DNA of 39,063 nucleotides from the IMG/VR virus record IMGVR_UViG_3300045988_105464, positions 1 to 39,063 of that record. One strand, 5' to 3'. Below, piece after piece: positions 1-39,063 of this stretch. The stretch comes from a virus. Positions within the stretch are counted from its first letter, which is position 1. Every line of letters starts with the position of its first letter. Below the pieces are notes generated by a model. It ran no database searches. It was not told where the DNA came from and saw nothing but the letters and a program-made list of their open reading frames with translations. Position numbers and translations under genes: made by a program.

Positions 1-36
1 CGCCTCCGTCCATCATGATGGCGTTGTCCCAGCCGG
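1..36. repeat. Terminal 36-bp identity with 39028..39063 (circular-assembly overlap)
   Basis: cgcctccgtccatcatgatggcgttgtcccagccgg is present at both window ends and lies inside one continuous minus-strand reading frame. Confidence 0.95.
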
Positions 37-502
37 ACGCGGCCAGCAGGTCACGAAGTTGTTCCGGCGACCGCCGGTTCTTGCTCACGTAGTAAGCGAA
101 CCGCCCGTTCTTGGTGCCGATAGCCGTTCGGGGAGCGCGGTACTTCATATCAGCCCCGCAGTGGACGGGGTTGATCTTCTTCCCGCCAATGATGAGGTGA
201 ACGCACTCCATGTAATTCCGATCCCCGTTGGGCACGGTTTTCACGCCGAAGTCCGCCGGGTCATTCCAGCTGATGGCCCACGCCCGGTAATTGGGGGCCT
301 TGTAGACTTTACCGCCTGTTTTTAGGTGGCAGGCCGGTGTCTGGTTCCGAAGAAAAATGGAGCCATTGCAGATAGCGTCCCCGCCCGCCTCCGCCAGCAT
401 CTTCTTCAGGTTGGCCGTGGTGGAGCGGAGACGCCGCTTATTGAAATAGATCTTCAAAAATTGGAGGTCGGAGAGCGGGACAGTGCCCGCTTTCGTACTC
501 AT
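1..502 (-). CDS. Endolysin, N-terminal segment (phosphodiester glycosidase / NAGPA-like domain). The ORF runs off position 1 and resumes at the window end.
   Basis: ATG at 502..500 follows cGGAGGctcacac and overlaps the holin stop (ATGA). Hand translation gives MSTKAGTVPLSDLQFLKIYFNKRR...SGWDNAIMMDGG. The codon boundary at position 16 matches the frame of ORF 38513..39043. It is absent from the ORF track because it has no in-window stop. Confidence 0.8.
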   Translation of the reverse strand, partial: MSTKAGTVPLSDLQFLKIYFNKRRLRSTTANLKKMLAEAGGDAICNGSIFLRNQTPACHLKTGGKVYKAPNYRAWAISWNDPADFGVKTVPNGDRNYMECVHLIIGGKKINPVHCGADMKYRAPRTAIGTKNGRFAYYVSKNRRSPEQLRDLLAASGWDNAIMMDGG

Positions 503-1092
503 GTGTGAGCCTCCGTATTCTGTTTCCCCTGATCGCTGGCCTGACGGATGGCATCCAGCATATTCTTCACAAAGGCCGGGTAGGGAACGCCCATAATGGC
601 CGTGTTCTCTAAAATACTCAATCCCTCATTGGCGATGAAGAACATACACACCGCGTCCCGTACAAAATCGCTGGAGGTTGCCTGATCCAGTAATGCCCCC
701 ATCCATACCAGCGCCAGCATGACGCACTTCTTCGCCAGCCCCTTGAAGCCCGCGTCGGAACTCAGCGCCCCGGTGCTGCTCTTCCCGGACTTGTGCCAGA
801 TAGCCGCAACCATCCAGCCGGTGGCGTAGTCCAGCACCATGAAGCAGATCAAAACTTTCAGCGCCATGTCCCATCCCCCCAGTGCCTGTGCAATGACGGA
901 GCCTACGGCTGCCAGCCCCGCCAGAATCAGATTTTTGATATGTACCGCGTTCATGTGTACGCTCCTTTCTTGTCTTTTTTGGAGTGGTAATTCCAACTTG
1001 CTTTCGTGCAGTAAAGCATCCCACTCGCAGATAGGGCACACCATCCGCCCCTCCGGGATGATAGCCCCACAGCAGATGCAAGTGTTATTCAT
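499..1092 (-). CDS. Holin (LL-H / toxin-secretion holin family) with an in-frame N-terminal CxxC..CxxC extension and an alternative internal start at 954
   Basis: From the internal Met the sequence reads ...VLDYATGW...GFKGLAKK...FFIANEGLSILENT..., which is typical of this holin family, and has hydrophobic segments. The internal ATG at 954 has RBS AAAGGAG. The upstream ATG at 1092 has RBS AGGAGA and overlaps the stop of the preceding gene. Confidence 0.8.
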   Translation of the reverse strand: MNNTCICCGAIIPEGRMVCPICEWDALLHESKLELPLQKRQERSVHMNAVHIKNLILAGLAAVGSVIAQALGGWDMALKVLICFMVLDYATGWMVAAIWHKSGKSSTGALSSDAGFKGLAKKCVMLALVWMGALLDQATSSDFVRDAVCMFFIANEGLSILENTAIMGVPYPAFVKNMLDAIRQASDQGKQNTEAHT

Positions 1093-1213
1093 ACGCTTCT
1101 CCTACAATTTCCGCGTAATCCTCAGCGGTCAGCACGCCTTTCTTCACGGCGTTCTTGACCATGGCCTTTGTCCACAACCTCTGCTTGTACCATTTTGCGA
1201 TTTTCTCTTTCAC
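1085..1213 (-). CDS. xkdX: XkdX-family small phage protein (42 aa, below the ORF-track cutoff)
   Basis: GTG at 1213. Hand translation: VKEKIAKWYKQRLWTKAMVKNAVKKGVLTAEDYAEIVGEAYE. The W..W....V...V.KG.LT.EDY.EI.G pattern matches XkdX-like proteins found between tail-fibre and holin genes. Its stop overlaps the holin long-form start. Confidence 0.65.
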   Translation of the reverse strand: MKEKIAKWYKQRLWTKAMVKNAVKKGVLTAEDYAEIVGEAYE

Positions 1214-1216
1214 GGA

Positions 1217-1480
1217 TTAACCCTCGCTTTCCAGCAGCGTTTCAGTCATCATGGCTGTGTATGCCACTTGGGCCTCGATGCGGTCAATCTGGGTGGGTGC
1301 AGGCTCCGGCTCACCATCATTCTCACTGGTATACTCGCCATTGTGGGCTTCCGCCTTGGCAATTTTTTCGTTGGCCTCGCTCCATCCCAGCGTGACAGCG
1401 GAGAAAACTTGCTCAATTTTCGGCTCATCCTCCGTGCCGTGGTTGGCCTCGGTGCAGAGCTGATATTTGATAACTTTCAT
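1217..1480 (-). CDS. Hypothetical protein, tail-fibre-associated by position
   Basis: 87-aa ORF with RBS AAGGAGG 7 nt upstream. Acidic. Sits between the tail fibre and the XkdX-like gene. Confidence 0.6.
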   Translation of the reverse strand: MKVIKYQLCTEANHGTEDEPKIEQVFSAVTLGWSEANEKIAKAEAHNGEYTSENDGEPEPAPTQIDRIEAQVAYTAMMTETLLESEG

Positions 1481-1492
1481 GGTCCTTCCTCC

Positions 1493-2983
1493 TTAGTCCG
1501 TGGTTTTGGTGTATTTGAGCATTACATGGCAGGTGTCTCCTGCCGCGCTTGTGCCGCACGCAAGTGTGATTTTTGTACGATCAACATCAGCAACGTAGTA
1601 GCTCCATGGGTCCGACAAATTATTGTTAGAAATGCTGGGCATTGGCATACTGCCACGCAATCCTTGGAAAGATATGCAATCCCGCATATTCACAATTCCG
1701 TGCTCCACTTGTTTATTGTTCGCAATCTGTCCACAATCAACGATTTTATAATATACCGGCTTTCCGAGATACCGCTCCGTGGTTCGGTACTCAACACCAA
1801 GCTCCATCGGAGGGTTAGTATGCTCCCAATCGCCCCATACATTCAGACGCTTTTCGCGCGCTCCATATACCTCTCCACTCACATAAGCCGCAAGTTGTAA
1901 AGCCGTTGCTGAATCATAGTTTAAGTGAATAATATAGTGCCACCCGCCATAAAGCACATTCCTAACTGCACGATAGAATCCCGTAGCGGTAATCAGATTT
2001 GCGTCTGCAAAGCCTTCGCTGTTTTCGGGGGCATCTACAAGCACACCTCCCAGCCCAAACCCGCCGGGGGCTGCGTCGATATTTCCCCTCGCCTGGGTTT
2101 TCTGCGCGTCCGTCAGGCTCTGCGGCGCGTCGTAGCGGACTGCGCCGGCTACCGCAGCCCGGAGGTCGGGGTGTGCGTCAACGCTCTGGTTATGTGCCGT
2201 TACATAGCCTTGTGCCTCCACCTTGGTAGCAAAGTCACCGCCGGCCGCTGTCTGCGCCTGCTGCGCCCAGTATTTAGCGTTATCCGTGTCCTCACCGGGA
2301 CGGGTTCCGGTGCCGCCCACTGCCCAGCTTTCCGCCGTCTTGTTGATGCCTGCCACACTGGCCGCACTCTGCGCCGCCGCTGCCGCTGCTGCGCTGGCCT
2401 GAGATGCGGAGCCGGATGCCGCCGCTGCCGACTGGCTGGCGGAGCTTGCCGCACTGGATGCCGTATTCGCCGCGCTTTGGGCTGCCTGTTCGCTCCCCGC
2501 CGCTTGAGACGCGCTGCCTGCCGCTGCATTGGCCTGTGCGGTCGCGCGGGCTACGATACCGGCGGTCTCGTCGGCTCTGGCCGTCTCCGCCGCCTTTCTC
2601 GCGTTTTCGGCGGACACGCGGGAGGATTCAGCCTCAGACCGGGCTTGCTCAGCGGATACCCGCCCAGATTCAGCGGATACCCGGCCCTCTTCGGCGGTCA
2701 CGCGCCCCTGCTCTGCCGCGACGCGCGCTGCTTCCGCCTGCTTGCGGCTTTCCTCCGTGGCGTCATCCGTCAGAACCGCCGGAATCAGGGTCTCGTTGAT
2801 GTACTTCTTGATGATGTTGCCGGATTCATCGAACTTGGCTTTCAGCTCCGCACTGGTCAGACCGCCCACGTCATTCGGCTCATCATCCAATTTCTGAATG
2901 ATGTTCAGATCGCCGTCCAGCAGTTGGATTTCCAGATTGGAGTTGGCTACCACGTTCAGGTCCGCTGTCAATCGCTTCTCCAT
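1493..2983 (-). CDS. Tail fibre / receptor-binding protein
   Basis: 496 aa. Has a central Ala/Ser/Glu-rich repeated segment (RVSAESGRVSAEQARSEAESSRVSAENARKAAE, then a poly-A/S tract) and a beta-rich C-terminal half. Lies directly after the portal and before the lysis genes. Confidence 0.65.
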   Translation of the reverse strand: MEKRLTADLNVVANSNLEIQLLDGDLNIIQKLDDEPNDVGGLTSAELKAKFDESGNIIKKYINETLIPAVLTDDATEESRKQAEAARVAAEQGRVTAEEGRVSAESGRVSAEQARSEAESSRVSAENARKAAETARADETAGIVARATAQANAAAGSASQAAGSEQAAQSAANTASSAASSASQSAAAASGSASQASAAAAAAAQSAASVAGINKTAESWAVGGTGTRPGEDTDNAKYWAQQAQTAAGGDFATKVEAQGYVTAHNQSVDAHPDLRAAVAGAVRYDAPQSLTDAQKTQARGNIDAAPGGFGLGGVLVDAPENSEGFADANLITATGFYRAVRNVLYGGWHYIIHLNYDSATALQLAAYVSGEVYGAREKRLNVWGDWEHTNPPMELGVEYRTTERYLGKPVYYKIVDCGQIANNKQVEHGIVNMRDCISFQGLRGSMPMPSISNNNLSDPWSYYVADVDRTKITLACGTSAAGDTCHVMLKYTKTTD

Positions 2984-4657
2984 TTAAGCACCTACCTCCG
3001 TTTTCGGCACTTCGCCGGTCTCGTTGATTTTCCGCTGCAACTGGCCGTATCCGGCCCCGCCCCGAATGGGGACAGTTTCCTCCTCGGTAACAGGCTGTTC
3101 GCCCTCTGCTCCCGGCTGCCCCCCAATCATGGCACGTTCCTGCTGCTGGAGGGCTTGGATCAGCGCCTCCTTGTCGGTGATCTGTCCGGCAGGCAGACGT
3201 TTCAGGTATTCCACCGTGGAAATCTTGCCCTGCATCAGCAGGTTATCAAGGGTCTGCATAGCGGCAATCTCGCTCCAGTAGGAAGCCGCGCCCGCGTCCA
3301 GTCCAATGGTGAAGGGGATCTCCTTCAGGATGGAGAAATCAAATGGAACCACCAATTTACTGGTGTCATAGGGGTTGGAGATCTCCACATACCGTTCTCC
3401 GTAGTATTCGCCCATGAACTCCATGTAGATGCGGCCCAGATCCTCAATGCTCTGCAAGAGGTTCTGCTTCGTCAGCTCCATGGGCGTTGCCGCCGCCCGC
3501 TGCAAGGCGATAATGGCGGAAGTGTTGTCCGGCCTGGTATCGCCCAGCGCCACGTCCGACGCGCCGAGGAACTTCTGCGTGTAGCTGATGGCAATGTCGA
3601 TAAACTGGCTGATCTGGGGGGAGATGCTGGCGGGGTCAATGATCTTCGCCACGCCTTCCACACTGCCGTTTACCGGAATAGCCCCGCCGATCTTGTTCGT
3701 CCACTTGGCTACCTTGGTGGAATCGTATACCACCTTCGGATAGGCCAGCGTCATCAGCGAGATCATGGACATGGCGAACAGCTTATTGACAAAGATCTGG
3801 TTGGGCAGCAGGCCGGTAATCATGGCCTGTCCGTGATAGCAGTCCTGCACATAGTCCCAGTTCATCCACGTCAGGGGGTACAGCTTAATGCCGAGATCCA
3901 GATCGCCCCGAATCTCCGCCTGCCGGGTACACTCATAGGCGTGGACGGTGCCAGTCTCGTCATCTTTCCACAGCCGGAGCAGCACCGTCACCTTGTTGCC
4001 GCTGCCGCTCATGGAATCCATGTAGTTGTTGCCGCAGTCCTTGTTGTCCGGCTGGATCTCGTCCGGGTCCTTGCCGTACCGCTTGGCCCGCTTCCGGGCC
4101 TCACTCAGCAGCATCCGCCGTTCCAGAATGATGTAGGGCTGGCTCTGCACGTCCCGGTTGTTGGGATTGCCGAACAAAACCTGCGTGTTCATCAGAACTT
4201 CCGTGCGGATGGCGCCCTTGCTGGCCTGCCCGGTCTCCGCCGTATCGTCCCAGTAGGTATACATACAGCCGTCACCATCCACGGCGGCATTGCGGGTATA
4301 CTCCCGGATGCGCCCGCCGATGCTGTTGTGCTCAAAGATGGACGCGAACTGATCGTTGAGAATGTCAGCCACCCGCTCCAGGGTCTGCGTGTTCCGCTCC
4401 CCGCTGGAGGACATGGCCCGCGCCCACAGCTTTAGATTGTCCGTGGAGATATTCGCCACGGAGAACAGCACCACTCGCTTCAAGAAGTTGAATACGGGGG
4501 TGGGGAGGCCGTTGCTCTGCACGCCCTCCCACTGCTTGCCTATGAAGAAATTTTCGTTGGTCTCCACGCAGTCATAGAGGTCAATACCGCTGTTGAAGCT
4601 GATGCCTGCGTTGTATTCCTTTCCGACCCGTTCTGGGGTCATCGTCTGTTTGCTCAT
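2984..4657 (-). CDS. Portal protein (probable)
   Basis: 557 aa. Has an N-terminal NENFFIGKQWEG motif of the type seen in portal/connector proteins and a Gly/Glu-rich disordered C-terminus. RBS AAAGGGG. Confidence 0.65.
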   Translation of the reverse strand: MSKQTMTPERVGKEYNAGISFNSGIDLYDCVETNENFFIGKQWEGVQSNGLPTPVFNFLKRVVLFSVANISTDNLKLWARAMSSSGERNTQTLERVADILNDQFASIFEHNSIGGRIREYTRNAAVDGDGCMYTYWDDTAETGQASKGAIRTEVLMNTQVLFGNPNNRDVQSQPYIILERRMLLSEARKRAKRYGKDPDEIQPDNKDCGNNYMDSMSGSGNKVTVLLRLWKDDETGTVHAYECTRQAEIRGDLDLGIKLYPLTWMNWDYVQDCYHGQAMITGLLPNQIFVNKLFAMSMISLMTLAYPKVVYDSTKVAKWTNKIGGAIPVNGSVEGVAKIIDPASISPQISQFIDIAISYTQKFLGASDVALGDTRPDNTSAIIALQRAAATPMELTKQNLLQSIEDLGRIYMEFMGEYYGERYVEISNPYDTSKLVVPFDFSILKEIPFTIGLDAGAASYWSEIAAMQTLDNLLMQGKISTVEYLKRLPAGQITDKEALIQALQQQERAMIGGQPGAEGEQPVTEEETVPIRGGAGYGQLQRKINETGEVPKTEVGA

Positions 4658-4669
4658 GGGTTCACCCCT

Positions 4670-6517
4670 TTATTTCACATTTCCGGTATAGCGGAGCTGC
4701 ACATCCGTCTCCAGAACCGTTGCGGTAGACGATGCCGATTTGCTCTTGAATACCAGCTTGTAGAAGGTGGCCTTCTTCACCTTCATCTTCACCCGCCGTA
4801 CCTGCGGCTTTCGGTTGGTTCCAAAAGACCAGTGGGCGAAGTCCGCATGGGTAAAGGTGGTCAGGCCGGAGGACACGATTTTCTCCGGGTAGTCGCTGCG
4901 GCGGTTGGTCTCCACCGTCACATGCACCCGCGCGTTGCTCTCCGGCTGGATCGCCACGAAGATCAGCGGGCTGTATTTCAGCACCCAGTCCCGGTTAAAG
5001 TCCATGGAGCCGGTAGCAGCGTAGGCGTCAATGTCCTTGCCGTCGTCGTTCCGGTACTGCCGGGAAATATGCACCACGCCGCCGTCAGGCCGGAAGCCGT
5101 AGGTCTCCAGCCCTATCTCCACCATGGCCCGGAAGCTCAATCCGGTGTAGAGATACCATGCGTCCGCGCCGTAGTTCAGGATCAGCGCCTTGTCTCCGTA
5201 CATCCACCAATATTCCTGCGCCGATTTCCGGTTGAAGGTCCGGGTCTCTGCCATATCAAAGCCTTGCAGCGTCACCTCTACCCGGTTGCTGATCCGTTCC
5301 GCGTTCCGCTCGTCAAAGGTGATATTCCCGCTGGTGGACACGCTCCGCCACCGGTACACCGCCTGATCGTCCAGCGTCAGGGGGTTGTTCTCCAGAATGT
5401 CCACCTGTCCCGGAGCCTTATTGCCGAACTGCCGGTTGACGGGGGTCACGTAAAACGCCGCCGTGGTGACGTCCGTAGCCGTTACCAGCGTGGAATAGCT
5501 CATGGAGTAGGTGGCGTCCTGCTTGAATACCACCAGCCGTGCGTAATGACGCACCATGCCGGTGATGGGCGTATTGGCCTCGCCAACCTCCGCCTCGTAC
5601 AGATCCGGGAAGTATTCCGCCGAAGGCTTACCTGTGGCGGAATCAATACCGGAGTAGATGGTCTTGTTGGTGCCGTCTCCGTAGAGAAACACGCGGCTGT
5701 CCGTCTGGCCGTTGTAAAGCTCTGAGAAGCGCATCCCCGTTACCTGTGCCCGTTCTCCGTTGCCGCTGCGGTAGATCAGTTCCAGTGTGTTGGTTCCAGC
5801 AGCGGGGGCAGGAGTAATGGTAAAGGTCCGCGCCGTCAGGTCGGGGGTGTAGGTCTGCGCCGTGTCCCCGATCTTCACGGAGATGATCTCATCCACCGTC
5901 TTTTCCGGGATGTGGAAAACCGTCTCCTTGCCGTCGGGGGAATACAGCACCTTCCGCTTGCCCGTCAGCCGGTTCACGTTTTCCAGCAGAAACCCACCGC
6001 CCGCAGGCGTGGTGGCGTTCATCACCGTGGGAATATACCCTTCTACCGCCGCAAAGCTGCTGTTCTCCTTGCCGTCCCAGCTCATGTACTCATGGCCGTT
6101 CAGCAGGTAAACCTTGTTGGAAAATCCGAAGAACGAGGTCTGGTCCTGTGTACACTGGCCCACAACCTTGGTTGTTGCCGCCGCCGGGTCCAGAGAGAAG
6201 ATCAGACCGCCGAAAGCGGCGAGGGTCCGCTGTTTGCTGTCTACCACGCCCTCCCACGCACCGGAGAAAACCGGGTTTGCTGTGGGGGCCGTGTGGCCGC
6301 TCTCCGCGCACCATGCGTCCCATGCCGTTTTTAGGTTCAGAACCGTCTTTGTGCCGGGGCGGATCTGTAAATGTTTCTCCCGCGTCACACGGAAGTTCCG
6401 CATCTTGCTCATTTCGCCGTTCTTGATCTTGGTATCCCCGTCCGGGTTCTCGTTCAGGCCCAAAAACTGGCGGATCTTCAACACCTGAATATCGTTGCTG
6501 GATGTGATTTGAGCCAT
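4670..6517 (-). CDS. Virion structural protein, beta-rich (probable tail/nozzle component)
   Basis: 615-aa ORF with RBS AAAGGAGG. Aromatic/beta-strand-rich composition. Located between terL and the portal. No catalytic motif recognised. Confidence 0.5.
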   Translation of the reverse strand: MAQITSSNDIQVLKIRQFLGLNENPDGDTKIKNGEMSKMRNFRVTREKHLQIRPGTKTVLNLKTAWDAWCAESGHTAPTANPVFSGAWEGVVDSKQRTLAAFGGLIFSLDPAAATTKVVGQCTQDQTSFFGFSNKVYLLNGHEYMSWDGKENSSFAAVEGYIPTVMNATTPAGGGFLLENVNRLTGKRKVLYSPDGKETVFHIPEKTVDEIISVKIGDTAQTYTPDLTARTFTITPAPAAGTNTLELIYRSGNGERAQVTGMRFSELYNGQTDSRVFLYGDGTNKTIYSGIDSATGKPSAEYFPDLYEAEVGEANTPITGMVRHYARLVVFKQDATYSMSYSTLVTATDVTTAAFYVTPVNRQFGNKAPGQVDILENNPLTLDDQAVYRWRSVSTSGNITFDERNAERISNRVEVTLQGFDMAETRTFNRKSAQEYWWMYGDKALILNYGADAWYLYTGLSFRAMVEIGLETYGFRPDGGVVHISRQYRNDDGKDIDAYAATGSMDFNRDWVLKYSPLIFVAIQPESNARVHVTVETNRRSDYPEKIVSSGLTTFTHADFAHWSFGTNRKPQVRRVKMKVKKATFYKLVFKSKSASSTATVLETDVQLRYTGNVK

Positions 6518-6531
6518 CGTCCGGGCCTCCT

Positions 6532-7917
6532 TTATCCGTAGGATAGATAATCAGCGGTCATCTCCCCGCCCGTCATCACGTCATCGTAGTCCTCGCCCTC
6601 GTCAAAATCGTCCACGATCTTCTCCGCGGTTTTCTGGGCACCCAACACGCGGGTGACACAGAAATACCGGGCAGCGTCGCAGATGTGGGTGATCTCATGG
6701 GGCTCCGTGGCGCAGTCCGAGGGGGTTTTCTCGTCATGCTGGATGGAGGGCAGGTTGCGGATCAGGCCCACGCAGTTTTCCGTCACCAGAAGTCCGGGCC
6801 GGTCCGTGTCGCTCTTCATGGGCTTCAGTAGCTCCTTGACGGCCATCCATCCCTGAACGCGGTTGTTGCTGGCCTTCAGCAGCCCCAACCCGTACTGCGC
6901 GAAGATCTCCGCCATGCTCCGCCCGCTGTCCTTCTGCCGGTTCCACATATCCGGCGGGGCAATGGTGAACTCAATGTGTTCTTCCGGTGGGGTCAGGGCA
7001 TTTGCCAGCTTTGCCGCCTCGCTGACGATCAAGCCGCTTTGCTGTACCTCCCGGTACACATAGGCCCGCCCCTCAAAGTCCACCGCCACCCAAAGGCAGG
7101 CGAACATATCAAGGCCGTAGTCGAACGCCCGGTATTTCTTCCACTCACGAGGCACCCGAACAAAGGGTGCGATCACATGGGTCTCCCGCCGAAACTCCGG
7201 GAAGAACGTGCCTGCCATGGCGTTCCAGTCACCGTAACGCCACGCTCGTCGTACATCCTCCGGCAGCAGGTCCAGCATTTGCTTGTACTCCGGGGACGCC
7301 TCCAAAAGCTGGGGGTTATCGTCCACCGTGGCGGGGATGAAGGTGTAATCCTTGGCCTTTTCCCCCTCTCGGTATTCCCGATCCACGAACAGCCGCTTTA
7401 CCCACAAGTGCCCGATACCACCGGGGTTGCAGGTCAGGTACATCCGCCGGGGGAACTTGGTCGCGCCACGCAAACACGCGCCCAGTGTGCGGAACTGGGA
7501 TTCCGAGAACTGAGTGGCCTCCTCCATGAAGATCCAGTCAAACTCAAGGCCCTGATATTCCTGATCGTCTCCCGCGCCGTAGTGGCCGAACTTGATGATG
7601 CTGCCGTTGCAGAAGAACATCATGCGCATACTGCCGTTGTAACTGCCCACCTCCGGCGGGATCAGCTTTTGCATGGGCAGGATGATGTTCTGTTCCAATT
7701 CCGGGTACTCCCGGCGCACGATCAGGATCTTGATGCCGGGGTAAGTGAGCGCGCCGCCTGCCGCCTTCCGCAGCAGAACGTGTGTCTTTCCGCCGCCTCT
7801 GGCGCCGCCGTAAGCCGTGTACCGGCTCCGGGACTGGCAGAACTTCTTTTGCTTGGGGTTCAGCGTCCCCAAATCTACCTGCACCGTTCCGCCTGCTGTC
7901 TGTTTATATCGAGGCAT
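6532..7917 (-). CDS. terL: Terminase large subunit
   Basis: Walker A motif GGARGGGKTH and Walker B-like DWIFMEEA. The C-terminal part has acidic nuclease-type residues. 461 aa. RBS AAGGAG. Confidence 0.9.
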   Translation of the reverse strand: MPRYKQTAGGTVQVDLGTLNPKQKKFCQSRSRYTAYGGARGGGKTHVLLRKAAGGALTYPGIKILIVRREYPELEQNIILPMQKLIPPEVGSYNGSMRMMFFCNGSIIKFGHYGAGDDQEYQGLEFDWIFMEEATQFSESQFRTLGACLRGATKFPRRMYLTCNPGGIGHLWVKRLFVDREYREGEKAKDYTFIPATVDDNPQLLEASPEYKQMLDLLPEDVRRAWRYGDWNAMAGTFFPEFRRETHVIAPFVRVPREWKKYRAFDYGLDMFACLWVAVDFEGRAYVYREVQQSGLIVSEAAKLANALTPPEEHIEFTIAPPDMWNRQKDSGRSMAEIFAQYGLGLLKASNNRVQGWMAVKELLKPMKSDTDRPGLLVTENCVGLIRNLPSIQHDEKTPSDCATEPHEITHICDAARYFCVTRVLGAQKTAEKIVDDFDEGEDYDDVMTGGEMTADYLSYG

Positions 7918-8007
7918 AATCGCTCCTTATATCTGGCGGACGGGCCGGGTTCATGCACCCGCTCCGTCCATATATGGGGGAAGGGGCCGCAGCCCCCTCC
8001 CATGAGA

Positions 8008-9060
8008 TCACTCGTAATCCTTGGTGCCCTCGATGCCCACGCAGCCGTCCTTGGTGCCAACAGCCCGCATGGTCTGACCAGCGGTCAGAGTCACAGCGGC
8101 GGTGTAGATCTTGGCGGTGGTGGAATACCGGGGGTTGGTACCGTCGGTGGTGTACTTGAACACCACACCGGACACGGCGGTAATGCTGACGGCATGGCCG
8201 GTGATAGACATCGTGGGAGCCGCCAGAATGGCAGCATTGCCGCAAACGGCAACACCGTCGCCCTTGGCGCCCAGCACGAAGCTGTCATAGTAGGTCACGC
8301 CCTGCACCACGGGGCCGGAATAGCCCTTCACCTTGGGCAGAATGTCATACTGCGCCAGCTTCACGGGGTCCACGGTGCTGCCCTTCCACTTGATGAAGAA
8401 GTACACACCGGTGGGCATATAGCGGTCGGGGATGTTCTTCACCCGGCAGCCGTCGAACTGGCCCACCACGCCTCTGGTCAGGGTCTCCTTGGCAAGACTT
8501 TCGGTGCCCAGCCAGGCGGGATCCTGCTTCAGCAGCTTGTAATAGCTGGTGGCAATGTACAGGGTGCGGTTCTCCATGGGCACCAGGGCGTTGGTCATAT
8601 CGGCGTTCAGGTCGATAATCAGGCCGCCGATGGTACTCTTGGTGGGGGCGGTTGTCTCCTGACGCTGGATATTAGCGCCCATCACCCACTTCTTGATGCG
8701 GTGGCGATCCATGTTGGGGGTGGTCCGCTGCTCCAGCTGACGCCGCAGGGCGCGGGAAGCGGATTTCTCAATGGCCTGATCCGTCTGATCCACCGCGTCG
8801 ATGGTGAAGGAGAAGGCGGGCTTCTGCTCGCAGGTCATCTCCTGCTGGGTGTCGCCCAGGTCATAGGTAGTGCCGAATCGGTTGTCGCCGGTGTTGGTGT
8901 ACTCGGTCTCCGGCACAGTGTCCACGCTGCCAACGACAATAGTCTTGCTGTTGGGGCCGGTCCAGGTGTATGCCTTACCGGCATCGTCGTCGGTGATAGA
9001 AGGCTTAGAGAAAGCCTCCGCGATCTTGGTTGCGTATTTAACAGCGTAATTGATAGCCAT
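8008..9060 (-). CDS. Major capsid protein with a C-terminal Ig-like (chitobiase/Fn3-associated type) domain
   Basis: 350 aa, immediately downstream of the scaffold-like gene. The C-terminal sequence VVFKYTTDGTNPRYSTTAKIYTAAVTLTAGQTMRAVGTKDG resembles the CHB_HEX_C-type domain. Confidence 0.8.
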   Translation of the reverse strand: MAINYAVKYATKIAEAFSKPSITDDDAGKAYTWTGPNSKTIVVGSVDTVPETEYTNTGDNRFGTTYDLGDTQQEMTCEQKPAFSFTIDAVDQTDQAIEKSASRALRRQLEQRTTPNMDRHRIKKWVMGANIQRQETTAPTKSTIGGLIIDLNADMTNALVPMENRTLYIATSYYKLLKQDPAWLGTESLAKETLTRGVVGQFDGCRVKNIPDRYMPTGVYFFIKWKGSTVDPVKLAQYDILPKVKGYSGPVVQGVTYYDSFVLGAKGDGVAVCGNAAILAAPTMSITGHAVSITAVSGVVFKYTTDGTNPRYSTTAKIYTAAVTLTAGQTMRAVGTKDGCVGIEGTKDYE

Positions 9061-9105
9061 GGTTCAAAACCTCTCTTTCGTCGGTCTCCCCGGCGATGCA
9101 AAGGC

Positions 9106-10011
9106 TTAGTCCCCCCAGCCCTCCAGGAACGGGTCCTTAGACTTCAGCCCATCACCGGCGCTTCTCATGCTGCCGGTGGAGCGCTCCGCGTTCCGCTGGT
9201 TCTGCTGTACGGAGGCGGTCTCCCGCTTGGCGTCTGCCGCGTCCTGCCGCGCCTGCTGCACGGCGTACCGGGCGTAGGCGGCTACCAGAGAAGAGCCGTT
9301 CCGCACGTCTGCCCAAACTTGAGGCGGGATGCTGTTGGGATCCTTTGCTGCCTCTGGGAATGTCTGTTGAAATTCCTGAATGTCCGCCTGTCGGCGGCTT
9401 GCCGCCTCGGCCTCGGCCCGCTGGGCCTGCGCCATGGCGTCCTGCTGGGCCTGCCGCTCTGCTTCTGCGGCGGCCACAACGGCCTCCCGGTCCTCAAGCT
9501 CCACGGAGCGCCGTGCGTCCGCTTCACTCAGGCCCTCGGCCTGCTTTGCCTGCGCCCGGAGCATGGAAATGTAGTCCTTGGTGTTCAACCCCTGCTGGTT
9601 TGCAAAGTGGTTGACCATCTCCATCACAGGCTTAAACTCGTCATACTGGCTGCGGATGCGGTCATAGTCCATGCCCTTTTGGGCCAGTGCCACCATTTCC
9701 GCTTCGTTTGCCTGCCGCACCTCGCCCATGTGCCGCAGCTCCCATGTCTGGGGCCGTGCGTCCACGGTCTCTGCCTCGGTCTGCTGCGTCTGGGCTGCCT
9801 GCTCCGCGTCTGCGGGGGGCTGAGTGTCCTCTTCCGGCGTCTCTGCGCTCTCGCTGGGGTCCTCGGCGGGCGTTTCCTCGCCAGTCTCCATCGGCTCTGC
9901 GTCCACTTCCGGCTGGTCTGCCGTCGCTTCTGCTTCGTCGTCCCATCCATCCAGAAAGGCGTCCGTAGTTTCGGGCTCCTGTTCGGGGATCTGGTTCATG
10001 TTTTCGTCCAT
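9106..10011 (-). CDS. Scaffolding protein (start moved to the internal ATG at 10011)
   Basis: Acidic, Ala/Glu/Gln-rich, coiled-coil-like protein of 301 aa directly upstream of the capsid gene. The ATG at 10011 follows GGGGAAAGAGG. The longer ORF-track start would run through the stem-loops and terminator. Confidence 0.65.
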   Translation of the reverse strand: MDENMNQIPEQEPETTDAFLDGWDDEAEATADQPEVDAEPMETGEETPAEDPSESAETPEEDTQPPADAEQAAQTQQTEAETVDARPQTWELRHMGEVRQANEAEMVALAQKGMDYDRIRSQYDEFKPVMEMVNHFANQQGLNTKDYISMLRAQAKQAEGLSEADARRSVELEDREAVVAAAEAERQAQQDAMAQAQRAEAEAASRRQADIQEFQQTFPEAAKDPNSIPPQVWADVRNGSSLVAAYARYAVQQARQDAADAKRETASVQQNQRNAERSTGSMRSAGDGLKSKDPFLEGWGD

Positions 10012-10025
10012 ATTGGCCTCTTTCC

Positions 10026-10075
10026 CCGGCCTGGTCTGGCCGGATCTTTGTATTTTCAAAGCCTGGTCTGGCTTT
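10026..10075 (-). promoter_or_regulatory. Twin stem-loops sharing an identical 12-mer in the scaffold/capsid 5' leader
   Basis: ccggcc-tggtct-ggccgg (10026..10043) and aaagcc-tggtct-ggcttt (10058..10075). Each has a perfect 6-bp stem and the same hexaloop. The 12-mer gcctggtctggc is repeated exactly. Confidence 0.5.
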
Positions 10076-10086
10076 GCTGACAAAAT

Positions 10087-10149
10087 AAAAAACGAGACCA
10101 CAAGAAACGGCTTTCGCCGTTCTCATGGCCTCGTTGGGCTCTCGTTTTT
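10087..10149 (-). terminator. Intra-operon terminator-like structure (A-tract, branched GC stems, T-tract)
   Basis: aaaaaacgaga (10087..10097) pairs with tctcgttttt (10140..10149). An inner hairpin gaacggc-GAAA-gccgtt is present on the minus-strand RNA, followed by U6. Confidence 0.45.
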
Positions 10150-10336
10150 ATTCGGTTTTGATGGGGAAGGGGACGTCTGTATCCAGCTCCCGCCCCTCAA
10201 AAATGGTGGGGTAGTGGCTCACCTTGCATCTTCGGCAGTAAATAGGCGTGTTGTAGATCACACTGCCCGGTTCGATGTGCTGAAGCGCCTTGCCGCAGAT
10301 AGGGCAGCGGTAGACCCACGTCCCGTCTACCACCAT
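10148..10336 (-). CDS. Zinc-ribbon small protein
   Basis: 62 aa with CPICG...CRRC. RBS GGGGAG. Overlaps the stop of the upstream gene. Confidence 0.6.
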   Translation of the reverse strand: MVVDGTWVYRCPICGKALQHIEPGSVIYNTPIYCRRCKVSHYPTIFEGRELDTDVPFPIKTE

Positions 10337-10776
10337 GCCCCAAACTCCCCGTGTTCAATGCCGCCGTAGAGGTTTTCCACGTCTCCGATCACGCTGGGCA
10401 GGCTCTGTCGGCACAGCTCCAGCTGTTCCAGAAACGTCTGCCACAGGAAGTTGGCTCTGCTGGGGTCCTCCTCCAGCAGCAGCAGACCTGCCAGACCGTA
10501 GGGCAGCGCCCCGGTGCAGATCCGCTCATCCAGCGCCACCTCGTCCGTCATCTCCGTCACCTTGGGGCAGATAGGCCGCTTGCCGCCCGCCGCCTCCAAA
10601 GCCTCCCGGTAGTTGTCACTGTACGGAAACGCCCGGTCTAAAACGCTGTTCAGCAGGGAAACGGTCCGCAGCTTGTACTCCTTGGTGTCCGCCGTGTCCG
10701 TGGATCCGGTGGATTCATTCTGGGAATCCATCAGGTGGATGGCAATGTCAAAAATATGCTGTACCGTAACCGCCAT
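10327..10776 (-). CDS. Hypothetical protein (head-module position)
   Basis: 149-aa ORF with RBS GAGAGG. High third-position GC consistent with coding. Confidence 0.6.
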   Translation of the reverse strand: MAVTVQHIFDIAIHLMDSQNESTGSTDTADTKEYKLRTVSLLNSVLDRAFPYSDNYREALEAAGGKRPICPKVTEMTDEVALDERICTGALPYGLAGLLLLEEDPSRANFLWQTFLEQLELCRQSLPSVIGDVENLYGGIEHGEFGAWW

Positions 10777-10777
10777 A

Positions 10778-11020
10778 TCACACCTCTCGCCCCTTCAGGC
10801 TGGCTTTCATGGTGTTCAGATCGTAGGTCATCAGGTTGTCAATGCCCTGTTCCACGCTTTTCTGCTGGTCCGTAGGCTCCTCCGCTTCCGGCTTCTCCGG
10901 TTCCGTGGGGGAGGGGGCTTTGATCTCCCGCAGCAGCCGCAGGATCAGCACTGCGCATACGGCAGCGCCTATGCTGGCCGCACCGCAGATTAGAGATAAA
11001 ACCAAAATCAGGCCGTTCAC
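10778..11020 (-). CDS. Small membrane protein (one N-terminal TM segment)
   Basis: GTG start at 11020 preceded by GAGGAGG with a 7-nt spacer. N-terminal hydrophobic helix LILVLSLICGAASIGAAVCAVLIL. Confidence 0.6.
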   Translation of the reverse strand: MNGLILVLSLICGAASIGAAVCAVLILRLLREIKAPSPTEPEKPEAEEPTDQQKSVEQGIDNLMTYDLNTMKASLKGREV

Positions 11021-11032
11021 CTCGCCGCCTCC

Positions 11033-11566
11033 TCACTTGAAGTCGCTTGCGTCCACGCCGTCCCCAAAGGTCACGTTCACGCTGATGTCCTGGCGGGTCT
11101 CCTGCTTGTCCTGATAGCCGCCCAGGCGCTTCTGCTTGTTCAGGAAAATGCCTCGCGTCACCATGCCTTTTTCCTGGTAGATGGGGCTGGTGTCGATCTG
11201 CTCCTGAATGCGCTGATAGGCCAGCCGCACGTAGTAGCTCATGACGCAGCGGGGATCGTCGATCTCCTCATTGCCCGCTTCAAAGGCTTCCACCTGTGCC
11301 TCGACCACATCGGCCTCCCGGCCATCGTTGTAGTCATAATACCCCTGAAGCCGCTGAACCGTCCATCGCATCGCATTGGCAAGGCCCGCCTCGCTGTATG
11401 CCTGCTCCAGCCGGTCCTGCGTGTCAAAGTATTCCTCGGATCCCTTCAGGAACGCCTTGATCTTCTCAATCGTCTGCTTCTTGTGGGCCGCGGCGGCTTT
11501 CTTGTGCATGTTGTCCATGTGCGCCTTGTGCTCTTCCGCAGTCGGATTTTTCTTCTGATAAGCCAT
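11033..11566 (-). CDS. Hypothetical protein, candidate small terminase by position only
   Basis: The ORF-track ORF 11033..11803 is trimmed to the ATG at 11566 (RBS GAGGGGG) because its N-terminal 79 codons read through two tRNA-type sequences. 177 aa, charged and helical. Confidence 0.55.
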   Translation of the reverse strand: MAYQKKNPTAEEHKAHMDNMHKKAAAAHKKQTIEKIKAFLKGSEEYFDTQDRLEQAYSEAGLANAMRWTVQRLQGYYDYNDGREADVVEAQVEAFEAGNEEIDDPRCVMSYYVRLAYQRIQEQIDTSPIYQEKGMVTRGIFLNKQKRLGGYQDKQETRQDISVNVTFGDGVDASDFK

Positions 11567-11593
11567 GCCCCGGCCCCCTCTCGCAAAAAATTT

Positions 11594-11665
11594 TGGCGCA
11601 GACGGCAGGACTTGAACCTGCGCATACCTCCGGGCGCGGTGCTCTACCGGCTGAGCTACGTCTGC
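11594..11665 (-). ncRNA. tRNA-like element with a truncated, non-canonical anticodon arm (72 nt, CCA encoded)
   Basis: GCAGACG-TA-GCTC-AGCCGGTA-GAGC...GCAGG-TTCAAGT-CCTGC-CGTCTGC-G-CCA. The acceptor, D and T arms are canonical. Only 19 nt (ACCGCGCCCGGAGGTATGC) lie between the D and T arms, so no 5-bp stem with a 7-nt loop can form. Confidence 0.6.
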
Positions 11666-11758
11666 AAATGTCCCCGCCATGGTACGTATCGTCGAGAGGC
11701 GTGGCGAGGGCTTCACCGGTCTTTCCCGGTTGCCAGCAACGAACTGTCCTGTCCCGGA

Positions 11759-11834
11759 TGGCGGTCCCGGCAGGGATCGAACCTGCGACCCAGCGGTTAA
11801 CAACCGCTCGCTCTTCCGACTGAGCTACGAAACC
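11759..11834 (-). tRNA. tRNA-Asn(GUU): tRNA-Asn (anticodon GTT), CCA encoded
   Basis: Hand fold: GGTTTCG/TA/GCTC-AGTCGGAA-GAGC/G/AGCGG-TTGTTAA-CCGCT/GGGTC/GCAGG-TTCGATC-CCTGC/CGGGACC/G/CCA. 76 nt. Confidence 0.9.
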
Positions 11835-12355
11835 ATGCTCCGGTGGGCTGTGTGGACCCACCGGGCAACAGGAAAGGAACTGAAGGTGAAAAATGGCATC
11901 TGACACAGGAGGCAGGCGGGTTCTATCCCGCCAACTTCATTCAAGCATATTTCATCAAGCGAATACAATGGGTTTCAGTTATTTTCGTAATGTTCTACAT
12001 AAAATCCCCCGCCCCCTTTTTCCGCCACCCCCCAGAAGGAGCACCGGCATAGCTTCCCGCAGCTACACTGCAAGTTCTTGGAGGGGGAGAGGGGATGTGT
12101 GTATATCAGCCCTATACTCCGCGCGAGAGACACCCCCTGTTTTTCCGCTACCCCCTAGTACACCCCCTCCCCGTCCCTGGTAGTAGGGCCTCCCCAGCGG
12201 CAGAGACTACCGCCCCAGCCCCGGAGCTGCTGAATCGCCCCAGCCAGCCGGAGCCAACAACAGGGATTGCCCAGACCGGGAGAGGAAATACACAGAATCG
12301 ACACAGCAACAGCCGAAAGCCAGCAGTCCCAACGGAAATATTTAATAGCCCCTTA

Positions 12356-12451
12356 AATCTCACCGGAAGAGGGTAATTGCCGCAATCTCACAATAACTCC
12401 GAATATCTCGCAAATGTTCCGTTTTGCTCCCGTTTTCTCTCGTTATCTCGC
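12356..12451. repeat. Four phased ATCTCRC boxes (iteron-like)
   Basis: atctcac at 12356 and 12385; atctcgc at 12405 and 12445. Spacings are 29, 20 and 40 bp, close to multiples of a helical turn. Confidence 0.5.
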
Positions 12452-12508
12452 GTTTTTTATTCGCTTCGTCTCTTTCTTTCGCTACTCTCTCGGTAGAGTA
12501 TATATATA

Positions 12509-12547
12509 ACACCCCCCTGTAAGAAATATATATTTATCTCTCTGGGG
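12509..12547. repeat. Palindromic element A (ACACCCCCCT-N8-TATATAT...GGGG), related to element B at 22767
   Basis: acacccccctgtaagaaatatatatttatctctctgggg. C-run and G-run arms flank an AT core. The 10-mer acacccccct is shared exactly with 22767..22776. Confidence 0.6.
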
Positions 12548-12656
12548 TAGGTGGGAATACGCCCCCATCTCTCACTCTCCTATTCTCTCCCCCTATAGTC
12601 CCCCTCTCCTTCCCTCTCTCTCCCTGCCCCCGCTGCCGCTGCTGCCGCCCCGCTCA

Positions 12657-12694
12657 CAAAGAGAAAAGCGCCGGGGGTGTTATCCCTCGACGCT
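12657..12694 (-). terminator. Rho-independent terminator of the RHH gene
   Basis: Minus-strand RNA: AGCGUCGAGGG-auaaca-CCCCCGGCGCU (11-bp stem with one mismatch and one wobble), followed by UUUUCUCUUU. Confidence 0.6.
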
Positions 12695-12704
12695 CTGTCG
12701 CTCA

Positions 12705-12881
12705 TTACAGCTTGTCCCGGATGGCCTCAATGATCCAGGCGTTGACGCTCTGGCCTGCGGCGGCTGCTGCCGCTCTGATCTGGGCCTTGGTTGGTGGCTC
12801 TGTCTTACTCGTCATTACCACGATGCGCTCTTGATTTTCTTTCTGCCATATATTCCGCCGATCTGGCTTTCTTTCCTCCAT
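12705..12881 (-). CDS. Ribbon-helix-helix (CopG/Arc-like) DNA-binding protein, 58 aa (below the ORF-track cutoff)
   Basis: Hand translation: MEERKPDRRNIWQKENQERIVVMTSKTEPPTKAQIRAAAAAAGQSVNAWIIEAIRDKL. It has a beta-strand (RIVVM) then a two-helix pattern, and ends in the G.S.N.WI.EAI motif typical of RHH proteins. It has its own promoter and terminator. Confidence 0.6.
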   Translation of the reverse strand: MEERKPDRRNIWQKENQERIVVMTSKTEPPTKAQIRAAAAAAGQSVNAWIIEAIRDKL

Positions 12882-12906
12882 TATTTCACCGCCTTTCTTG
12901 CCCTAC

Positions 12907-12936
12907 ATTATACAAAATCGCCGCAAATCATGTCCA
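12907..12936 (-). promoter_or_regulatory. Leftward sigma-70-type promoter for the RHH gene
   Basis: On the minus strand: TGGACA-18 nt-TATAAT, ending 25 nt upstream of the ATG at 12881. Confidence 0.5.
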
Positions 12937-13007
12937 TGACAAAAATGCACAAAAAGTCATGGCAATGATTGTTGATTTTGCCTGCTTGACAGCGTCATGG
13001 AAATGAC
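12927..13007. promoter_or_regulatory. Three 14-bp operator-like sites GTCATGGnAATGAy
   Basis: Site 1 at 12927..12940 (inverted), site 2 at 12956..12969, site 3 at 12994..13007 (perfect GTCAT-ggaa-ATGAC). Site 1 covers the leftward -35. Site 3 fills the spacer of the rightward promoter. Confidence 0.6.
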
Positions 13008-13014
13008 GTATGAT
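12986..13014 (+). promoter_or_regulatory. Rightward sigma-70-type promoter of the accessory cassette
   Basis: TTGACA (12986..12991), 17-nt spacer, TATGAT (13009..13014). It lies 60 nt upstream of the first cassette gene. Confidence 0.7.
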
Positions 13015-13074
13015 TAGGCCAACAAAAGCAAACACGACAACGCCACAGGCCGACAGGCCGGAAAGGACAACATC

Positions 13075-13275
13075 ATGCACATCATCATCTTCACTATTAG
13101 GCAAGCCGGGCAGACAATCGGCAATACCCCTATCCGAGAGCAGGCAGTTGGGGCAGCCAAAGCCCGCGCCCAGCAGATGCGATTCCCCGTTTCCGTCATT
13201 GCCCACTGTGACACTGGCAAGGAGATAGAGGTCATCTTCTATCCTGACGGCACCAGCAAACGGATCAGAAAATAA
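13075..13275 (+). CDS. Hypothetical small protein
   Basis: 66 aa with RBS GAAAGGA 7 nt upstream. First gene after the promoter. Confidence 0.6.
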   Translation: MHIIIFTIRQAGQTIGNTPIREQAVGAAKARAQQMRFPVSVIAHCDTGKEIEVIFYPDGTSKRIRK

Positions 13276-13341
13276 TCGGGGCCGGTGGCCCGGCCCCCCA
13301 CCAATCAGCAATCACGACAAAAATTTTAGGAGGATCACACA

Positions 13342-13842
13342 ATGACTACTTACTTTATCAACTGCAAGAACCTCGACGAGCTGAAGAAGGCTTACAAGGC
13401 CGCCGCCATGAAGAACCACCCCGACAAAGGCGGAGACACCGCCACCATGCAGGCCATCAACGCCGAGTATTCCGCCCGGTTTGAGGTCCTGAAGCGGTCC
13501 CAGAATGAGCAGGCCGCCGAGGACACCACCGGACGGACCCACGCCACCACCGAGAGCGCCGGTGATTTCATCGCCATCATCGCGGCCCTGCTGAAGCTGG
13601 ACGGCCTCGAAATTGAGTTGTGCGGTCGCTGGCTCTGGATCGGTGGCAACACCAAGGAGCACAAGGAAGCCCTGAAGGCTGCCGGGTGCCGGTGGTCCTC
13701 CACTAAGAAGCTATGGAGTTGGCATTTCGCCGAAGAGGGTCAGCGCTGGCACAAGGGCACCAAGACCATGGCCGAGATCCGCAGCAAGTACGGCAGCACC
13801 ACCTTTGCCCGTTCCACCAATTCCGACGCGCTCCCGGCTTGA
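13342..13842 (+). CDS. J-domain (DnaJ-like) protein
   Basis: N-terminal LDELKKAYKAAAMKNHPDKGGD contains the HPD motif. The C-terminal Trp-rich segment reads GRWLWIGGNTKEHKEALKAAGCRWSSTKKLWSWH. RBS AGGAGG. Confidence 0.8.
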   Translation: MTTYFINCKNLDELKKAYKAAAMKNHPDKGGDTATMQAINAEYSARFEVLKRSQNEQAAEDTTGRTHATTESAGDFIAIIAALLKLDGLEIELCGRWLWIGGNTKEHKEALKAAGCRWSSTKKLWSWHFAEEGQRWHKGTKTMAEIRSKYGSTTFARSTNSDALPA

Positions 13843-13876
13843 CCGGGGCGCGCCACCACCTGAAAGGAGTATTGCT

Positions 13877-14074
13877 ATGAGCTACGCAATCGAGACCATC
13901 GGCACCGGCAAGCGCACCCGCTACACCGTGAAAGCCGTCACCGAGACCGGCACGAACCCCACCAACGGCAAAGCCTACCGCACCGAGGACGCCGCCCGCC
14001 GTGCCGCCGCTGAAATGGGCCTGACCGTTTCCGCCGTCGGGGATCTCTGGCAGATCCTCCACGCCACCCACTGA
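13877..14074 (+). CDS. Hypothetical small protein
   Basis: The ORF-track frame is trimmed to the ATG at 13877 behind GAAAGGAG. 65 aa. Confidence 0.6.
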   Translation: MSYAIETIGTGKRTRYTVKAVTETGTNPTNGKAYRTEDAARRAAAEMGLTVSAVGDLWQILHATH

Positions 14075-14088
14075 AAGGAGCATGAATC

Positions 14089-14244
14089 ATGATCCAGATC
14101 AAAAATATTTTCGATAGCCTGCGCGACGATGTTTTAAGCGGCAAAATGACGTTGAAGGAAGCCGCCGTGGAGCTTTACAGAAGCGGATGCACGAACTTCA
14201 TCGACGAGGAAGCCACCCGCCGCCGGTTACATTTGGCCGACTGA
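14089..14244 (+). CDS. Hypothetical small protein, 51 aa (below the ORF-track cutoff)
   Basis: ATG at 14089 follows GAAAGGAG. Translation: MIQIKNIFDSLRDDVLSGKMTLKEAAVELYRSGCTNFIDEEATRRRLHLAD. It fills an otherwise empty gap in the operon. Confidence 0.5.
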   Translation: MIQIKNIFDSLRDDVLSGKMTLKEAAVELYRSGCTNFIDEEATRRRLHLAD

Positions 14245-14290
14245 CACCACCGCCCGCCCCGGAGGTAACGAGGGCAGAAAGGAACACACC

Positions 14291-14503
14291 ATGAAACCCT
14301 ACGGAATCGCCGTCCCCGGCTCCGTCATCAGCGCCAAGACCGCAGCCGGGTATCTCCGCCGCACCGCCGCGTTTCTGCTGGCCCCGTCCCGCTTCTCGAT
14401 GGAATCTTGCGCGGTACTTTCCGACATTGAAAGCCGGATCGTTTCCGCCGGTTTCCTGACGTGGGATCAGGTGGAGCAGATCGAAGAGGAGGCCACCGCA
14501 TGA
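14291..14503 (+). CDS. Hypothetical small protein
   Basis: 70 aa with RBS AGAAAGGAA. Its stop overlaps the next start (ATGA). Confidence 0.6.
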   Translation: MKPYGIAVPGSVISAKTAAGYLRRTAAFLLAPSRFSMESCAVLSDIESRIVSAGFLTWDQVEQIEEEATA

Positions 14504-14955
14504 GCTATCTTGACCTCTTCCAGCGCTACGGCAACCCCAGCCGGGAAGCAGATATACGGCTTTCCGGCTGGCTGCTCCGGCCGGACGCTCTGACGGCGGA
14601 GAAAATCGCAGGCTATGACCAGAGCGCCGCCCGCCTGATTACCGAGGCTCAAACCCTGATCGACCAACTGACCGAATACCGCGCAGCCCTGGCGGAGCGA
14701 TACGCCGCCCTTGCCACTGCCGCCTACCGTGACCGGCTGGAGCTGACCCGTGACCCCGGTTACAGGGGCAAGCCGGTAATCTACTTTGTGCGGATCGTCC
14801 GCACCTATGAGGACGGCACAACGGAGCGCGTTTTGGACGAGAAATATTTCGGCACGCAGCGCCGGAAAGCCTTCGCCCGGTTCGCGGAGCTGAAGCACCA
14901 GCGCCCCGGCATTGAAACCATGCAGGACACTGAAAAGCGCAGCTGGGAGCGTTGA
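14500..14955 (+). CDS. Hypothetical protein
   Basis: Start set to the ATG at 14500 (RBS GAGGAGG, 7-nt spacer, ATGA coupling). 151 aa. Confidence 0.6.
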   Translation: MSYLDLFQRYGNPSREADIRLSGWLLRPDALTAEKIAGYDQSAARLITEAQTLIDQLTEYRAALAERYAALATAAYRDRLELTRDPGYRGKPVIYFVRIVRTYEDGTTERVLDEKYFGTQRRKAFARFAELKHQRPGIETMQDTEKRSWER

Positions 14956-15022
14956 CAACCGGCGCGGCCCATGTTACCATCAACTTACAGACCGGCCCAC
15001 ACCGGAGAAAGGACTGAACGCC

Positions 15023-15205
15023 ATGGCAAACTACTATATCAGAGACGCAGCTCACGCCGCCGCGATCCTCGACGAGTTCCGCCGCTGCGGTGACTGCGGC
15101 AACTGCGCACTTAACACCCCGGAGGGCTGGCGCTGCTCCCACATGGCGGAGCAGGCCGAAAAATACTTGAGGGATCACAGAGAGGAGGCCCGGAACAATG
15201 GCTAA
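15023..15205 (+). CDS. Cys-rich small protein
   Basis: ATG at 15023 follows GAGAAAGGA. 60 aa with CGDCGNC...C. Confidence 0.55.
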   Translation: MANYYIRDAAHAAAILDEFRRCGDCGNCALNTPEGWRCSHMAEQAEKYLRDHREEARNNG

Positions 15206-15605
15206 TTTGTTTGAGCGGTACGAGGACCAATATGGCCCCGTTGCAAGTACCTACCTTTACACGCTGGGCGGTGATCCTGCCGCCATCGTGGCGGAGATGG
15301 AGCGCACCCAGGCAGCGCCGGAGGCGGACCCGCTGGCGTTTCTGGCTCCGCTGATGCCCACCACCCCGGAACAGGACGCACACAACGCCATCATGAAAGA
15401 GATCCAGCGGCTCTATTTTCTGCCGATCTCCCGCGCTTCCGCTTTGGCCGTGTGTAACGTGCTCGGCGAGGCCGGCGAGCTGATCCCCTTCCCCGGCCTG
15501 CCGGATTTCCGTTTTAATGCCTGGACGTTTAAAAACGCCTGGAACGAGGCCAACCCGGACGAGGCACGGATCACGGTAAACGGTGCCGCCCTGCTGAGTG
15601 TTTGA
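15198..15605 (+). CDS. Hypothetical protein
   Basis: 135 aa with RBS AGAGGAGG. Last gene before the terminator. Confidence 0.6.
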   Translation: MANLFERYEDQYGPVASTYLYTLGGDPAAIVAEMERTQAAPEADPLAFLAPLMPTTPEQDAHNAIMKEIQRLYFLPISRASALAVCNVLGEAGELIPFPGLPDFRFNAWTFKNAWNEANPDEARITVNGAALLSV

Positions 15606-15615
15606 CCCCGCAGAA

Positions 15616-15652
15616 CAGCGGCCCGGAAAAACTCCGGGCCGCTGATTTTTTA
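15616..15652 (+). terminator. Rho-independent terminator of the accessory cassette
   Basis: cagcggcccgg-aaaaact-ccgggccgctg is a perfect 11-bp stem, followed by attttttatt. Confidence 0.85.
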
Positions 15653-15669
15653 TTCCGTTTTCGCCATGC

Positions 15670-15887
15670 TTCACAGTACGTTCACAGTATAGCCAGAAAT
15701 CCCACTGAAATCCTCATAAAGTGTTAACAGATGGTTATTTATTCACCATCTACGCCTTATTACATCAGCCTGCACAAAAGCCCATCAAACCACGCAATTT
15801 CAACGCTTCCGGTGTTTTTTAGAATTGCGTTTTGATGTAACCTGATGTAGAAAAATTGAATAAAAACTTCACAGTAACTTCACAGTT
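15670..15887. other. attP-like region: two pairs of TTCACAGT arm-type direct repeats flanking an imperfect palindrome
   Basis: ttcacagta at 15670, 15681 and 15868, and ttcacagtt at 15879 (11-bp spacing within each pair). Inverted arms tacatcag/ctgatgta (15761/15842) and catcaaaccacgcaatt/aattgcgttttgatg (15783/15823). The region abuts the integrase 3' end. Confidence 0.5.
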
Positions 15888-16974
15888 GCGAGACGGGTTT
15901 CTCGTCGAAATACGCCGTCAGCTTTTCGGCTGCCGTCTGCCTCCGGTCCTGCCGCAGATGGGTGTAAACCGCCTCCACCACCTCCGGCGTATCGCCCAGC
16001 AGCCCAGCCGCCTGTCTGGGGTCAAGCCCCGCCTCATAACAGATTGTCGCAAAGCTATGCCGGAAGCAGTGCGGCGTGATGGGAAACGTCTCCACCGTCT
16101 CGCCGTTTTCGCCCTGCTGGATCTGATTCAGGCCCACGTCCCGGCAGTAGTGCCGCCACTCCCGCGTGATCTCGTGGGGCCGCATATAGCCCCCATCGTC
16201 ACCGGGGAACAGCAACCCGATCCGGTTTTTCGGCAGTGCCGCTGCCAGAGGCGGCAGCAGGGGAATATCCCGCAGGCCGTTATCCGACTTCAGATGATTT
16301 TCCAAAACCGGCTTGGTGGTTGCGTAGTTGATCTTTTTGTCGATGTGGATCACGCCAGCTTTGCGGTCGATGTCACGATACGTCAGCGCCAGCGCTTCAC
16401 CCCGGCGGCATCCGGTGTAAAGCAGTAGATACCCGAACAGCCACCAGCGCGCCGTCTTAGCCTCGCCCGCCGCCCGAACGGCCTCCTCTTGCTCTTCCGT
16501 CAGCGCCTCCCGCTTTTTGCAGGGCAGACCCCGGCTCTTCTTAACCTCCGCCGCCGGGCTGATCCGAATATCGCCCTTGATGACGGCATGGGTGAAGATC
16601 ATCCGACAGACGGCAAGCTCAATGCCGACGCTGTTTGCGCTGCGGCCCTGCGCCTCAAAACGCTTGATGTAGTTCCGCACATCTACCGGCTCGATCTCTG
16701 ACGCCCGCCCCGGAAACGCCTCTTTCAGACGCTTCACAGCGTAGCTGTATACCCGCCGGGACGATTCGGAGATCTCGCTTTCATGCTCTCGCTCCCACTC
16801 GTCCGCGATCACCGGGAAATTCCGGCCTTTCTCCGCCTCCAGCTTGTACTCTAATATCTTGCGGTCTACCTCTCTGTCAGTCTTGCCGCGAAACGCTACC
16901 CGCTTGCCATTGATGGTGCGGATTGCCTCGTGCAGCCCGTCCTTGCGGACGCCATATTTACTTTTCTTCGCCAT
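15880..16974 (-). CDS. int: Tyrosine recombinase / phage integrase
   Basis: 364 aa. The C-terminal catalytic region has YTGCRRGEAL (Arg), HCFRHSFAT (H-x-x-R) and VEAVYTHL (Tyr). The N-terminal part resembles SAM-like/arm-binding domains. Confidence 0.9.
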   Translation of the reverse strand: MAKKSKYGVRKDGLHEAIRTINGKRVAFRGKTDREVDRKILEYKLEAEKGRNFPVIADEWEREHESEISESSRRVYSYAVKRLKEAFPGRASEIEPVDVRNYIKRFEAQGRSANSVGIELAVCRMIFTHAVIKGDIRISPAAEVKKSRGLPCKKREALTEEQEEAVRAAGEAKTARWWLFGYLLLYTGCRRGEALALTYRDIDRKAGVIHIDKKINYATTKPVLENHLKSDNGLRDIPLLPPLAAALPKNRIGLLFPGDDGGYMRPHEITREWRHYCRDVGLNQIQQGENGETVETFPITPHCFRHSFATICYEAGLDPRQAAGLLGDTPEVVEAVYTHLRQDRRQTAAEKLTAYFDEKPVSQL

Positions 16975-17013
16975 TTTTTCCTTTCCTCCTGTTGCATCGC
17001 CAGGGGGATCGTG

Positions 17014-17469
17014 CTATACTGTGGTTGATCCTCCTTTGGCTTTGTCGTGATTGCGATTGGTGGTATCATCTGCCGTCTGAGTGTTCCAGCACTCAGACGG
17101 CTTTCTATTTATCCTATGTACTATGTACCGGATCGCGCCCCAGCCCCCGTGAGTAGCGTCCAGATAGAGCAGCAGCAGAAAAACCAAAAGGGAAACGAGA
17201 ACCCCGAACAATACCCGCTTCTCCCACTGTTGCTGGCGGATCAGCCGCCGCAGATCGTCGATGTGAGCGGCGTAAATGCCATGGTCATCGTCCTGTTCAC
17301 TGTTCCGCAACACCTCCAGAATCTTTTCGGCCATATCATCCGGCGGTTTCGCCGCGCCGGAAATGTAGCGCGATACCATACTTTCTGATACATTGCACTG
17401 CTCGCCGATCTCCCGCAGCGTCAGCGGGCTTTTCATGCGCATTGCGCGGGCTTTTTCCGAAAAGTTCAC
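17014..17469 (-). CDS. Membrane-anchored HTH (XRE-like) protein
   Basis: GTG at 17469 follows AAGGAGG with an 8-nt spacer. HTH segment LTLREIGEQCNVSESMVSRYISG, then one TM segment VLFGVLVSLLVFLLLLYL. Confidence 0.65.
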   Translation of the reverse strand: MNFSEKARAMRMKSPLTLREIGEQCNVSESMVSRYISGAAKPPDDMAEKILEVLRNSEQDDDHGIYAAHIDDLRRLIRQQQWEKRVLFGVLVSLLVFLLLLYLDATHGGWGAIRYIVHRINRKPSECWNTQTADDTTNRNHDKAKGGSTTV

Positions 17470-17681
17470 CGTTTTCCCCTCCTTGCAAGTTTTTTGCAAG
17501 GAAAATCCTCCCTTTGAATTGGACTTTCCTGCCAGATGGGTCTATTATTCTCATAGGCCCACTCCCCTTTCCCCGGTCCCGCTTCGGCGGGCCGGGGTTT
17601 CAAATAGAAAGGAGCATCCCATGACAGACCTTGAAATCCTATTGGCATTGCGTTCCCTGTCCCCGGAAAAGCAGGTGCTTG

Positions 17682-18011
17682 CTATTCAAGCCCTGCAAGA
17701 GCTTCTATTATCGCAACAATTCGTTCCCGGTCCTCCGGTGAGAGATTGTGGATCATCGTGAGCAGCCTTTTATCTTCTGCATTCAGCTCGCCCTCATTCG
17801 TGGGGGCGGGCTGTTTTTCGTCTATCAGATATGAAGGCTGCACGTCAAACAGCTTCGCCATTGCTTTTATCTTAGATGTTGGTATATCGTCTACCCGGCC
17901 GCACTCCCATTTGCTTACAGCATTGGTTTTTACCCCCAGCTTTTCGCCTAATTCCGTTTGTGTCAAGCCGAGGGCTTTCCGGTGCAGCCGGATCTTGTCC
18001 CCTATTGTCAT
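17682..18011 (-). CDS. CI-like repressor (XRE-family HTH)
   Basis: IRLHRKALGLTQTELGEKLGVKTNAVSKWECGR is a classic HTH_3 motif. The gene is divergent from the cro-like gene across an operator-rich spacer. Confidence 0.8.
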   Translation of the reverse strand: MTIGDKIRLHRKALGLTQTELGEKLGVKTNAVSKWECGRVDDIPTSKIKAMAKLFDVQPSYLIDEKQPAPTNEGELNAEDKRLLTMIHNLSPEDRERIVAIIEALAGLE

Positions 18012-18041
18012 CGCTTCTTATCCTTTCCGTTTGTTATCTTA

Positions 18042-18069
18042 ATAATACCATATTTTTTTAAAAAGTCAA
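18042..18069 (-). promoter_or_regulatory. Leftward promoter for the repressor gene
   Basis: Minus strand: TTGACT-16 nt-TATTAT, about 30 nt upstream of the ATG at 18011. Confidence 0.55.
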
Positions 18070-18076
18070 TAAAAAT

Positions 18077-18126
18077 ATCTTGACAAGATGAAATAAATGA
18101 GTATAATGAAATTATCTTGAAAAGAT
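18077..18126. promoter_or_regulatory. Operators ATCTTG-a-CAAGAT (18077..18089) and ATCTT-gaa-AAGAT (18114..18126)
   Basis: The first is a perfect 13-bp palindrome overlapping the -35 of the rightward promoter. The second lies just downstream of its -10. Confidence 0.7.
18080..18107 (+). promoter_or_regulatory. Rightward early promoter (cro side)
   Basis: TTGACA (18080..18085), 16-nt spacer, TATAAT (18102..18107). It lies 36 nt upstream of the ATG at 18144. Confidence 0.75.
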
Positions 18127-18143
18127 GAATTGAGGTGACAAAA

Positions 18144-18350
18144 ATGAACGCAAATATGTTGAAGGGACGCCTCCGCGAAAAGGCCATGACACAAGCCGAC
18201 CTTGCCCCTCAAGTCGGACTGAGCCTGTCCAGATTCAACGCTAAGTTAAACGAAACTGGCGGTGCTGAGTTTTCTCTTGGCGAAGTCCGCGCGATCAAGC
18301 GCGTTTTGGGTCTGGATCAGGAACAGACGGAGCAAATTTTTTTCTCCTGA
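18144..18350 (+). CDS. Cro-like HTH regulator
   Basis: ATG at 18144 follows GAGGTG with a 6-nt spacer. HTH segment MTQADLAPQVGLSLSRFNAKLN. 68 aa. Confidence 0.7.
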   Translation: MNANMLKGRLREKAMTQADLAPQVGLSLSRFNAKLNETGGAEFSLGEVRAIKRVLGLDQEQTEQIFFS

Positions 18351-18372
18351 AATTATCTTGAAAAGGTGAATT
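18348..18372. repeat. Second copy of the 25-bp operator-containing repeat (first copy at 18107..18131)
   Basis: tgaaattatcttgaaaagGtgaatt versus tgaaattatcttgaaaagAtgaatt, one mismatch. The two copies flank the cro-like gene. Confidence 0.85.
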
Positions 18373-18686
18373 TATGACGGCATTGCGAGCCTAATTGCAT
18401 AGGTGATAAACGCAAGCACCGCCAGCATAATCAGAAGGTTTCTAACCCGCTCCCCGATGGGCAAATCGTGTCCCACTGGCATGGAGTTTCCCCAATTACC
18501 ACCGGTCGCAGCAAAGGCTCCAAAAGCCCAAAGAATCCCTGTGATAAATGTTGCTGCTGCCAAGGTCAGCAGACCTTCAACCGGTGATTCCTTGATCCAG
18601 TCAACCCCCAGGTCAATGCAGGTCAAAACCCATCCCAATGGTACAAATTCCGTAAAATCTAAAATTCCGCTCAGTATTTTCTTCAT
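18372..18686 (-). CDS. Multi-pass membrane protein, antisense to the early operon (moron / superinfection-exclusion candidate)
   Basis: 104 aa with RBS AGGGGGA and a 6-nt spacer. At least three hydrophobic segments. The opposite-strand ORF-track ORF looks like a shadow. Confidence 0.7.
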   Translation of the reverse strand: MKKILSGILDFTEFVPLGWVLTCIDLGVDWIKESPVEGLLTLAAATFITGILWAFGAFAATGGNWGNSMPVGHDLPIGERVRNLLIMLAVLAFITYAIRLAMPS

Positions 18687-18711
18687 TTCAATTCCCCCTG
18701 AGGTGTTATTT

Positions 18712-18924
18712 ATGTCTTTTCTCTACCGCTTACTTGATAAGTTCTTTGACCCACCGCCAAAATGGCTCGATAAGACCGGGAAAGTGATCTACTACGATAC
18801 CCAGGATGAACGTTATAAGCGGTACAAGCACCTGTGCTATCGCAATCTTCTTCTGAAATCGGTGCTCGCGTTCCTTCTCGGCATCCTGTTTAGCGCGTTC
18901 CTTGGCGGCTTGATCCGCCGCTAA
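18712..18924 (+). CDS. Small C-terminally anchored membrane protein (uncertain; competes with an ORF on the opposite strand)
   Basis: ATG at 18712 follows GAGGTG with a 6-nt spacer. 70 aa with a C-terminal TM segment. Third-position GC is about 65% by hand count, against about 52% for the overlapping minus-strand ORF. Confidence 0.35.
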   Translation: MSFLYRLLDKFFDPPPKWLDKTGKVIYYDTQDERYKRYKHLCYRNLLLKSVLAFLLGILFSAFLGGLIRR

Positions 18925-19028
18925 CTTCTTTGCGTATTCTTCAAATTCCCTCTGCACCGCACATCCCCCCTTACCCCCAAACATACACCAATTCACACCA
19001 ACAAGCAATCACGAAAAGGAGAATCAAC

Positions 19029-19622
19029 ATGAAAGAACTGAAAGTAAAGCTCACCTTCACCGAACCCATCCTCGGCACGTCCCCCGCCAACCCGGAGATC
19101 TACCGGGAGTTTATCGGCTCCAAGTCCCCCGATGCCGCCACCGTGGAGGAGGAAGTCTCCGCGCTGGGCGCTGACGCCGTGGCAGAAAAGGCCATGACGG
19201 TGTTCCCCCGGATGGAGGACGGCACCCCGTTCCTGTATGACTACCAGATCAAGGGCTTTTTCAAGGACACCTGCGGCGGTCTCCGCAAGGTCAAAGGCAC
19301 AGCCAGCGAGAAGATCAAGGCTTACAAGAAGGAGATCGACAAGCTGATCTTCCCGGAGCCCCGCGTGATCCCGTTGGAGTTTGACGGCCCCGTGGGCGAG
19401 TGTCAGCGCCCCCTGAGAGCGCAGACGGCCCAGGGCGAGCGCGTCAGCCTTGCCATGAGTGAGGAGATCCCCGCCGGGGCCACCTGCGAGTTCCGGGTGA
19501 CCTGCCTCTGCGACGATCATGAGAAGGCCGTCCGGGAATGGCTGGACTATGGCCGCTTCTCCGGCATCGGCCAGTGGCGCAACAGTGGGAAAGGCCGGTT
19601 TACCTGGGAGGAGACCCAGTAA
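19029..19622 (+). CDS. Hypothetical early protein with a C-terminal glycine-rich G.G....SGKG loop
   Basis: ATG at 19029 follows AAAGGAG. 197 aa. Ends ...YGRFSGIGQWRNSGKGRFTWEETQ. Confidence 0.7.
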   Translation: MKELKVKLTFTEPILGTSPANPEIYREFIGSKSPDAATVEEEVSALGADAVAEKAMTVFPRMEDGTPFLYDYQIKGFFKDTCGGLRKVKGTASEKIKAYKKEIDKLIFPEPRVIPLEFDGPVGECQRPLRAQTAQGERVSLAMSEEIPAGATCEFRVTCLCDDHEKAVREWLDYGRFSGIGQWRNSGKGRFTWEETQ

Positions 19623-19830
19623 CGCAGCGGAATGGAAGGGCCGCGAATCGTTCAGCAATGCGACGGCAAAGCCATGTAACGCAAAGATCGGCCACGGCAA
19701 TGCTATGCGATGCTGGTAACAGCAACGGCAAAGTAGTGAAGCGCTTAGCAAAGGCAATGCACAGAGTAGCAATGCAATGCAATGGAGGAGCGAAGTTGCG
19801 TACTGCTAAGAACAGCAACGGAATGGAATA
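19618..19830. repeat. Intergenic cluster of short direct repeats (GCAATGC x5, ACGGCAA-type x4, AACAGCAACGG x2, CGGAATGGAA x2)
   Basis: gcaatgc at 19655, 19697, 19754, 19769 and 19774. aacagcaacgg at 19718 and 19811. cggaatggaa at 19628 and 19819. Confidence 0.7.
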
Positions 19831-19916
19831 GATCTGCTCGGCAGTGCGGCGGCTTAGATTAGCTATACCCCGCCCAATCAATCGCGATCACGACAAAACA
19901 AAAGAAGGAGGCCCCT

Positions 19917-20117
19917 ATGGAACATCCAGCATATCGAGACAATCTCGAACAAATCCTCGCCTTTACCGGAGGGCGGCAGCTTCTGAACATCAAGGACATC
20001 AAGGCGTTCACCGGCATCCGGGATCCCCGCACCGTCAGGAAGTACTACCCTATGGACGCCAGCGGCCATATCTCCGCCGCCACCTTCGCCCGGCAACTCT
20101 GCGGAGGCAAAAAATGA
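19917..20117 (+). CDS. Small DNA-binding protein candidate (excisionase/regulator-like HTH)
   Basis: RBS GAAGGAGG. 66 aa. LLNIKDIKAFTGIRDPRTVRKYY resembles winged-helix/MerR-type excisionase motifs. Confidence 0.5.
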   Translation: MEHPAYRDNLEQILAFTGGRQLLNIKDIKAFTGIRDPRTVRKYYPMDASGHISAATFARQLCGGKK

Positions 20118-20329
20118 GCAGCTACAACAGCATCGCCCGCAGCCGGCAGGCCCCGGAAACACCCCGCCGGCCGTCACTGGGCACACGGGGAACATGGCCG
20201 TTCCAAATTGAGGGTGACCATCCCCGCTTGAAACCCGGCACCGTCACTTACATCAACAGCCCGCATCGCTGGTTTCTCGTCACCTTCGACGATGGCCACC
20301 GTCAGTGCTATCACTTCGGGGAGGCTTAA
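20114..20329 (+). CDS. Hypothetical small protein
   Basis: ATG at 20114 is coupled to the preceding stop (ATGA). 71 aa. Confidence 0.55.
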   Translation: MSSYNSIARSRQAPETPRRPSLGTRGTWPFQIEGDHPRLKPGTVTYINSPHRWFLVTFDDGHRQCYHFGEA

Positions 20330-20331
20330 CT

Positions 20332-20442
20332 ATGGATACAACAACATACGTTTTCATGCTGATCGGCGTGGCCACCGTCGCCGCGTGGCCCCTTCGGATC
20401 GTGGATCTCATCGAGAGGGGGCCCCGCCGTGAAAAGAGATAA
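20332..20442 (+). CDS. 36-aa single-TM micro-protein
   Basis: ATG at 20332 follows GGGGAGG with a 7-nt spacer. Translation: MDTTTYVFMLIGVATVAAWPLRIVDLIERGPRREKR. Confidence 0.45.
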   Translation: MDTTTYVFMLIGVATVAAWPLRIVDLIERGPRREKR

Positions 20443-20557
20443 CCGCACACGGGAGGAGCGCCGCCGGAGCCGGGCCGACTTCTCCGCATTGGTCTCCTTC
20501 GGCTGCTTCCTGGGCCTTTTGGCCCTGGCTTTGGCTTATATCCTGGGGGCGGTCTGA
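20429..20557 (+). CDS. 42-aa single-TM micro-protein
   Basis: GTG at 20429 follows GAGGGGG. Basic N-terminus then ALVSFGCFLGLLALALAYILGAV. Its stop overlaps the next ATG (TGATG). Confidence 0.4.
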   Translation: MKRDNRTREERRRSRADFSALVSFGCFLGLLALALAYILGAV

Positions 20558-20745
20558 TGGGCCGCCGCCGTCAAATGAAAGAACTGCCGCCCTGCCCCCG
20601 CTGTGGGATGTACGGCGGCAAGCGCATGGTCGCTCAGGGGAACACGGATGGCTTCTTCGTTCTCTGCGATTCCTGCGGCTACCGAACGAAAAACTATACG
20701 GACATCGCCCACGCGGTCCGTGTCTGGAGGGAAACTCAGCTATGA
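20557..20745 (+). CDS. Lar-like zinc-ribbon protein (restriction-alleviation family)
   Basis: LPPCPRCG...FFVLCDSCGYRT...AHAVRVW matches the Lar-family layout (CPxCG, a second CxxCG, and a terminal A...W). Confidence 0.6.
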   Translation: MGRRRQMKELPPCPRCGMYGGKRMVAQGNTDGFFVLCDSCGYRTKNYTDIAHAVRVWRETQL

Positions 20746-20960
20746 CCAGAAAAACCTATCCCATCTGCCACTTCTGCGAGCATCCCCTGAACCCCAATGC
20801 GGAGGACGATTGCGACCGCGTGTTTGTCCTGCCCAATGGGGAGCTGTGCTGCCCGCCCTGCTTTAAGGACTACCTGTCAAACGAGCTGGATAAAAATATG
20901 GACCTGTTTGCCGACGCCCTCGGCATCCCGGTGCTGTATACGGAGGGGCCGTCATGCTGA
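20742..20960 (+). CDS. Cys-rich small protein
   Basis: 72 aa with CHFC...CCPPC. Start/stop coupled on both sides. Confidence 0.6.
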   Translation: MTRKTYPICHFCEHPLNPNAEDDCDRVFVLPNGELCCPPCFKDYLSNELDKNMDLFADALGIPVLYTEGPSC

Positions 20961-21538
20961 CATTTGACGAGGCCACCCACACCTACACCCTTGACGGCAT
21001 CCAACTGCCCAGCGTCACCGAAGTCACCCGCTTTTGTGCTTATGACTACAAGTCAGACCGGCCATGGCTGGCGGAGGCTGCCGTCCGCCGGGGAACCGCC
21101 GTCCACGAAGCCTGCGCCCTCATCGACTACGGCGAGGAGCCGGAGGAGACCCCGGAGATCGCCGGATACCTGAAAGCCTACCGCCGGTTTCTCAAAGACT
21201 GGAAACCGGAATGGAAGCTGATTGAATGCCCCATAGCGGACCGGAATATGAAAATGGCCGGAACGATGGACCGCTTTGGCATCATCCATAATGCCCCCGC
21301 GATTCTGGACATTAAGACCGGCCAGCTCCATGACGCCGCCCTCTCCGCCCAACTCACCGCCTACAAGATGATTTTCTCGTGGGACCCGCGCTGCGGTTAC
21401 GGGAAAATTCAATCGCTCTATGCCTTGAAACTCTCAAAGGACGGCACTTATGAGCTTCGCCATGTAGAACCAAATTCGAACTTGGTGAACGCCTGCCGCA
21501 CCCTCCATAAAGCCACAGAAAGGAAGAAACGCACATGA
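20954..21538 (+). CDS. PD-(D/E)XK family exonuclease (Cas4/RecB-like fold)
   Basis: N-terminal HTYTLDGIQLPSVTEV and the core motif GTMDRFGII...AILDIKTGQ (D...D/E-x-K). 194 aa. Lies directly upstream of the annealing-protein gene. Confidence 0.7.
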   Translation: MLTFDEATHTYTLDGIQLPSVTEVTRFCAYDYKSDRPWLAEAAVRRGTAVHEACALIDYGEEPEETPEIAGYLKAYRRFLKDWKPEWKLIECPIADRNMKMAGTMDRFGIIHNAPAILDIKTGQLHDAALSAQLTAYKMIFSWDPRCGYGKIQSLYALKLSKDGTYELRHVEPNSNLVNACRTLHKATERKKRT

Positions 21539-22254
21539 ATGAACTCGCCCTGTACCAATACAACGCCGCCGCCCTGACGGTGGCCCCCGTCCCCCGCTCC
21601 GGCAATTACACCATCTGCGCCCCAGACGGCGCGCCCGCCGTCCTGAAACGCGGCATCGACTTCGGCATGATCCGAAAGAAGAACGGCGACGCCATGACGA
21701 AAAACCCCACCCTCTTCAAGTCCGGCGCGGAGAAGGTGGCCGTGGCCTACGGCCTCTGCCAGCGCTACACCTTGGAAAGCAAGCTGGAGGACATCGAGCA
21801 TGGCTTTTTCTATTTCCTTGTCCGCTGCGACCTTATCAAGATCTATGACGGCAAGGAATACGTCATTACCTCCGCTTACGGCTCCGGCAACACCCGCGAG
21901 GGCCGCACCGGCTCCCAGTCCCCCTATGACGGCGCCAACAGCGCGGTCAAGATGGCTCAGAAACGCGCCCTGGTCTCCGCCGCCCTGTCCCTCGGCTGCG
22001 TCTCCGATATGTTTACGCAGGACATTGAGAGCGACACCGAGGATGGCAGCGCCTACATGACCAACAAGGACCCCAACGCCCCCATTACCGCCGCGCAGGT
22101 CAAATTCTTCTATTCTGCTTGTTCCCGCCACGGCCTGACGAAGCAGGAGGCGAAAGCCCTCTTGAAGTCCCACGGCTATGACAGCGCCAGCAAGGTACTC
22201 AGCAAGGACTTTGACGCCCTTCTGGATGCACTGGAACCGAAGGAGGATGCCTGA
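21535..22254 (+). CDS. Single-strand annealing recombinase (ERF/Rad52-like superfamily, family not resolved)
   Basis: 239 aa. The segment DGANSAVKMAQKRALVSAALSLG resembles the conserved helix of ERF/Sak-type annealing proteins. The gene is flanked by the nuclease and SSB genes. Confidence 0.55.
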   Translation: MNELALYQYNAAALTVAPVPRSGNYTICAPDGAPAVLKRGIDFGMIRKKNGDAMTKNPTLFKSGAEKVAVAYGLCQRYTLESKLEDIEHGFFYFLVRCDLIKIYDGKEYVITSAYGSGNTREGRTGSQSPYDGANSAVKMAQKRALVSAALSLGCVSDMFTQDIESDTEDGSAYMTNKDPNAPITAAQVKFFYSACSRHGLTKQEAKALLKSHGYDSASKVLSKDFDALLDALEPKEDA

Positions 22255-22670
22255 TGTTTATGAACGGACTGCCCACCTACAGCAAGGAGGGCAAACAGCT
22301 GAAAACCGGCCTGATCGTGGGCCGCGCCGCCAAGGGCGGCCAGATCTACGCCACCCAGAGCGGAAAGGAGGTCGGCTCCGTCTCCGTACCGGCCTACGAT
22401 AAGCAGGACGGCACCACCGCATGGCTCACCGTCAAGGGCTGGGGCCATTGGGCACGGCTCCTTGCCAATGTCCGCAAGGGCGATTCCGTATTCGCCGTGG
22501 GCCGCGTGGAGAGCCACGACTATGAGGGCAAGACCTATAACGATTTGGTGGCGGATTACGTCTGCGTTTCTGCCAGCACCGCTGGACAGACCACCGCCCA
22601 AAGTGCCTATGCCGCCCCCGCCCCCAATAATTTCACCGAAATTGAGGATGACGGGGAGCTTCCTTTTTAA
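22254..22670 (+). CDS. ssb: Single-stranded DNA-binding protein
   Basis: OB-fold-like N-terminal domain, a low-complexity linker, and the canonical acidic tip EDDGELPF. Confidence 0.85.
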   Translation: MFMNGLPTYSKEGKQLKTGLIVGRAAKGGQIYATQSGKEVGSVSVPAYDKQDGTTAWLTVKGWGHWARLLANVRKGDSVFAVGRVESHDYEGKTYNDLVADYVCVSASTAGQTTAQSAYAAPAPNNFTEIEDDGELPF

Positions 22671-22766
22671 CAGCTTTGCCGTGTGTGTCTAAAGAATGAT
22701 GACGGGCGGATGCAAGCAAGCCGCAGCACGATCACCGACATCCCCGGCAAAAGAAAAAGCCCCCCC

Positions 22767-22809
22767 ACACCCCCCTAAAGAAAATATATATATTTCTCTT
22801 AGGGGGGGG
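22767..22809. repeat. Palindromic element B (ACACCCCCCT-N8-TATATATAT...GGGGGGGG), related to element A at 12509
   Basis: cccccctaa/ttagggggg form perfect 9-bp outer arms around an AT-rich core. Sits in the 176-bp gap before gene 22847. Confidence 0.6.
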
Positions 22810-22846
22810 AGATAGATGTACAACAGAAGTACTACAGAGGTTCTAC

Positions 22847-23251
22847 ATGAAAAGAGAAGATATCCAGAAGCTGTTTAACCTGATAGAAACCCTCTATCCC
22901 AGTGCAAAGAAAAATCCCAGGATCCCCGCAGTACTGGAAGCCTGGGCGCTTGTATTGGAGCCGTGGAGCTATGAGGACGCAAAGCAAGCAGTCATTATTC
23001 GTGCCAGGGAAAACCGCTTCCCGCCGGACGCTTCCGAGCTTGTCCCCTACCTACCGAAACCGGAACAGCCTTCGGAGAATGCTCCAGAACCGGCGGAACC
23101 AACCCCCGCCCAACTGGAAAAGTTCTATGTGAAATGCAAAGCCCTGCATGAGCGGTGGAAATCCGCAGGCATCCCCACCCCCTCCGAAACGAAGAAACAG
23201 GGGATGACTTATGCGGGCTGGGAATCGATAGCGAAAGGAGCTGGTGTGTAA
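22847..23251 (+). CDS. G39P-like helicase loader / replisome-organiser-type protein (tentative)
   Basis: N-terminal KLFNLIETLYPSAKKN...VLEAWALVLEPWSYEDAKQAV...PPDASEL resembles the loader/inhibitor-of-G40P family pattern. Confidence 0.45.
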   Translation: MKREDIQKLFNLIETLYPSAKKNPRIPAVLEAWALVLEPWSYEDAKQAVIIRARENRFPPDASELVPYLPKPEQPSENAPEPAEPTPAQLEKFYVKCKALHERWKSAGIPTPSETKKQGMTYAGWESIAKGAGV

Positions 23252-23478
23252 TGGCCGCAAATATTAAGCTGTCGGATTGCCTCATTGTCCCCCACAGTCA
23301 GCCCTGCTGGGATTGTGCCAACGCCTGCGGCGGCTGCTCATGGTCGAGAGAGGGGGAACCTGTCCCCGGCTGGAAGGCGGAGCCGGTCATCATTCGGAAT
23401 AACCTGAACCGCGACCCGGACGATTTCTCCGCCAAATCTTTCAAAATCCATGCCTGCCCCCAATTTGTGAGAGGATGA
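23251..23478 (+). CDS. Cys-rich small protein
   Basis: ATG at 23251 overlaps the preceding TAA. 75 aa with CWDCANACGGCSW. Confidence 0.55.
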   Translation: MAANIKLSDCLIVPHSQPCWDCANACGGCSWSREGEPVPGWKAEPVIIRNNLNRDPDDFSAKSFKIHACPQFVRG

Positions 23479-23729
23479 TTTACGGAATGTTTGGAACACG
23501 AAAATTAGAAGCAGAAATAGCCTGGCTGAGTTGTCGCGTGGCAGAGCTGGAAGAACGGCTTTGCCCATGTGAACAGCATGACTGGAAACGCACCGGAGTT
23601 GATTACAGCTACGATAGAACAGGCTGCTGCGCTGCCGCCATGTATAACTACAAGTGCGCAAGGTGCGGCAAAAAAATGCGCTCCTTCCAGTCGTACCTGG
23701 AAAATGCTGAGGAGGATGACTGTGGTTAG
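23475..23729 (+). CDS. Cys-rich small protein with an N-terminal coiled segment
   Basis: 84 aa with ATGA coupling and CPC...CC...CARCG. Confidence 0.55.
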   Translation: MIYGMFGTRKLEAEIAWLSCRVAELEERLCPCEQHDWKRTGVDYSYDRTGCCAAAMYNYKCARCGKKMRSFQSYLENAEEDDCG

Positions 23730-23859
23730 GCTTGTGATTGACATGCAGGAGGACGGCGACCTGCTGGCCTGCAAGGAGACGGTTGCTATGCTGCTGGAGC
23801 CCATCGGCCGGGTGCGTATCGTGCAAATCATTGTAGACGGAAAGGAAGAAAAACGATGA
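23722..23859 (+). CDS. Hypothetical 45-aa protein
   Basis: GTG at 23722 lies 6 nt after GGAGG (the ATG at 23716 has no spacer). Its stop overlaps the ATG of the repeat protein. Confidence 0.4.
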   Translation: MVRLVIDMQEDGDLLACKETVAMLLEPIGRVRIVQIIVDGKEEKR

Positions 23860-24461
23860 AAATTGATAAACTGTGGAACGGCCTGAAGCGGATCGCCAAC
23901 GGCGATTATGTGCTGGAAGGGGATCTGATCTCCGAAGAAACCATCGAAATCGATCTGAACGACCGCTTTGTGGTGAGGGGCCGCATCCAGACGAAAAAGA
24001 GCATTGTTGTTCGCTGTGGCATCGAGGCTGGCGATGGCATCAAGGCTGGATGTGGCATCGAGGCTGGCTGTGGCATCGAGGCTGGCGAGGGCATCGAGGC
24101 TGGCTGTGGCATCGAGGCTGGCTGGGGCATCAAGGCTGGATGGGGCATCGAGGCTGGCGATGGCATCAAGGCTGGATGTGGCATCGAGGCTGGCGAGGGC
24201 ATCGAGGCTGGCGATGGCATCGAGGCTGGCGAGGGCATCGAGGCTGGCGATGGCATCAAGGCTGGCGAGGGCATCAAGGCTGGCGAGGGCATCAAGGCTG
24301 AAAAGTTTATTGATGTTCAAAAGCGCATTTTCGCCGGAATTTCGGTTTATCGGACAAGCAGGGACTGCGATAAAACCATCCGCTGTGCGGAGCTGCGGAA
24401 CGGCGAAATCTGCTATGGAGATTTGACGCTGACGAAGGAGGGCAAGCCGGATGAAGGTTGA
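23856..24461 (+). CDS. Acidic hexapeptide-repeat protein, 16 x G-I-(E/K)-A-G-x, predicted beta-solenoid
   Basis: 201 aa. After an N-terminal 54 aa the sequence is GIEAGD GIKAGC GIEAGC GIEAGE ... GIKAEK. The C-terminal 50 aa are non-repetitive. Confidence 0.8.
   Translation: MKIDKLWNGLKRIANGDYVLEGDLISEETIEIDLNDRFVVRGRIQTKKSIVVRCGIEAGDGIKAGCGIEAGCGIEAGEGIEAGCGIEAGWGIKAGWGIEAGDGIKAGCGIEAGEGIEAGDGIEAGEGIEAGDGIKAGEGIKAGEGIKAEKFIDVQKRIFAGISVYRTSRDCDKTIRCAELRNGEICYGDLTLTKEGKPDEG
24018..24300 (+). repeat. 18-bp tandem repeat, about 16 copies (ggcatcgaggctggcgat consensus)
   Basis: Read directly. The repeat is open in several frames on both strands, which explains the stacked ORF-track entries here. 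Confidence 0.95.
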
Positions 24462-24486
24462 ATCTACCGTCCCCGTTCTTTACCCG

Positions 24487-24615
24487 ATGGGGGTTTATAC
24501 GTTTGCCTTTGCATGTGTCCATTGTGCAAACAGACATTCAGACAAATGCCACCTGTGCAAGTGCGAGAAAAAAAGCGGCTTTGAGCCGAAGAAAGAGGCG
24601 GACAATGAAAATTGA
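24487..24615 (+). CDS. Possible 42-aa Cys-rich micro-protein (weak RBS)
   Basis: MGVYTFAFACVHCANRHSDKCHLCKCEKKSGFEPKKEADNEN. Its stop overlaps the rusA start region. No clear Shine-Dalgarno sequence. Confidence 0.3.
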   Translation: MGVYTFAFACVHCANRHSDKCHLCKCEKKSGFEPKKEADNEN

Positions 24616-25012
24616 ATTTACGGTCCCCGGTATTCCGGTAGGCAAGGGCCGTCCACGGTTCATGAAAAACGGCCACACCTACACCCCGCAGAGAACGCGG
24701 GACTACGAGGACAAGATAGTCCAGTGCTGGAAGTGCCAGAGCGGGAAAGGCTTTGCGGCGGGCGTGCCGCTCAGGGCCACCGTCACGGCGTTCTTTACGG
24801 TGCCAAAGAGCACGTCAAAGAAAAAGGCCGCTACGATGGACGGGACGCCCCACATCAAGCGCCCTGACGCCGACAACGTAGCGAAGGCCATTCTGGACGC
24901 GCTGAACGGCCACGCTTACAACGATGATAGCGCAATCGCAGCTTTGGCGGTGTGGAAGTACCAGACAACCGGTGCCTCCCGTGTGGAGGTCACTATTGAG
25001 GAGGAAAAATGA
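24605..25012 (+). CDS. rusA: RusA-family Holliday junction resolvase
   Basis: ATG at 24605 (RBS AAGAGG). GKGRPRF...TP..T..YE...KRPDADNVAKAILDALNG..Y.DDS is the RusA signature. Confidence 0.85.
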   Translation: MKIEFTVPGIPVGKGRPRFMKNGHTYTPQRTRDYEDKIVQCWKCQSGKGFAAGVPLRATVTAFFTVPKSTSKKKAATMDGTPHIKRPDADNVAKAILDALNGHAYNDDSAIAALAVWKYQTTGASRVEVTIEEEK

Positions 25013-25353
25013 TGGATGCTGTGGAGTTTTTGAAAACATTGAGCAGAATGTGCAACTGTGGGTGCCGTAAATGCGAGTTTGGGAAAAGACTTAGCGGGCT
25101 TGAAACCTGCACAGTCTGGAGAAAAACCCACCCGGAGGAGGCCGTTGCTATCGTGGAACAGTGGGCCGCCGAGCACCCCACCAAAACCAGGCAGAGCGAG
25201 TTCTTGAAGCATTACCCCGGCGCACGAATTTTGGCACATGGGTGCCTCAATGCTTGCCCGATGAACGTGTTCTCAGATGCAGACATTAACTGCAATGCGC
25301 AACCTTGCTTTGAGTGCAAAAAGGCGTTCTGGCTTGCGGAGGTGGAGGAATGA
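25009..25353 (+). CDS. Cys-rich hypothetical protein
   Basis: 114 aa with CNCGCRKC and C...CFEC clusters. ATGA coupling. Confidence 0.6.
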   Translation: MMDAVEFLKTLSRMCNCGCRKCEFGKRLSGLETCTVWRKTHPEEAVAIVEQWAAEHPTKTRQSEFLKHYPGARILAHGCLNACPMNVFSDADINCNAQPCFECKKAFWLAEVEE

Positions 25354-25610
25354 CCCGTGAAGAGATTTTAGCCGCTGCCAAGCAGTGCGTGTGCGGAGGA
25401 AGGGAAACCGACTATGGAACGCCAGAGGACAGTTTCGGCCTGATTGGGAAATACTGGACGGTATACACCGGGCACATGATTACGGCGAAGGATGTTGCCA
25501 TGATGATGGCACTGCTGAAAATCGCACGAATTCAGGGCAACCGGGCAACGGGCGATTGCTTCGTTGACCTTGCCGGATATGCCGCCTGCGGTGGGGAATT
25601 GGAGGGCTAA
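25350..25610 (+). CDS. DUF6378-like phage protein
   Basis: ATG at 25350 (ATGA coupling). RETDYGTPEDSFGLIGKYW...DVAMMMALLKIARI...DCFVDLAGYAA matches that family pattern. Confidence 0.6.
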   Translation: MTREEILAAAKQCVCGGRETDYGTPEDSFGLIGKYWTVYTGHMITAKDVAMMMALLKIARIQGNRATGDCFVDLAGYAACGGELEG

Positions 25611-25612
25611 TT

Positions 25613-25876
25613 ATGAGAGATACAAACCTCGTAAATGCGCTTAGATGCGCTTCAACAGCAGGCGGACCAATGGGCGACTGCGAGAAATTTCCGTTTTACA
25701 AAACGGAGCCGGTCCCGGAAGAACTGGTGGAAAAAGTCAATTTGAAAGAGTGGCCCTACTGCGAGGTTGACTCGATGGTGCTTGCCGCCGCCGACCGGAT
25801 CGAGGCGTGCCTGAAATGCGGCAACTACACGCTGGCCCATGAGGGGGCCTGCAACGGATGCCGGTGGAGGAGGTAA
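25613..25876 (+). CDS. Cys-rich hypothetical protein
   Basis: 87 aa with CLKCGNY...CNGC. Confidence 0.55.
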   Translation: MRDTNLVNALRCASTAGGPMGDCEKFPFYKTEPVPEELVEKVNLKEWPYCEVDSMVLAAADRIEACLKCGNYTLAHEGACNGCRWRR

Positions 25877-25880
25877 GAAG

Positions 25881-26315
25881 ATGGAGCGAATAACGGAAAG
25901 AGACACAAATTGCGCAGACCCAAAAGAAATTTATGGTGTGCGGGTAAAGAATCACGATTATATTTCAGCGGCAAACCGCCTCGCCGACTATGAAGATACA
26001 GGGCTGACACCGGAGGAGTTCCACGCCTATTGGGTGTTTTTGGAGGACATGATCGGTGAGCAGAAAGCCAGTGAGGCACTGGACAGGTTCCGCCAGCTGG
26101 TCAAAGCCGACAAGGACGGTCGGCTGGTGGTGCTGCCGTGCAAGGTGGGAACCGCGACATATTATATCCACTATCCGATTGTGGTTTACCCAGATAAAAG
26201 CGAACCGGAAATTAAGAGGGGTATCTTTACTTTGTGCGATTTGGATCGTGTTGGGTACTCCGTATTCCTGACCCGCGAGGAAGCGGAGAAAGCATTGGAG
26301 GCGATGAAAAAATGA
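25881..26315 (+). CDS. Hypothetical protein
   Basis: ATG at 25881 follows GGAGGAGG. 144 aa. Confidence 0.6.
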   Translation: MERITERDTNCADPKEIYGVRVKNHDYISAANRLADYEDTGLTPEEFHAYWVFLEDMIGEQKASEALDRFRQLVKADKDGRLVVLPCKVGTATYYIHYPIVVYPDKSEPEIKRGIFTLCDLDRVGYSVFLTREEAEKALEAMKK

Positions 26316-26893
26316 GTAAAGCTGTTATGCTTAGCATCCGCCCCAAGTGGGCGGAGAAGATTGCCAACGGTGAAAAGACGATCGAGGTGCGCAAGACGCG
26401 GCCGAAGTTGGACACACCGTTTAAGTGCTATATCTACTGCACGAAGGACAAGCACCTTGCATTCATGCAGAATAGATTTAGTACGAAATTGATCGCCTGC
26501 ATGGACGCTGAAACGGCAATCCCTGTCGGCGGGACCGTAGGAAATGGCAAAATCATCGGCGAGTTTACCTGCGACCGGATCTACGAGTTGGAGGCCAAGG
26601 CGCACGGCGGCAGCTACTACGTTAAGAACGAAGACCAGCCGACGACGAATTTTATCGCACGGCAGTCCTGCCTTGATCTCAAGGATATGCACGATTATCT
26701 GCACGCGCAAAAGGGCTACGGATGGCACATTACCGATCTGCGCATCTACGACGCACCGAAGTGCTTGTTTGAGTTTTGGGCGGAAAGGCTTTGCAGACGC
26801 GAGCCAAGCGTCTTCGGGTGCGGAGAATGTTGCGATTGCGATAAGCGCGCGCCGCAGAGCTGGTGCTATGTGGAGGCGATGAAGGATGAATGA
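26312..26893 (+). CDS. ASCH-domain protein
   Basis: N-terminal MLSIRPKWAEKIANGEKTIEVRKTRP is the typical ASCH/PUA-like opening. 193 aa. ATGA coupling. Confidence 0.7.
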   Translation: MSKAVMLSIRPKWAEKIANGEKTIEVRKTRPKLDTPFKCYIYCTKDKHLAFMQNRFSTKLIACMDAETAIPVGGTVGNGKIIGEFTCDRIYELEAKAHGGSYYVKNEDQPTTNFIARQSCLDLKDMHDYLHAQKGYGWHITDLRIYDAPKCLFEFWAERLCRREPSVFGCGECCDCDKRAPQSWCYVEAMKDE

Positions 26894-27164
26894 CCTGAAA
26901 CCATGCCCGTTCTGCGGCGGCACAAAACTCAAGATAGACCGAAAGTCGCGGCTTGCCGGGTGGAATGGTCTTGATATGCGCGTAGAAATGCACACCTACT
27001 CTGTCCGATGCAACATCTGCCACGCGCGTGGTGGCGCTGTTGGCGGTCGCGTTATGAATGACCCGTGGACACGCTGCACTCAGCTTCCCGACTGGGCTAC
27101 GACGGACAAAGCTCTGGAAGCAAAAGCAATCGAGGAATGGAACAGGCGGGAGGAAAGAACATGA
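26886..27164 (+). CDS. Lar-family restriction-alleviation-like zinc-ribbon protein
   Basis: KPCPFCGG...YSVRCNICHARG...AIEEWNRR matches the classic Lar layout. Confidence 0.7.
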   Translation: MNDLKPCPFCGGTKLKIDRKSRLAGWNGLDMRVEMHTYSVRCNICHARGGAVGGRVMNDPWTRCTQLPDWATTDKALEAKAIEEWNRREERT

Positions 27165-27361
27165 CGAAGCGTTTTTGTGATCTTTGCGGAAAAGAAATAT
27201 TCAAGATTCAGGATACTTATAGGGTTTGCGTGGAGAGCAACGCAAGCATCTACGCAAGCAACCCGGACATAGTGGATGTCATAGTGGATGTGGGGGAAAT
27301 ATGCCCTGCCTGCGCAAAGCGTATCCACCAGACTGTGCAAGAGCTGAAACAGGAGGGCTGA
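27161..27361 (+). CDS. Zinc-ribbon small protein
   Basis: ATG at 27161 (ATGA coupling). 66 aa with CDLCG...CPAC. Confidence 0.55.
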   Translation: MTKRFCDLCGKEIFKIQDTYRVCVESNASIYASNPDIVDVIVDVGEICPACAKRIHQTVQELKQEG

Positions 27362-27363
27362 CA

Positions 27364-27663
27364 ATGGCTGACCAAATGCAGTTATATGACACATCGGAGA
27401 AACAATCAAGTAACAACACAGGTAAAGCTAAACGGAAGTGGGAAAATGGTTTCCAGAGATGGAGCAACCGGCACAGTGCAGATGGTGGTAGCTCTTTTGG
27501 GGGCTGTGGATTTGGCAGTATGTGTGACTATTGTGATGATAATTCGTATGGACGCCCGTGTGTCAGGTCGCTGAACGCCATGATCCGCGAAAAGCGTCTG
27601 AAAATCGATTACGAAAAGACTGGTTATGAAGAAGTATGGAAGGGGATTTTTGACAATGGCTGA
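27364..27663 (+). CDS. Hypothetical small protein
   Basis: ATG at 27364 follows GGAGGG. 99 aa. Confidence 0.55.
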   Translation: MADQMQLYDTSEKQSSNNTGKAKRKWENGFQRWSNRHSADGGSSFGGCGFGSMCDYCDDNSYGRPCVRSLNAMIREKRLKIDYEKTGYEEVWKGIFDNG

Positions 27664-27961
27664 ATGCATTGAGAGGGAAGCGACAATTAAGCGCATCAAA
27701 GAAGTTTATTGCGTGGGCTGCAACAGCTACAACGGAGTAAGATGCCGTGCGTGTGGTATAGGTGACGCAATCGACATGATCGAAGACGCCCCAACCGTGG
27801 ATGCCGTGCCGGTGGTGCATACAAGGTGGGCGCATCTTGGCGGGGACGAGTGGTGTTGCCCTGTATGTGGTTTTGTCATTACCACTGAGGGCAGTTGGGA
27901 TAAGCCTACTAAAAAATACTGCGAGGATTGCGGCGCGAAGATGGACGGAGGCGAAGAATAA
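27656..27961 (+). CDS. Paralog family member 1 (MAECIEREA..., DAVPVVHTRW, double zinc ribbon)
   Basis: Start chosen by analogy with the paralogs. CVGC..C..C and CPVCG...CEDCGAKMDGG. Confidence 0.55.
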   Translation: MAECIEREATIKRIKEVYCVGCNSYNGVRCRACGIGDAIDMIEDAPTVDAVPVVHTRWAHLGGDEWCCPVCGFVITTEGSWDKPTKKYCEDCGAKMDGGEE

Positions 27962-28185
27962 TGGCAAAGTATTTCAGAATTGCAGAGATTGATGCTGCTA
28001 CTTTTGAGCGCATGACTGGCGACGAGCTTGATTGCCTGCAAGTGGCAATGCTTGCGGATGATGGAAACGTGTATGTTGCTGTCGATGAAGATGGGCAAGA
28101 TTACATTGATGTCGACCTTGAAATATTTGACACAGATGGAGGTGCTGTGCCTCGACACCTTGGGCTATTCCGCAAAGGATATTGA
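27961..28185 (+). CDS. Acidic hypothetical protein (3' end uncertain; see the frame-switch finding)
   Basis: ATG at 27961 overlaps the preceding TAA. RBS GGAGG. 74 aa. Confidence 0.5.
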   Translation: MAKYFRIAEIDAATFERMTGDELDCLQVAMLADDGNVYVAVDEDGQDYIDVDLEIFDTDGGAVPRHLGLFRKGY

Positions 28186-28232
28186 GATTATCACGCCGGA
28201 ACAGTACGAGGCGGAATTTGGAGGGGATGAAG

Positions 28233-28502
28233 ATGGCTGAATACATTAAGCGGGAAGCATTGAGCCCGTATTTGTTTAATATTACCAAAAGGATTTTTGA
28301 GATTATATCAGAAATCCCCGCCGCCGACGTGGCCCCGGTGGTGCATGGGCGGTGGATGAAACATATAAAAGGCGGGACATTGTGCAGTAGATGCGGAAGC
28401 TATACCCAGCATAAGGGGGATGTATTAGACATGAGCGAGGCTATTGCTTGCCCATGGTGCGGGGCGATAATGGACGGAGGTGCTGACCATGCGGCTGGTT
28501 GA
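28233..28502 (+). CDS. Paralog family member 2 (MAEYIKREA..., DVAPVVHGRW, zinc ribbon)
   Basis: ATG at 28233 follows GGAGGGG. CSRCG...CPWCGAIMDGG. Confidence 0.6.
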   Translation: MAEYIKREALSPYLFNITKRIFEIISEIPAADVAPVVHGRWMKHIKGGTLCSRCGSYTQHKGDVLDMSEAIACPWCGAIMDGGADHAAG

Positions 28503-28749
28503 TGCAGACAAAATCCGGTGGAAATCATACCCCAATGATTACGGGGAAACAAATGATGACTATGTGGAAAAATGCGACATTGACAATATGCCGACAGTTG
28601 ATGCCGTGCCAGTAGTTTATTGCAAAGACTGCAAACATCGGACGGAATTTGGCAACTGTGGACATCCGCGCCAACAGGGGATTTTGCCCACTGCTTATCC
28701 ATACGATTTTTGCAGCTACGGCGAGAGAAAGGATGACGGTGCTGAATGA
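28489..28749 (+). CDS. Paralog family member 3 (PTVDAVPVVYCKDCKH type)
   Basis: ATG at 28489 follows GGAGGTG with a 6-nt spacer. 86 aa. Confidence 0.6.
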   Translation: MRLVDADKIRWKSYPNDYGETNDDYVEKCDIDNMPTVDAVPVVYCKDCKHRTEFGNCGHPRQQGILPTAYPYDFCSYGERKDDGAE

Positions 28750-28889
28750 AACGGAAAGACTGGCTGATTATAGCCTTTTGGACGATGGTCATAGCCGCTG
28801 GCATTGCGTTTATCGTGTTTTATTTCAAAAGCATTTTAACCGCCGACATCCCCCTGTGGCTGAAACTGTACTTGTTGGGAGGAAAGTAA
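28746..28889 (+). CDS. 47-aa two-segment hydrophobic micro-protein
   Basis: ATG at 28746 (ATGA coupling). MKRKDWLIIAFWTMVIAAGIAFIVFYF.... The stop lies 1 nt before the next ATG. Confidence 0.45.
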   Translation: MKRKDWLIIAFWTMVIAAGIAFIVFYFKSILTADIPLWLKLYLLGGK

Positions 28890-28890
28890 A

Positions 28891-29190
28891 ATGGCCGAGT
28901 ACATCGAGAAACAAAAAGCAGTCGATCTGCTGATCGAGTTAGAGAAAGAATTGCAGCAATTTAAGCCATTCAACGGCTTTGAACACGCAATGTATCGCAA
29001 GCTGTGTGAAGCTAAAATTGCTATTGAAAAGCTGCCTGCCGCCGATGTGGTGCCAGTGCTTCGCTGCAAGGATTGTAAAGATTGGGAGCTCGGACCCGGT
29101 AGTATCCCCATCTGCTGGGAAACATGCGAACCAATTCCGGCAAATGGCTTTTGCAGTCTCGGCAAGCGAAAACCCAGTGCGGATGGCTGA
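28891..29190 (+). CDS. Paralog family member 4 (MAEYIEKQ..., PAADVVPVLRCKDCKDW type)
   Basis: RBS GGGAGGAAAG. 99 aa. Confidence 0.6.
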   Translation: MAEYIEKQKAVDLLIELEKELQQFKPFNGFEHAMYRKLCEAKIAIEKLPAADVVPVLRCKDCKDWELGPGSIPICWETCEPIPANGFCSLGKRKPSADG

Positions 29191-29226
29191 CCGCCAGCCG
29201 CCCAACGCAACAAAAGGAGGTAAGCT

Positions 29227-29427
29227 ATGGAGGATCGGGACAAAAAACTGCTGAAAACCTATGCGGAGAACGACATGAGCATGAAAAAGACCGGCGGCGT
29301 GGTTTACCTGCACTACAACTCCATCCGCTACCGCTTTCAGCTTATTCAGAGGGAAACCGGGCTGAACCCACGGAATTTTTACGATCTGGAAAAGCTGTTA
29401 GCCATGATAGACGCGCAGGGGTCCTGA
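29227..29427 (+). CDS. PucR-C/CdaR-type HTH regulator (small)
   Basis: RBS AAAGGAGG. LHYNSIRYRFQLIQRETGLNPRNFYD matches the HTH_30 pattern. Confidence 0.6.
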   Translation: MEDRDKKLLKTYAENDMSMKKTGGVVYLHYNSIRYRFQLIQRETGLNPRNFYDLEKLLAMIDAQGS

Positions 29428-29480
29428 CCACCTGCATCGGTAGATCAAAGGGGAGGGGCACTTCGTAAAGGAGGCCCATT

Positions 29481-29699
29481 ATGAAATACCGATACACCGT
29501 CCAGCAGCTCCAAAAAATGGAGCGCTGCCGCTATCTCACAGACCGGGAGCGGCGGGTGTTCAACCTTGTTTGCCGCCGTGGCTGGGCAATCGAGGATGCG
29601 GCGGCAGAGCTGTACCTATCCCGCTCCGCTGTGGCCGCCTGCCTTCGTTCCATTCGGAATAAAGCTGGCATATCCCCTCCAAACAAAAAACATCCTTAA
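29481..29699 (+). CDS. Sigma-70 region-4 / LuxR-type HTH protein (late-gene regulator candidate)
   Basis: RBS AAAGGAGG. LTDRERRVFNL...GWAIEDAAAELYLSRSAVAACLRSIRNK. Confidence 0.6.
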   Translation: MKYRYTVQQLQKMERCRYLTDRERRVFNLVCRRGWAIEDAAAELYLSRSAVAACLRSIRNKAGISPPNKKHP

Positions 29700-29798
29700 A
29701 CCATGACAAGCGGTGTCCTGTGGTACGGTAACCATAGAGCACCGCTTGTTTTGCGCGCGGAAACAGGGGGTGTATCTTTGAAAAAGGAGGAATTCCCT

Positions 29799-30386
29799 AT
29801 GGCTGAATTTGCAAGCAAGGGCATTGCGGGCGCTGGTCTCGGCACCGGCATTGCCGGTCTGTCTCTGGGCGTCCTGAACTCTCTGGGCGGTCTCGGCGGG
29901 ATCCTGCTGGGCAATCGCGCCGTCCCCTTTGCCGCTGGTATGGCGGCAGAGGCCGGATGCAGCGAGAACCACACGGTCAACCGCTACGAGCTGTCCATGG
30001 TGCAGGAGAACGCCAAACTCCGCAGCGACATTGCCCTGCGGGATGCCAACACCTACCAGGACCAGAAGATGCTGGAGATGTACAAGTACATCGACGGCAA
30101 GCTGGGCGAGGTGCATGGTGCGCTGGCTTCTCAGGCGGTCAACAATCAGGCCACCAAGGACAGCTTCCAGCTGTTGCAGGAGCGCGTGGACTGCTGCAAG
30201 AACGAACTGTGCGGGGCCATTTCCAGGGAGCGGGACGAGCGGAAGTGCGCTGACAACACCATCGTCACTTACACGAACGCCACCTTTTATCCCAAAATGG
30301 TCGCGGACATCACCACCGGCACCGGCACCACGCCCCAGTCCACCTATAACCCCCTCCCCGTCTCCACCTGCGGCTGCGGCTGCTAA
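29799..30386 (+). CDS. Glycine-zipper N-terminus, coiled-coil, Cys-rich-tail protein
   Basis: ATG at 29799 follows AAAAGGAGG. GIAGAGLGTGIAGLSLGVLNSLGGLGGILLG, a central heptad-like region, and a C-terminal ...VSTCGCGC. Confidence 0.65.
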   Translation: MAEFASKGIAGAGLGTGIAGLSLGVLNSLGGLGGILLGNRAVPFAAGMAAEAGCSENHTVNRYELSMVQENAKLRSDIALRDANTYQDQKMLEMYKYIDGKLGEVHGALASQAVNNQATKDSFQLLQERVDCCKNELCGAISRERDERKCADNTIVTYTNATFYPKMVADITTGTGTTPQSTYNPLPVSTCGCGC

Positions 30387-30447
30387 GAGGCGCAGAGGGA
30401 AGAAGAGAGGGGCATAGCGCCCCTCTCTCCCGTCATTGGAGGAATCT

Positions 30448-30786
30448 ATGGTAACATTGGAACAGATCAAGCAGGGCGCTGCCCGCTATGTGGACGAGGA
30501 ATTTACCGGCAAACTCACCGGCTGGCAGAAATGGGCCGTCGGTGCCGGGGCTGCTATGGCCCTTAACAATCTGGACGCCAGCCTTTCCGCCCTCCGGGAG
30601 CATCCCGCCATGAAGGCCCTCGGCGTCTTTGATGAGGCGGGGAACGTAGATATTGACAAGATCTACACCTGCCTGAAAACCGAAGCCGCCAAAGGCCCCG
30701 TCACCACCAATATCCCCCTGATTGGGAACGTCACGCTGAATGAAACGGATGTGGACAAGCTCTACACCCTTATCAAGCAGAGTTAG
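30448..30786 (+). CDS. Hypothetical protein
   Basis: ATG at 30448 follows TGGAGG with a 5-nt spacer. 112 aa. Confidence 0.55.
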   Translation: MVTLEQIKQGAARYVDEEFTGKLTGWQKWAVGAGAAMALNNLDASLSALREHPAMKALGVFDEAGNVDIDKIYTCLKTEAAKGPVTTNIPLIGNVTLNETDVDKLYTLIKQS

Positions 30787-30795
30787 GAGGATCGT

Positions 30796-31098
30796 ATGCA
30801 CGAGATCAAACACTTGGCCGAAGAGATCCGGGAGGAACTGGACGATGCCGAGAAGTACGCCCGCGAGGCTGCCAAGCACACCGAGGACAGCCCGGAGGAC
30901 GCCAGCACCTACGCCGACCTCAGCCGTCAGGAGCTGGGCCATGCCAATAAGCTCCACGAAATGGCCGTTCGCCATATCGAAAAAGCGAAGGACGCCGGTC
31001 TCCATCCCACGGAGGCCATGCAGGCCGTCTGGAACTGGGAGCATGAACGGATGCTGGACCGCGCCGCCCATGTGAAAACGCTCCTGTCCATGATGTAA
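30796..31098 (+). CDS. Helical-bundle (ferritin-like appearance) hypothetical protein
   Basis: RBS TAGGAGG. 100 aa, all-helical, charged. Confidence 0.55.
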   Translation: MHEIKHLAEEIREELDDAEKYAREAAKHTEDSPEDASTYADLSRQELGHANKLHEMAVRHIEKAKDAGLHPTEAMQAVWNWEHERMLDRAAHVKTLLSMM

Positions 31099-31107
31099 AA
31101 GCCAAAC

Positions 31108-31139
31108 AAAACACCCCCGCCAGACGGCGAGGGTGTTTT
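31108..31139. terminator. Bidirectional rho-independent terminator between the convergent operons
   Basis: aaaacaccc/gggtgtttt form a perfect 9-bp outer stem, with an inner cgcc-agac-ggcg. A-tract and T-tract arms serve both directions. Confidence 0.8.
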
Positions 31140-31140
31140 C

Positions 31141-34100
31141 TTACTTATAGGGGTTCTTGGCGTTGGTGGTACAGATAATGTCCCACAGATCCGCCCGGTT
31201 TTCCTGACCGGCAAGGGCCGCGCTGGCCTCCGCCTTGCTGACCCTGCCGTTTCCGTTCGCGTCGGCCCTGTCCTTCATGGAGAAATACTCCTTGGGGGAA
31301 AGTCCGGCATCATGTGCCTGCTTTACCTTCTCATAGGCTTTCCCGCTCATTTTCTCGCTGCCGTACTTCTGGTACAGGGCCAGAAATTCCCCGGTGGATA
31401 CACCGATGTCCCGCTTGGACGTTTTGGCGTTCTCAATCCACTTGGCGCTGGGCTCATACTTGGGGTCCACCTGCTGACGGGCTGTCTCACGCGCATATTT
31501 ATACACGTTCTGGATGTAGTCCGACTTTTCACTGTCGCTCATGGACTTGTAGGCAGGCAGCTTCACCGCCGCTTCCACCAGCTCCTTCCGCGTCTGCCCC
31601 ATGGCCTTGGCGTACCGGGTGTATTCCTCGCCGGTCATGGTCCGGGTCTCGCCCCCCACCGTATAGGACTTTTCCGCCGCCGCCGGATAAACAGTGCTGT
31701 CTCCGGTGGCCTTTGCCAGCCGCCGGATCTCCTGCGTGGCGGGGCTGTTGTCCTGCGCTTTCAGGAAGCCGGGGGAGAAGAAGGACTGGAACACCCGCTC
31801 CGGCGCGGAGCCGTTGGAGACCTCATTGCCCCACATATCCACCATGGGCTGAAGCTGATTCCGTGCGCCGGGGACCTTCTTCGCCGCCCCCTGCAAGAAA
31901 TAATTCACGTCAGAGGCCACCTGCCCGGAACCCTTTTCCACATAGCTTTTGCGCACCGTATCATCAAATACGGACGCAACCTTGCTTCCGATGGTGGGGA
32001 TATACTGTCCGGCATAGCTACTGGCCGCCTTGCTGATAAGATATGCCCCCGGATCATCCGCATAACTCCAATAGGAGACCAGATCATTCAGGGCGGACAG
32101 CATGGAGGTTTCCCAAATAACGCTGCCAATATTCTTAGTGGCATCTACAAGAGAAACAAATGTCCCGCCGCCCTTCTGAACGGATTTCATGGTGGCAGCG
32201 CCCGCGAACAGGGGCATTGCCACAGGAAGCGCCCAGTCCAATGTATAGGACTTGTCCCCGATCTGGATGGCATAATCCTGTCCGCCCATGGCCTTTTCAA
32301 AGGCCTCCTCCTTGTCATCGTCACCGGCCCGGATGTGGAGCAGCCCCTCCGCCGCCAGATAAGCGCCCAGCGCGAAAATGCCGGTTCCGGTGAGGCCGGA
32401 TGCAAGGGAATCCACGGCGTCCGCCGCCGTGCAGTTACCTCTCCGCACATCCCACAGAGCTTCCTTCACACTCTTTACAATGCCAACAGGGCTGTAATCA
32501 AGACCCGTGGTCAGGATATTGGCCGGGGTCTTGCGGAAGGGGAGAAGCGCATCGGTGACAAAACTTATACCGCGCTCAACAATATTGTCACTCGCATCAT
32601 ACCGGCCGCGCTTGGACAGCGCCTCAGAAAGCGCCGTGGTGTTGCGGTAGGTAGCCTTCTGTGCTTCCTCAATGGCGTAGGCCCGTGCCGCCTCCACGTC
32701 TGCGGCTCTGGTGCCCGCGTGGGCCTCTGCCGCCGTCACGCCTTTGGCTTGCAGTGCTTGGGCGAAGCTGTCTACATAGGCGTTCCGGTTGAAGCGCAAG
32801 TCCTCTCGATCCAGCAATTCGCTGTTCTTTTCGCCTATCCACTGGATAGACCGGGAGAGAACGTCCTCCCCCTTGAACATTTTCCGCTTGCTCTGGATCT
32901 CCCGCTCAATACCTGCCGCCGTGGCGTCGGAATACTTTCCGCTGCCCATAGCCGCGCTCTGGTCCGTCTCATACTGGCCCTTGGCAAAGGCTTTCAGGTC
33001 CTTGTCAACATTCACGGCCTTTGTCCGCTGAGAAGGGTCCTTGATGACCGCCCGCTCGATTGCGGTTCCGATGCCGTTCTTGATCTTCCGTGCGCCCATC
33101 TGAATGGCGTTGCCCATGATGTTGCGGATGTGGGTGGTGGGGTTGGTCAGCATGGAGGTGTACCGCCAGAAATTGGCCTTCTCCATGAAGGTGCTGGGGA
33201 TCTGGTCTGCAATGGACGTTGTGATGGCGTCCCACGCCGCCGCCCGCTCCGCGTCCGTCTCTGCCATCAGGTAGTTGGTTGCCAGCTCGTCAGAGAGCGT
33301 AAAGCCCGTTACCTTGTCGATGTAGTCCACCCGTGCGCTTTCCACGTCTCCGCTGTCGGTGGTGCTCTGCCGGGGCGTCCGGTTCTGCCGTGCCGCCCGG
33401 TCATTCATTCGGTCTACCAGCCGCCGCAGCGTCAGCAAACGGCCTTCCGGCGTCAACCGGTTCATCAGGTTCATGGCCTGCACCATCTGTGCGCTGTCAT
33501 GGGCCGCGTCCGCAATGGCTGTTGCCAGCTCAAAGGCGGCCTTGTGGTCTCCTTCGGAAATGGCGAGGTTGTATGCGCTGATGGCCTCGGCGGTGTCCGC
33601 CTTAGTGATCCGCTGCCCCAGCTCCGCCTTGGCAACGAAACTGTTCGCCACCTCGCGCCAGCCGTCCCGCGCGATCTTGGCCTGCGCCTGCTGCACGGCG
33701 CTCCGGTCCGTCACCACATCATAGTCGAACGCGCCGCTGGAAATGGCGTTTTCATACACAGTTGCCATCTCCGGGGAGGTCAGGGGGCTGTTCAGAATGG
33801 TGGAGACCGTTTTCTCCACATTCCGCCCGGTATCAGGGTTCACAACGGGAACCTCAGAGGGCGCCCGCCGCTGTTCTGCCTGGATGCGCTGGGCGCTGTT
33901 GGGGTTGACCGGGTGGAACTCCTCACTCTTGGCCTGCATGGTGTCAAAGCCTGTATTAACCGCACCCGCCACGGCGTCACCCGGCGTGTCGAAAGCATCC
34001 ACACCCTCTAAGCCGCGGCCCTGCGCCTGCTCACCAGCCCCCAAAATGCCCTGCTTGGTGGTGAGATACCCGCTGTTGGGTTCCACCGTTTCCCCGGTCA

Positions 34101-36579
34101 TGGTGGTGTAGCCGTGGGAGAGCATATCGTCCAGGATCAGCTCCACCCGCTTGGCCGCCGCCACGTTCTCCTGCCCCTGATCGGTGATGATCCGCTGGGC
34201 TGCGTCGATAATGGCGTCACGGGAGAGGCCGGTCTCATTCATGGCCTGACGCAGATGGGGAGAGGTCTGCGCCGCCTGCTGGACGGTGTTACCCTCCATG
34301 GTCCGCTCATAACGGCGGCTCATGGGCTGCTGGAGGGAGAGGTCTGCATCCGCGATCAGGGCGTTGGCCGCTTCCTGATAATAGCGGTGCAGTTCCGGGT
34401 GGTCGAACTGGAAGGCGTTCATGTCTCTGCCGCCCACCGTTTCCATCCGCCGCCGGTCGATGTGCTGCTCCGGGTCGATCTGGAACACCTTGCCGGTGGC
34501 GTCCATGCCCACGGTGCCCGCCTCGTTGGCCCGGAAAACGGCGTCCTGCTGGGCCTCCGTCATGGTATTCAGGTTCGCTCGCTTCCTCCCGAACAGAACC
34601 TCGGAAAGAATGTCCCGGCTTCCCCCGTTCTTGACATTTTCCGCCCCCTGTGCTATGCTATCATTAGCATTGAGGGGACGCGTACCCTCAACAGGGCTTG
34701 ACGCCGCAGAGGAAGGCACGGGTGCTGGACCCGCCAACCTGGCCTCTGCGGGTGTCAGGTCCATTTTTATAATCTGATGGGTCCGATAATTGTTTGCACC
34801 GGGTAGCACTTCAACATCAAATTTTGCGATATAGTCGGTGCCGTTGATTTGCACAGGGGTTTCAAAGTAATCATACCGAACACCGGGGCGATTTCTTCCG
34901 CTATGCTGCGTATATTCTCCACTCCCAACATAGGTCCCGTTCCTAACAACATCGGGAAGATTGCTCAGGAGAGACAGCTTTTCCGCAGTCAGGTTTACAT
35001 CACTGATAACCTTTCCGGGCACGTTGTTATTGATGTCTACCGCGTAGGGCTGTCCGTCGAAAGAGGTTCCCTCTACAACAACGCCCTTTGCGGGCTTGAA
35101 GATGCTCTTGTAGACGTTCTTCAGCGTACTCTTGAAGCTCTGCCCCGGCAGAGAAGATTCCAGCCCCCGCGCCCCGGCAATACTGTTCCGCGCTTGGGTC
35201 AAGGCGTCACTGCTCACCTGCACCGGCGCTGTGTTCTGCCGCTGGGTCTGGGTCGGCACTTCGCCCTTGTAAGGCTTCTTGATGGTAGTCGCCTGACCCA
35301 CCCGAATATTCTCCGCCGTCTCCACACCGGGGGCGGCGTTTTGCGCGCCCTCTGCGGCGTTTGCGGGTGCAGGGGTATAAGTATCCTCCCGCACCTCCGG
35401 GCGCGTCTTCTGCGTGGGCTGTGCGTCCGCCTGGCCGTTTCCACGCTGTCTGATGACGTCAACACCTGCGCCGATGCCGCCCATGGCCGCGCCCACCGCC
35501 GCGTCATACAGTGCCTCACTCAGATCAAACCGGGCAGAGGGGTCATAGGTGGCCCGCTGCAAAACGGGCTGGAAAATATCCTCGATAAATTCCTCACCGC
35601 CCTCGGAGATCATGGAGAGGGCCACGCGGCCCGCCGCGCTGTTGTTCAGCTTGGAAAGCGCGCCGCTGACGGCGTTGTCCAGAACACCGCTGCCGAACGC
35701 CTTCTTGAAGGGGCTTGCCACGTTGCTGATCTTCTCCGTGGCAAGGCTCAGCGCACCGCTGCCCAGTCCGTAGGCAAGCTGTTGGTTGTAGTTGGCCCCG
35801 GCCTGTCTGGCCCGTTGGGCGCTGCTCCCGGCGGAACGGGCCGTCATCAGAGCGAGACCGGATCCGGGGATCACGGCGCTGGCCGCAACATCCCCCGCCA
35901 TCTGTACGCCCTGCACGCCCAGATCCACGGCGAACTGACCCACCGGCCCCAGCCCTTTCTTGGCCTGTGCCACGTCCGCAGCAGAGCTTTGAGACAGGCG
36001 GTCCGCCTTCTGATACGCCTTGTCCGCCACCGCCTTGTCGGACCGCTCCACCGCCTTGGTGTAGCCATCATGGGCCGCGATGCGGCGTTTTGCCGCCGCA
36101 AGGTAGCTCTGCACCTGCTTCACGTCCGCCGCCGTCATGGCCTTGCCGTTGGCCCACTTCACGTCCCGGAGCATCTTTTCATACCGCTTTACCGCGTCAT
36201 GGTCGCTTTGAAGGGAATCCCCGGCGTTCTGGTTGGCGATCCGGGTGTTCAGCTTCCCGGCCCCCTCTGCCAGCACACCGCCCAGATTCGTAAAGGAGGA
36301 ACCGGCGGACTTCGTTGCGCCGGTCACAATGTTTTTGACGCGGCTGGACGCATTGTTTTTGACGCGGGTGGGGTCTGCCACAAAGCCCTGCTGCTTCCCT
36401 GCGTCCGTGGTGGTTTTCTGCGTTGTGGCGGGCTTGGGAACAGAAGATTTCCGTTTCCCATAAGCCACCAAATCGGGCATTTGCGTTGCATTTTTCTGGG
36501 GGGATGTGGAACTTCCGGCGGTAGACTTTACTGATTTGTTTTTTCCATAAGCCACCAAATCGGGCATTTGAACTGCCAT
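31141..36579 (-). CDS. 1812-aa virion-associated polyvalent / ejection-type protein
   Basis: RBS AAGGAG. Last gene of the late operon. Features a duplicated N-terminal QMPDLVAYGK motif, Ala/Gly-rich hydrophobic stretches, a YDYFETPVQINGTDYIAKFDVEV segment, and a C-terminal EF-hand-like loop. Confidence 0.6.
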   Translation of the reverse strand: MAVQMPDLVAYGKNKSVKSTAGSSTSPQKNATQMPDLVAYGKRKSSVPKPATTQKTTTDAGKQQGFVADPTRVKNNASSRVKNIVTGATKSAGSSFTNLGGVLAEGAGKLNTRIANQNAGDSLQSDHDAVKRYEKMLRDVKWANGKAMTAADVKQVQSYLAAAKRRIAAHDGYTKAVERSDKAVADKAYQKADRLSQSSAADVAQAKKGLGPVGQFAVDLGVQGVQMAGDVAASAVIPGSGLALMTARSAGSSAQRARQAGANYNQQLAYGLGSGALSLATEKISNVASPFKKAFGSGVLDNAVSGALSKLNNSAAGRVALSMISEGGEEFIEDIFQPVLQRATYDPSARFDLSEALYDAAVGAAMGGIGAGVDVIRQRGNGQADAQPTQKTRPEVREDTYTPAPANAAEGAQNAAPGVETAENIRVGQATTIKKPYKGEVPTQTQRQNTAPVQVSSDALTQARNSIAGARGLESSLPGQSFKSTLKNVYKSIFKPAKGVVVEGTSFDGQPYAVDINNNVPGKVISDVNLTAEKLSLLSNLPDVVRNGTYVGSGEYTQHSGRNRPGVRYDYFETPVQINGTDYIAKFDVEVLPGANNYRTHQIIKMDLTPAEARLAGPAPVPSSAASSPVEGTRPLNANDSIAQGAENVKNGGSRDILSEVLFGRKRANLNTMTEAQQDAVFRANEAGTVGMDATGKVFQIDPEQHIDRRRMETVGGRDMNAFQFDHPELHRYYQEAANALIADADLSLQQPMSRRYERTMEGNTVQQAAQTSPHLRQAMNETGLSRDAIIDAAQRIITDQGQENVAAAKRVELILDDMLSHGYTTMTGETVEPNSGYLTTKQGILGAGEQAQGRGLEGVDAFDTPGDAVAGAVNTGFDTMQAKSEEFHPVNPNSAQRIQAEQRRAPSEVPVVNPDTGRNVEKTVSTILNSPLTSPEMATVYENAISSGAFDYDVVTDRSAVQQAQAKIARDGWREVANSFVAKAELGQRITKADTAEAISAYNLAISEGDHKAAFELATAIADAAHDSAQMVQAMNLMNRLTPEGRLLTLRRLVDRMNDRAARQNRTPRQSTTDSGDVESARVDYIDKVTGFTLSDELATNYLMAETDAERAAAWDAITTSIADQIPSTFMEKANFWRYTSMLTNPTTHIRNIMGNAIQMGARKIKNGIGTAIERAVIKDPSQRTKAVNVDKDLKAFAKGQYETDQSAAMGSGKYSDATAAGIEREIQSKRKMFKGEDVLSRSIQWIGEKNSELLDREDLRFNRNAYVDSFAQALQAKGVTAAEAHAGTRAADVEAARAYAIEEAQKATYRNTTALSEALSKRGRYDASDNIVERGISFVTDALLPFRKTPANILTTGLDYSPVGIVKSVKEALWDVRRGNCTAADAVDSLASGLTGTGIFALGAYLAAEGLLHIRAGDDDKEEAFEKAMGGQDYAIQIGDKSYTLDWALPVAMPLFAGAATMKSVQKGGGTFVSLVDATKNIGSVIWETSMLSALNDLVSYWSYADDPGAYLISKAASSYAGQYIPTIGSKVASVFDDTVRKSYVEKGSGQVASDVNYFLQGAAKKVPGARNQLQPMVDMWGNEVSNGSAPERVFQSFFSPGFLKAQDNSPATQEIRRLAKATGDSTVYPAAAEKSYTVGGETRTMTGEEYTRYAKAMGQTRKELVEAAVKLPAYKSMSDSEKSDYIQNVYKYARETARQQVDPKYEPSAKWIENAKTSKRDIGVSTGEFLALYQKYGSEKMSGKAYEKVKQAHDAGLSPKEYFSMKDRADANGNGRVSKAEASAALAGQENRADLWDIICTTNAKNPYK

Positions 36580-36589
36580 AGCACGCTCC

Positions 36590-38500
36590 TTATTTGAACA
36601 TATTGGAAATTTCCTGCTGCTGTGCGGCGCTCAGACTATTCCAGTGACTTTTCAGGATGTTTTGTGCCCGCTGATAGCCGCCGCGATTCATATAATCAGA
36701 AATCGTCCGTTTCAATTCATCATAGCCCATAGAGTAACCGCTCTTCTGGCCCTTACTATACTTTGCCCATGCTTTGTCAGCCGTCAGGCCGCCTGCGGCC
36801 TTCTTGGAGTTAGTTCCCCACTTGCCGTCAGCGGTCACGCCGTAGTATTTCTGGAGCTGCTTCACCTGCTCGTTGGTGAGGCTGCCGTTGGAATAGCTGC
36901 TTTTGCCGCTGCGCTTACTGCCGGTTTTGGCAGTGCCGGTTGTACCCGCCTTCAGCTTGCCGGTGCCGTACAGGGCATCATAAGACCCCTGACCGTAATA
37001 GTAATCAAAGGCAGAGATCACGTCATCCGTCACGATGCCGTTTTTCAAGGCGGACTGTACCTGACTGGCCGTTAAAATGGGCTTTGCGGCAGTCGTGGCG
37101 GTCGCTGCCGCCGTCTGCTTGACCGCCTGGTTCTGCTGCCGCACGTATTCTTCATACAGGGCATTTGCCAGCTCTGCGTTTCCAGTGGCCTGCGCCTCGG
37201 CAATGGCGTTCTGGTACTCCGTGTCCAGCTGGATCCGCTGAAGGTCGATGGCCGCCGTCTTTTCCGCCTGCTCCCGGTCGATCTGGGAAAGGTTCTGTTG
37301 GAGCACAACGTCCTGTGCCAGTGCCGCCTGTCCGGTGGTGCCGGTGTTCAGGCCGTTAGCCACCGCCATCTCCTGAAATGCGCCCCGGCTCAGGGCGTTC
37401 TGGTTGGCCGCGCTGTTCCGGGCGATGTCATACACCGGCGCGATCTGTGCGCGGCTGGCATCCAGGGTGGAGGTGTTCTGTTCATAGGCGGATTTCAGCG
37501 CCGCCAGCTCTGCCGCCACCTTCTTGGCGTACAGCTCTTTCAGATAGTCGTTGCCGTCCCCAATGTCAAAGCTCGTTCCGGCCTGCGCCGTGAAATTGCT
37601 CGCCGGGGTACTTCCTGCATTGATGTCCGTGACCCGCTGCTGGCCGTATGCCGGTGTCCCGGCCTGTACGCCGCCATTCGCCGCCATGAAATCGCCGAAG
37701 GACTGCACTTTGCCGTTGGCCTGTGCGGAGGGGGAGGTGTCCGTCCCCATGAGATAGCGGTAATAGTCCAGTTCTGCGCTCTCCGGGCTGGTGGAAAGTC
37801 CCAGCTGTTTCCGGCGGTCATTCACGGCAGACAGCGCGCCGTTGTCCGTGACAAGGCCGCTCTTGTCGATGGTGTAGCCGTACCCGGCCCGGATGGCGTT
37901 TGCCGCCTGATTGGCCTGATCCCCAGTGATTTTCCCCGCCTGCATCTGCGCCCGAATGTCTGCAATCTTCTGCCGATCCAGTGCGGACAGCATTTCATTG
38001 TCCGTCCATGCCCCGCTTTTGCCATAACTGCCATTCCCCGCGTTGATGTCCTGATGGGGGGTGTAGTCCGCCACACCCTTCACGGCCTTGTAGGCATAGC
38101 CGTTGTCATCATAAAACACGGTATAGCCGTTGGACACCTGCGCCTTACCAGCCAAATCCGTGCGGCGACTCATGTCCGCGCCTACCTGATAGGTCACACC
38201 GCCCCGCTTGTAGTTTTTCACCTCGGAATTGCTGGTTGGCATCCCGTAAATGCCGCCGCCGTTGTTCTCGCGGGTGTATTCCACACCCTTGTAGCTGCCC
38301 TTGGAACTGCCGCCGGAGGAACCGCCGTAGGTCTGTGTGTATGTCTTATTGGAGCCGATCATATTCGGCTCCTTGCCGCCGTACTTATCATTGATCTTGT
38401 TCTGCCGCTCTTGACGCAGCTGTGCCCGCTCGGAGGCCGACAGATCCGTTCGCTGAAGCTCTTTGGAATAGTCCTTGTTCTTGTCGTAATAGCCTGCCAT
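36590..38500 (-). CDS. 636-aa virion protein with a C-terminal peptidoglycan-binding (PG_binding_1-like) domain
   Basis: RBS AAGGAGG. LTNEQVKQLQKYYGVTADGKWGTNSKKAAGG near the C-terminus. The central part is Ala/Gln-rich and coiled-coil-like. Confidence 0.6.
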   Translation of the reverse strand: MAGYYDKNKDYSKELQRTDLSASERAQLRQERQNKINDKYGGKEPNMIGSNKTYTQTYGGSSGGSSKGSYKGVEYTRENNGGGIYGMPTSNSEVKNYKRGGVTYQVGADMSRRTDLAGKAQVSNGYTVFYDDNGYAYKAVKGVADYTPHQDINAGNGSYGKSGAWTDNEMLSALDRQKIADIRAQMQAGKITGDQANQAANAIRAGYGYTIDKSGLVTDNGALSAVNDRRKQLGLSTSPESAELDYYRYLMGTDTSPSAQANGKVQSFGDFMAANGGVQAGTPAYGQQRVTDINAGSTPASNFTAQAGTSFDIGDGNDYLKELYAKKVAAELAALKSAYEQNTSTLDASRAQIAPVYDIARNSAANQNALSRGAFQEMAVANGLNTGTTGQAALAQDVVLQQNLSQIDREQAEKTAAIDLQRIQLDTEYQNAIAEAQATGNAELANALYEEYVRQQNQAVKQTAAATATTAAKPILTASQVQSALKNGIVTDDVISAFDYYYGQGSYDALYGTGKLKAGTTGTAKTGSKRSGKSSYSNGSLTNEQVKQLQKYYGVTADGKWGTNSKKAAGGLTADKAWAKYSKGQKSGYSMGYDELKRTISDYMNRGGYQRAQNILKSHWNSLSAAQQQEISNMFK

Positions 38501-38512
38501 ACATGGTCCTCC

Positions 38513-39063
38513 TTATCCGTTCCAATCCGAGCGGGTTTCCCGGACGTCGATATGCGTGAAGCTGCCATAAATCCCCACGCCGCCCCAGTCCGGCATCAGC
38601 GTCCGGGCATAAGCCGCCACCGCTGCCGGTGTCTGCCCCTTCACGGAAATGTCCGCCGCCGTGCCATAACAGTGCTGGCTGTGGGCTGCGCCGTCCACCT
38701 GCTTGTTATACTGCGGCGTGCGATAGGCGCTGTGAATGATCACCGGAACGCCAAAGTGGCTGCGGATGCTCTGCAGCACCATCACCAGCCGGGGCGCCAC
38801 CAGCACGGCATCGGAGCCGTCCTTGCAGGCAAACTCGCTGACCTTGAAATTGCCGGACAGCTTCTTGCCGCCGTCCTTCGCCTTGGAATAGGCGTTGATC
38901 TCTACCATAGGTTTCTCTCCTTCCGGCTCATTGTCTGCGCTCTTGTACTTCCACACCAGGAAGAACGGGATCACCCGCCCATCCCCAGTGAATCCTTTGC
39001 CCTCGCTGTCCATGAAGCAGGCGCTTCCGCCTCCGTCCATCATGATGGCGTTGTCCCAGCCGG
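38513..39063 (-). CDS. Endolysin, C-terminal segment (peptidase M15A-type zinc D,D-/L,D-peptidase domain), continuous with 1..502
   Basis: FKVSEFACKDGSD...IIHSAYRTPQYN...HSQHCYGTAADISV...FTHIDV carries the H/D/H zinc ligand layout of M15 peptidases. The frame is continuous across the 36-bp overlap, giving a joined length of 338 aa. Confidence 0.8.
   Translation of the reverse strand, partial: GWDNAIMMDGGGSACFMDSEGKGFTGDGRVIPFFLVWKYKSADNEPEGEKPMVEINAYSKAKDGGKKLSGNFKVSEFACKDGSDAVLVAPRLVMVLQSIRSHFGVPVIIHSAYRTPQYNKQVDGAAHSQHCYGTAADISVKGQTPAAVAAYARTLMPDWGGVGIYGSFTHIDVRETRSDWNG
39028..39063. repeat. Terminal 36-bp identity with 1..36
   Basis: See the first feature. Confidence 0.95.

Follow-up and report, generated by a model that had tools for sequence, protein, structure and literature searches.

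Genome setting and coding content

The window, by which we mean the whole 39,063-nucleotide stretch IMGVR_UViG_3300045988_105464, had a terminal overlap of 36 bp, giving a circular assembly and a complete phage genome of ~39.03 kb. The phage is temperate and carried an integrase and a repressor at 15.9–17.5 kb. Early genes for an exonuclease, an SSB, a helicase-loader-like protein of 134 aa and RusA were located on the + strand. The minus strand carried the genes for structure and lysis, namely those for the major head protein, the large terminase, a P22-like portal, a holin, and an endolysin. The region under study, positions 11835–12656, belonged to the minus-strand side and extended from a small RHH gene to a tRNA-Asn gene (Table 1). 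The small terminase (TerS) encoded beyond the tRNAs had a conserved HTH-like motif, and its homologues at 45–50% identity matched the Pfam family GP3_package (PF16677; P22 gp3 family). The large terminase was of the Terminase_3/Terminase_6N type, a type that usually goes with headful (pac-type) packaging. Two divergent sigma-70 promoters of near-consensus sequence, accompanied by operator-like inverted repeats, were found at 12907–13014, beyond the RHH gene.

A nucleotide search of 50,697 GenBank phage records found no relative of the region; in near mode bases 6000–18000 gave zero matches, and in distant mode the tRNA genes alone matched. From IMG/VR, 55 related loci were fetched via the small-terminase gene, with the region 74–96% identical among them, and 37 sequences of the region were aligned (alignment A1). 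More distant relatives were found via small-terminase homologues and the pattern of conserved boxes. One related contig was binned with a Dysosmobacter MAG, and the phages form a family of uncultivated temperate gut phages.

The longest ORF within 11835–12656 was 96 aa. ORFs of the region were intact in just 1–4 of the 37 homologues, except for one that was intact in 15, and the segments bearing them differed in length out of frame among homologues. Small genes were therefore rejected, every ORF being broken in relatives, as was an antisense ORF of 148 aa in a sister lineage, which had two in-frame stops in L060. The region is truly non-coding, as the preliminary description had stated. The richness in G-runs that it had reported was also borne out: the + strand had 18 runs of at least four C per 822 nt, corresponding to G-runs on the tRNA strand, which was the genome maximum for segments of this length (the runner-up region had 12).

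Table 1. Features of the region, its flanks and the related site near the replication genes.
Feature	Position	Strand	Remarks
Small RHH gene (HicB/TacA/Arc-like), 58 aa	12705–12881	-	weak Pfam HicB/TacA1 matches, phrog_13890
Terminator-like hairpin	12658–12693	-	10-bp stem 12693–12684/12677–12668, loop ATAACA, then TTTTCTCTTT
G-rich triplet-like repeats, then polypurine tract	12560–12657	-	
AT-rich centre: (TA)5 tract and G/C-clamped (TA)n palindrome CCCCCCTGTAAGAAATATATATTTATCTCTCTGGGG	12499–12547		
Purine-rich tract, A-tracts phased ~10.25 bp	12380–12495	-	
Cross-lineage box ATAAAAAACGCG	12449–12460	-	single copy in genome; kept in L057, L096, L100, L101, L121
Box ATTTAAG..ATTAAAT	12340–12358	-	conserved, in all lineages
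Direct repeat CTGTGT-N5-CTGTGT	12290–12306	-	conserved, in all lineages
Variable G-rich segment	12165–12289	-	alternative, non-homologous versions among close relatives
Box 1 module: GGGGGTAGCGGAAAAA, 22-nt G-rich spacer, GTATAGGGCT, then CACATCCCC	12091–12156	-	
Box 2: GGGGGGTGGCGGAAAAAGGGGGCGGGGG	12006–12035	-	
Invariant AT-rich block, including GCTTGATG (11953–11960)	11935–12005	-	92–98% identity, 37 homologues
Hairpin GGCGGG/CCCGCC	11915–11932	-	in putative leader
Hairpin CCGGTGGG/CCCACCGG	11840–11864	-	5 nt upstream of tRNA-Asn
tRNA-Asn (GTT)	11759–11834	-	abuts 3' end of region
tRNA-like element	11665–11597	-	3' of tRNA-Asn
Small terminase (P22 gp3-like), 177 aa	11033–11566	-	first protein gene past region
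Site A: palindrome 22760–22809 and iterons TACAACAGAAG/TACTACAGAGG	22760–22845	+	upstream of helicase-loader-like gene

Tests for a large structured RNA

The preliminary description had proposed a ROOL- or GOLLD-class RNA, or another large structured RNA, co-transcribed with the tRNAs. Covariance models, folding energy and covariation all failed to support this. All 4227 Rfam 15 models were run with cmscan on both strands; at gathering score the tRNA genes were the only matches in the window, and the further matches at E ≤ 10 in 11400–13100 were noise, apart from an abiF hairpin that scored below threshold and lay outside the region. The models of ROOL (RF03087; sequence and multi-pseudoknot structure), GOLLD (RF01998; with a universally conserved 3' domain) and other large RNAs matched neither at gathering score in the window nor at E ≤ 10 in 11400–13100, and they were absent at gathering score from 14 related loci. 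A bona fide skipping-rope RNA (RF02924; 55.1 bits) was detected in one relative, L062, in the equivalent region upstream of terS, and this model gave no match to the window's region even at E ≤ 10.

The mutually complementary blocks and the two local hairpins pointed out earlier were indeed present where they had been placed. As a whole, however, the region folded no better than its dinucleotide shuffles (z = −0.31 for the tRNA strand, −0.37 for its complement), so that the blocks do not exceed chance, and covariation gave the long-range ones no support. A 12-nt complementarity between 12455–12466 and 11957–11968 was not kept in relatives, judging by inspection of the alignment. RNAalifold on alignment A1 (37 sequences) gave −117.7 kcal/mol, with a covariation term of just −6.4. 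Double changes occurred in 9 of 145 pairs, compared with 7.2 in shuffles (52 of 500 shuffles reached 9), and further pair types numbered 75 compared with 75.8; neither of these two measures, the ones robust to relatedness, showed any excess over shuffles. The predicted long-range helices joined a polypurine tract to a U-rich tract and were uninformative, because they varied only by A/G changes opposite U.

A sliding alignment-shuffle test detected no conserved structure from 12660 to ~12190, and z stayed above −0.6 in the tRNA-strand segments from 12660 to 12109. Local hairpin signal was found solely in the 3' third (~12190–11835), with alignment-shuffle z between −1.8 and −3.7. This signal depends largely on G-run/C-run pairing. 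The hairpin next to the tRNA-Asn gene is a twelve-pair helix that carries no covariation information, since 11 pairs were invariant and one varied on one side only; the hairpin at 11915–11932 had one pair with an exchange of G-C for A-U (22 vs. 14 sequences). For the module spanning boxes 1 and 2, sense-strand z was centred on zero in nine sequences (−2.1 to +1.5), and a common RNA fold was rejected because the minimum-free-energy structures differed between lineages. The excess of self-complementarity in L096 and L100 was similar on both strands (z −3.4/−4.7 and −6.4/−6.8, respectively), which points to Watson-Crick inverted repeats in DNA. Self-complementarity in L101 was strand-asymmetric (z = −5.3 sense, −1.35 antisense), leaving some room for an RNA-level feature.

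The adjacent tRNA, which had been the main argument for an RNA, proved not to be conserved, as sister lineages keep the region without a neighboring tRNA gene. The tRNAs of L057 were 1.8 kb downstream, none was found near the region in L096, L100, L101, and L132, and L121 alone among these relatives had a tRNA directly before terS. Every test thus points to a DNA control region and not to a large folded RNA like ROOL or GOLLD.

Conserved boxes, palindromes and putative promoters

A common gene order was held in L057–61, L096/97 (prophages in contigs of 245 and 109 kb), L100, L101, and L121. It consisted of a DnaJ-like gene, the small RHH gene, a terminator and the gene-free region (0.83–1.16 kb in relatives), then terS, three small genes, a gene for a ~300-aa protein, and those for the major head protein and the large terminase. 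The region was in the identical position in five further inspected lineages (L057, L096, L100, L101, and L121), with small-terminase identity down to ~45% among them. In L132, where TerS was 36% identical, the double boxes described below were kept and the contig stopped before the rest of the region. A small RHH homologue with the invariant C-terminus QSVNAWIIEAI(R/K)DKL preceded the region in all lineages, and a terminator hairpin followed the RHH gene in each lineage inspected. The hairpin of the window was read by eye from the sequence and was not called by the scan tool; its counterparts in L096, L100, L101, and L121 also had a T-run, and the L100 copy was called by the tool (13 pairs).

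Conservation across lineages took the form of short boxes in a fixed order and with conserved spacing, separated by variable spacers. The order began with lineage-specific iterons, which were of the GGGGGA type in the window, L057, and L101 (GGGGGAT nine times in L101), GGTGGAGTA seven times in both orientations in L096/L100, and AGCAGAGRGTAAC five times in L121. An AT-rich palindrome followed, with perfect 17-bp arms in L101 and as a nested palindrome of ~150 bp in L100. Then came ATAAAAAACGCG, a TTTAA..TTAA box and CTGYGT-N5-CTGYGT as a direct repeat; past a variable, G-rich stretch lay GGGGTRGCGGAAAAA with GTATAGG-like and CACATC motifs 22 nt on, a second GGGGTRGCGGAAAA box, and finally the AT-rich block. 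The double GGGGTRGCGGAAAAA boxes, 80–125 nt apart, are the mark of the family; the box 1 composite had the identical 22-nt spacing in L057, and composites of this kind were present in L096, L100, L101, L121, and L132. L062 had no GGGGTRGCGGAAAAA boxes.

Within the window's own group, the boxes in 12290–12358 showed 94% column identity and were unique in the genome. The segment at 12165–12289 showed 54–76% identity in alignment A1, with cassette-like replacement, and the AT-rich centre likewise sat in a cassette, of which there were four types among close relatives. The polypurine tract carried same-orientation GGGGG(A) iterons, including GGGGGACTATAGGGGG; the iteron arrays of L096, L100, L101, and L121 were clearer than that of the window. 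The AA/TT periodicity of the purine tract at 12380–12495 ranked 4th–5th among 974 segments of the genome (top 0.5%), in the company of the repressor operator and attP regions, and TRF reported a period of 10. Indels of helical units were dropped as proof of DNA phasing, the length variants of the array being +8, +10, and +18 nt. Compared by eye, the boxes showed no convincing likeness to the consensus sequences for DnaA boxes, sigma-54, sigma-B/H/W, or IHF. Of two Chi-like motifs, GCTGGNGG was absent from the window's region and AGCGG was not enriched there; the 66:0 bias in GCTGGNGG orientation among the 38 window-group sequences may be mere G-richness.

The C-run/(TA)n/G-run palindrome occurred exactly twice in the 39 kb, at 12512–12547 and at 22760–22809, the two copies being colinear and in one orientation. 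Runs of at least four TA repeats were found genome-wide only at 12499, 12526, and 22784. The second palindrome, 40–90 nt upstream of the helicase-loader-like gene, forms site A together with its iterons. Site A of relatives had such a palindrome and three ATTAG-N3-CTAAT iterons, and over 25–30 kb in these phages the iterons were almost wholly confined to site A and to three of the four cassette types. Type-1 regions, including that of the window, had no ATTAG iterons even where their own site A has them, and the window's own iterons differed between the region and site A. The other conserved boxes were not repeated near site A and were unique to the region.

The cumulative GC skew had its minimum in a trough at 22.25–23.5 kb, with site A inside. 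Transcription direction does not explain this trough, because it lies within a block of co-oriented genes. No GC-skew switch was seen at the region itself. Site A is the best candidate for the primary origin, since the palindrome, the iterons, and the skew trough are all found there, and the region would hold a second site related to it, as judged from the shared palindrome. The four cassette types were compared with the alleles of 13 flanking and 38 early-region proteins, and tracked none of them. This attempt to find a binding partner through co-variation of proteins and cassettes failed, and the cassettes also mismatched the site-A iteron type.

Near-consensus extended −10 sigma-70 promoters were found at the 3' end of the region in L096 (TTGAAA-16-TGaTACAAT) and L100 (TTGAAA-16-TGaTATAAT), 46–115 nt before terS. 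With a terminator at its 5' end and, in these two relatives, such a promoter at its 3' end, most of the region falls outside the predicted transcription units. The window's block at 12005–11935 aligned via GCTTGA with the −35 element of the L096 and L100 promoters. No sigma-70 promoter was matched in the window's own region, and because a recognisable −10 element was absent from 12005–11935, a promoter in this block would be activator-dependent. The block is thus probably a late promoter or activator-binding region.

Interpretation and comparison with known systems

The reading that we prefer, with a probability of about one half, is that the region is a composite of cis-acting DNA in which an origin-related module resembling oriR of the Bacillus phage SPP1 is joined to a late-promoter and leader module. 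It builds on these results: the region is non-coding and conserved, it has an ordered set of boxes, its palindrome is duplicated, and signals of RNA structure are lacking. It also lies in the direction of the fallback offered in the preliminary description, a packaging-recognition or replication-origin region or both, which the evidence favors. The upstream two-thirds (~12657–12290) would constitute an origin-related module for protein binding and unwinding, made up of the G-run iterons, the (TA)n palindrome, the purine tract with phased A-tracts, and the short invariant boxes, and presumably bound by a host factor or by the phage's own machinery for initiating replication. Such a module may serve as a secondary origin, or as a site of fork arrest and of the switch to concatemers at the head of the packaging operon, similar to what has been proposed for SPP1 oriR. 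The downstream third (~12160–11835), with its two GGGGTRGCGGAAAAA boxes and AT-rich block, would act as a late promoter with activator sites, giving a late transcript that runs from a short hairpin-bearing leader through tRNA-Asn and the tRNA-like element into terS. The resemblance of the phage exonuclease, SSB, and RusA to SPP1 proteins implicated at oriR speaks for the origin-related part. Against the composite model stand the cassette types, which track neither protein alleles nor site-A iterons, the region's want of a skew switch of its own, the absence of the other boxes near site A, and the lack of a predicted sigma-70-type promoter in the window's region.

Packaging provides a possible, though rather improbable, alternative. 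TerS, encoded just downstream, would bind the repeated boxes (the GGGGTRGCGGAAAAA pair or the G-run iterons) of a pac region, and the phased A-tracts would bend or loop the DNA so that the large terminase is placed for the first headful cut. The location directly upstream of terS, the type of the large terminase, and the co-occurrence of repeated boxes and phased A-tracts agree with such a role, the circular assembly is compatible with headful packaging without being proof of it, and ends of related contigs were enriched in the region, with 8 of 19 ends within 5 kb. These ends were scattered, however, and several carried Nextera/TruSeq adapter remnants, so that they look like assembly breaks at G-runs and were rejected as physical genome ends. 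The start of L008 consisted of 45 foreign nt matching nothing in the genome. Different cassette types occur with identical TerS proteins, which argues against TerS recognition, and the window and L062 share a distinct type of TerS recognition helix, yet the boxes are present in the window and absent from L062, while lineages with the other helix type carry them too. A conserved part of the TerS HTH could nevertheless recognize the conserved boxes, as far as the sequences indicate. Pac sites of the P22 type lie inside the TerS gene, and packaging does not account for the palindrome's second copy next to the replication genes. In SPP1, pac (pacL/pacC/pacR) has bent DNA and overlaps both the late promoters and the TerS gene at its 5' end (PMC6316719). 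The region is similar to SPP1 pac and other TerS recognition regions in its position directly upstream of terS, in its overlap with the presumed late promoter, and in its repeated boxes and phased A-tracts (bent DNA); it differs in being four to five times longer and in having boxes that do not track the TerS recognition-helix type.

We regard as unlikely that the region is an operator or regulatory array for a repressor-type protein, the adjacent RHH protein or another, that silences or times the late operon; the iterons would then be Arc/Mnt/omega-like binding repeats and the region would insulate the RHH unit from the late promoter. Arrays of short repeats, direct or inverted, are what RHH proteins bind, and each lineage has an RHH gene linked to the region. 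The iterons are lineage-specific, as is the RHH beta-strand, and the near-consensus late promoters of L096 and L100 would need repression in a lysogen. Within the window group, however, the iteron tract is conserved although the N-terminal half of the RHH protein varies widely (three unrelated versions), cassette type shows no association with RHH alleles (AUC 0.50), and the RHH unit already has clear operator-like inverted repeats at 12926–13006. Slightly less probable still is a functional non-coding RNA, either a weakly structured G-rich transcript (G-quadruplex-rich, protein-sponging, or R-loop-forming at an origin) or a structured element of smaller size within the 3' third. The sense strand is G-rich in every lineage (G 26–37%, C 20–23%), as such a transcript would be, and the local hairpin signal in 12190–11835, compensatory exchanges at two individual pairs (456/591 and 1030/1038 in alignment A1), the sense-specific excess folding of L101, and the skipping-rope RNA in the equivalent region of L062 all fit an RNA. 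This is countered by the absence of an Rfam match, the global z of about −0.3, the lack of detectable conserved structure in 12660–12190, and the relatedness-robust covariation measures (9 vs. 7.2 pairs; 75 vs. 75.8 types). The sense-strand z of boxes 1 and 2 and their lineage-dependent predicted helices, the conserved terminator directly upstream, and the promoter at the 3' end in relatives likewise argue against it. Least probable of all is that the region gives rise to a G-rich non-coding RNA of ~0.8 kb with no classical conserved fold. It might be an R-loop or G-quadruplex transcript for an origin or primer, or an RNA that sponges proteins or ribosomes and is produced together with the tRNAs at the onset of late expression; such an RNA would go unseen by covariance models and covariation tests.

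The composite reading places the region among intergenic stretches of the ori/pac/late-promoter type, ordinary in kind and uncharacterised in detail. The analysis yields a box-by-box map of a conserved cis-acting region heading the packaging operon of an uncultivated temperate gut phage family, together with a candidate primary origin (22760–22845) and a related second site. The boxes are targets for experiments on replication, packaging, and late transcription, and the map can serve as a template when similar gaps without genes are annotated in phage genomes from metagenomes.

In phages and prophages, ROOL and GOLLD typically lie close to tRNA genes or tRNA islands, which is not a defining feature (PMC12286853). 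The region resembles them in size range (0.6–0.8 kb), in phage origin, and in the tRNA gene that adjoins it in this genome. It differs in having no covariance-model match, excess folding energy, or covariation, in the conservation of boxes and not of helices, and in sister lineages whose regions have no adjacent tRNA. This removes a false lead, as tRNA adjacency and G/C-run patterning are insufficient for calling a ROOL/GOLLD-like RNA. The skipping-rope RNA fills the equivalent non-coding region upstream of terS in L062, but the window's region does not match it and L062 is without the GGGGTRGCGGAAAAA boxes. The origin of lactococcal phage c2 and ColE1-type origins use a non-coding transcript. 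They are comparable in that the c2 origin is also a non-coding intergenic region between early and late genes, and the G-rich non-template strand of the present region could by analogy favor R-loops; unlike them, the region has no predicted promoter to transcribe it and a terminator directly upstream, so that the likeness is purely one of analogy.

[quoted passage not shown] SPP1 oriR is a second origin bound by the origin-binding protein gp38, which is proposed to stall the fork there and bring about the switch to concatemer synthesis by an exonuclease, an annealing protein, an SSB, and a resolvase (PMC6316719). The window's region likewise is a long non-coding stretch in or beside late genes, has direct repeats (G-run iterons) beside an AT-rich element of the unwinding type (the (TA)n palindrome), and shares an element with a second site at the replication genes ~10–13 kb away, in a phage with genes for an exonuclease, an SSB, and a Holliday-junction resolvase. 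The differences are that the two sites share only the palindrome (with ATTAG-N3-CTAAT iterons in some relatives), and that the phage, known here from sequence alone, has another host, is temperate, and encodes a TerS of the P22 gp3 type. If the origin-related reading is true, the two-site oriL/oriR logic of SPP1 would be repeated in a very different phage lineage.

Contig ends and a Chi-like motif in the gene-free region

Of the contig ends lying ≤5 kb upstream of the small terminase gene (terS) among the related IMG/VR loci, 8 of 19 fell inside the 0.87-kb gene-free region, at differing positions. These were the 5' ends of L008, L014, L018, L020, L034, L036, L038, and L052; in three of them (L020, L036, and L038) the first bases are Nextera or TruSeq adapter. 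Assemblies apparently break, or coverage drops, at the G-run region. Counted over the window group's 38 homologous regions, GCTGGNGG, which contains the Escherichia coli Chi sequence GCTGGTGG, occurred 66 times on the sense strand and not once on the antisense strand; no copy of GCTGGNGG lay in the gene-free region of the window itself.

Candidate origin, promoter pair and flanking genes

A second locus of the G/C-clamped palindrome, site A, was located directly 5' of a helicase-loader-like gene and within the GC-skew trough of the genome, and ATTAG-N3-CTAAT iterons were present at site A of relatives. The best candidate for a primary origin of replication is site A.

Beside the RHH gene, two divergent near-consensus sigma-70 promoters (11/12 matches each) were interleaved with the inverted repeats TCATGTCCATGAC, GTCATGGCAATGA, and GTCATGGAAATGA, an arrangement that looks like a small genetic switch for the RHH gene and the 13.0–15.7-kb gene block. 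In most of the lineages inspected, the RHH gene keeps as its neighbour a gene whose 166-aa product weakly matches DnaJ (J-domain). Elsewhere, an ORF that lacks any family match and occurs in just 3 of 19 related genomes contained an 18-bp unit repeated in tandem ∼23 times, with strong G skew and encoding a six-residue protein repeat.

Coordinates of features in the window and in related loci
Feature	Sequence	Position	Strand	Description
Site A	Window	22760-22845	+	G/C-clamped (TA)n palindrome and 11-nt iterons
Promoter pair	Window	12907-13014
DnaJ-like gene	Window	13342-13842	+
Tandem repeat	Window	23943-24356	+	Within ORF 23856-24461
tRNA-like element	Window	11597-11665	-
abiF-like hairpin	Window	11672-11708	-
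Skipping-rope RNA	L062	3312-3405	+
Tad2-like gene	L057 and L060	5338-5790

Elements around terS and their known counterparts

The second "tRNA" of the window, a tRNA-like element or pseudo-tRNA and not a normal tRNA, scored 52 bits against RF00005, received no tRNA call by ARAGORN, and had its anticodon arm shortened to ∼2 bp plus 9 nt (9 nt in place of 13 model positions). In the sister lineage (L057 and L060), a Tad2-like gene (PF11195, the anti-Thoeris Tad2 family) was inserted amid the first genes of the structural operon, with two tRNA genes just downstream.

Another relative, L062, with a TerS 66% identical, was without the GGGGTRGCGGAAAAA boxes, the conserved double boxes of the gene-free region, and had a 100-aa Sigma70_r4-like gene immediately before terS. 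Its non-coding region upstream of terS contained a bona fide skipping-rope RNA (RF02924; 55.1 bits versus a gathering score of 36.7). In the window, a 37-nt hairpin between tRNA-Asn and the tRNA-like element, found in only ∼7 of 55 related loci, gave a full-length match of 34.9 bits to the Rfam abiF RNA (RF03085), below the gathering score of 37 (E = 7e-5 to 4e-4), and could be a phage-borne mimic of this abortive-infection-associated RNA.

Follow-up and report, generated by a model that had tools for sequence, protein, structure and literature searches.

Two short, related elements of a 39-kb temperate gut phage, here called A and B, are copies of a single motif that is real, conserved and specific to one phage family, and each of them lies in one of the two large internal non-coding control regions of the genome, a placement that agrees with the original interpretation and is conserved across the family. 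In kind they are an ordinary phage regulatory motif. What they do we infer from sequence: tentatively, and with rather less than even confidence, we read both as DNA-level modules of promoter regions that have a poor -35 sequence and would depend on a phage factor, with A serving the late transcription unit and B the replication or middle unit. The core of the original prediction, regulation through the DNA itself where transcription units begin, is still the best reading, whereas the rigid dimer, the extended -10, the conserved hairpin and the common orientation that came with it were not supported.

The phage genome and its relatives

The window (the whole stretch of DNA that was analysed, 39,063 nt) carries the same 36 bases at positions 1-36 and 39028-39063, and this exact overlap of the ends shows the genome to be circularly closed, with a length of 39,027 bp. 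Its genes and the features around both elements are collected in Table 1. No close cultured relative was found, TerL identity being at most 35% (Arthrobacter and Bacillus phages), and the comparisons below rest on about 60 related IMG/VR contigs that are near-complete.

Table 1. Positions of the two elements, their neighbouring features and the main genes in the window
Feature	Position	Strand	Remarks
Structural and lysis genes	about 12.5 kb down through position 1, on to 30.4 kb	-	
Holin-family match	499-1092	-	
Portal	2984-4657	-	structural block
TerL (large terminase)	6532-7917	-	structural block
Major head protein	8008-9060	-	structural block
First late ORF	11033-11563	-	177 aa in relatives' gene calls; head of structural block
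Second tRNA	11597-11665	-	Rfam alone
tRNA-Asn	11759-11834	-	ARAGORN
Non-coding stretch	11835-12477	-	about 640 nt between A and the tRNA genes; G-rich, conserved
Conserved block CTACCGAGAGAGTAGCG	12478-12496	-	just downstream of TATACT
Second TA run	12497-12508	-	abuts A; on the late strand ends TATACT (12502 to 12497)
Element A	12509-12547	+	ACACCCCCCT-GTAAGAAA-TATATAT-TTATCTCTCT-GGGG; starts ACA-C6-T
Polypurine (GA-rich) tract	12548-12657	-	variable (GCR)n; conserved upstream of every A-site cassette type
Terminator-like hairpin and T tract	12658-12693	-	GCGTCGAGGGATAACACCCCCGGCGC then TTTTCTCTTT; after the 58-aa gene; kept in relatives; read by eye, not flagged by the terminator scan
Ribbon-helix-helix-like gene	12705-12881	-	58 aa; weak HicB/TacA matches below Pfam cut-offs
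Canonical promoter of 58-aa gene	12936 to 12907	-	TGGACA-18-TATAAT
Tyrosine integrase	15880-16974	-	
HTH repressor-type genes		-	same strand as integrase
Early promoters, canonical	18080		TTGACA-16-TATAAT
Rightward operon	about 18.4-30.4 kb	+	nuclease-like gene, ssb, helicase-loader-like gene, RusA and, at the end, two small HTH genes
ssb	22254-22670	+	last recombination-block gene, left of B
Non-coding block	22671-22745	+	75 nt directly after the ssb stop; nearly invariant across all B types
Element B with upstream C7 run	22760-22809	+	C7-ACA-C6-T, AAAGAAAA, (AT)5, TTTCTCTTA, G8
Element B	22767-22809	+	ACACCCCCCT-AAAGAAAA-TATATATAT-TTCTCTT-AGGGGGGGG
TA core of B	22784-22794	+	ends TATATT (22789-22794)
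134-aa protein	22847-23251	+	first gene right of B; N-terminal match to phage helicase-loader family
PucR-type HTH_30 gene (gp66)	29227-29427	+	end of plus-strand operon
Sigma-70 region-4-like gene (gp72)	29481-29699	+	end of plus-strand operon

Two copies of one asymmetric motif

The letters and architecture ascribed to A and B were confirmed at both positions, as were the perfect 9-bp outer arms of B (CCCCCCTAA at 22770-22778 and TTAGGGGGG at 22799-22807). The two elements align without gaps at 79% over 39 nt; a pattern derived from both copies matches at A and B only, where 0.01 matches would be expected in the window, and TATATAT is confined to A, B and the TA run that abuts A, with 10 overlapping hits against 0.79 expected. 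The similarity between A and B is far beyond chance. A profile built from all variants in the family likewise finds exactly two copies in the window, in line with the claim that no further similar element is present.

The orientation of the copies was not the one proposed. Profile scores are 51.8 and 46.4 bits on the plus strand against 29.4 and 15.5 bits on the minus strand, and in pairwise comparison the plus strand of A aligns to the plus strand of B better than its minus strand does for types B1, B1b, B2 and B3 (see below). Both copies therefore lie on the plus strand as direct repeats, though the gene blocks that they precede lie on opposite strands, and A is thus antisense to the late genes, so that the two elements do not share a layout relative to transcription. 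The conserved unit is itself asymmetric and consists of ACA-C6-T, a purine tract, (TA)3-8 and T(T)ATCTCT.

With only two copies per phage genome, the motif lacks the many dispersed copies that characterise a mobile palindromic repeat of the MITE or REP kind. A scan of 185,579 species genomes for copies in hosts or mobile elements returned 15 unrelated chance matches, and in a relaxed viral scan the module was found in this phage family only, plus a few chance hits. Mycobacteriophage stoperators and the start-associated sequences of cluster K are repeated many times in a genome, with fixed sequence and orientation. Like them, the module is a family-specific short motif at the starts of gene blocks, recognisable solely by comparison within the cluster; unlike them, it has two copies and variable repeat tracts.

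Conservation at B

Element B was confirmed to lie in the 176-nt gap between ssb and the next plus-strand gene, and the module occupies the interval between ssb and the loader-like gene in 33 of 33 protein-anchored syntenic loci as well as in further pattern-anchored loci. We typed this site in 53 contigs and distinguished four types by what comes after the TA run. The left half is the same in all 53 (C6-10, ACA, C6-7, T, AAGAAGAAA, (TA)3-8, T(T)ATCTCT), even while the gene downstream falls to 61-77% identity, and every TA core ends TATATT. To the right, five sites, of the same type as the window, have an adjacent run of G8-11 (B1/B1b); in 24 the TA run is followed by ATTGGCAGGGGG and the G-run is displaced (B2); two have new inner arms, CACACAC and GTGTGTG (B3); and in the remaining 22 the G-run is absent, with a (GCT)n(GCA)n palindrome in its place (B4). 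Since the G-run is adjacent in only 5 of 53 sites, the palindrome of C-run and G-run is a lineage-specific form of a conserved asymmetric motif, and it appears to be incidental in most relatives.

Run lengths are polymorphic even among relatives whose surrounding 100 nt are identical (TA 3-8, C 6-10, G 8-11). The repeat lengths at B vary in non-multiples of three, so no conserved reading frame is possible, and a small ORF across B was excluded on this ground. Several contigs end in or next to TA runs (L040, L043, L044 and L002); we considered that these might be physical DNA ends, for which assembly failure at variable TA and homopolymer tracts is the simpler account. Such tracts break metagenomic assemblies here, and contig ends at these sites are not to be taken as genome termini.

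The non-coding block that directly follows the ssb stop codon is conserved more than the genes on either side, which diverge. Cumulative GC skew reaches its minimum at about 22.7-23.3 kb, at B, and is positive to the right; its sign switches at B though the genes on both sides are on the plus strand, and such a change within a co-directional gene block suggests a unit boundary. A Rho-utilisation site upstream of B was rejected, the excess of C over G there being unexceptional for the operon. Downstream of B, relatives of types B2-B4 carry TTAG-N3-CTAA boxes followed by GACTTCTACGGAAGTC (L053, 2935-2975), a sequence expected to fold, immediately before the ribosome-binding site, into a 6-bp stem capped by a UACG tetraloop; the window, of type B1, has GTAC-N7-GTAC where these relatives carry GACTTCTACGGAAGTC.

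Cassette exchange at A

On the late strand, the 58-aa gene is followed by the terminator-like hairpin, the polypurine tract, A, the second TA run, the non-coding stretch, the two tRNA genes and the ORF that starts at 11563. A does lie upstream of the leftward late genes, as had been claimed, although it is 940 nt away from the first late ORF, with the non-coding stretch and both tRNA genes intervening. The block at 12478-12496 may be the start of the late leader. In the non-coding stretch itself (11835-12477), relatives have indels whose lengths are not divisible by three, and gene calling leaves it empty in them; a non-coding RNA or a long structured leader may lie here. Read on the plus strand, 12548-12657 is a polypyrimidine tract of about 110 nt, the late strand showing several G5 runs and a variable GCN repeat. 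Between the two tRNA genes, the abiF RNA motif scored 34.9 bits at 11672-11708, just under its gathering score of 37.

Typing of this site in 44 contigs yielded five cassettes that replace one another within conserved flanks, in the interval bounded by the polypurine tract and a box that is likewise conserved. The type of the window, A1, accounts for 23 of them and has its ACAC6 strand antisense to the late genes; in A2 (10 contigs) a module of the same kind is inverted; and A3-A5 (11 contigs) have no C/G palindrome and instead carry arrays of TTAG-N3-CTAA or of 10-bp phased TTAG boxes. The module is therefore dispensable at A. Absence from otherwise syntenic relatives had been named in advance as an outcome that would speak against the elements, and it was seen at A, in these 11 of 44 typed contigs, and never at B.

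What stays constant at A is the box next to the module. The sequence (TA)nTACT followed by CTACCGAGAGAGTAG is present in all A types except A5, and the late-strand TATACT is kept in nearly all relatives, the only variants being TACACT and TATATT; both fit TAnnnT, so the -10 pattern is preserved. A TACTCT/AGAGTA inverted repeat (12483-12500) overlaps TATACT. The A4 sequence AGAGAT(TA)nTACTT aligns with AAAGAT(TA)nTTT of B2, which ties the TA core of B to the late -10 box. In the relatives, TTAG-N3-CTAA boxes occur almost exclusively beside TA runs, at both sites, which indicates protein binding at both loci; the window has none.

A types and B types assort freely, and gp66, gp72 and gp227 (a neighbouring 227-aa gene) are conserved with any cassette, the first two of them in all relatives. 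A search for the cognate factor by co-variation brought out no partner. The HTH pair at 29227-29699 may encode phage transcription factors; as the predicted source of the factor they are neither linked to the palindrome nor excluded. A DNA signal acting on one strand, for priming or packaging, was suggested by the orientation of both window copies on the plus strand and was rejected, the A copy being inverted in A2 relatives.

Element A was also considered as an attachment site. Contig IMGVR_UViG_3300045988_071519 (L001, L002) has A at both ends with different outer flanks, which hinted at attL and attR; it starts 5 nt before A and ends 45 nt after a second copy, whose flank is found in no other locus, and this could be a strain-variant join or a misassembly. 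The attachment site lies elsewhere: in an integrated copy (L074, 11040-11420) identity to the window stops at about 15721, 158 nt past the stop codon of the integrase gene, and this phage-host junction beside int rules A out. The host flank there has 58% G+C, and there is no tRNA gene at the junction.

Promoter-like signals at both elements

The TA runs end in a hexamer close to TATAAT that keeps its A at position 2 and its T at position 6, namely TATATT on the plus strand at 12529-12534 and 22789-22794, and TATACT on the minus strand at 12502-12497. On the rough home-made sigma-70 matrix that we used, on which genuine-looking early promoters score 14-18 bits, the rightward pair at A (ATAACA at 12506-12511, a 17-nt spacer and TATATT) scores 13.0 bits, which places it among the top ten sites in the window, and the leftward pair (TTCTTA, inside A at 12525 to 12520, then 17 nt and TATACT) scores 11.3 bits. 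The -35 sequences are poor, with 4 of 6 matches to TTGACA for the rightward ATAACA and 3 of 6 each for the leftward TTCTTA and for CCCACA at B. No variant of B has an acceptable canonical promoter on the sense strand (at most 9.4 bits), and if B is a promoter it needs a factor. The extended -10 that had been read as TGtTATATA lies just outside A (12500-12508, minus strand) and loses its TG in several relatives (GGGGGGGATATATATAC); the hexamer that is conserved there is TATACT.

These patterns suggest how the elements might work. The module would act at the level of double-stranded DNA, within promoter regions that need a phage-encoded factor, with the TA runs as an easily melted -10 region and the C-run/ACA block and purine tract as the upstream part. 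At A, the late transcript would start just downstream of the second TA run, which ends in TATACT and is followed by CTACCGAGAGAGTAG, and the module would stand back to back with the late -10 box and cover its -35 region; at B, the module would head the unit that opens with the helicase-loader-like gene. Changes in the lengths of the TA, C and G runs would then shift the geometry of the promoter. Promoter status, start positions and the need for a phage factor are all predicted here from the letters and their conservation. Several observations sit awkwardly with such a role: the module faces away from the late genes in 23 of the 44 typed relatives, as it does in the window, which counts against the promoter reading, and in A and B2 most of the bases at a distance of 6-8 nt downstream from TATATT are pyrimidines, which is unusual for a start site. 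The low scores at B, the 11 of 44 typed relatives without the module at A, and conserved regulators that do not co-vary with cassette type also count against it.

Phage middle and late promoters that depend on an activator or a phage sigma factor, such as the late promoter of T4 (TATAAATA), can have a good -10 while lacking a usable -35. A and B resemble promoters of this type in having an AT-rich -10-like box (TATATT, TATACT) with no consensus -35 at the head of delayed blocks, and in that small phage HTH proteins are encoded here at the end of the preceding operon. They differ in that the box sits in a module of C-run, purines, (TA)n and pyrimidines with variable repeat lengths, that the module at A is often inverted or absent, and that their promoter role is a predicted one. 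If this promoter reading is true, the motif shows where late and middle transcription are controlled in a widespread, uncultured family of temperate phages from the human gut, and these control regions are built of interchangeable short cassettes around a small constant core.

Alternative explanations

The melting behaviour of the elements raises the alternative that they serve replication, their (TA)n cores being DNA unwinding elements or extruded cruciforms at two related origins like oriL and oriR of phage SPP1. Among segments of 12-20 bp, the TA core of B is the least stable duplex of the genome and the core of A is the second, as expected of AT-rich unwinding elements. In addition, B lies beside ssb, directly upstream of the helicase-loader-like gene and at the skew minimum, it adjoins the almost invariant 75-nt block, and the repeated TTAG-N3-CTAA or 10-bp phased boxes of relatives stand beside TA runs at both sites. 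Each of the two SPP1 origins combines direct repeats with an AT-rich unwinding element, and oriR is found in a segment of the late region that also carries moron genes (PMC6316719); the likeness lies in a pair of related AT-rich sites separated by kilobases, of which one belongs to the replication module and the other to the late region, near moron genes and transcription signals. The SPP1 origins, however, are defined by direct repeats that gp38 binds, whereas the A and B regions of the window share no such repeats, nor any words or repeated boxes other than the module itself, and a gp38-like gene was not recognised.

An origin function is credible but unlikely. Among the genes tested, no origin-binding protein or replicative helicase was recognised, only the helicase-loader-like N-terminus, and the proteins that neighbour B are without a Pfam or PHROG function. 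The box types at A and B assort freely, the A copy is absent in 25% of relatives, and the skew pattern tracks gene blocks rather than two equal replication arms. Moreover, a better iteron-like array is found elsewhere: a 295-nt gap in the early operon (19623-19916) holds direct repeats of GCNACGGCAAWGC at 31-nt spacing (19660-19760) together with GCAATG repeats, and this gap is itself a candidate for a replication origin or a regulator array.

It is quite unlikely, in our estimate, that the elements have no dedicated function and are mosaic junctions in hypermutable low-complexity DNA (TA, C, G and GCN repeats), with palindromes made by slippage or template switching and spread by recombination between the two sites. 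Much of the variation described above would follow from this, namely run lengths that vary among otherwise identical relatives, cassette borders that coincide with the TA run, free assortment of A and B types, contig ends that accumulate in or near TA runs, and a module that 11 of 44 contigs do without at A. Against it, the left half of B is invariant in 53 of 53 typed sites with an adjacent gene down to 61% identity, the late control region has taken up the module in either orientation, and there are exactly two copies, both within control regions.

The original prediction had also offered a palindromic operator, bound on both arms by a dimeric phage regulator at A and B, and this we consider improbable. 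The dyad of B is perfect over its 9 bp, the module extends over the -35 region belonging to the late -10 box, where either orientation is tolerated, and two small HTH proteins are encoded at 29227-29699. A rigid dimer in contact with both arms is nevertheless at odds with arms whose spacing differs by up to 10 bp, through (TA)3-8, among near-identical relatives, and with a right arm that is replaced in 46 of the 53 typed B sites, being displaced in the 24 sites of B2 and absent in the 22 of B4; moreover, the HTH genes stay constant while the A cassettes vary or lack the module.

The variable tracts also allow for a variant of the promoter reading, a long shot in our view, in which the TA, C and G tracts would be contingency or supercoil-sensing switches by which the phage sets its own middle and late transcription. 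The geometry of the back-to-back promoters would be altered by slippage, or by cruciform extrusion at the two sites of the genome that melt most easily, and, if so, sibling phages would differ heritably in the timing or level of replication- and late-gene expression. The nearest analogy for TA repeats within divergent promoters is hifA/hifB of Haemophilus influenzae, whose divergent promoters have a (TA)n spacer (PMC2651432). In a similar way, the (TA)n of A lies inside overlapping back-to-back promoter-like signals (12506-12534 rightwards, 12525-12497 leftwards) and its repeat number differs among close relatives; in contrast to hifA/hifB, the TA runs of the phage form the -10 and not the spacer between -35 and -10, and they belong to a phage genome and not to a bacterial contingency locus.

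RNA folding gave mixed results. For the window's B the folding energy is -22.6 kcal/mol on the plus and -28.8 kcal/mol on the minus strand, with z about -2.2 on either, and the window's A gives z of +0.26 (plus) and -1.5 (minus). Against mononucleotide shuffles, the unique variants reach z of -5.4 (B1), -4.8 (B3), -2.8 (B2), -2.2 (A1) and -1.2 (B4); against dinucleotide shuffles, neither A nor the majority type B2 (z -0.4) does better than its controls, and this holds when both are folded as DNA. The proposed conserved hairpin or cruciform is not supported, given that only B1 and B3 fold clearly better than shuffles and that A and B2, under the dinucleotide control, do not. The purine and pyrimidine arms keep some complementarity in all types, and, with the new paired arms of B3 as well, a structural role is weakened but may still exist. 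Scans flagged no intrinsic terminator at A or B, where the sense-strand tails are TGTTATATATA and AGATAGATG, respectively, and no Rfam family fits, B giving weak chance-level hits to miRNA models and A none.

That the elements work as RNA hairpins, whether as RNase III-type processing sites, stabilisers, terminators or nut/put-like antitermination signals opening delayed units, is very improbable: the folding of the window's B and of B1 and B3, the complementary arms of B3, and a palindrome that yields similar RNA from either strand and so tolerates inversion of A are outweighed by the failure of A and B2 against dinucleotide shuffles, by the 22 of 53 typed sites (B4) without a G-run partner, by a sense strand without a U tract after the stem or any terminator-like site, by the lack of an Rfam match, and by template switching, which can create both new arms in one step with no need of selection. 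Lambda nutL/nutR and HK022 putL/putR act as sense-strand RNA with conserved stems. The likeness to them lies in two related short dyad elements that open delayed units, one just ahead of replication genes, and the difference in the antisense position of A relative to its unit and in a stem that most relatives have not kept.

Other repeats in the genome

The immunity region has repeats of its own. The palindrome ATCTTGAAAAGAT is present in three copies flanking the early promoters, each within a 25-nt repeat (18070-18372), two of which lie beside divergent canonical promoters and one after a cro-like gene; these repeats look like immunity operators. An inverted repeat of 31 nt, 87% complementary, with its halves 2.8 kb apart (17029-17059 and 19879-19909), brackets the region. 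Some 23 tandem 18-nt units at 23943-24356 lie within a 201-aa ORF (23856-24461) and encode a (G-I-E/K-A-G-x)n hexapeptide repeat, for which searches of Pfam and PHROG gave no match, and a 38-nt direct repeat of 89% identity (36446-36483 and 36533-36570, 87 nt apart) is found near the start of a 1812-aa ORF.

Follow-up and report, generated by a model that had tools for sequence, protein, structure and literature searches.

Bactofilins fold into triangular windings of ~17 aa with an aliphatic core, a surface of E, K and R residues and Gly at the corners (10.1101/617639). The gene described here lies in a 39,063-nt stretch of viral DNA (the window) and encodes a protein (the query) with tandem GI(E/K)AGx hexads, a composition that fits these bactofilin rules. 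The small, right-handed beta-helix of bactofilins such as BacA and TtBac and the fold predicted for the phage protein both have triangular windings, of ~17-18 residues, and both combine an aliphatic core with a charged E/K(R) surface and corner Gly. Bactofilins polymerise, however, have six windings as a fixed number and carry disordered tails with a membrane-targeting sequence, whereas the phage-encoded family has conserved, structured ends and varies in its number of windings.

Three further groups of cellular beta-helical proteins are comparable. FapA/DUF342 provided the only curated model to recognise family members repeatedly, if weakly; the cellular FapA proteins are larger and have extra domains, whereas the phage proteins have their own caps and often a perfect variable-number tandem repeat (VNTR). 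The MinC C-domain (PF03775) gave the best superposition of the compact phage model; with an identity of 12-18% and a Foldseek E-value of 0.26-0.44 this is no evidence of homology, and the family has neither a MinC N-domain nor a Min link. The left-handed beta-helix (LbH) hexapeptide transferases (LpxA, LpxD and GlmU) likewise repeat every six residues, with three such repeats to a turn. Their canonical motif is [LIV]-[GAED]-x2-[STAV]-x, whereas the phage unit reads I-x-A-G-x-G, and the family is without active-site or trimer evidence.

Ocr, ArdA and Qnr/MfpA resemble the query in being early or mobile-element proteins; the query allele is acidic and, like Qnr/MfpA, predicted to be beta-helical. 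Qnr and MfpA are built of a five-residue A(D/N)LXX repeat in a four-sided right-handed helix, whereas the phage family has six residues and three predicted sides. Lastly, the uncharacterised E. coli YdhT (YdhT_N, PF27195) has an N-domain that continues into a solenoid-like 9-residue repeat, and residues 1-55 of one family member (P0032) were 40% identical to it (E 2e-8). The YdhT repeat is xxRIxSxGx as against GIxAGx, the query is without the YdhT N-domain, and YdhT is chromosomal, encoded inside an oxidoreductase operon.

The array gene and its operon

The array is carried by a complete ORF of the ORF list at 23856..24461 (+), encoding 201 aa plus a stop codon. The same 16-unit allele was assembled twice, in independent studies (L001 and L002). 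The features of the gene and its operon are as follows.

20557..20745 (+): stand-alone Lar-like zinc ribbon, same operon (PF14354, 24 bits, E 4.7e-5)
22254..22670 (+): SSB, upstream in the same early operon (Pfam SSB, E 1.2e-7; L001 gene calls)
23840..23848 (+): Shine-Dalgarno-like purine-rich GAAAGGAAG (direct reading)
23856..24461 (+): whole gene; product predicted to be a capped beta-solenoid, from an unnamed family of phage proteins (ORF list, homologues, AF2)
23856..23859 (+): ATGA overlap of the start codon with the stop of an upstream 45-aa gene (direct reading)
23856..24017 (+): N-terminal 54 aa, conserved; predicted first solenoid turns, degenerate hexads (AF2, alignment A1)
24018..24305 (+): VNTR, 16 units of GI(E/K)AG(D/E/C/W) (Tandem Repeats Finder, unit table, DSSP)
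24306..24461 (+): C-terminal 51 aa, conserved; last hexads, predicted loop and small sheet (alignment A1, AF2)
24605..25012 (+): RusA Holliday-junction resolvase, next called gene downstream (Pfam RusA, E 2.9e-29)
26886..27164 (+): second stand-alone Lar-family gene, same operon (PF14354, 35.3 bits, E 1.4e-8)

The tandem array was confirmed, with the sequence reading, Tandem Repeats Finder and in-frame dissection all concordant. Tandem Repeats Finder reported 24017..24300 with a period of 18, 15.8 copies, 87% matches and a score of 372, compared to only 51 for the runner-up array anywhere in the window, and the dissection resolved sixteen in-frame 18-bp units coding for GI(E/K)AGx. Twelve of the 18 nucleotide positions were invariant over all 16 units, which fell into eight unit types, and exact repeats within the array extended up to 51 nt. 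The repeat also creates a long antisense ORF.

An earlier note, made from the window sequence, had described 16 perfect hexapeptide repeats between non-repetitive flanks of 54 and 50 aa. The sixteen in-frame units and the N-terminal 54 aa were retained; however, only units 1-15 follow GI[EK]AG[DECW], unit 16 deviating as GIKAEK, the C-terminal flank is 51 aa, and degenerate hexads run on past the array on both sides (SIVVRC upstream; FIDVQK and RIFAGI downstream). On recounting, position 3 of the unit was E in 10 and K in 6 units (formerly given as 11 and 5), and position 6 was D in four, E in five, C in four, W in two and K in one, giving 9 acidic units (formerly 10). The 96-aa repeat block, formerly put at a net charge of about -15, came out at -13, and the whole 201-aa protein at -12 with a pI of 4.66. 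In alignment A1, Y18, L24, L34 and G42 were near-invariant in the N-terminal segment; in the C-terminal segment R157-I-F-A-G161, C177, G183, G188 and L190 were invariant and C171 nearly so.

The phage is temperate and siphovirus-like, with gut Clostridia, Oscillospiraceae-like, as hosts. Its gene order comprises an integrase, repressors and an early operon, with the array gene positioned between SSB and RusA, in keeping with the early expression suggested in the earlier note. The upstream 45-aa gene spans 23722..23859 (9867..10004 in L001), and its ATGA overlap suggests translational coupling with the array gene within the operon. Downstream, a gap of 143 nt separates the array gene from RusA (10750..11157 in L001). 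Small Cys-rich and zinc-ribbon ORFs surround the gene. Relative to the PF14354 cut-off of 28.6 bits, the Lar-family gene at 26886..27164 scored above and that at 20557..20745 below. Rfam and tRNA scans returned nothing at the locus, and a promoter/terminator scan nothing above shuffle expectation.

The neighbours across 23 loci, surveyed for plus-strand ORFs, included RusA (the commonest), SSB, Sak, ERF, Gam and HTH proteins. Ten DNA-methyltransferase matches were counted within three ORFs on each side, at roughly ten of the 23 loci, as a raw tally with no background control. No conserved adjacent partner gene was found across the loci, the synteny being mosaic.

Predicted fold and fold class

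The ORF product is predicted to be a regular three-sided beta-solenoid. The AF2 model of the 16-unit protein (pLDDT 92.7, pTM 0.86) was a continuous solenoid with one strand per hexad, in agreement with the regular beta-solenoid proposed in the earlier note, and its DSSP strand spacing cycled 5-7-6, an 18-residue period of three strands per turn. N-terminal strands were assigned to residues 10-12, 18-20, 24-26, 30-32, 38-40, 43-46 and 50-52, placing the 54-aa N-terminus within the predicted solenoid. In the C-terminal part, a long strand (151-160) was followed by a short helix (168-170) and further strands (174-192). The pLDDT exceeded 90 from residue 1, with disorder confined to residues 197-201. 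For the 2-unit allele, the model reached a pLDDT of 91.6 with terminal elements identical to those of the 16-unit model. AlphaFold tends to give confident solenoids for perfect repeats, and the confidence obtained here is therefore not proof of the fold. A 3-unit super-period, expected as an independent sign of three sides per turn, was absent from the units (lag-3 identity equalled the shuffle value), which show a 2-unit alternation instead.

Based on this model, one 18-bp unit would encode one side of a triangular prism, consisting of one strand and one corner. I (position 2) and A (position 4) would face the core and G1 and G5 form the corners; position 3 would expose E or K on the face, and position 6 would place W, C, D or E at the edge. 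One turn, of about 4.8 A, would take three units, and array gain or loss would lengthen or shorten the rod between fixed ends without unfolding. Since the array contributes only about 26 A, the protein would be a short prism rather than a long rod.

Profile comparisons covered 96 close members and 131 diverse representatives. The FapA model (PF03961, gathering score 31 bits) weakly matched 29 of the 96 and 32 of the 131 (best E 3.5e-9), with P0043 at 24.9 bits, below the gathering score; the query had no match to it at E up to 10 and is not a member. These matches suggest a distant relationship of FapA/DUF342 to the family. The MinC_C model weakly matched three of the diverse representatives, and the bactofilin HMM (PF04519) matched one of them (E 1.4e-5), none of the close members and not the query. 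Hexapep (PF00132) gave a single match, in one of the 96 members (E 0.0038), and no pentapeptide Pfam match was found in the query or these 96.

Foldseek searches of the PDB with both models gave E-values that were all above 0.01, hence no significant homologue. For the compact model, MinC-C (4v02) aligned with a TM of 0.42 and an rmsd of 6.2 A over 97 columns at a non-significant E-value; the TM was 0.31/0.37 for bactofilin, about 0.33 for FfIBP and 0.13-0.17 for LbH enzymes. The E-values of the MinC-C and bactofilin-type matches ranged from 0.26 to 1.1. For the long model, LbH enzymes were top by E-value; over both models, their matches had E-values of 0.012 or higher, TM values of 0.13-0.25 and an rmsd of 11-13 A. 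In a BFVD structure search, the only matches were generic large beta-helix proteins and two phage proteins, both uncharacterised members of this family. Ocr, ArdA and the pentapeptide proteins gave no sequence or fold match in the PDB sequence and Foldseek searches. The PDB sequence matches 9e5c and 5vj4 were rejected as homology, being compositional matches to unrelated low-complexity chains, as were marginal LbH matches (NCBIfam LpxD and PDB LpxA; E 0.15-0.5).

From these profiles and models, the family appears, weakly, to be closest in fold class to the beta-helices of FapA/DUF342, the MinC C-domain and bactofilin. The term "bactofilin-like", which the earlier note had offered, is apt in that this fold class is closer than that of a DNA mimic, but not in that the query went unmatched by the bactofilin HMM and has structured ends where bactofilins have disordered tails.

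Copy number and selection

Copy number is hypervariable, as the earlier note had anticipated: in the cross-phage comparison, flanks that were 99-100% identical carried 2, 5, 5', 7, 16 or 22 units, and the range across the wider family was 2 to 35. Among alleles with 2-7 units, the N-terminal segment was identical at 160-162 of 162 nt. Block duplications were seen within arrays in the family comparison. Because the units are near-identical and a multiple of 3 nt in length, the array expands and contracts in frame; resizing would proceed by slippage or unequal recombination, often by several units at once.

Assembled unit counts need caution because the array often interrupts short-read assemblies, and some copy-number differences could be due to assembly collapse. 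Many IMG/VR contigs start or stop within the gene and four have it split across both ends, as would be seen if short-read assemblers struggled here and the array, or its length, were an artefact of assembly. This is extremely unlikely, given that the identical 16-unit allele came from independent studies, that each array mixes 5 to 13 unit types in an aperiodic mosaic rather than forming a simple loop, and that the frame and both ends are kept in hundreds of diverged homologues. It is very unlikely, too, that the array works as DNA, serving as origin iterons or a protein-binding array (compare the lambda ori in gene O) with the peptide incidental. The 18-bp unit is iteron-sized, lies in a replication/recombination module and is strongly homogenised within an array, but the iteron or origin reading was rejected on codon evidence. 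Where the units of different phages diverge in DNA, they do so precisely at third codon positions that are synonymous (GGC/GGT/GGA, ATC/ATT and GCT/GCC/GCA/GCG), with G-I-x-A-G invariant; diverged relatives show the hexad pattern in their protein but no repeat in their DNA; and the units, 2 to 35 in number, are contiguous with no spacers.

Together with a dN/dS of 0.16 or lower for the caps, the synonymous codon differences and invariant residues indicate that selection acts on the protein. Within an array, the variation was almost purely nonsynonymous and limited to the two exposed positions (3 and 6), and identical neighbouring units were avoided. The possibility of a diversity-generating retroelement (DGR) was dropped, as the variable sites were not adenine-specific and the nearby gene calls included no template repeat or reverse transcriptase.

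Family, fusions and proposed function

The search for homologues of the query identified 1156, forming 917 clusters at 50% identity. The family is large and unnamed, with no model in Pfam, PHROGs, NCBIfam or PADLOC; searches of these four with the query (Pfam at E up to 10) gave no meaningful match. The query had no tblastn match among 50,697 deposited phage genomes, Megablast of the window aligned no more than short patches of unannotated phage contigs from the human gut, and no public-source names were found for the NCBI-derived members. No description of the family was found in the literature on hexapeptide-repeat phage anti-restriction, FapA/DUF342, YdhT and beta-solenoid prophage VNTRs; one seemingly relevant paper was dropped as its subject was DUF3426, not DUF342.

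Some relatives carry additional domains. The Lar zinc ribbon (PF14354), encoded by separate genes in the window and absent from the query by Pfam search, is fused C-terminally in five relatives (P0019, P0103, P0104, P0108 and P0111). An XRE-type HTH is fused at either end in P0123, P0124 and P0142, an RNA polymerase alphaCTD-like domain in P0163, and in one sub-branch (P0032, P0078, P0116 and P0120) a YdhT_N-like N-domain is followed by the solenoid. With fusions so rare and varied, and none to Lar among the 131 diverse representatives, guilt by association is weak.

We favour, with moderate confidence, an early soluble phage protein that is predicted to form a capped three-sided solenoid of in-frame variable length and would act as a scaffold or adaptor in host takeover. 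Such a protein would provide a rigid platform for protein-protein interaction, its E/K/W/C-decorated surface or conserved C-terminal end binding a partner from host or phage; where a Lar zinc ribbon or HTH domain is attached, as in some relatives, the rod may present it. The rare Lar and HTH fusions, the methyltransferase neighbours and the early region lend circumstantial support to a host-takeover or anti-restriction scaffold, and on these circumstantial grounds anti-restriction/anti-defence is the most plausible specific function.

The earlier note had instead proposed an acidic solenoid that, as an anti-restriction protein, would imitate B-DNA and titrate restriction enzymes or other DNA-binding defences early in infection. 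Beta-helical DNA mimics exist (Qnr/MfpA), and the query, with -13 over ~26 A, carries roughly 2.4 charges per 4.8 A turn compared to 2.8 for B-DNA, by arithmetic from unit counts and standard beta-helix geometry. Net charge was negative in 96 of the 121 homologues in the charge survey, the gene is early and often near orphan methyltransferases, and Lar-type restriction-alleviation domains occur as fusions in some homologues and as Lar-like genes in the same operon. However, acidity is not conserved across the family: position 3 was E in 46% and K in 41%, and the repeat-block charge ranged from -14 to +9, being zero or positive in 24 of the 121. The family median was -0.4 charge per unit, the query ranking 15th most acidic on this measure, and alleles on the same backbone spanned about -0.2 to -0.86 per unit. 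W and C occupied 44% of the exposed corner positions, and a 2-unit alternation on a rod with three units per turn would produce an E/K checkerboard, not an anionic stripe. The 2-unit alleles are almost without an array, DNA-binding HTH domains are attached in some relatives, and likeness to Ocr, ArdA or pentapeptide proteins was lacking in both sequence and fold. A conserved DNA mimic is thus unlikely, and the proposed activity is quite improbable overall. The first interpretation was supported for the solenoid, the early operon and the hypervariable copy number, and was not supported for acidic DNA mimicry as a family property.

Phage early genes often target cell division, and a beta-helix that polymerised like bactofilin, or bound MinD/FtsZ like the MinC C-domain, might reorganise or arrest the host. 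The best structural matches, although non-significant, were to MinC-C and bactofilin, the weak HMM matches were to FapA, MinC_C and bactofilin, and the composition fits the bactofilin rules. This role is nevertheless unlikely in view of the near absence of bactofilin HMM matches, the Foldseek E-values and the conserved structured ends in place of disordered tails and a membrane-targeting sequence; moreover, a length varying from 2 to 35 units would be unusual for a polymer subunit. The fusions to XRE-type HTH, alphaCTD-like and zinc-ribbon domains, and the small Cys-rich and zinc-ribbon ORFs all around the gene, would also suit a regulatory or oligomerisation module, in which the solenoid dimerises or senses together with nearby repressor-like or zinc-ribbon proteins and stand-alone forms act in trans. 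We regard this as rather improbable, since such fusions are few (3 to 5 of the 131 representatives), a DNA-binding domain is absent from the query and the loci share no conserved adjacent partner. Finally, it is possible, but doubtful, that the array is an evolvable binding surface, comparable in a phage to receptors built of variable repeats. As a few unit types, with E or K on the faces and W, C, D or E on the edges, were gained, lost or shuffled in frame, a rigid beta-helix would be rapidly retuned in length, valency and chemistry, and the phage would track a fast-evolving host target (restriction or another defence) or escape a host sensor of this protein. The nonsynonymous variation at exposed sites, the avoidance of identical neighbours and the presence of different arrays on otherwise identical backbones are compatible with this reading.

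Returning to the favoured scaffold or adaptor, the family is widespread, and the early "accessory" region that it occupies in phages of gut Clostridia tends to harbour anti-defence genes. The family offers a clean natural case of an in-frame VNTR that sets protein length, by one predicted solenoid side per 18 bp. With both the 2-unit and 16-unit alleles predicted to fold, it may be a useful model of how repeat proteins evolve and a template from which to design beta-helical rods of tunable length. The array that breaks short-read phage assemblies could, with long reads, become a strain-typing marker. If the anti-restriction link suggested by the Lar fusions and methyltransferase neighbours is true, the family would represent a new class of anti-defence scaffold.

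The 18-bp array and its reading frame

The array was located by Tandem Repeats Finder (TRF) at 24017..24300 (period 18, 15.8 copies, score 372); all other arrays in the window scored 51 or less. Direct reading of the sequence, TRF and in-frame dissection were concordant, bearing out the earlier note's 18-bp array encoding hexapeptide repeats. The following ORFs and repeat block were found at this locus.

23856..24461 (+), ORF of the predicted solenoid protein, 201 aa
24018..24305 (+), block of 16 hexads, 15 of them GI[EK]AG[DECW] and the final one GIKAEK
23505..24320 (-), antisense ORF of 271 aa, longer than the real gene, a by-product of the repeat
23873..24301 and 24004..24426 (+), stop-free alternative-frame ORFs through the array, by-products of the repeat

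The reading frame of the gene is fixed by both ends being conserved in homologues. A naive longest-ORF caller chooses the wrong strand here. The hand counts given earlier required small corrections: position 3 was E in 10 of the 16 units and K in 6, position 6 was D (4), E (5), C (4), W (2) or K (1), giving 9 acidic residues, the repeat block had a net charge of -13, and the flanks were 54 and 51 aa. The whole protein had a charge of -12 and a pI of 4.66. Within the unit, 12 of the 18 nucleotide positions were invariant, with variation confined to nt 7 (E/K), 14 (last unit only), 15 (synonymous GGC/GGA) and 16-18 (the position-6 codon). Eight unit types were present, with exact internal repeats of up to 51 nt.

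Predicted structure and fold class

A regular solenoid, as previously proposed from the repeats, was also what AlphaFold2 predicted from a 96-sequence alignment (pLDDT 92.7, pTM 0.86). One short strand per hexad was modelled from residue 10 to 160, with a recurring start-to-start spacing of 5-7-6, corresponding to three strands per 18 residues. Since the strands begin at residue 10, the 54-aa N-terminal flank, formerly described as non-repetitive, is the first part of the same predicted solenoid. The C-terminus comprised a long strand (151-160) with an invariant RIFAG motif, followed by a loop and by a small sheet at 174-192. For the natural two-unit allele (P0021, 117 aa), the prediction had pLDDT 91.6 and the terminal elements were those of the 16-unit protein; the array can therefore be regarded as an expandable insert in an already complete, capped solenoid. 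Drawn from the strand register and beta-helix rules, the unit would have I2 and A4 alternating inward, G1 and G5 at corners, position 3 on a face and position 6 at an edge.

The 16-unit protein was not recognized by any Pfam, NCBIfam, PHROGs or PADLOC model. A word-indexed search returned 1156 homologues, and an exhaustive profile search gave 917 clusters (50% identity) at E <=1e-3 and 464 at E <=1e-10, almost all of their members being 100-300 aa. The family is undescribed. Weak profile matches to FapA/DUF342 were found for 29 of 96 close and 32 of 131 diverse members (best E 3.5e-9), together with matches to MinC_C (3), bactofilin (1) and Hexapep (1). AlphaFold is prone to predicting confident solenoids on perfect repeats. 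In diverged members, the same caps enclose degenerate hexads of the form x-I-x-[A/S/T]-x-x; these sequences and the recurrent weak profile matches support the solenoid prediction independently.

When the 16-unit model was searched against the PDB with Foldseek, only left-handed beta-helix (LbH) acyltransferases were matched (E at least 0.012, TM ~0.2, rmsd ~12 A); as modelled, the resemblance is local and a global superposition is absent. The compact model, of the two-unit allele, gave its best superpositions on the MinC C-domain (4v02_D, TM 0.42, rmsd 6.2 A), on bactofilin (6ria, TM 0.31/0.37) and on FfIBP, an ice-binding protein (TM ~0.33); LbH enzymes reached only TM 0.13-0.17, and none of these matches was significant. 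The bactofilin helix is reported to be right-handed (10.1101/617639); its triangular windings span ~17 residues around an aliphatic core, with a Glu/Lys/Arg network on the surface and glycines at the corners. Handedness aside, this matches the GI(E/K)AGx unit nearly exactly. The profile matches agree with the superpositions, and the most fitting description places the family in the FapA/MinC-C/bactofilin fold class as a new, unnamed branch, outside each named family.

Array variation, selection and charge

Caps and 220 nt of upstream DNA were 99-100% identical among alleles of 2, 5 (in two versions), 7 and 16 units, and a 22-unit allele had caps 99.7% identical; these near-identical backbones support the slippage-prone, hypervariable copy number anticipated in the earlier note. 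Across the family, arrays ranged from 2 to 35 units. Many IMG/VR contigs started or ended inside the gene (L033, L036, L039, L040, L048, L050, L051 and L059), and in four contigs the gene was split across both ends (L044+L045, L047+L052, L055+L058 and L037+L053). These are apparently circular genomes of ~35-43 kb opened by the assembler at the 18-bp array, where phage assemblies from short reads break systematically. Some short alleles may therefore have been collapsed. Against this, two independent studies arrived at the same assembly of the 16-unit allele.

Long arrays combined 5-13 unit types in aperiodic mosaics, in which duplicated blocks of several units could be seen. Nucleotide-distinct units were nearly always distinct in amino acid sequence as well, so that variation within arrays is almost wholly nonsynonymous and limited to positions 3 and 6. 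Synonymous codon choice at the invariant residues differed from phage to phage: GGC/GGT/GGA for G1, ATC/ATT for I2, GCT/GCC/GCA/GCG for A4 and GGC/GGT/GGA/GGG for G5. In the non-repeat caps, dN was 0.10-0.38 and dS was saturated (dN/dS <=0.16). These synonymous differences and the cap ratios indicate selection on the protein, and the homogenization of codons inside each single array points to concerted evolution of the arrays. An iteron or origin role for the 18-bp unit is very unlikely, as the between-phage differences are synonymous and the residues are kept.

Charge was analysed over 749 units from 121 proteins. Strict mimicry of DNA by an acidic solenoid finds its best point in the 16-unit allele, whose array contributes 5.3 turns (~26 A) at a linear charge density of ~2.4 per turn, near the 2.8 of B-DNA; however, this is a property of the allele and not of the family. 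Position 3 was E in 46%, K in 41% and N in 6% of units, the median charge per unit was -0.40 (-0.81 in the 16-unit protein, the 15th most acidic), and the repeat block ranged from -14 to +9, with 24 of the 121 proteins at zero or above. Acidity is therefore not conserved, and the acidic DNA-mimic mechanism proposed earlier finds no support as a trait of the family. Identity at position 3 was 0.34, 0.54, 0.37 and 0.47 at lags 1 to 4, a two-unit alternation, and the expected three-unit super-period was not found in this set. With three units to each turn of the rod, the alternation would place E over K on each face, giving a checkerboard that lacks an anionic stripe. Strict mimicry is accordingly considered improbable.

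Position 6 was W in 27%, E in 21%, C in 17% and D in 11% of the units, and it shunned identical neighbours (0.10 at lag 1 vs ~0.19 expected). Trp and Cys thus make up 44% of this exposed corner, where identical adjacent units are avoided. Its residues W, C, D and E (rarely G or Y) are exactly the sense codons of [G/T][A/G][T/G]; the codon islands TGT/TGG and GAT/GAG lie two mutational steps apart and are both kept across the family.

Genomic setting and possible role

The window is a ~39 kb contig from human-gut metagenomes, with an integrase, two HTH repressor-like genes (-) and then a long early operon (+). The ATG of the solenoid gene overlaps the stop of an upstream 45-aa gene (ATGA), and a purine-rich ribosome-binding site was read directly before it. 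Other features were as follows.

11597..11665 (-), tRNA-like element, Rfam alone (52 bits)
11759..11834 (-), tRNA-Asn(GTT), ~100 nt from the former, both ARAGORN and Rfam
20557..20745 (+), Lar-family (PF14354) zinc-ribbon gene in the same early operon, 24 bits, below the Pfam cut-off
22254..22670, SSB, upstream of the solenoid gene
23155..23478 and 23475..23729 (+), small Cys-rich ORFs just upstream, one with a CWDCANACGGCSW motif, one with a weak Zn_ribbon_8 match (E 0.002)
24451..24615 (+), 54-aa Cys-rich ORF (CxxC...CxxCxC), overlapping the solenoid gene 3' end by 11 nt
24605..25012, RusA, downstream of the solenoid gene
26886..27164 (+), Lar-family (PF14354) zinc-ribbon gene in the same early operon, 35.3 bits, above the Pfam cut-off
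31141..36579 (-), ~1,811-aa protein, LPD3 domain (E 1e-8), MuF_C in the metagenome gene call
After 31141..36579, a 635-aa protein and an M15 peptidase (38513..39043)

The solenoid gene sits inside a run of tiny putative zinc-binding protein genes. The ORF at 24451..24615 occupies the 143-nt gap ahead of RusA, was absent from the metagenome gene calls and had no Pfam match. The 31141..36579 product resembles the 'large polyvalent proteins', which are tied to counter-defence in phages and conjugative elements.

Related loci were found in IMG/VR viral contigs of 35-43 kb and in MAGs labelled Oscillospiraceae, Eubacteriales, Ruminococcus, Lawsonibacter and Ructibacterium; no relative was encoded among deposited phage genomes. 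Three plus-strand ORFs on each side were scanned in 23 complete loci, revealing RusA (7), SSB (4) and DNA methyltransferases (5 C5, 3 N6/N4 and 2 Dam, a raw tally without a background rate), as well as Cro/C1-type HTH proteins, Sak, ERF, Mu Gam, DUF6291 and Gp157. In temperate siphovirus-like phages, this is the early accessory region for replication and recombination.

Five homologues (P0019, P0103, P0104, P0108 and P0111) carried C-terminal Lar-type zinc ribbons (PF14354, phrog_599). Such fusions are rare, as the Lar domain occurred in none of 131 diverse representatives. Other C-terminal additions were XRE-type HTH domains, an RNA polymerase alphaCTD-like domain, a ~65-aa domain (FKVVC...YKFIKIVEE) without a known family and a ~25-aa tail (MTISEIE.KLGIKNLKIK). 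Some homologues had N-terminal HTH domains, and others an alternative N-terminal domain, YdhT_N (PF27195), 40% identical to the N-terminus of the uncharacterized E. coli YdhT. In E. coli K-12 YdhT (L071 4748..5560, -), this domain precedes a 9-residue repeat, xxRIxSxGx, which is present in ~13 copies and resembles a further beta-solenoid.

Very probably the protein is a three-sided, capped beta-solenoid, its length being determined by an in-frame VNTR. The Lar fusions, the two Lar-like genes in the operon and the frequent methyltransferase neighbours are circumstantial evidence that it helps to evade restriction or to take over the host. The solenoid might, tentatively, act during host takeover as a rigid scaffold or adaptor for interactions, possibly tied to anti-restriction. 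With its structural and functional parts combined, this explanation is somewhat favoured overall. The finding is moderately interesting and not startling: an undescribed family among the known beta-solenoid repeat proteins.
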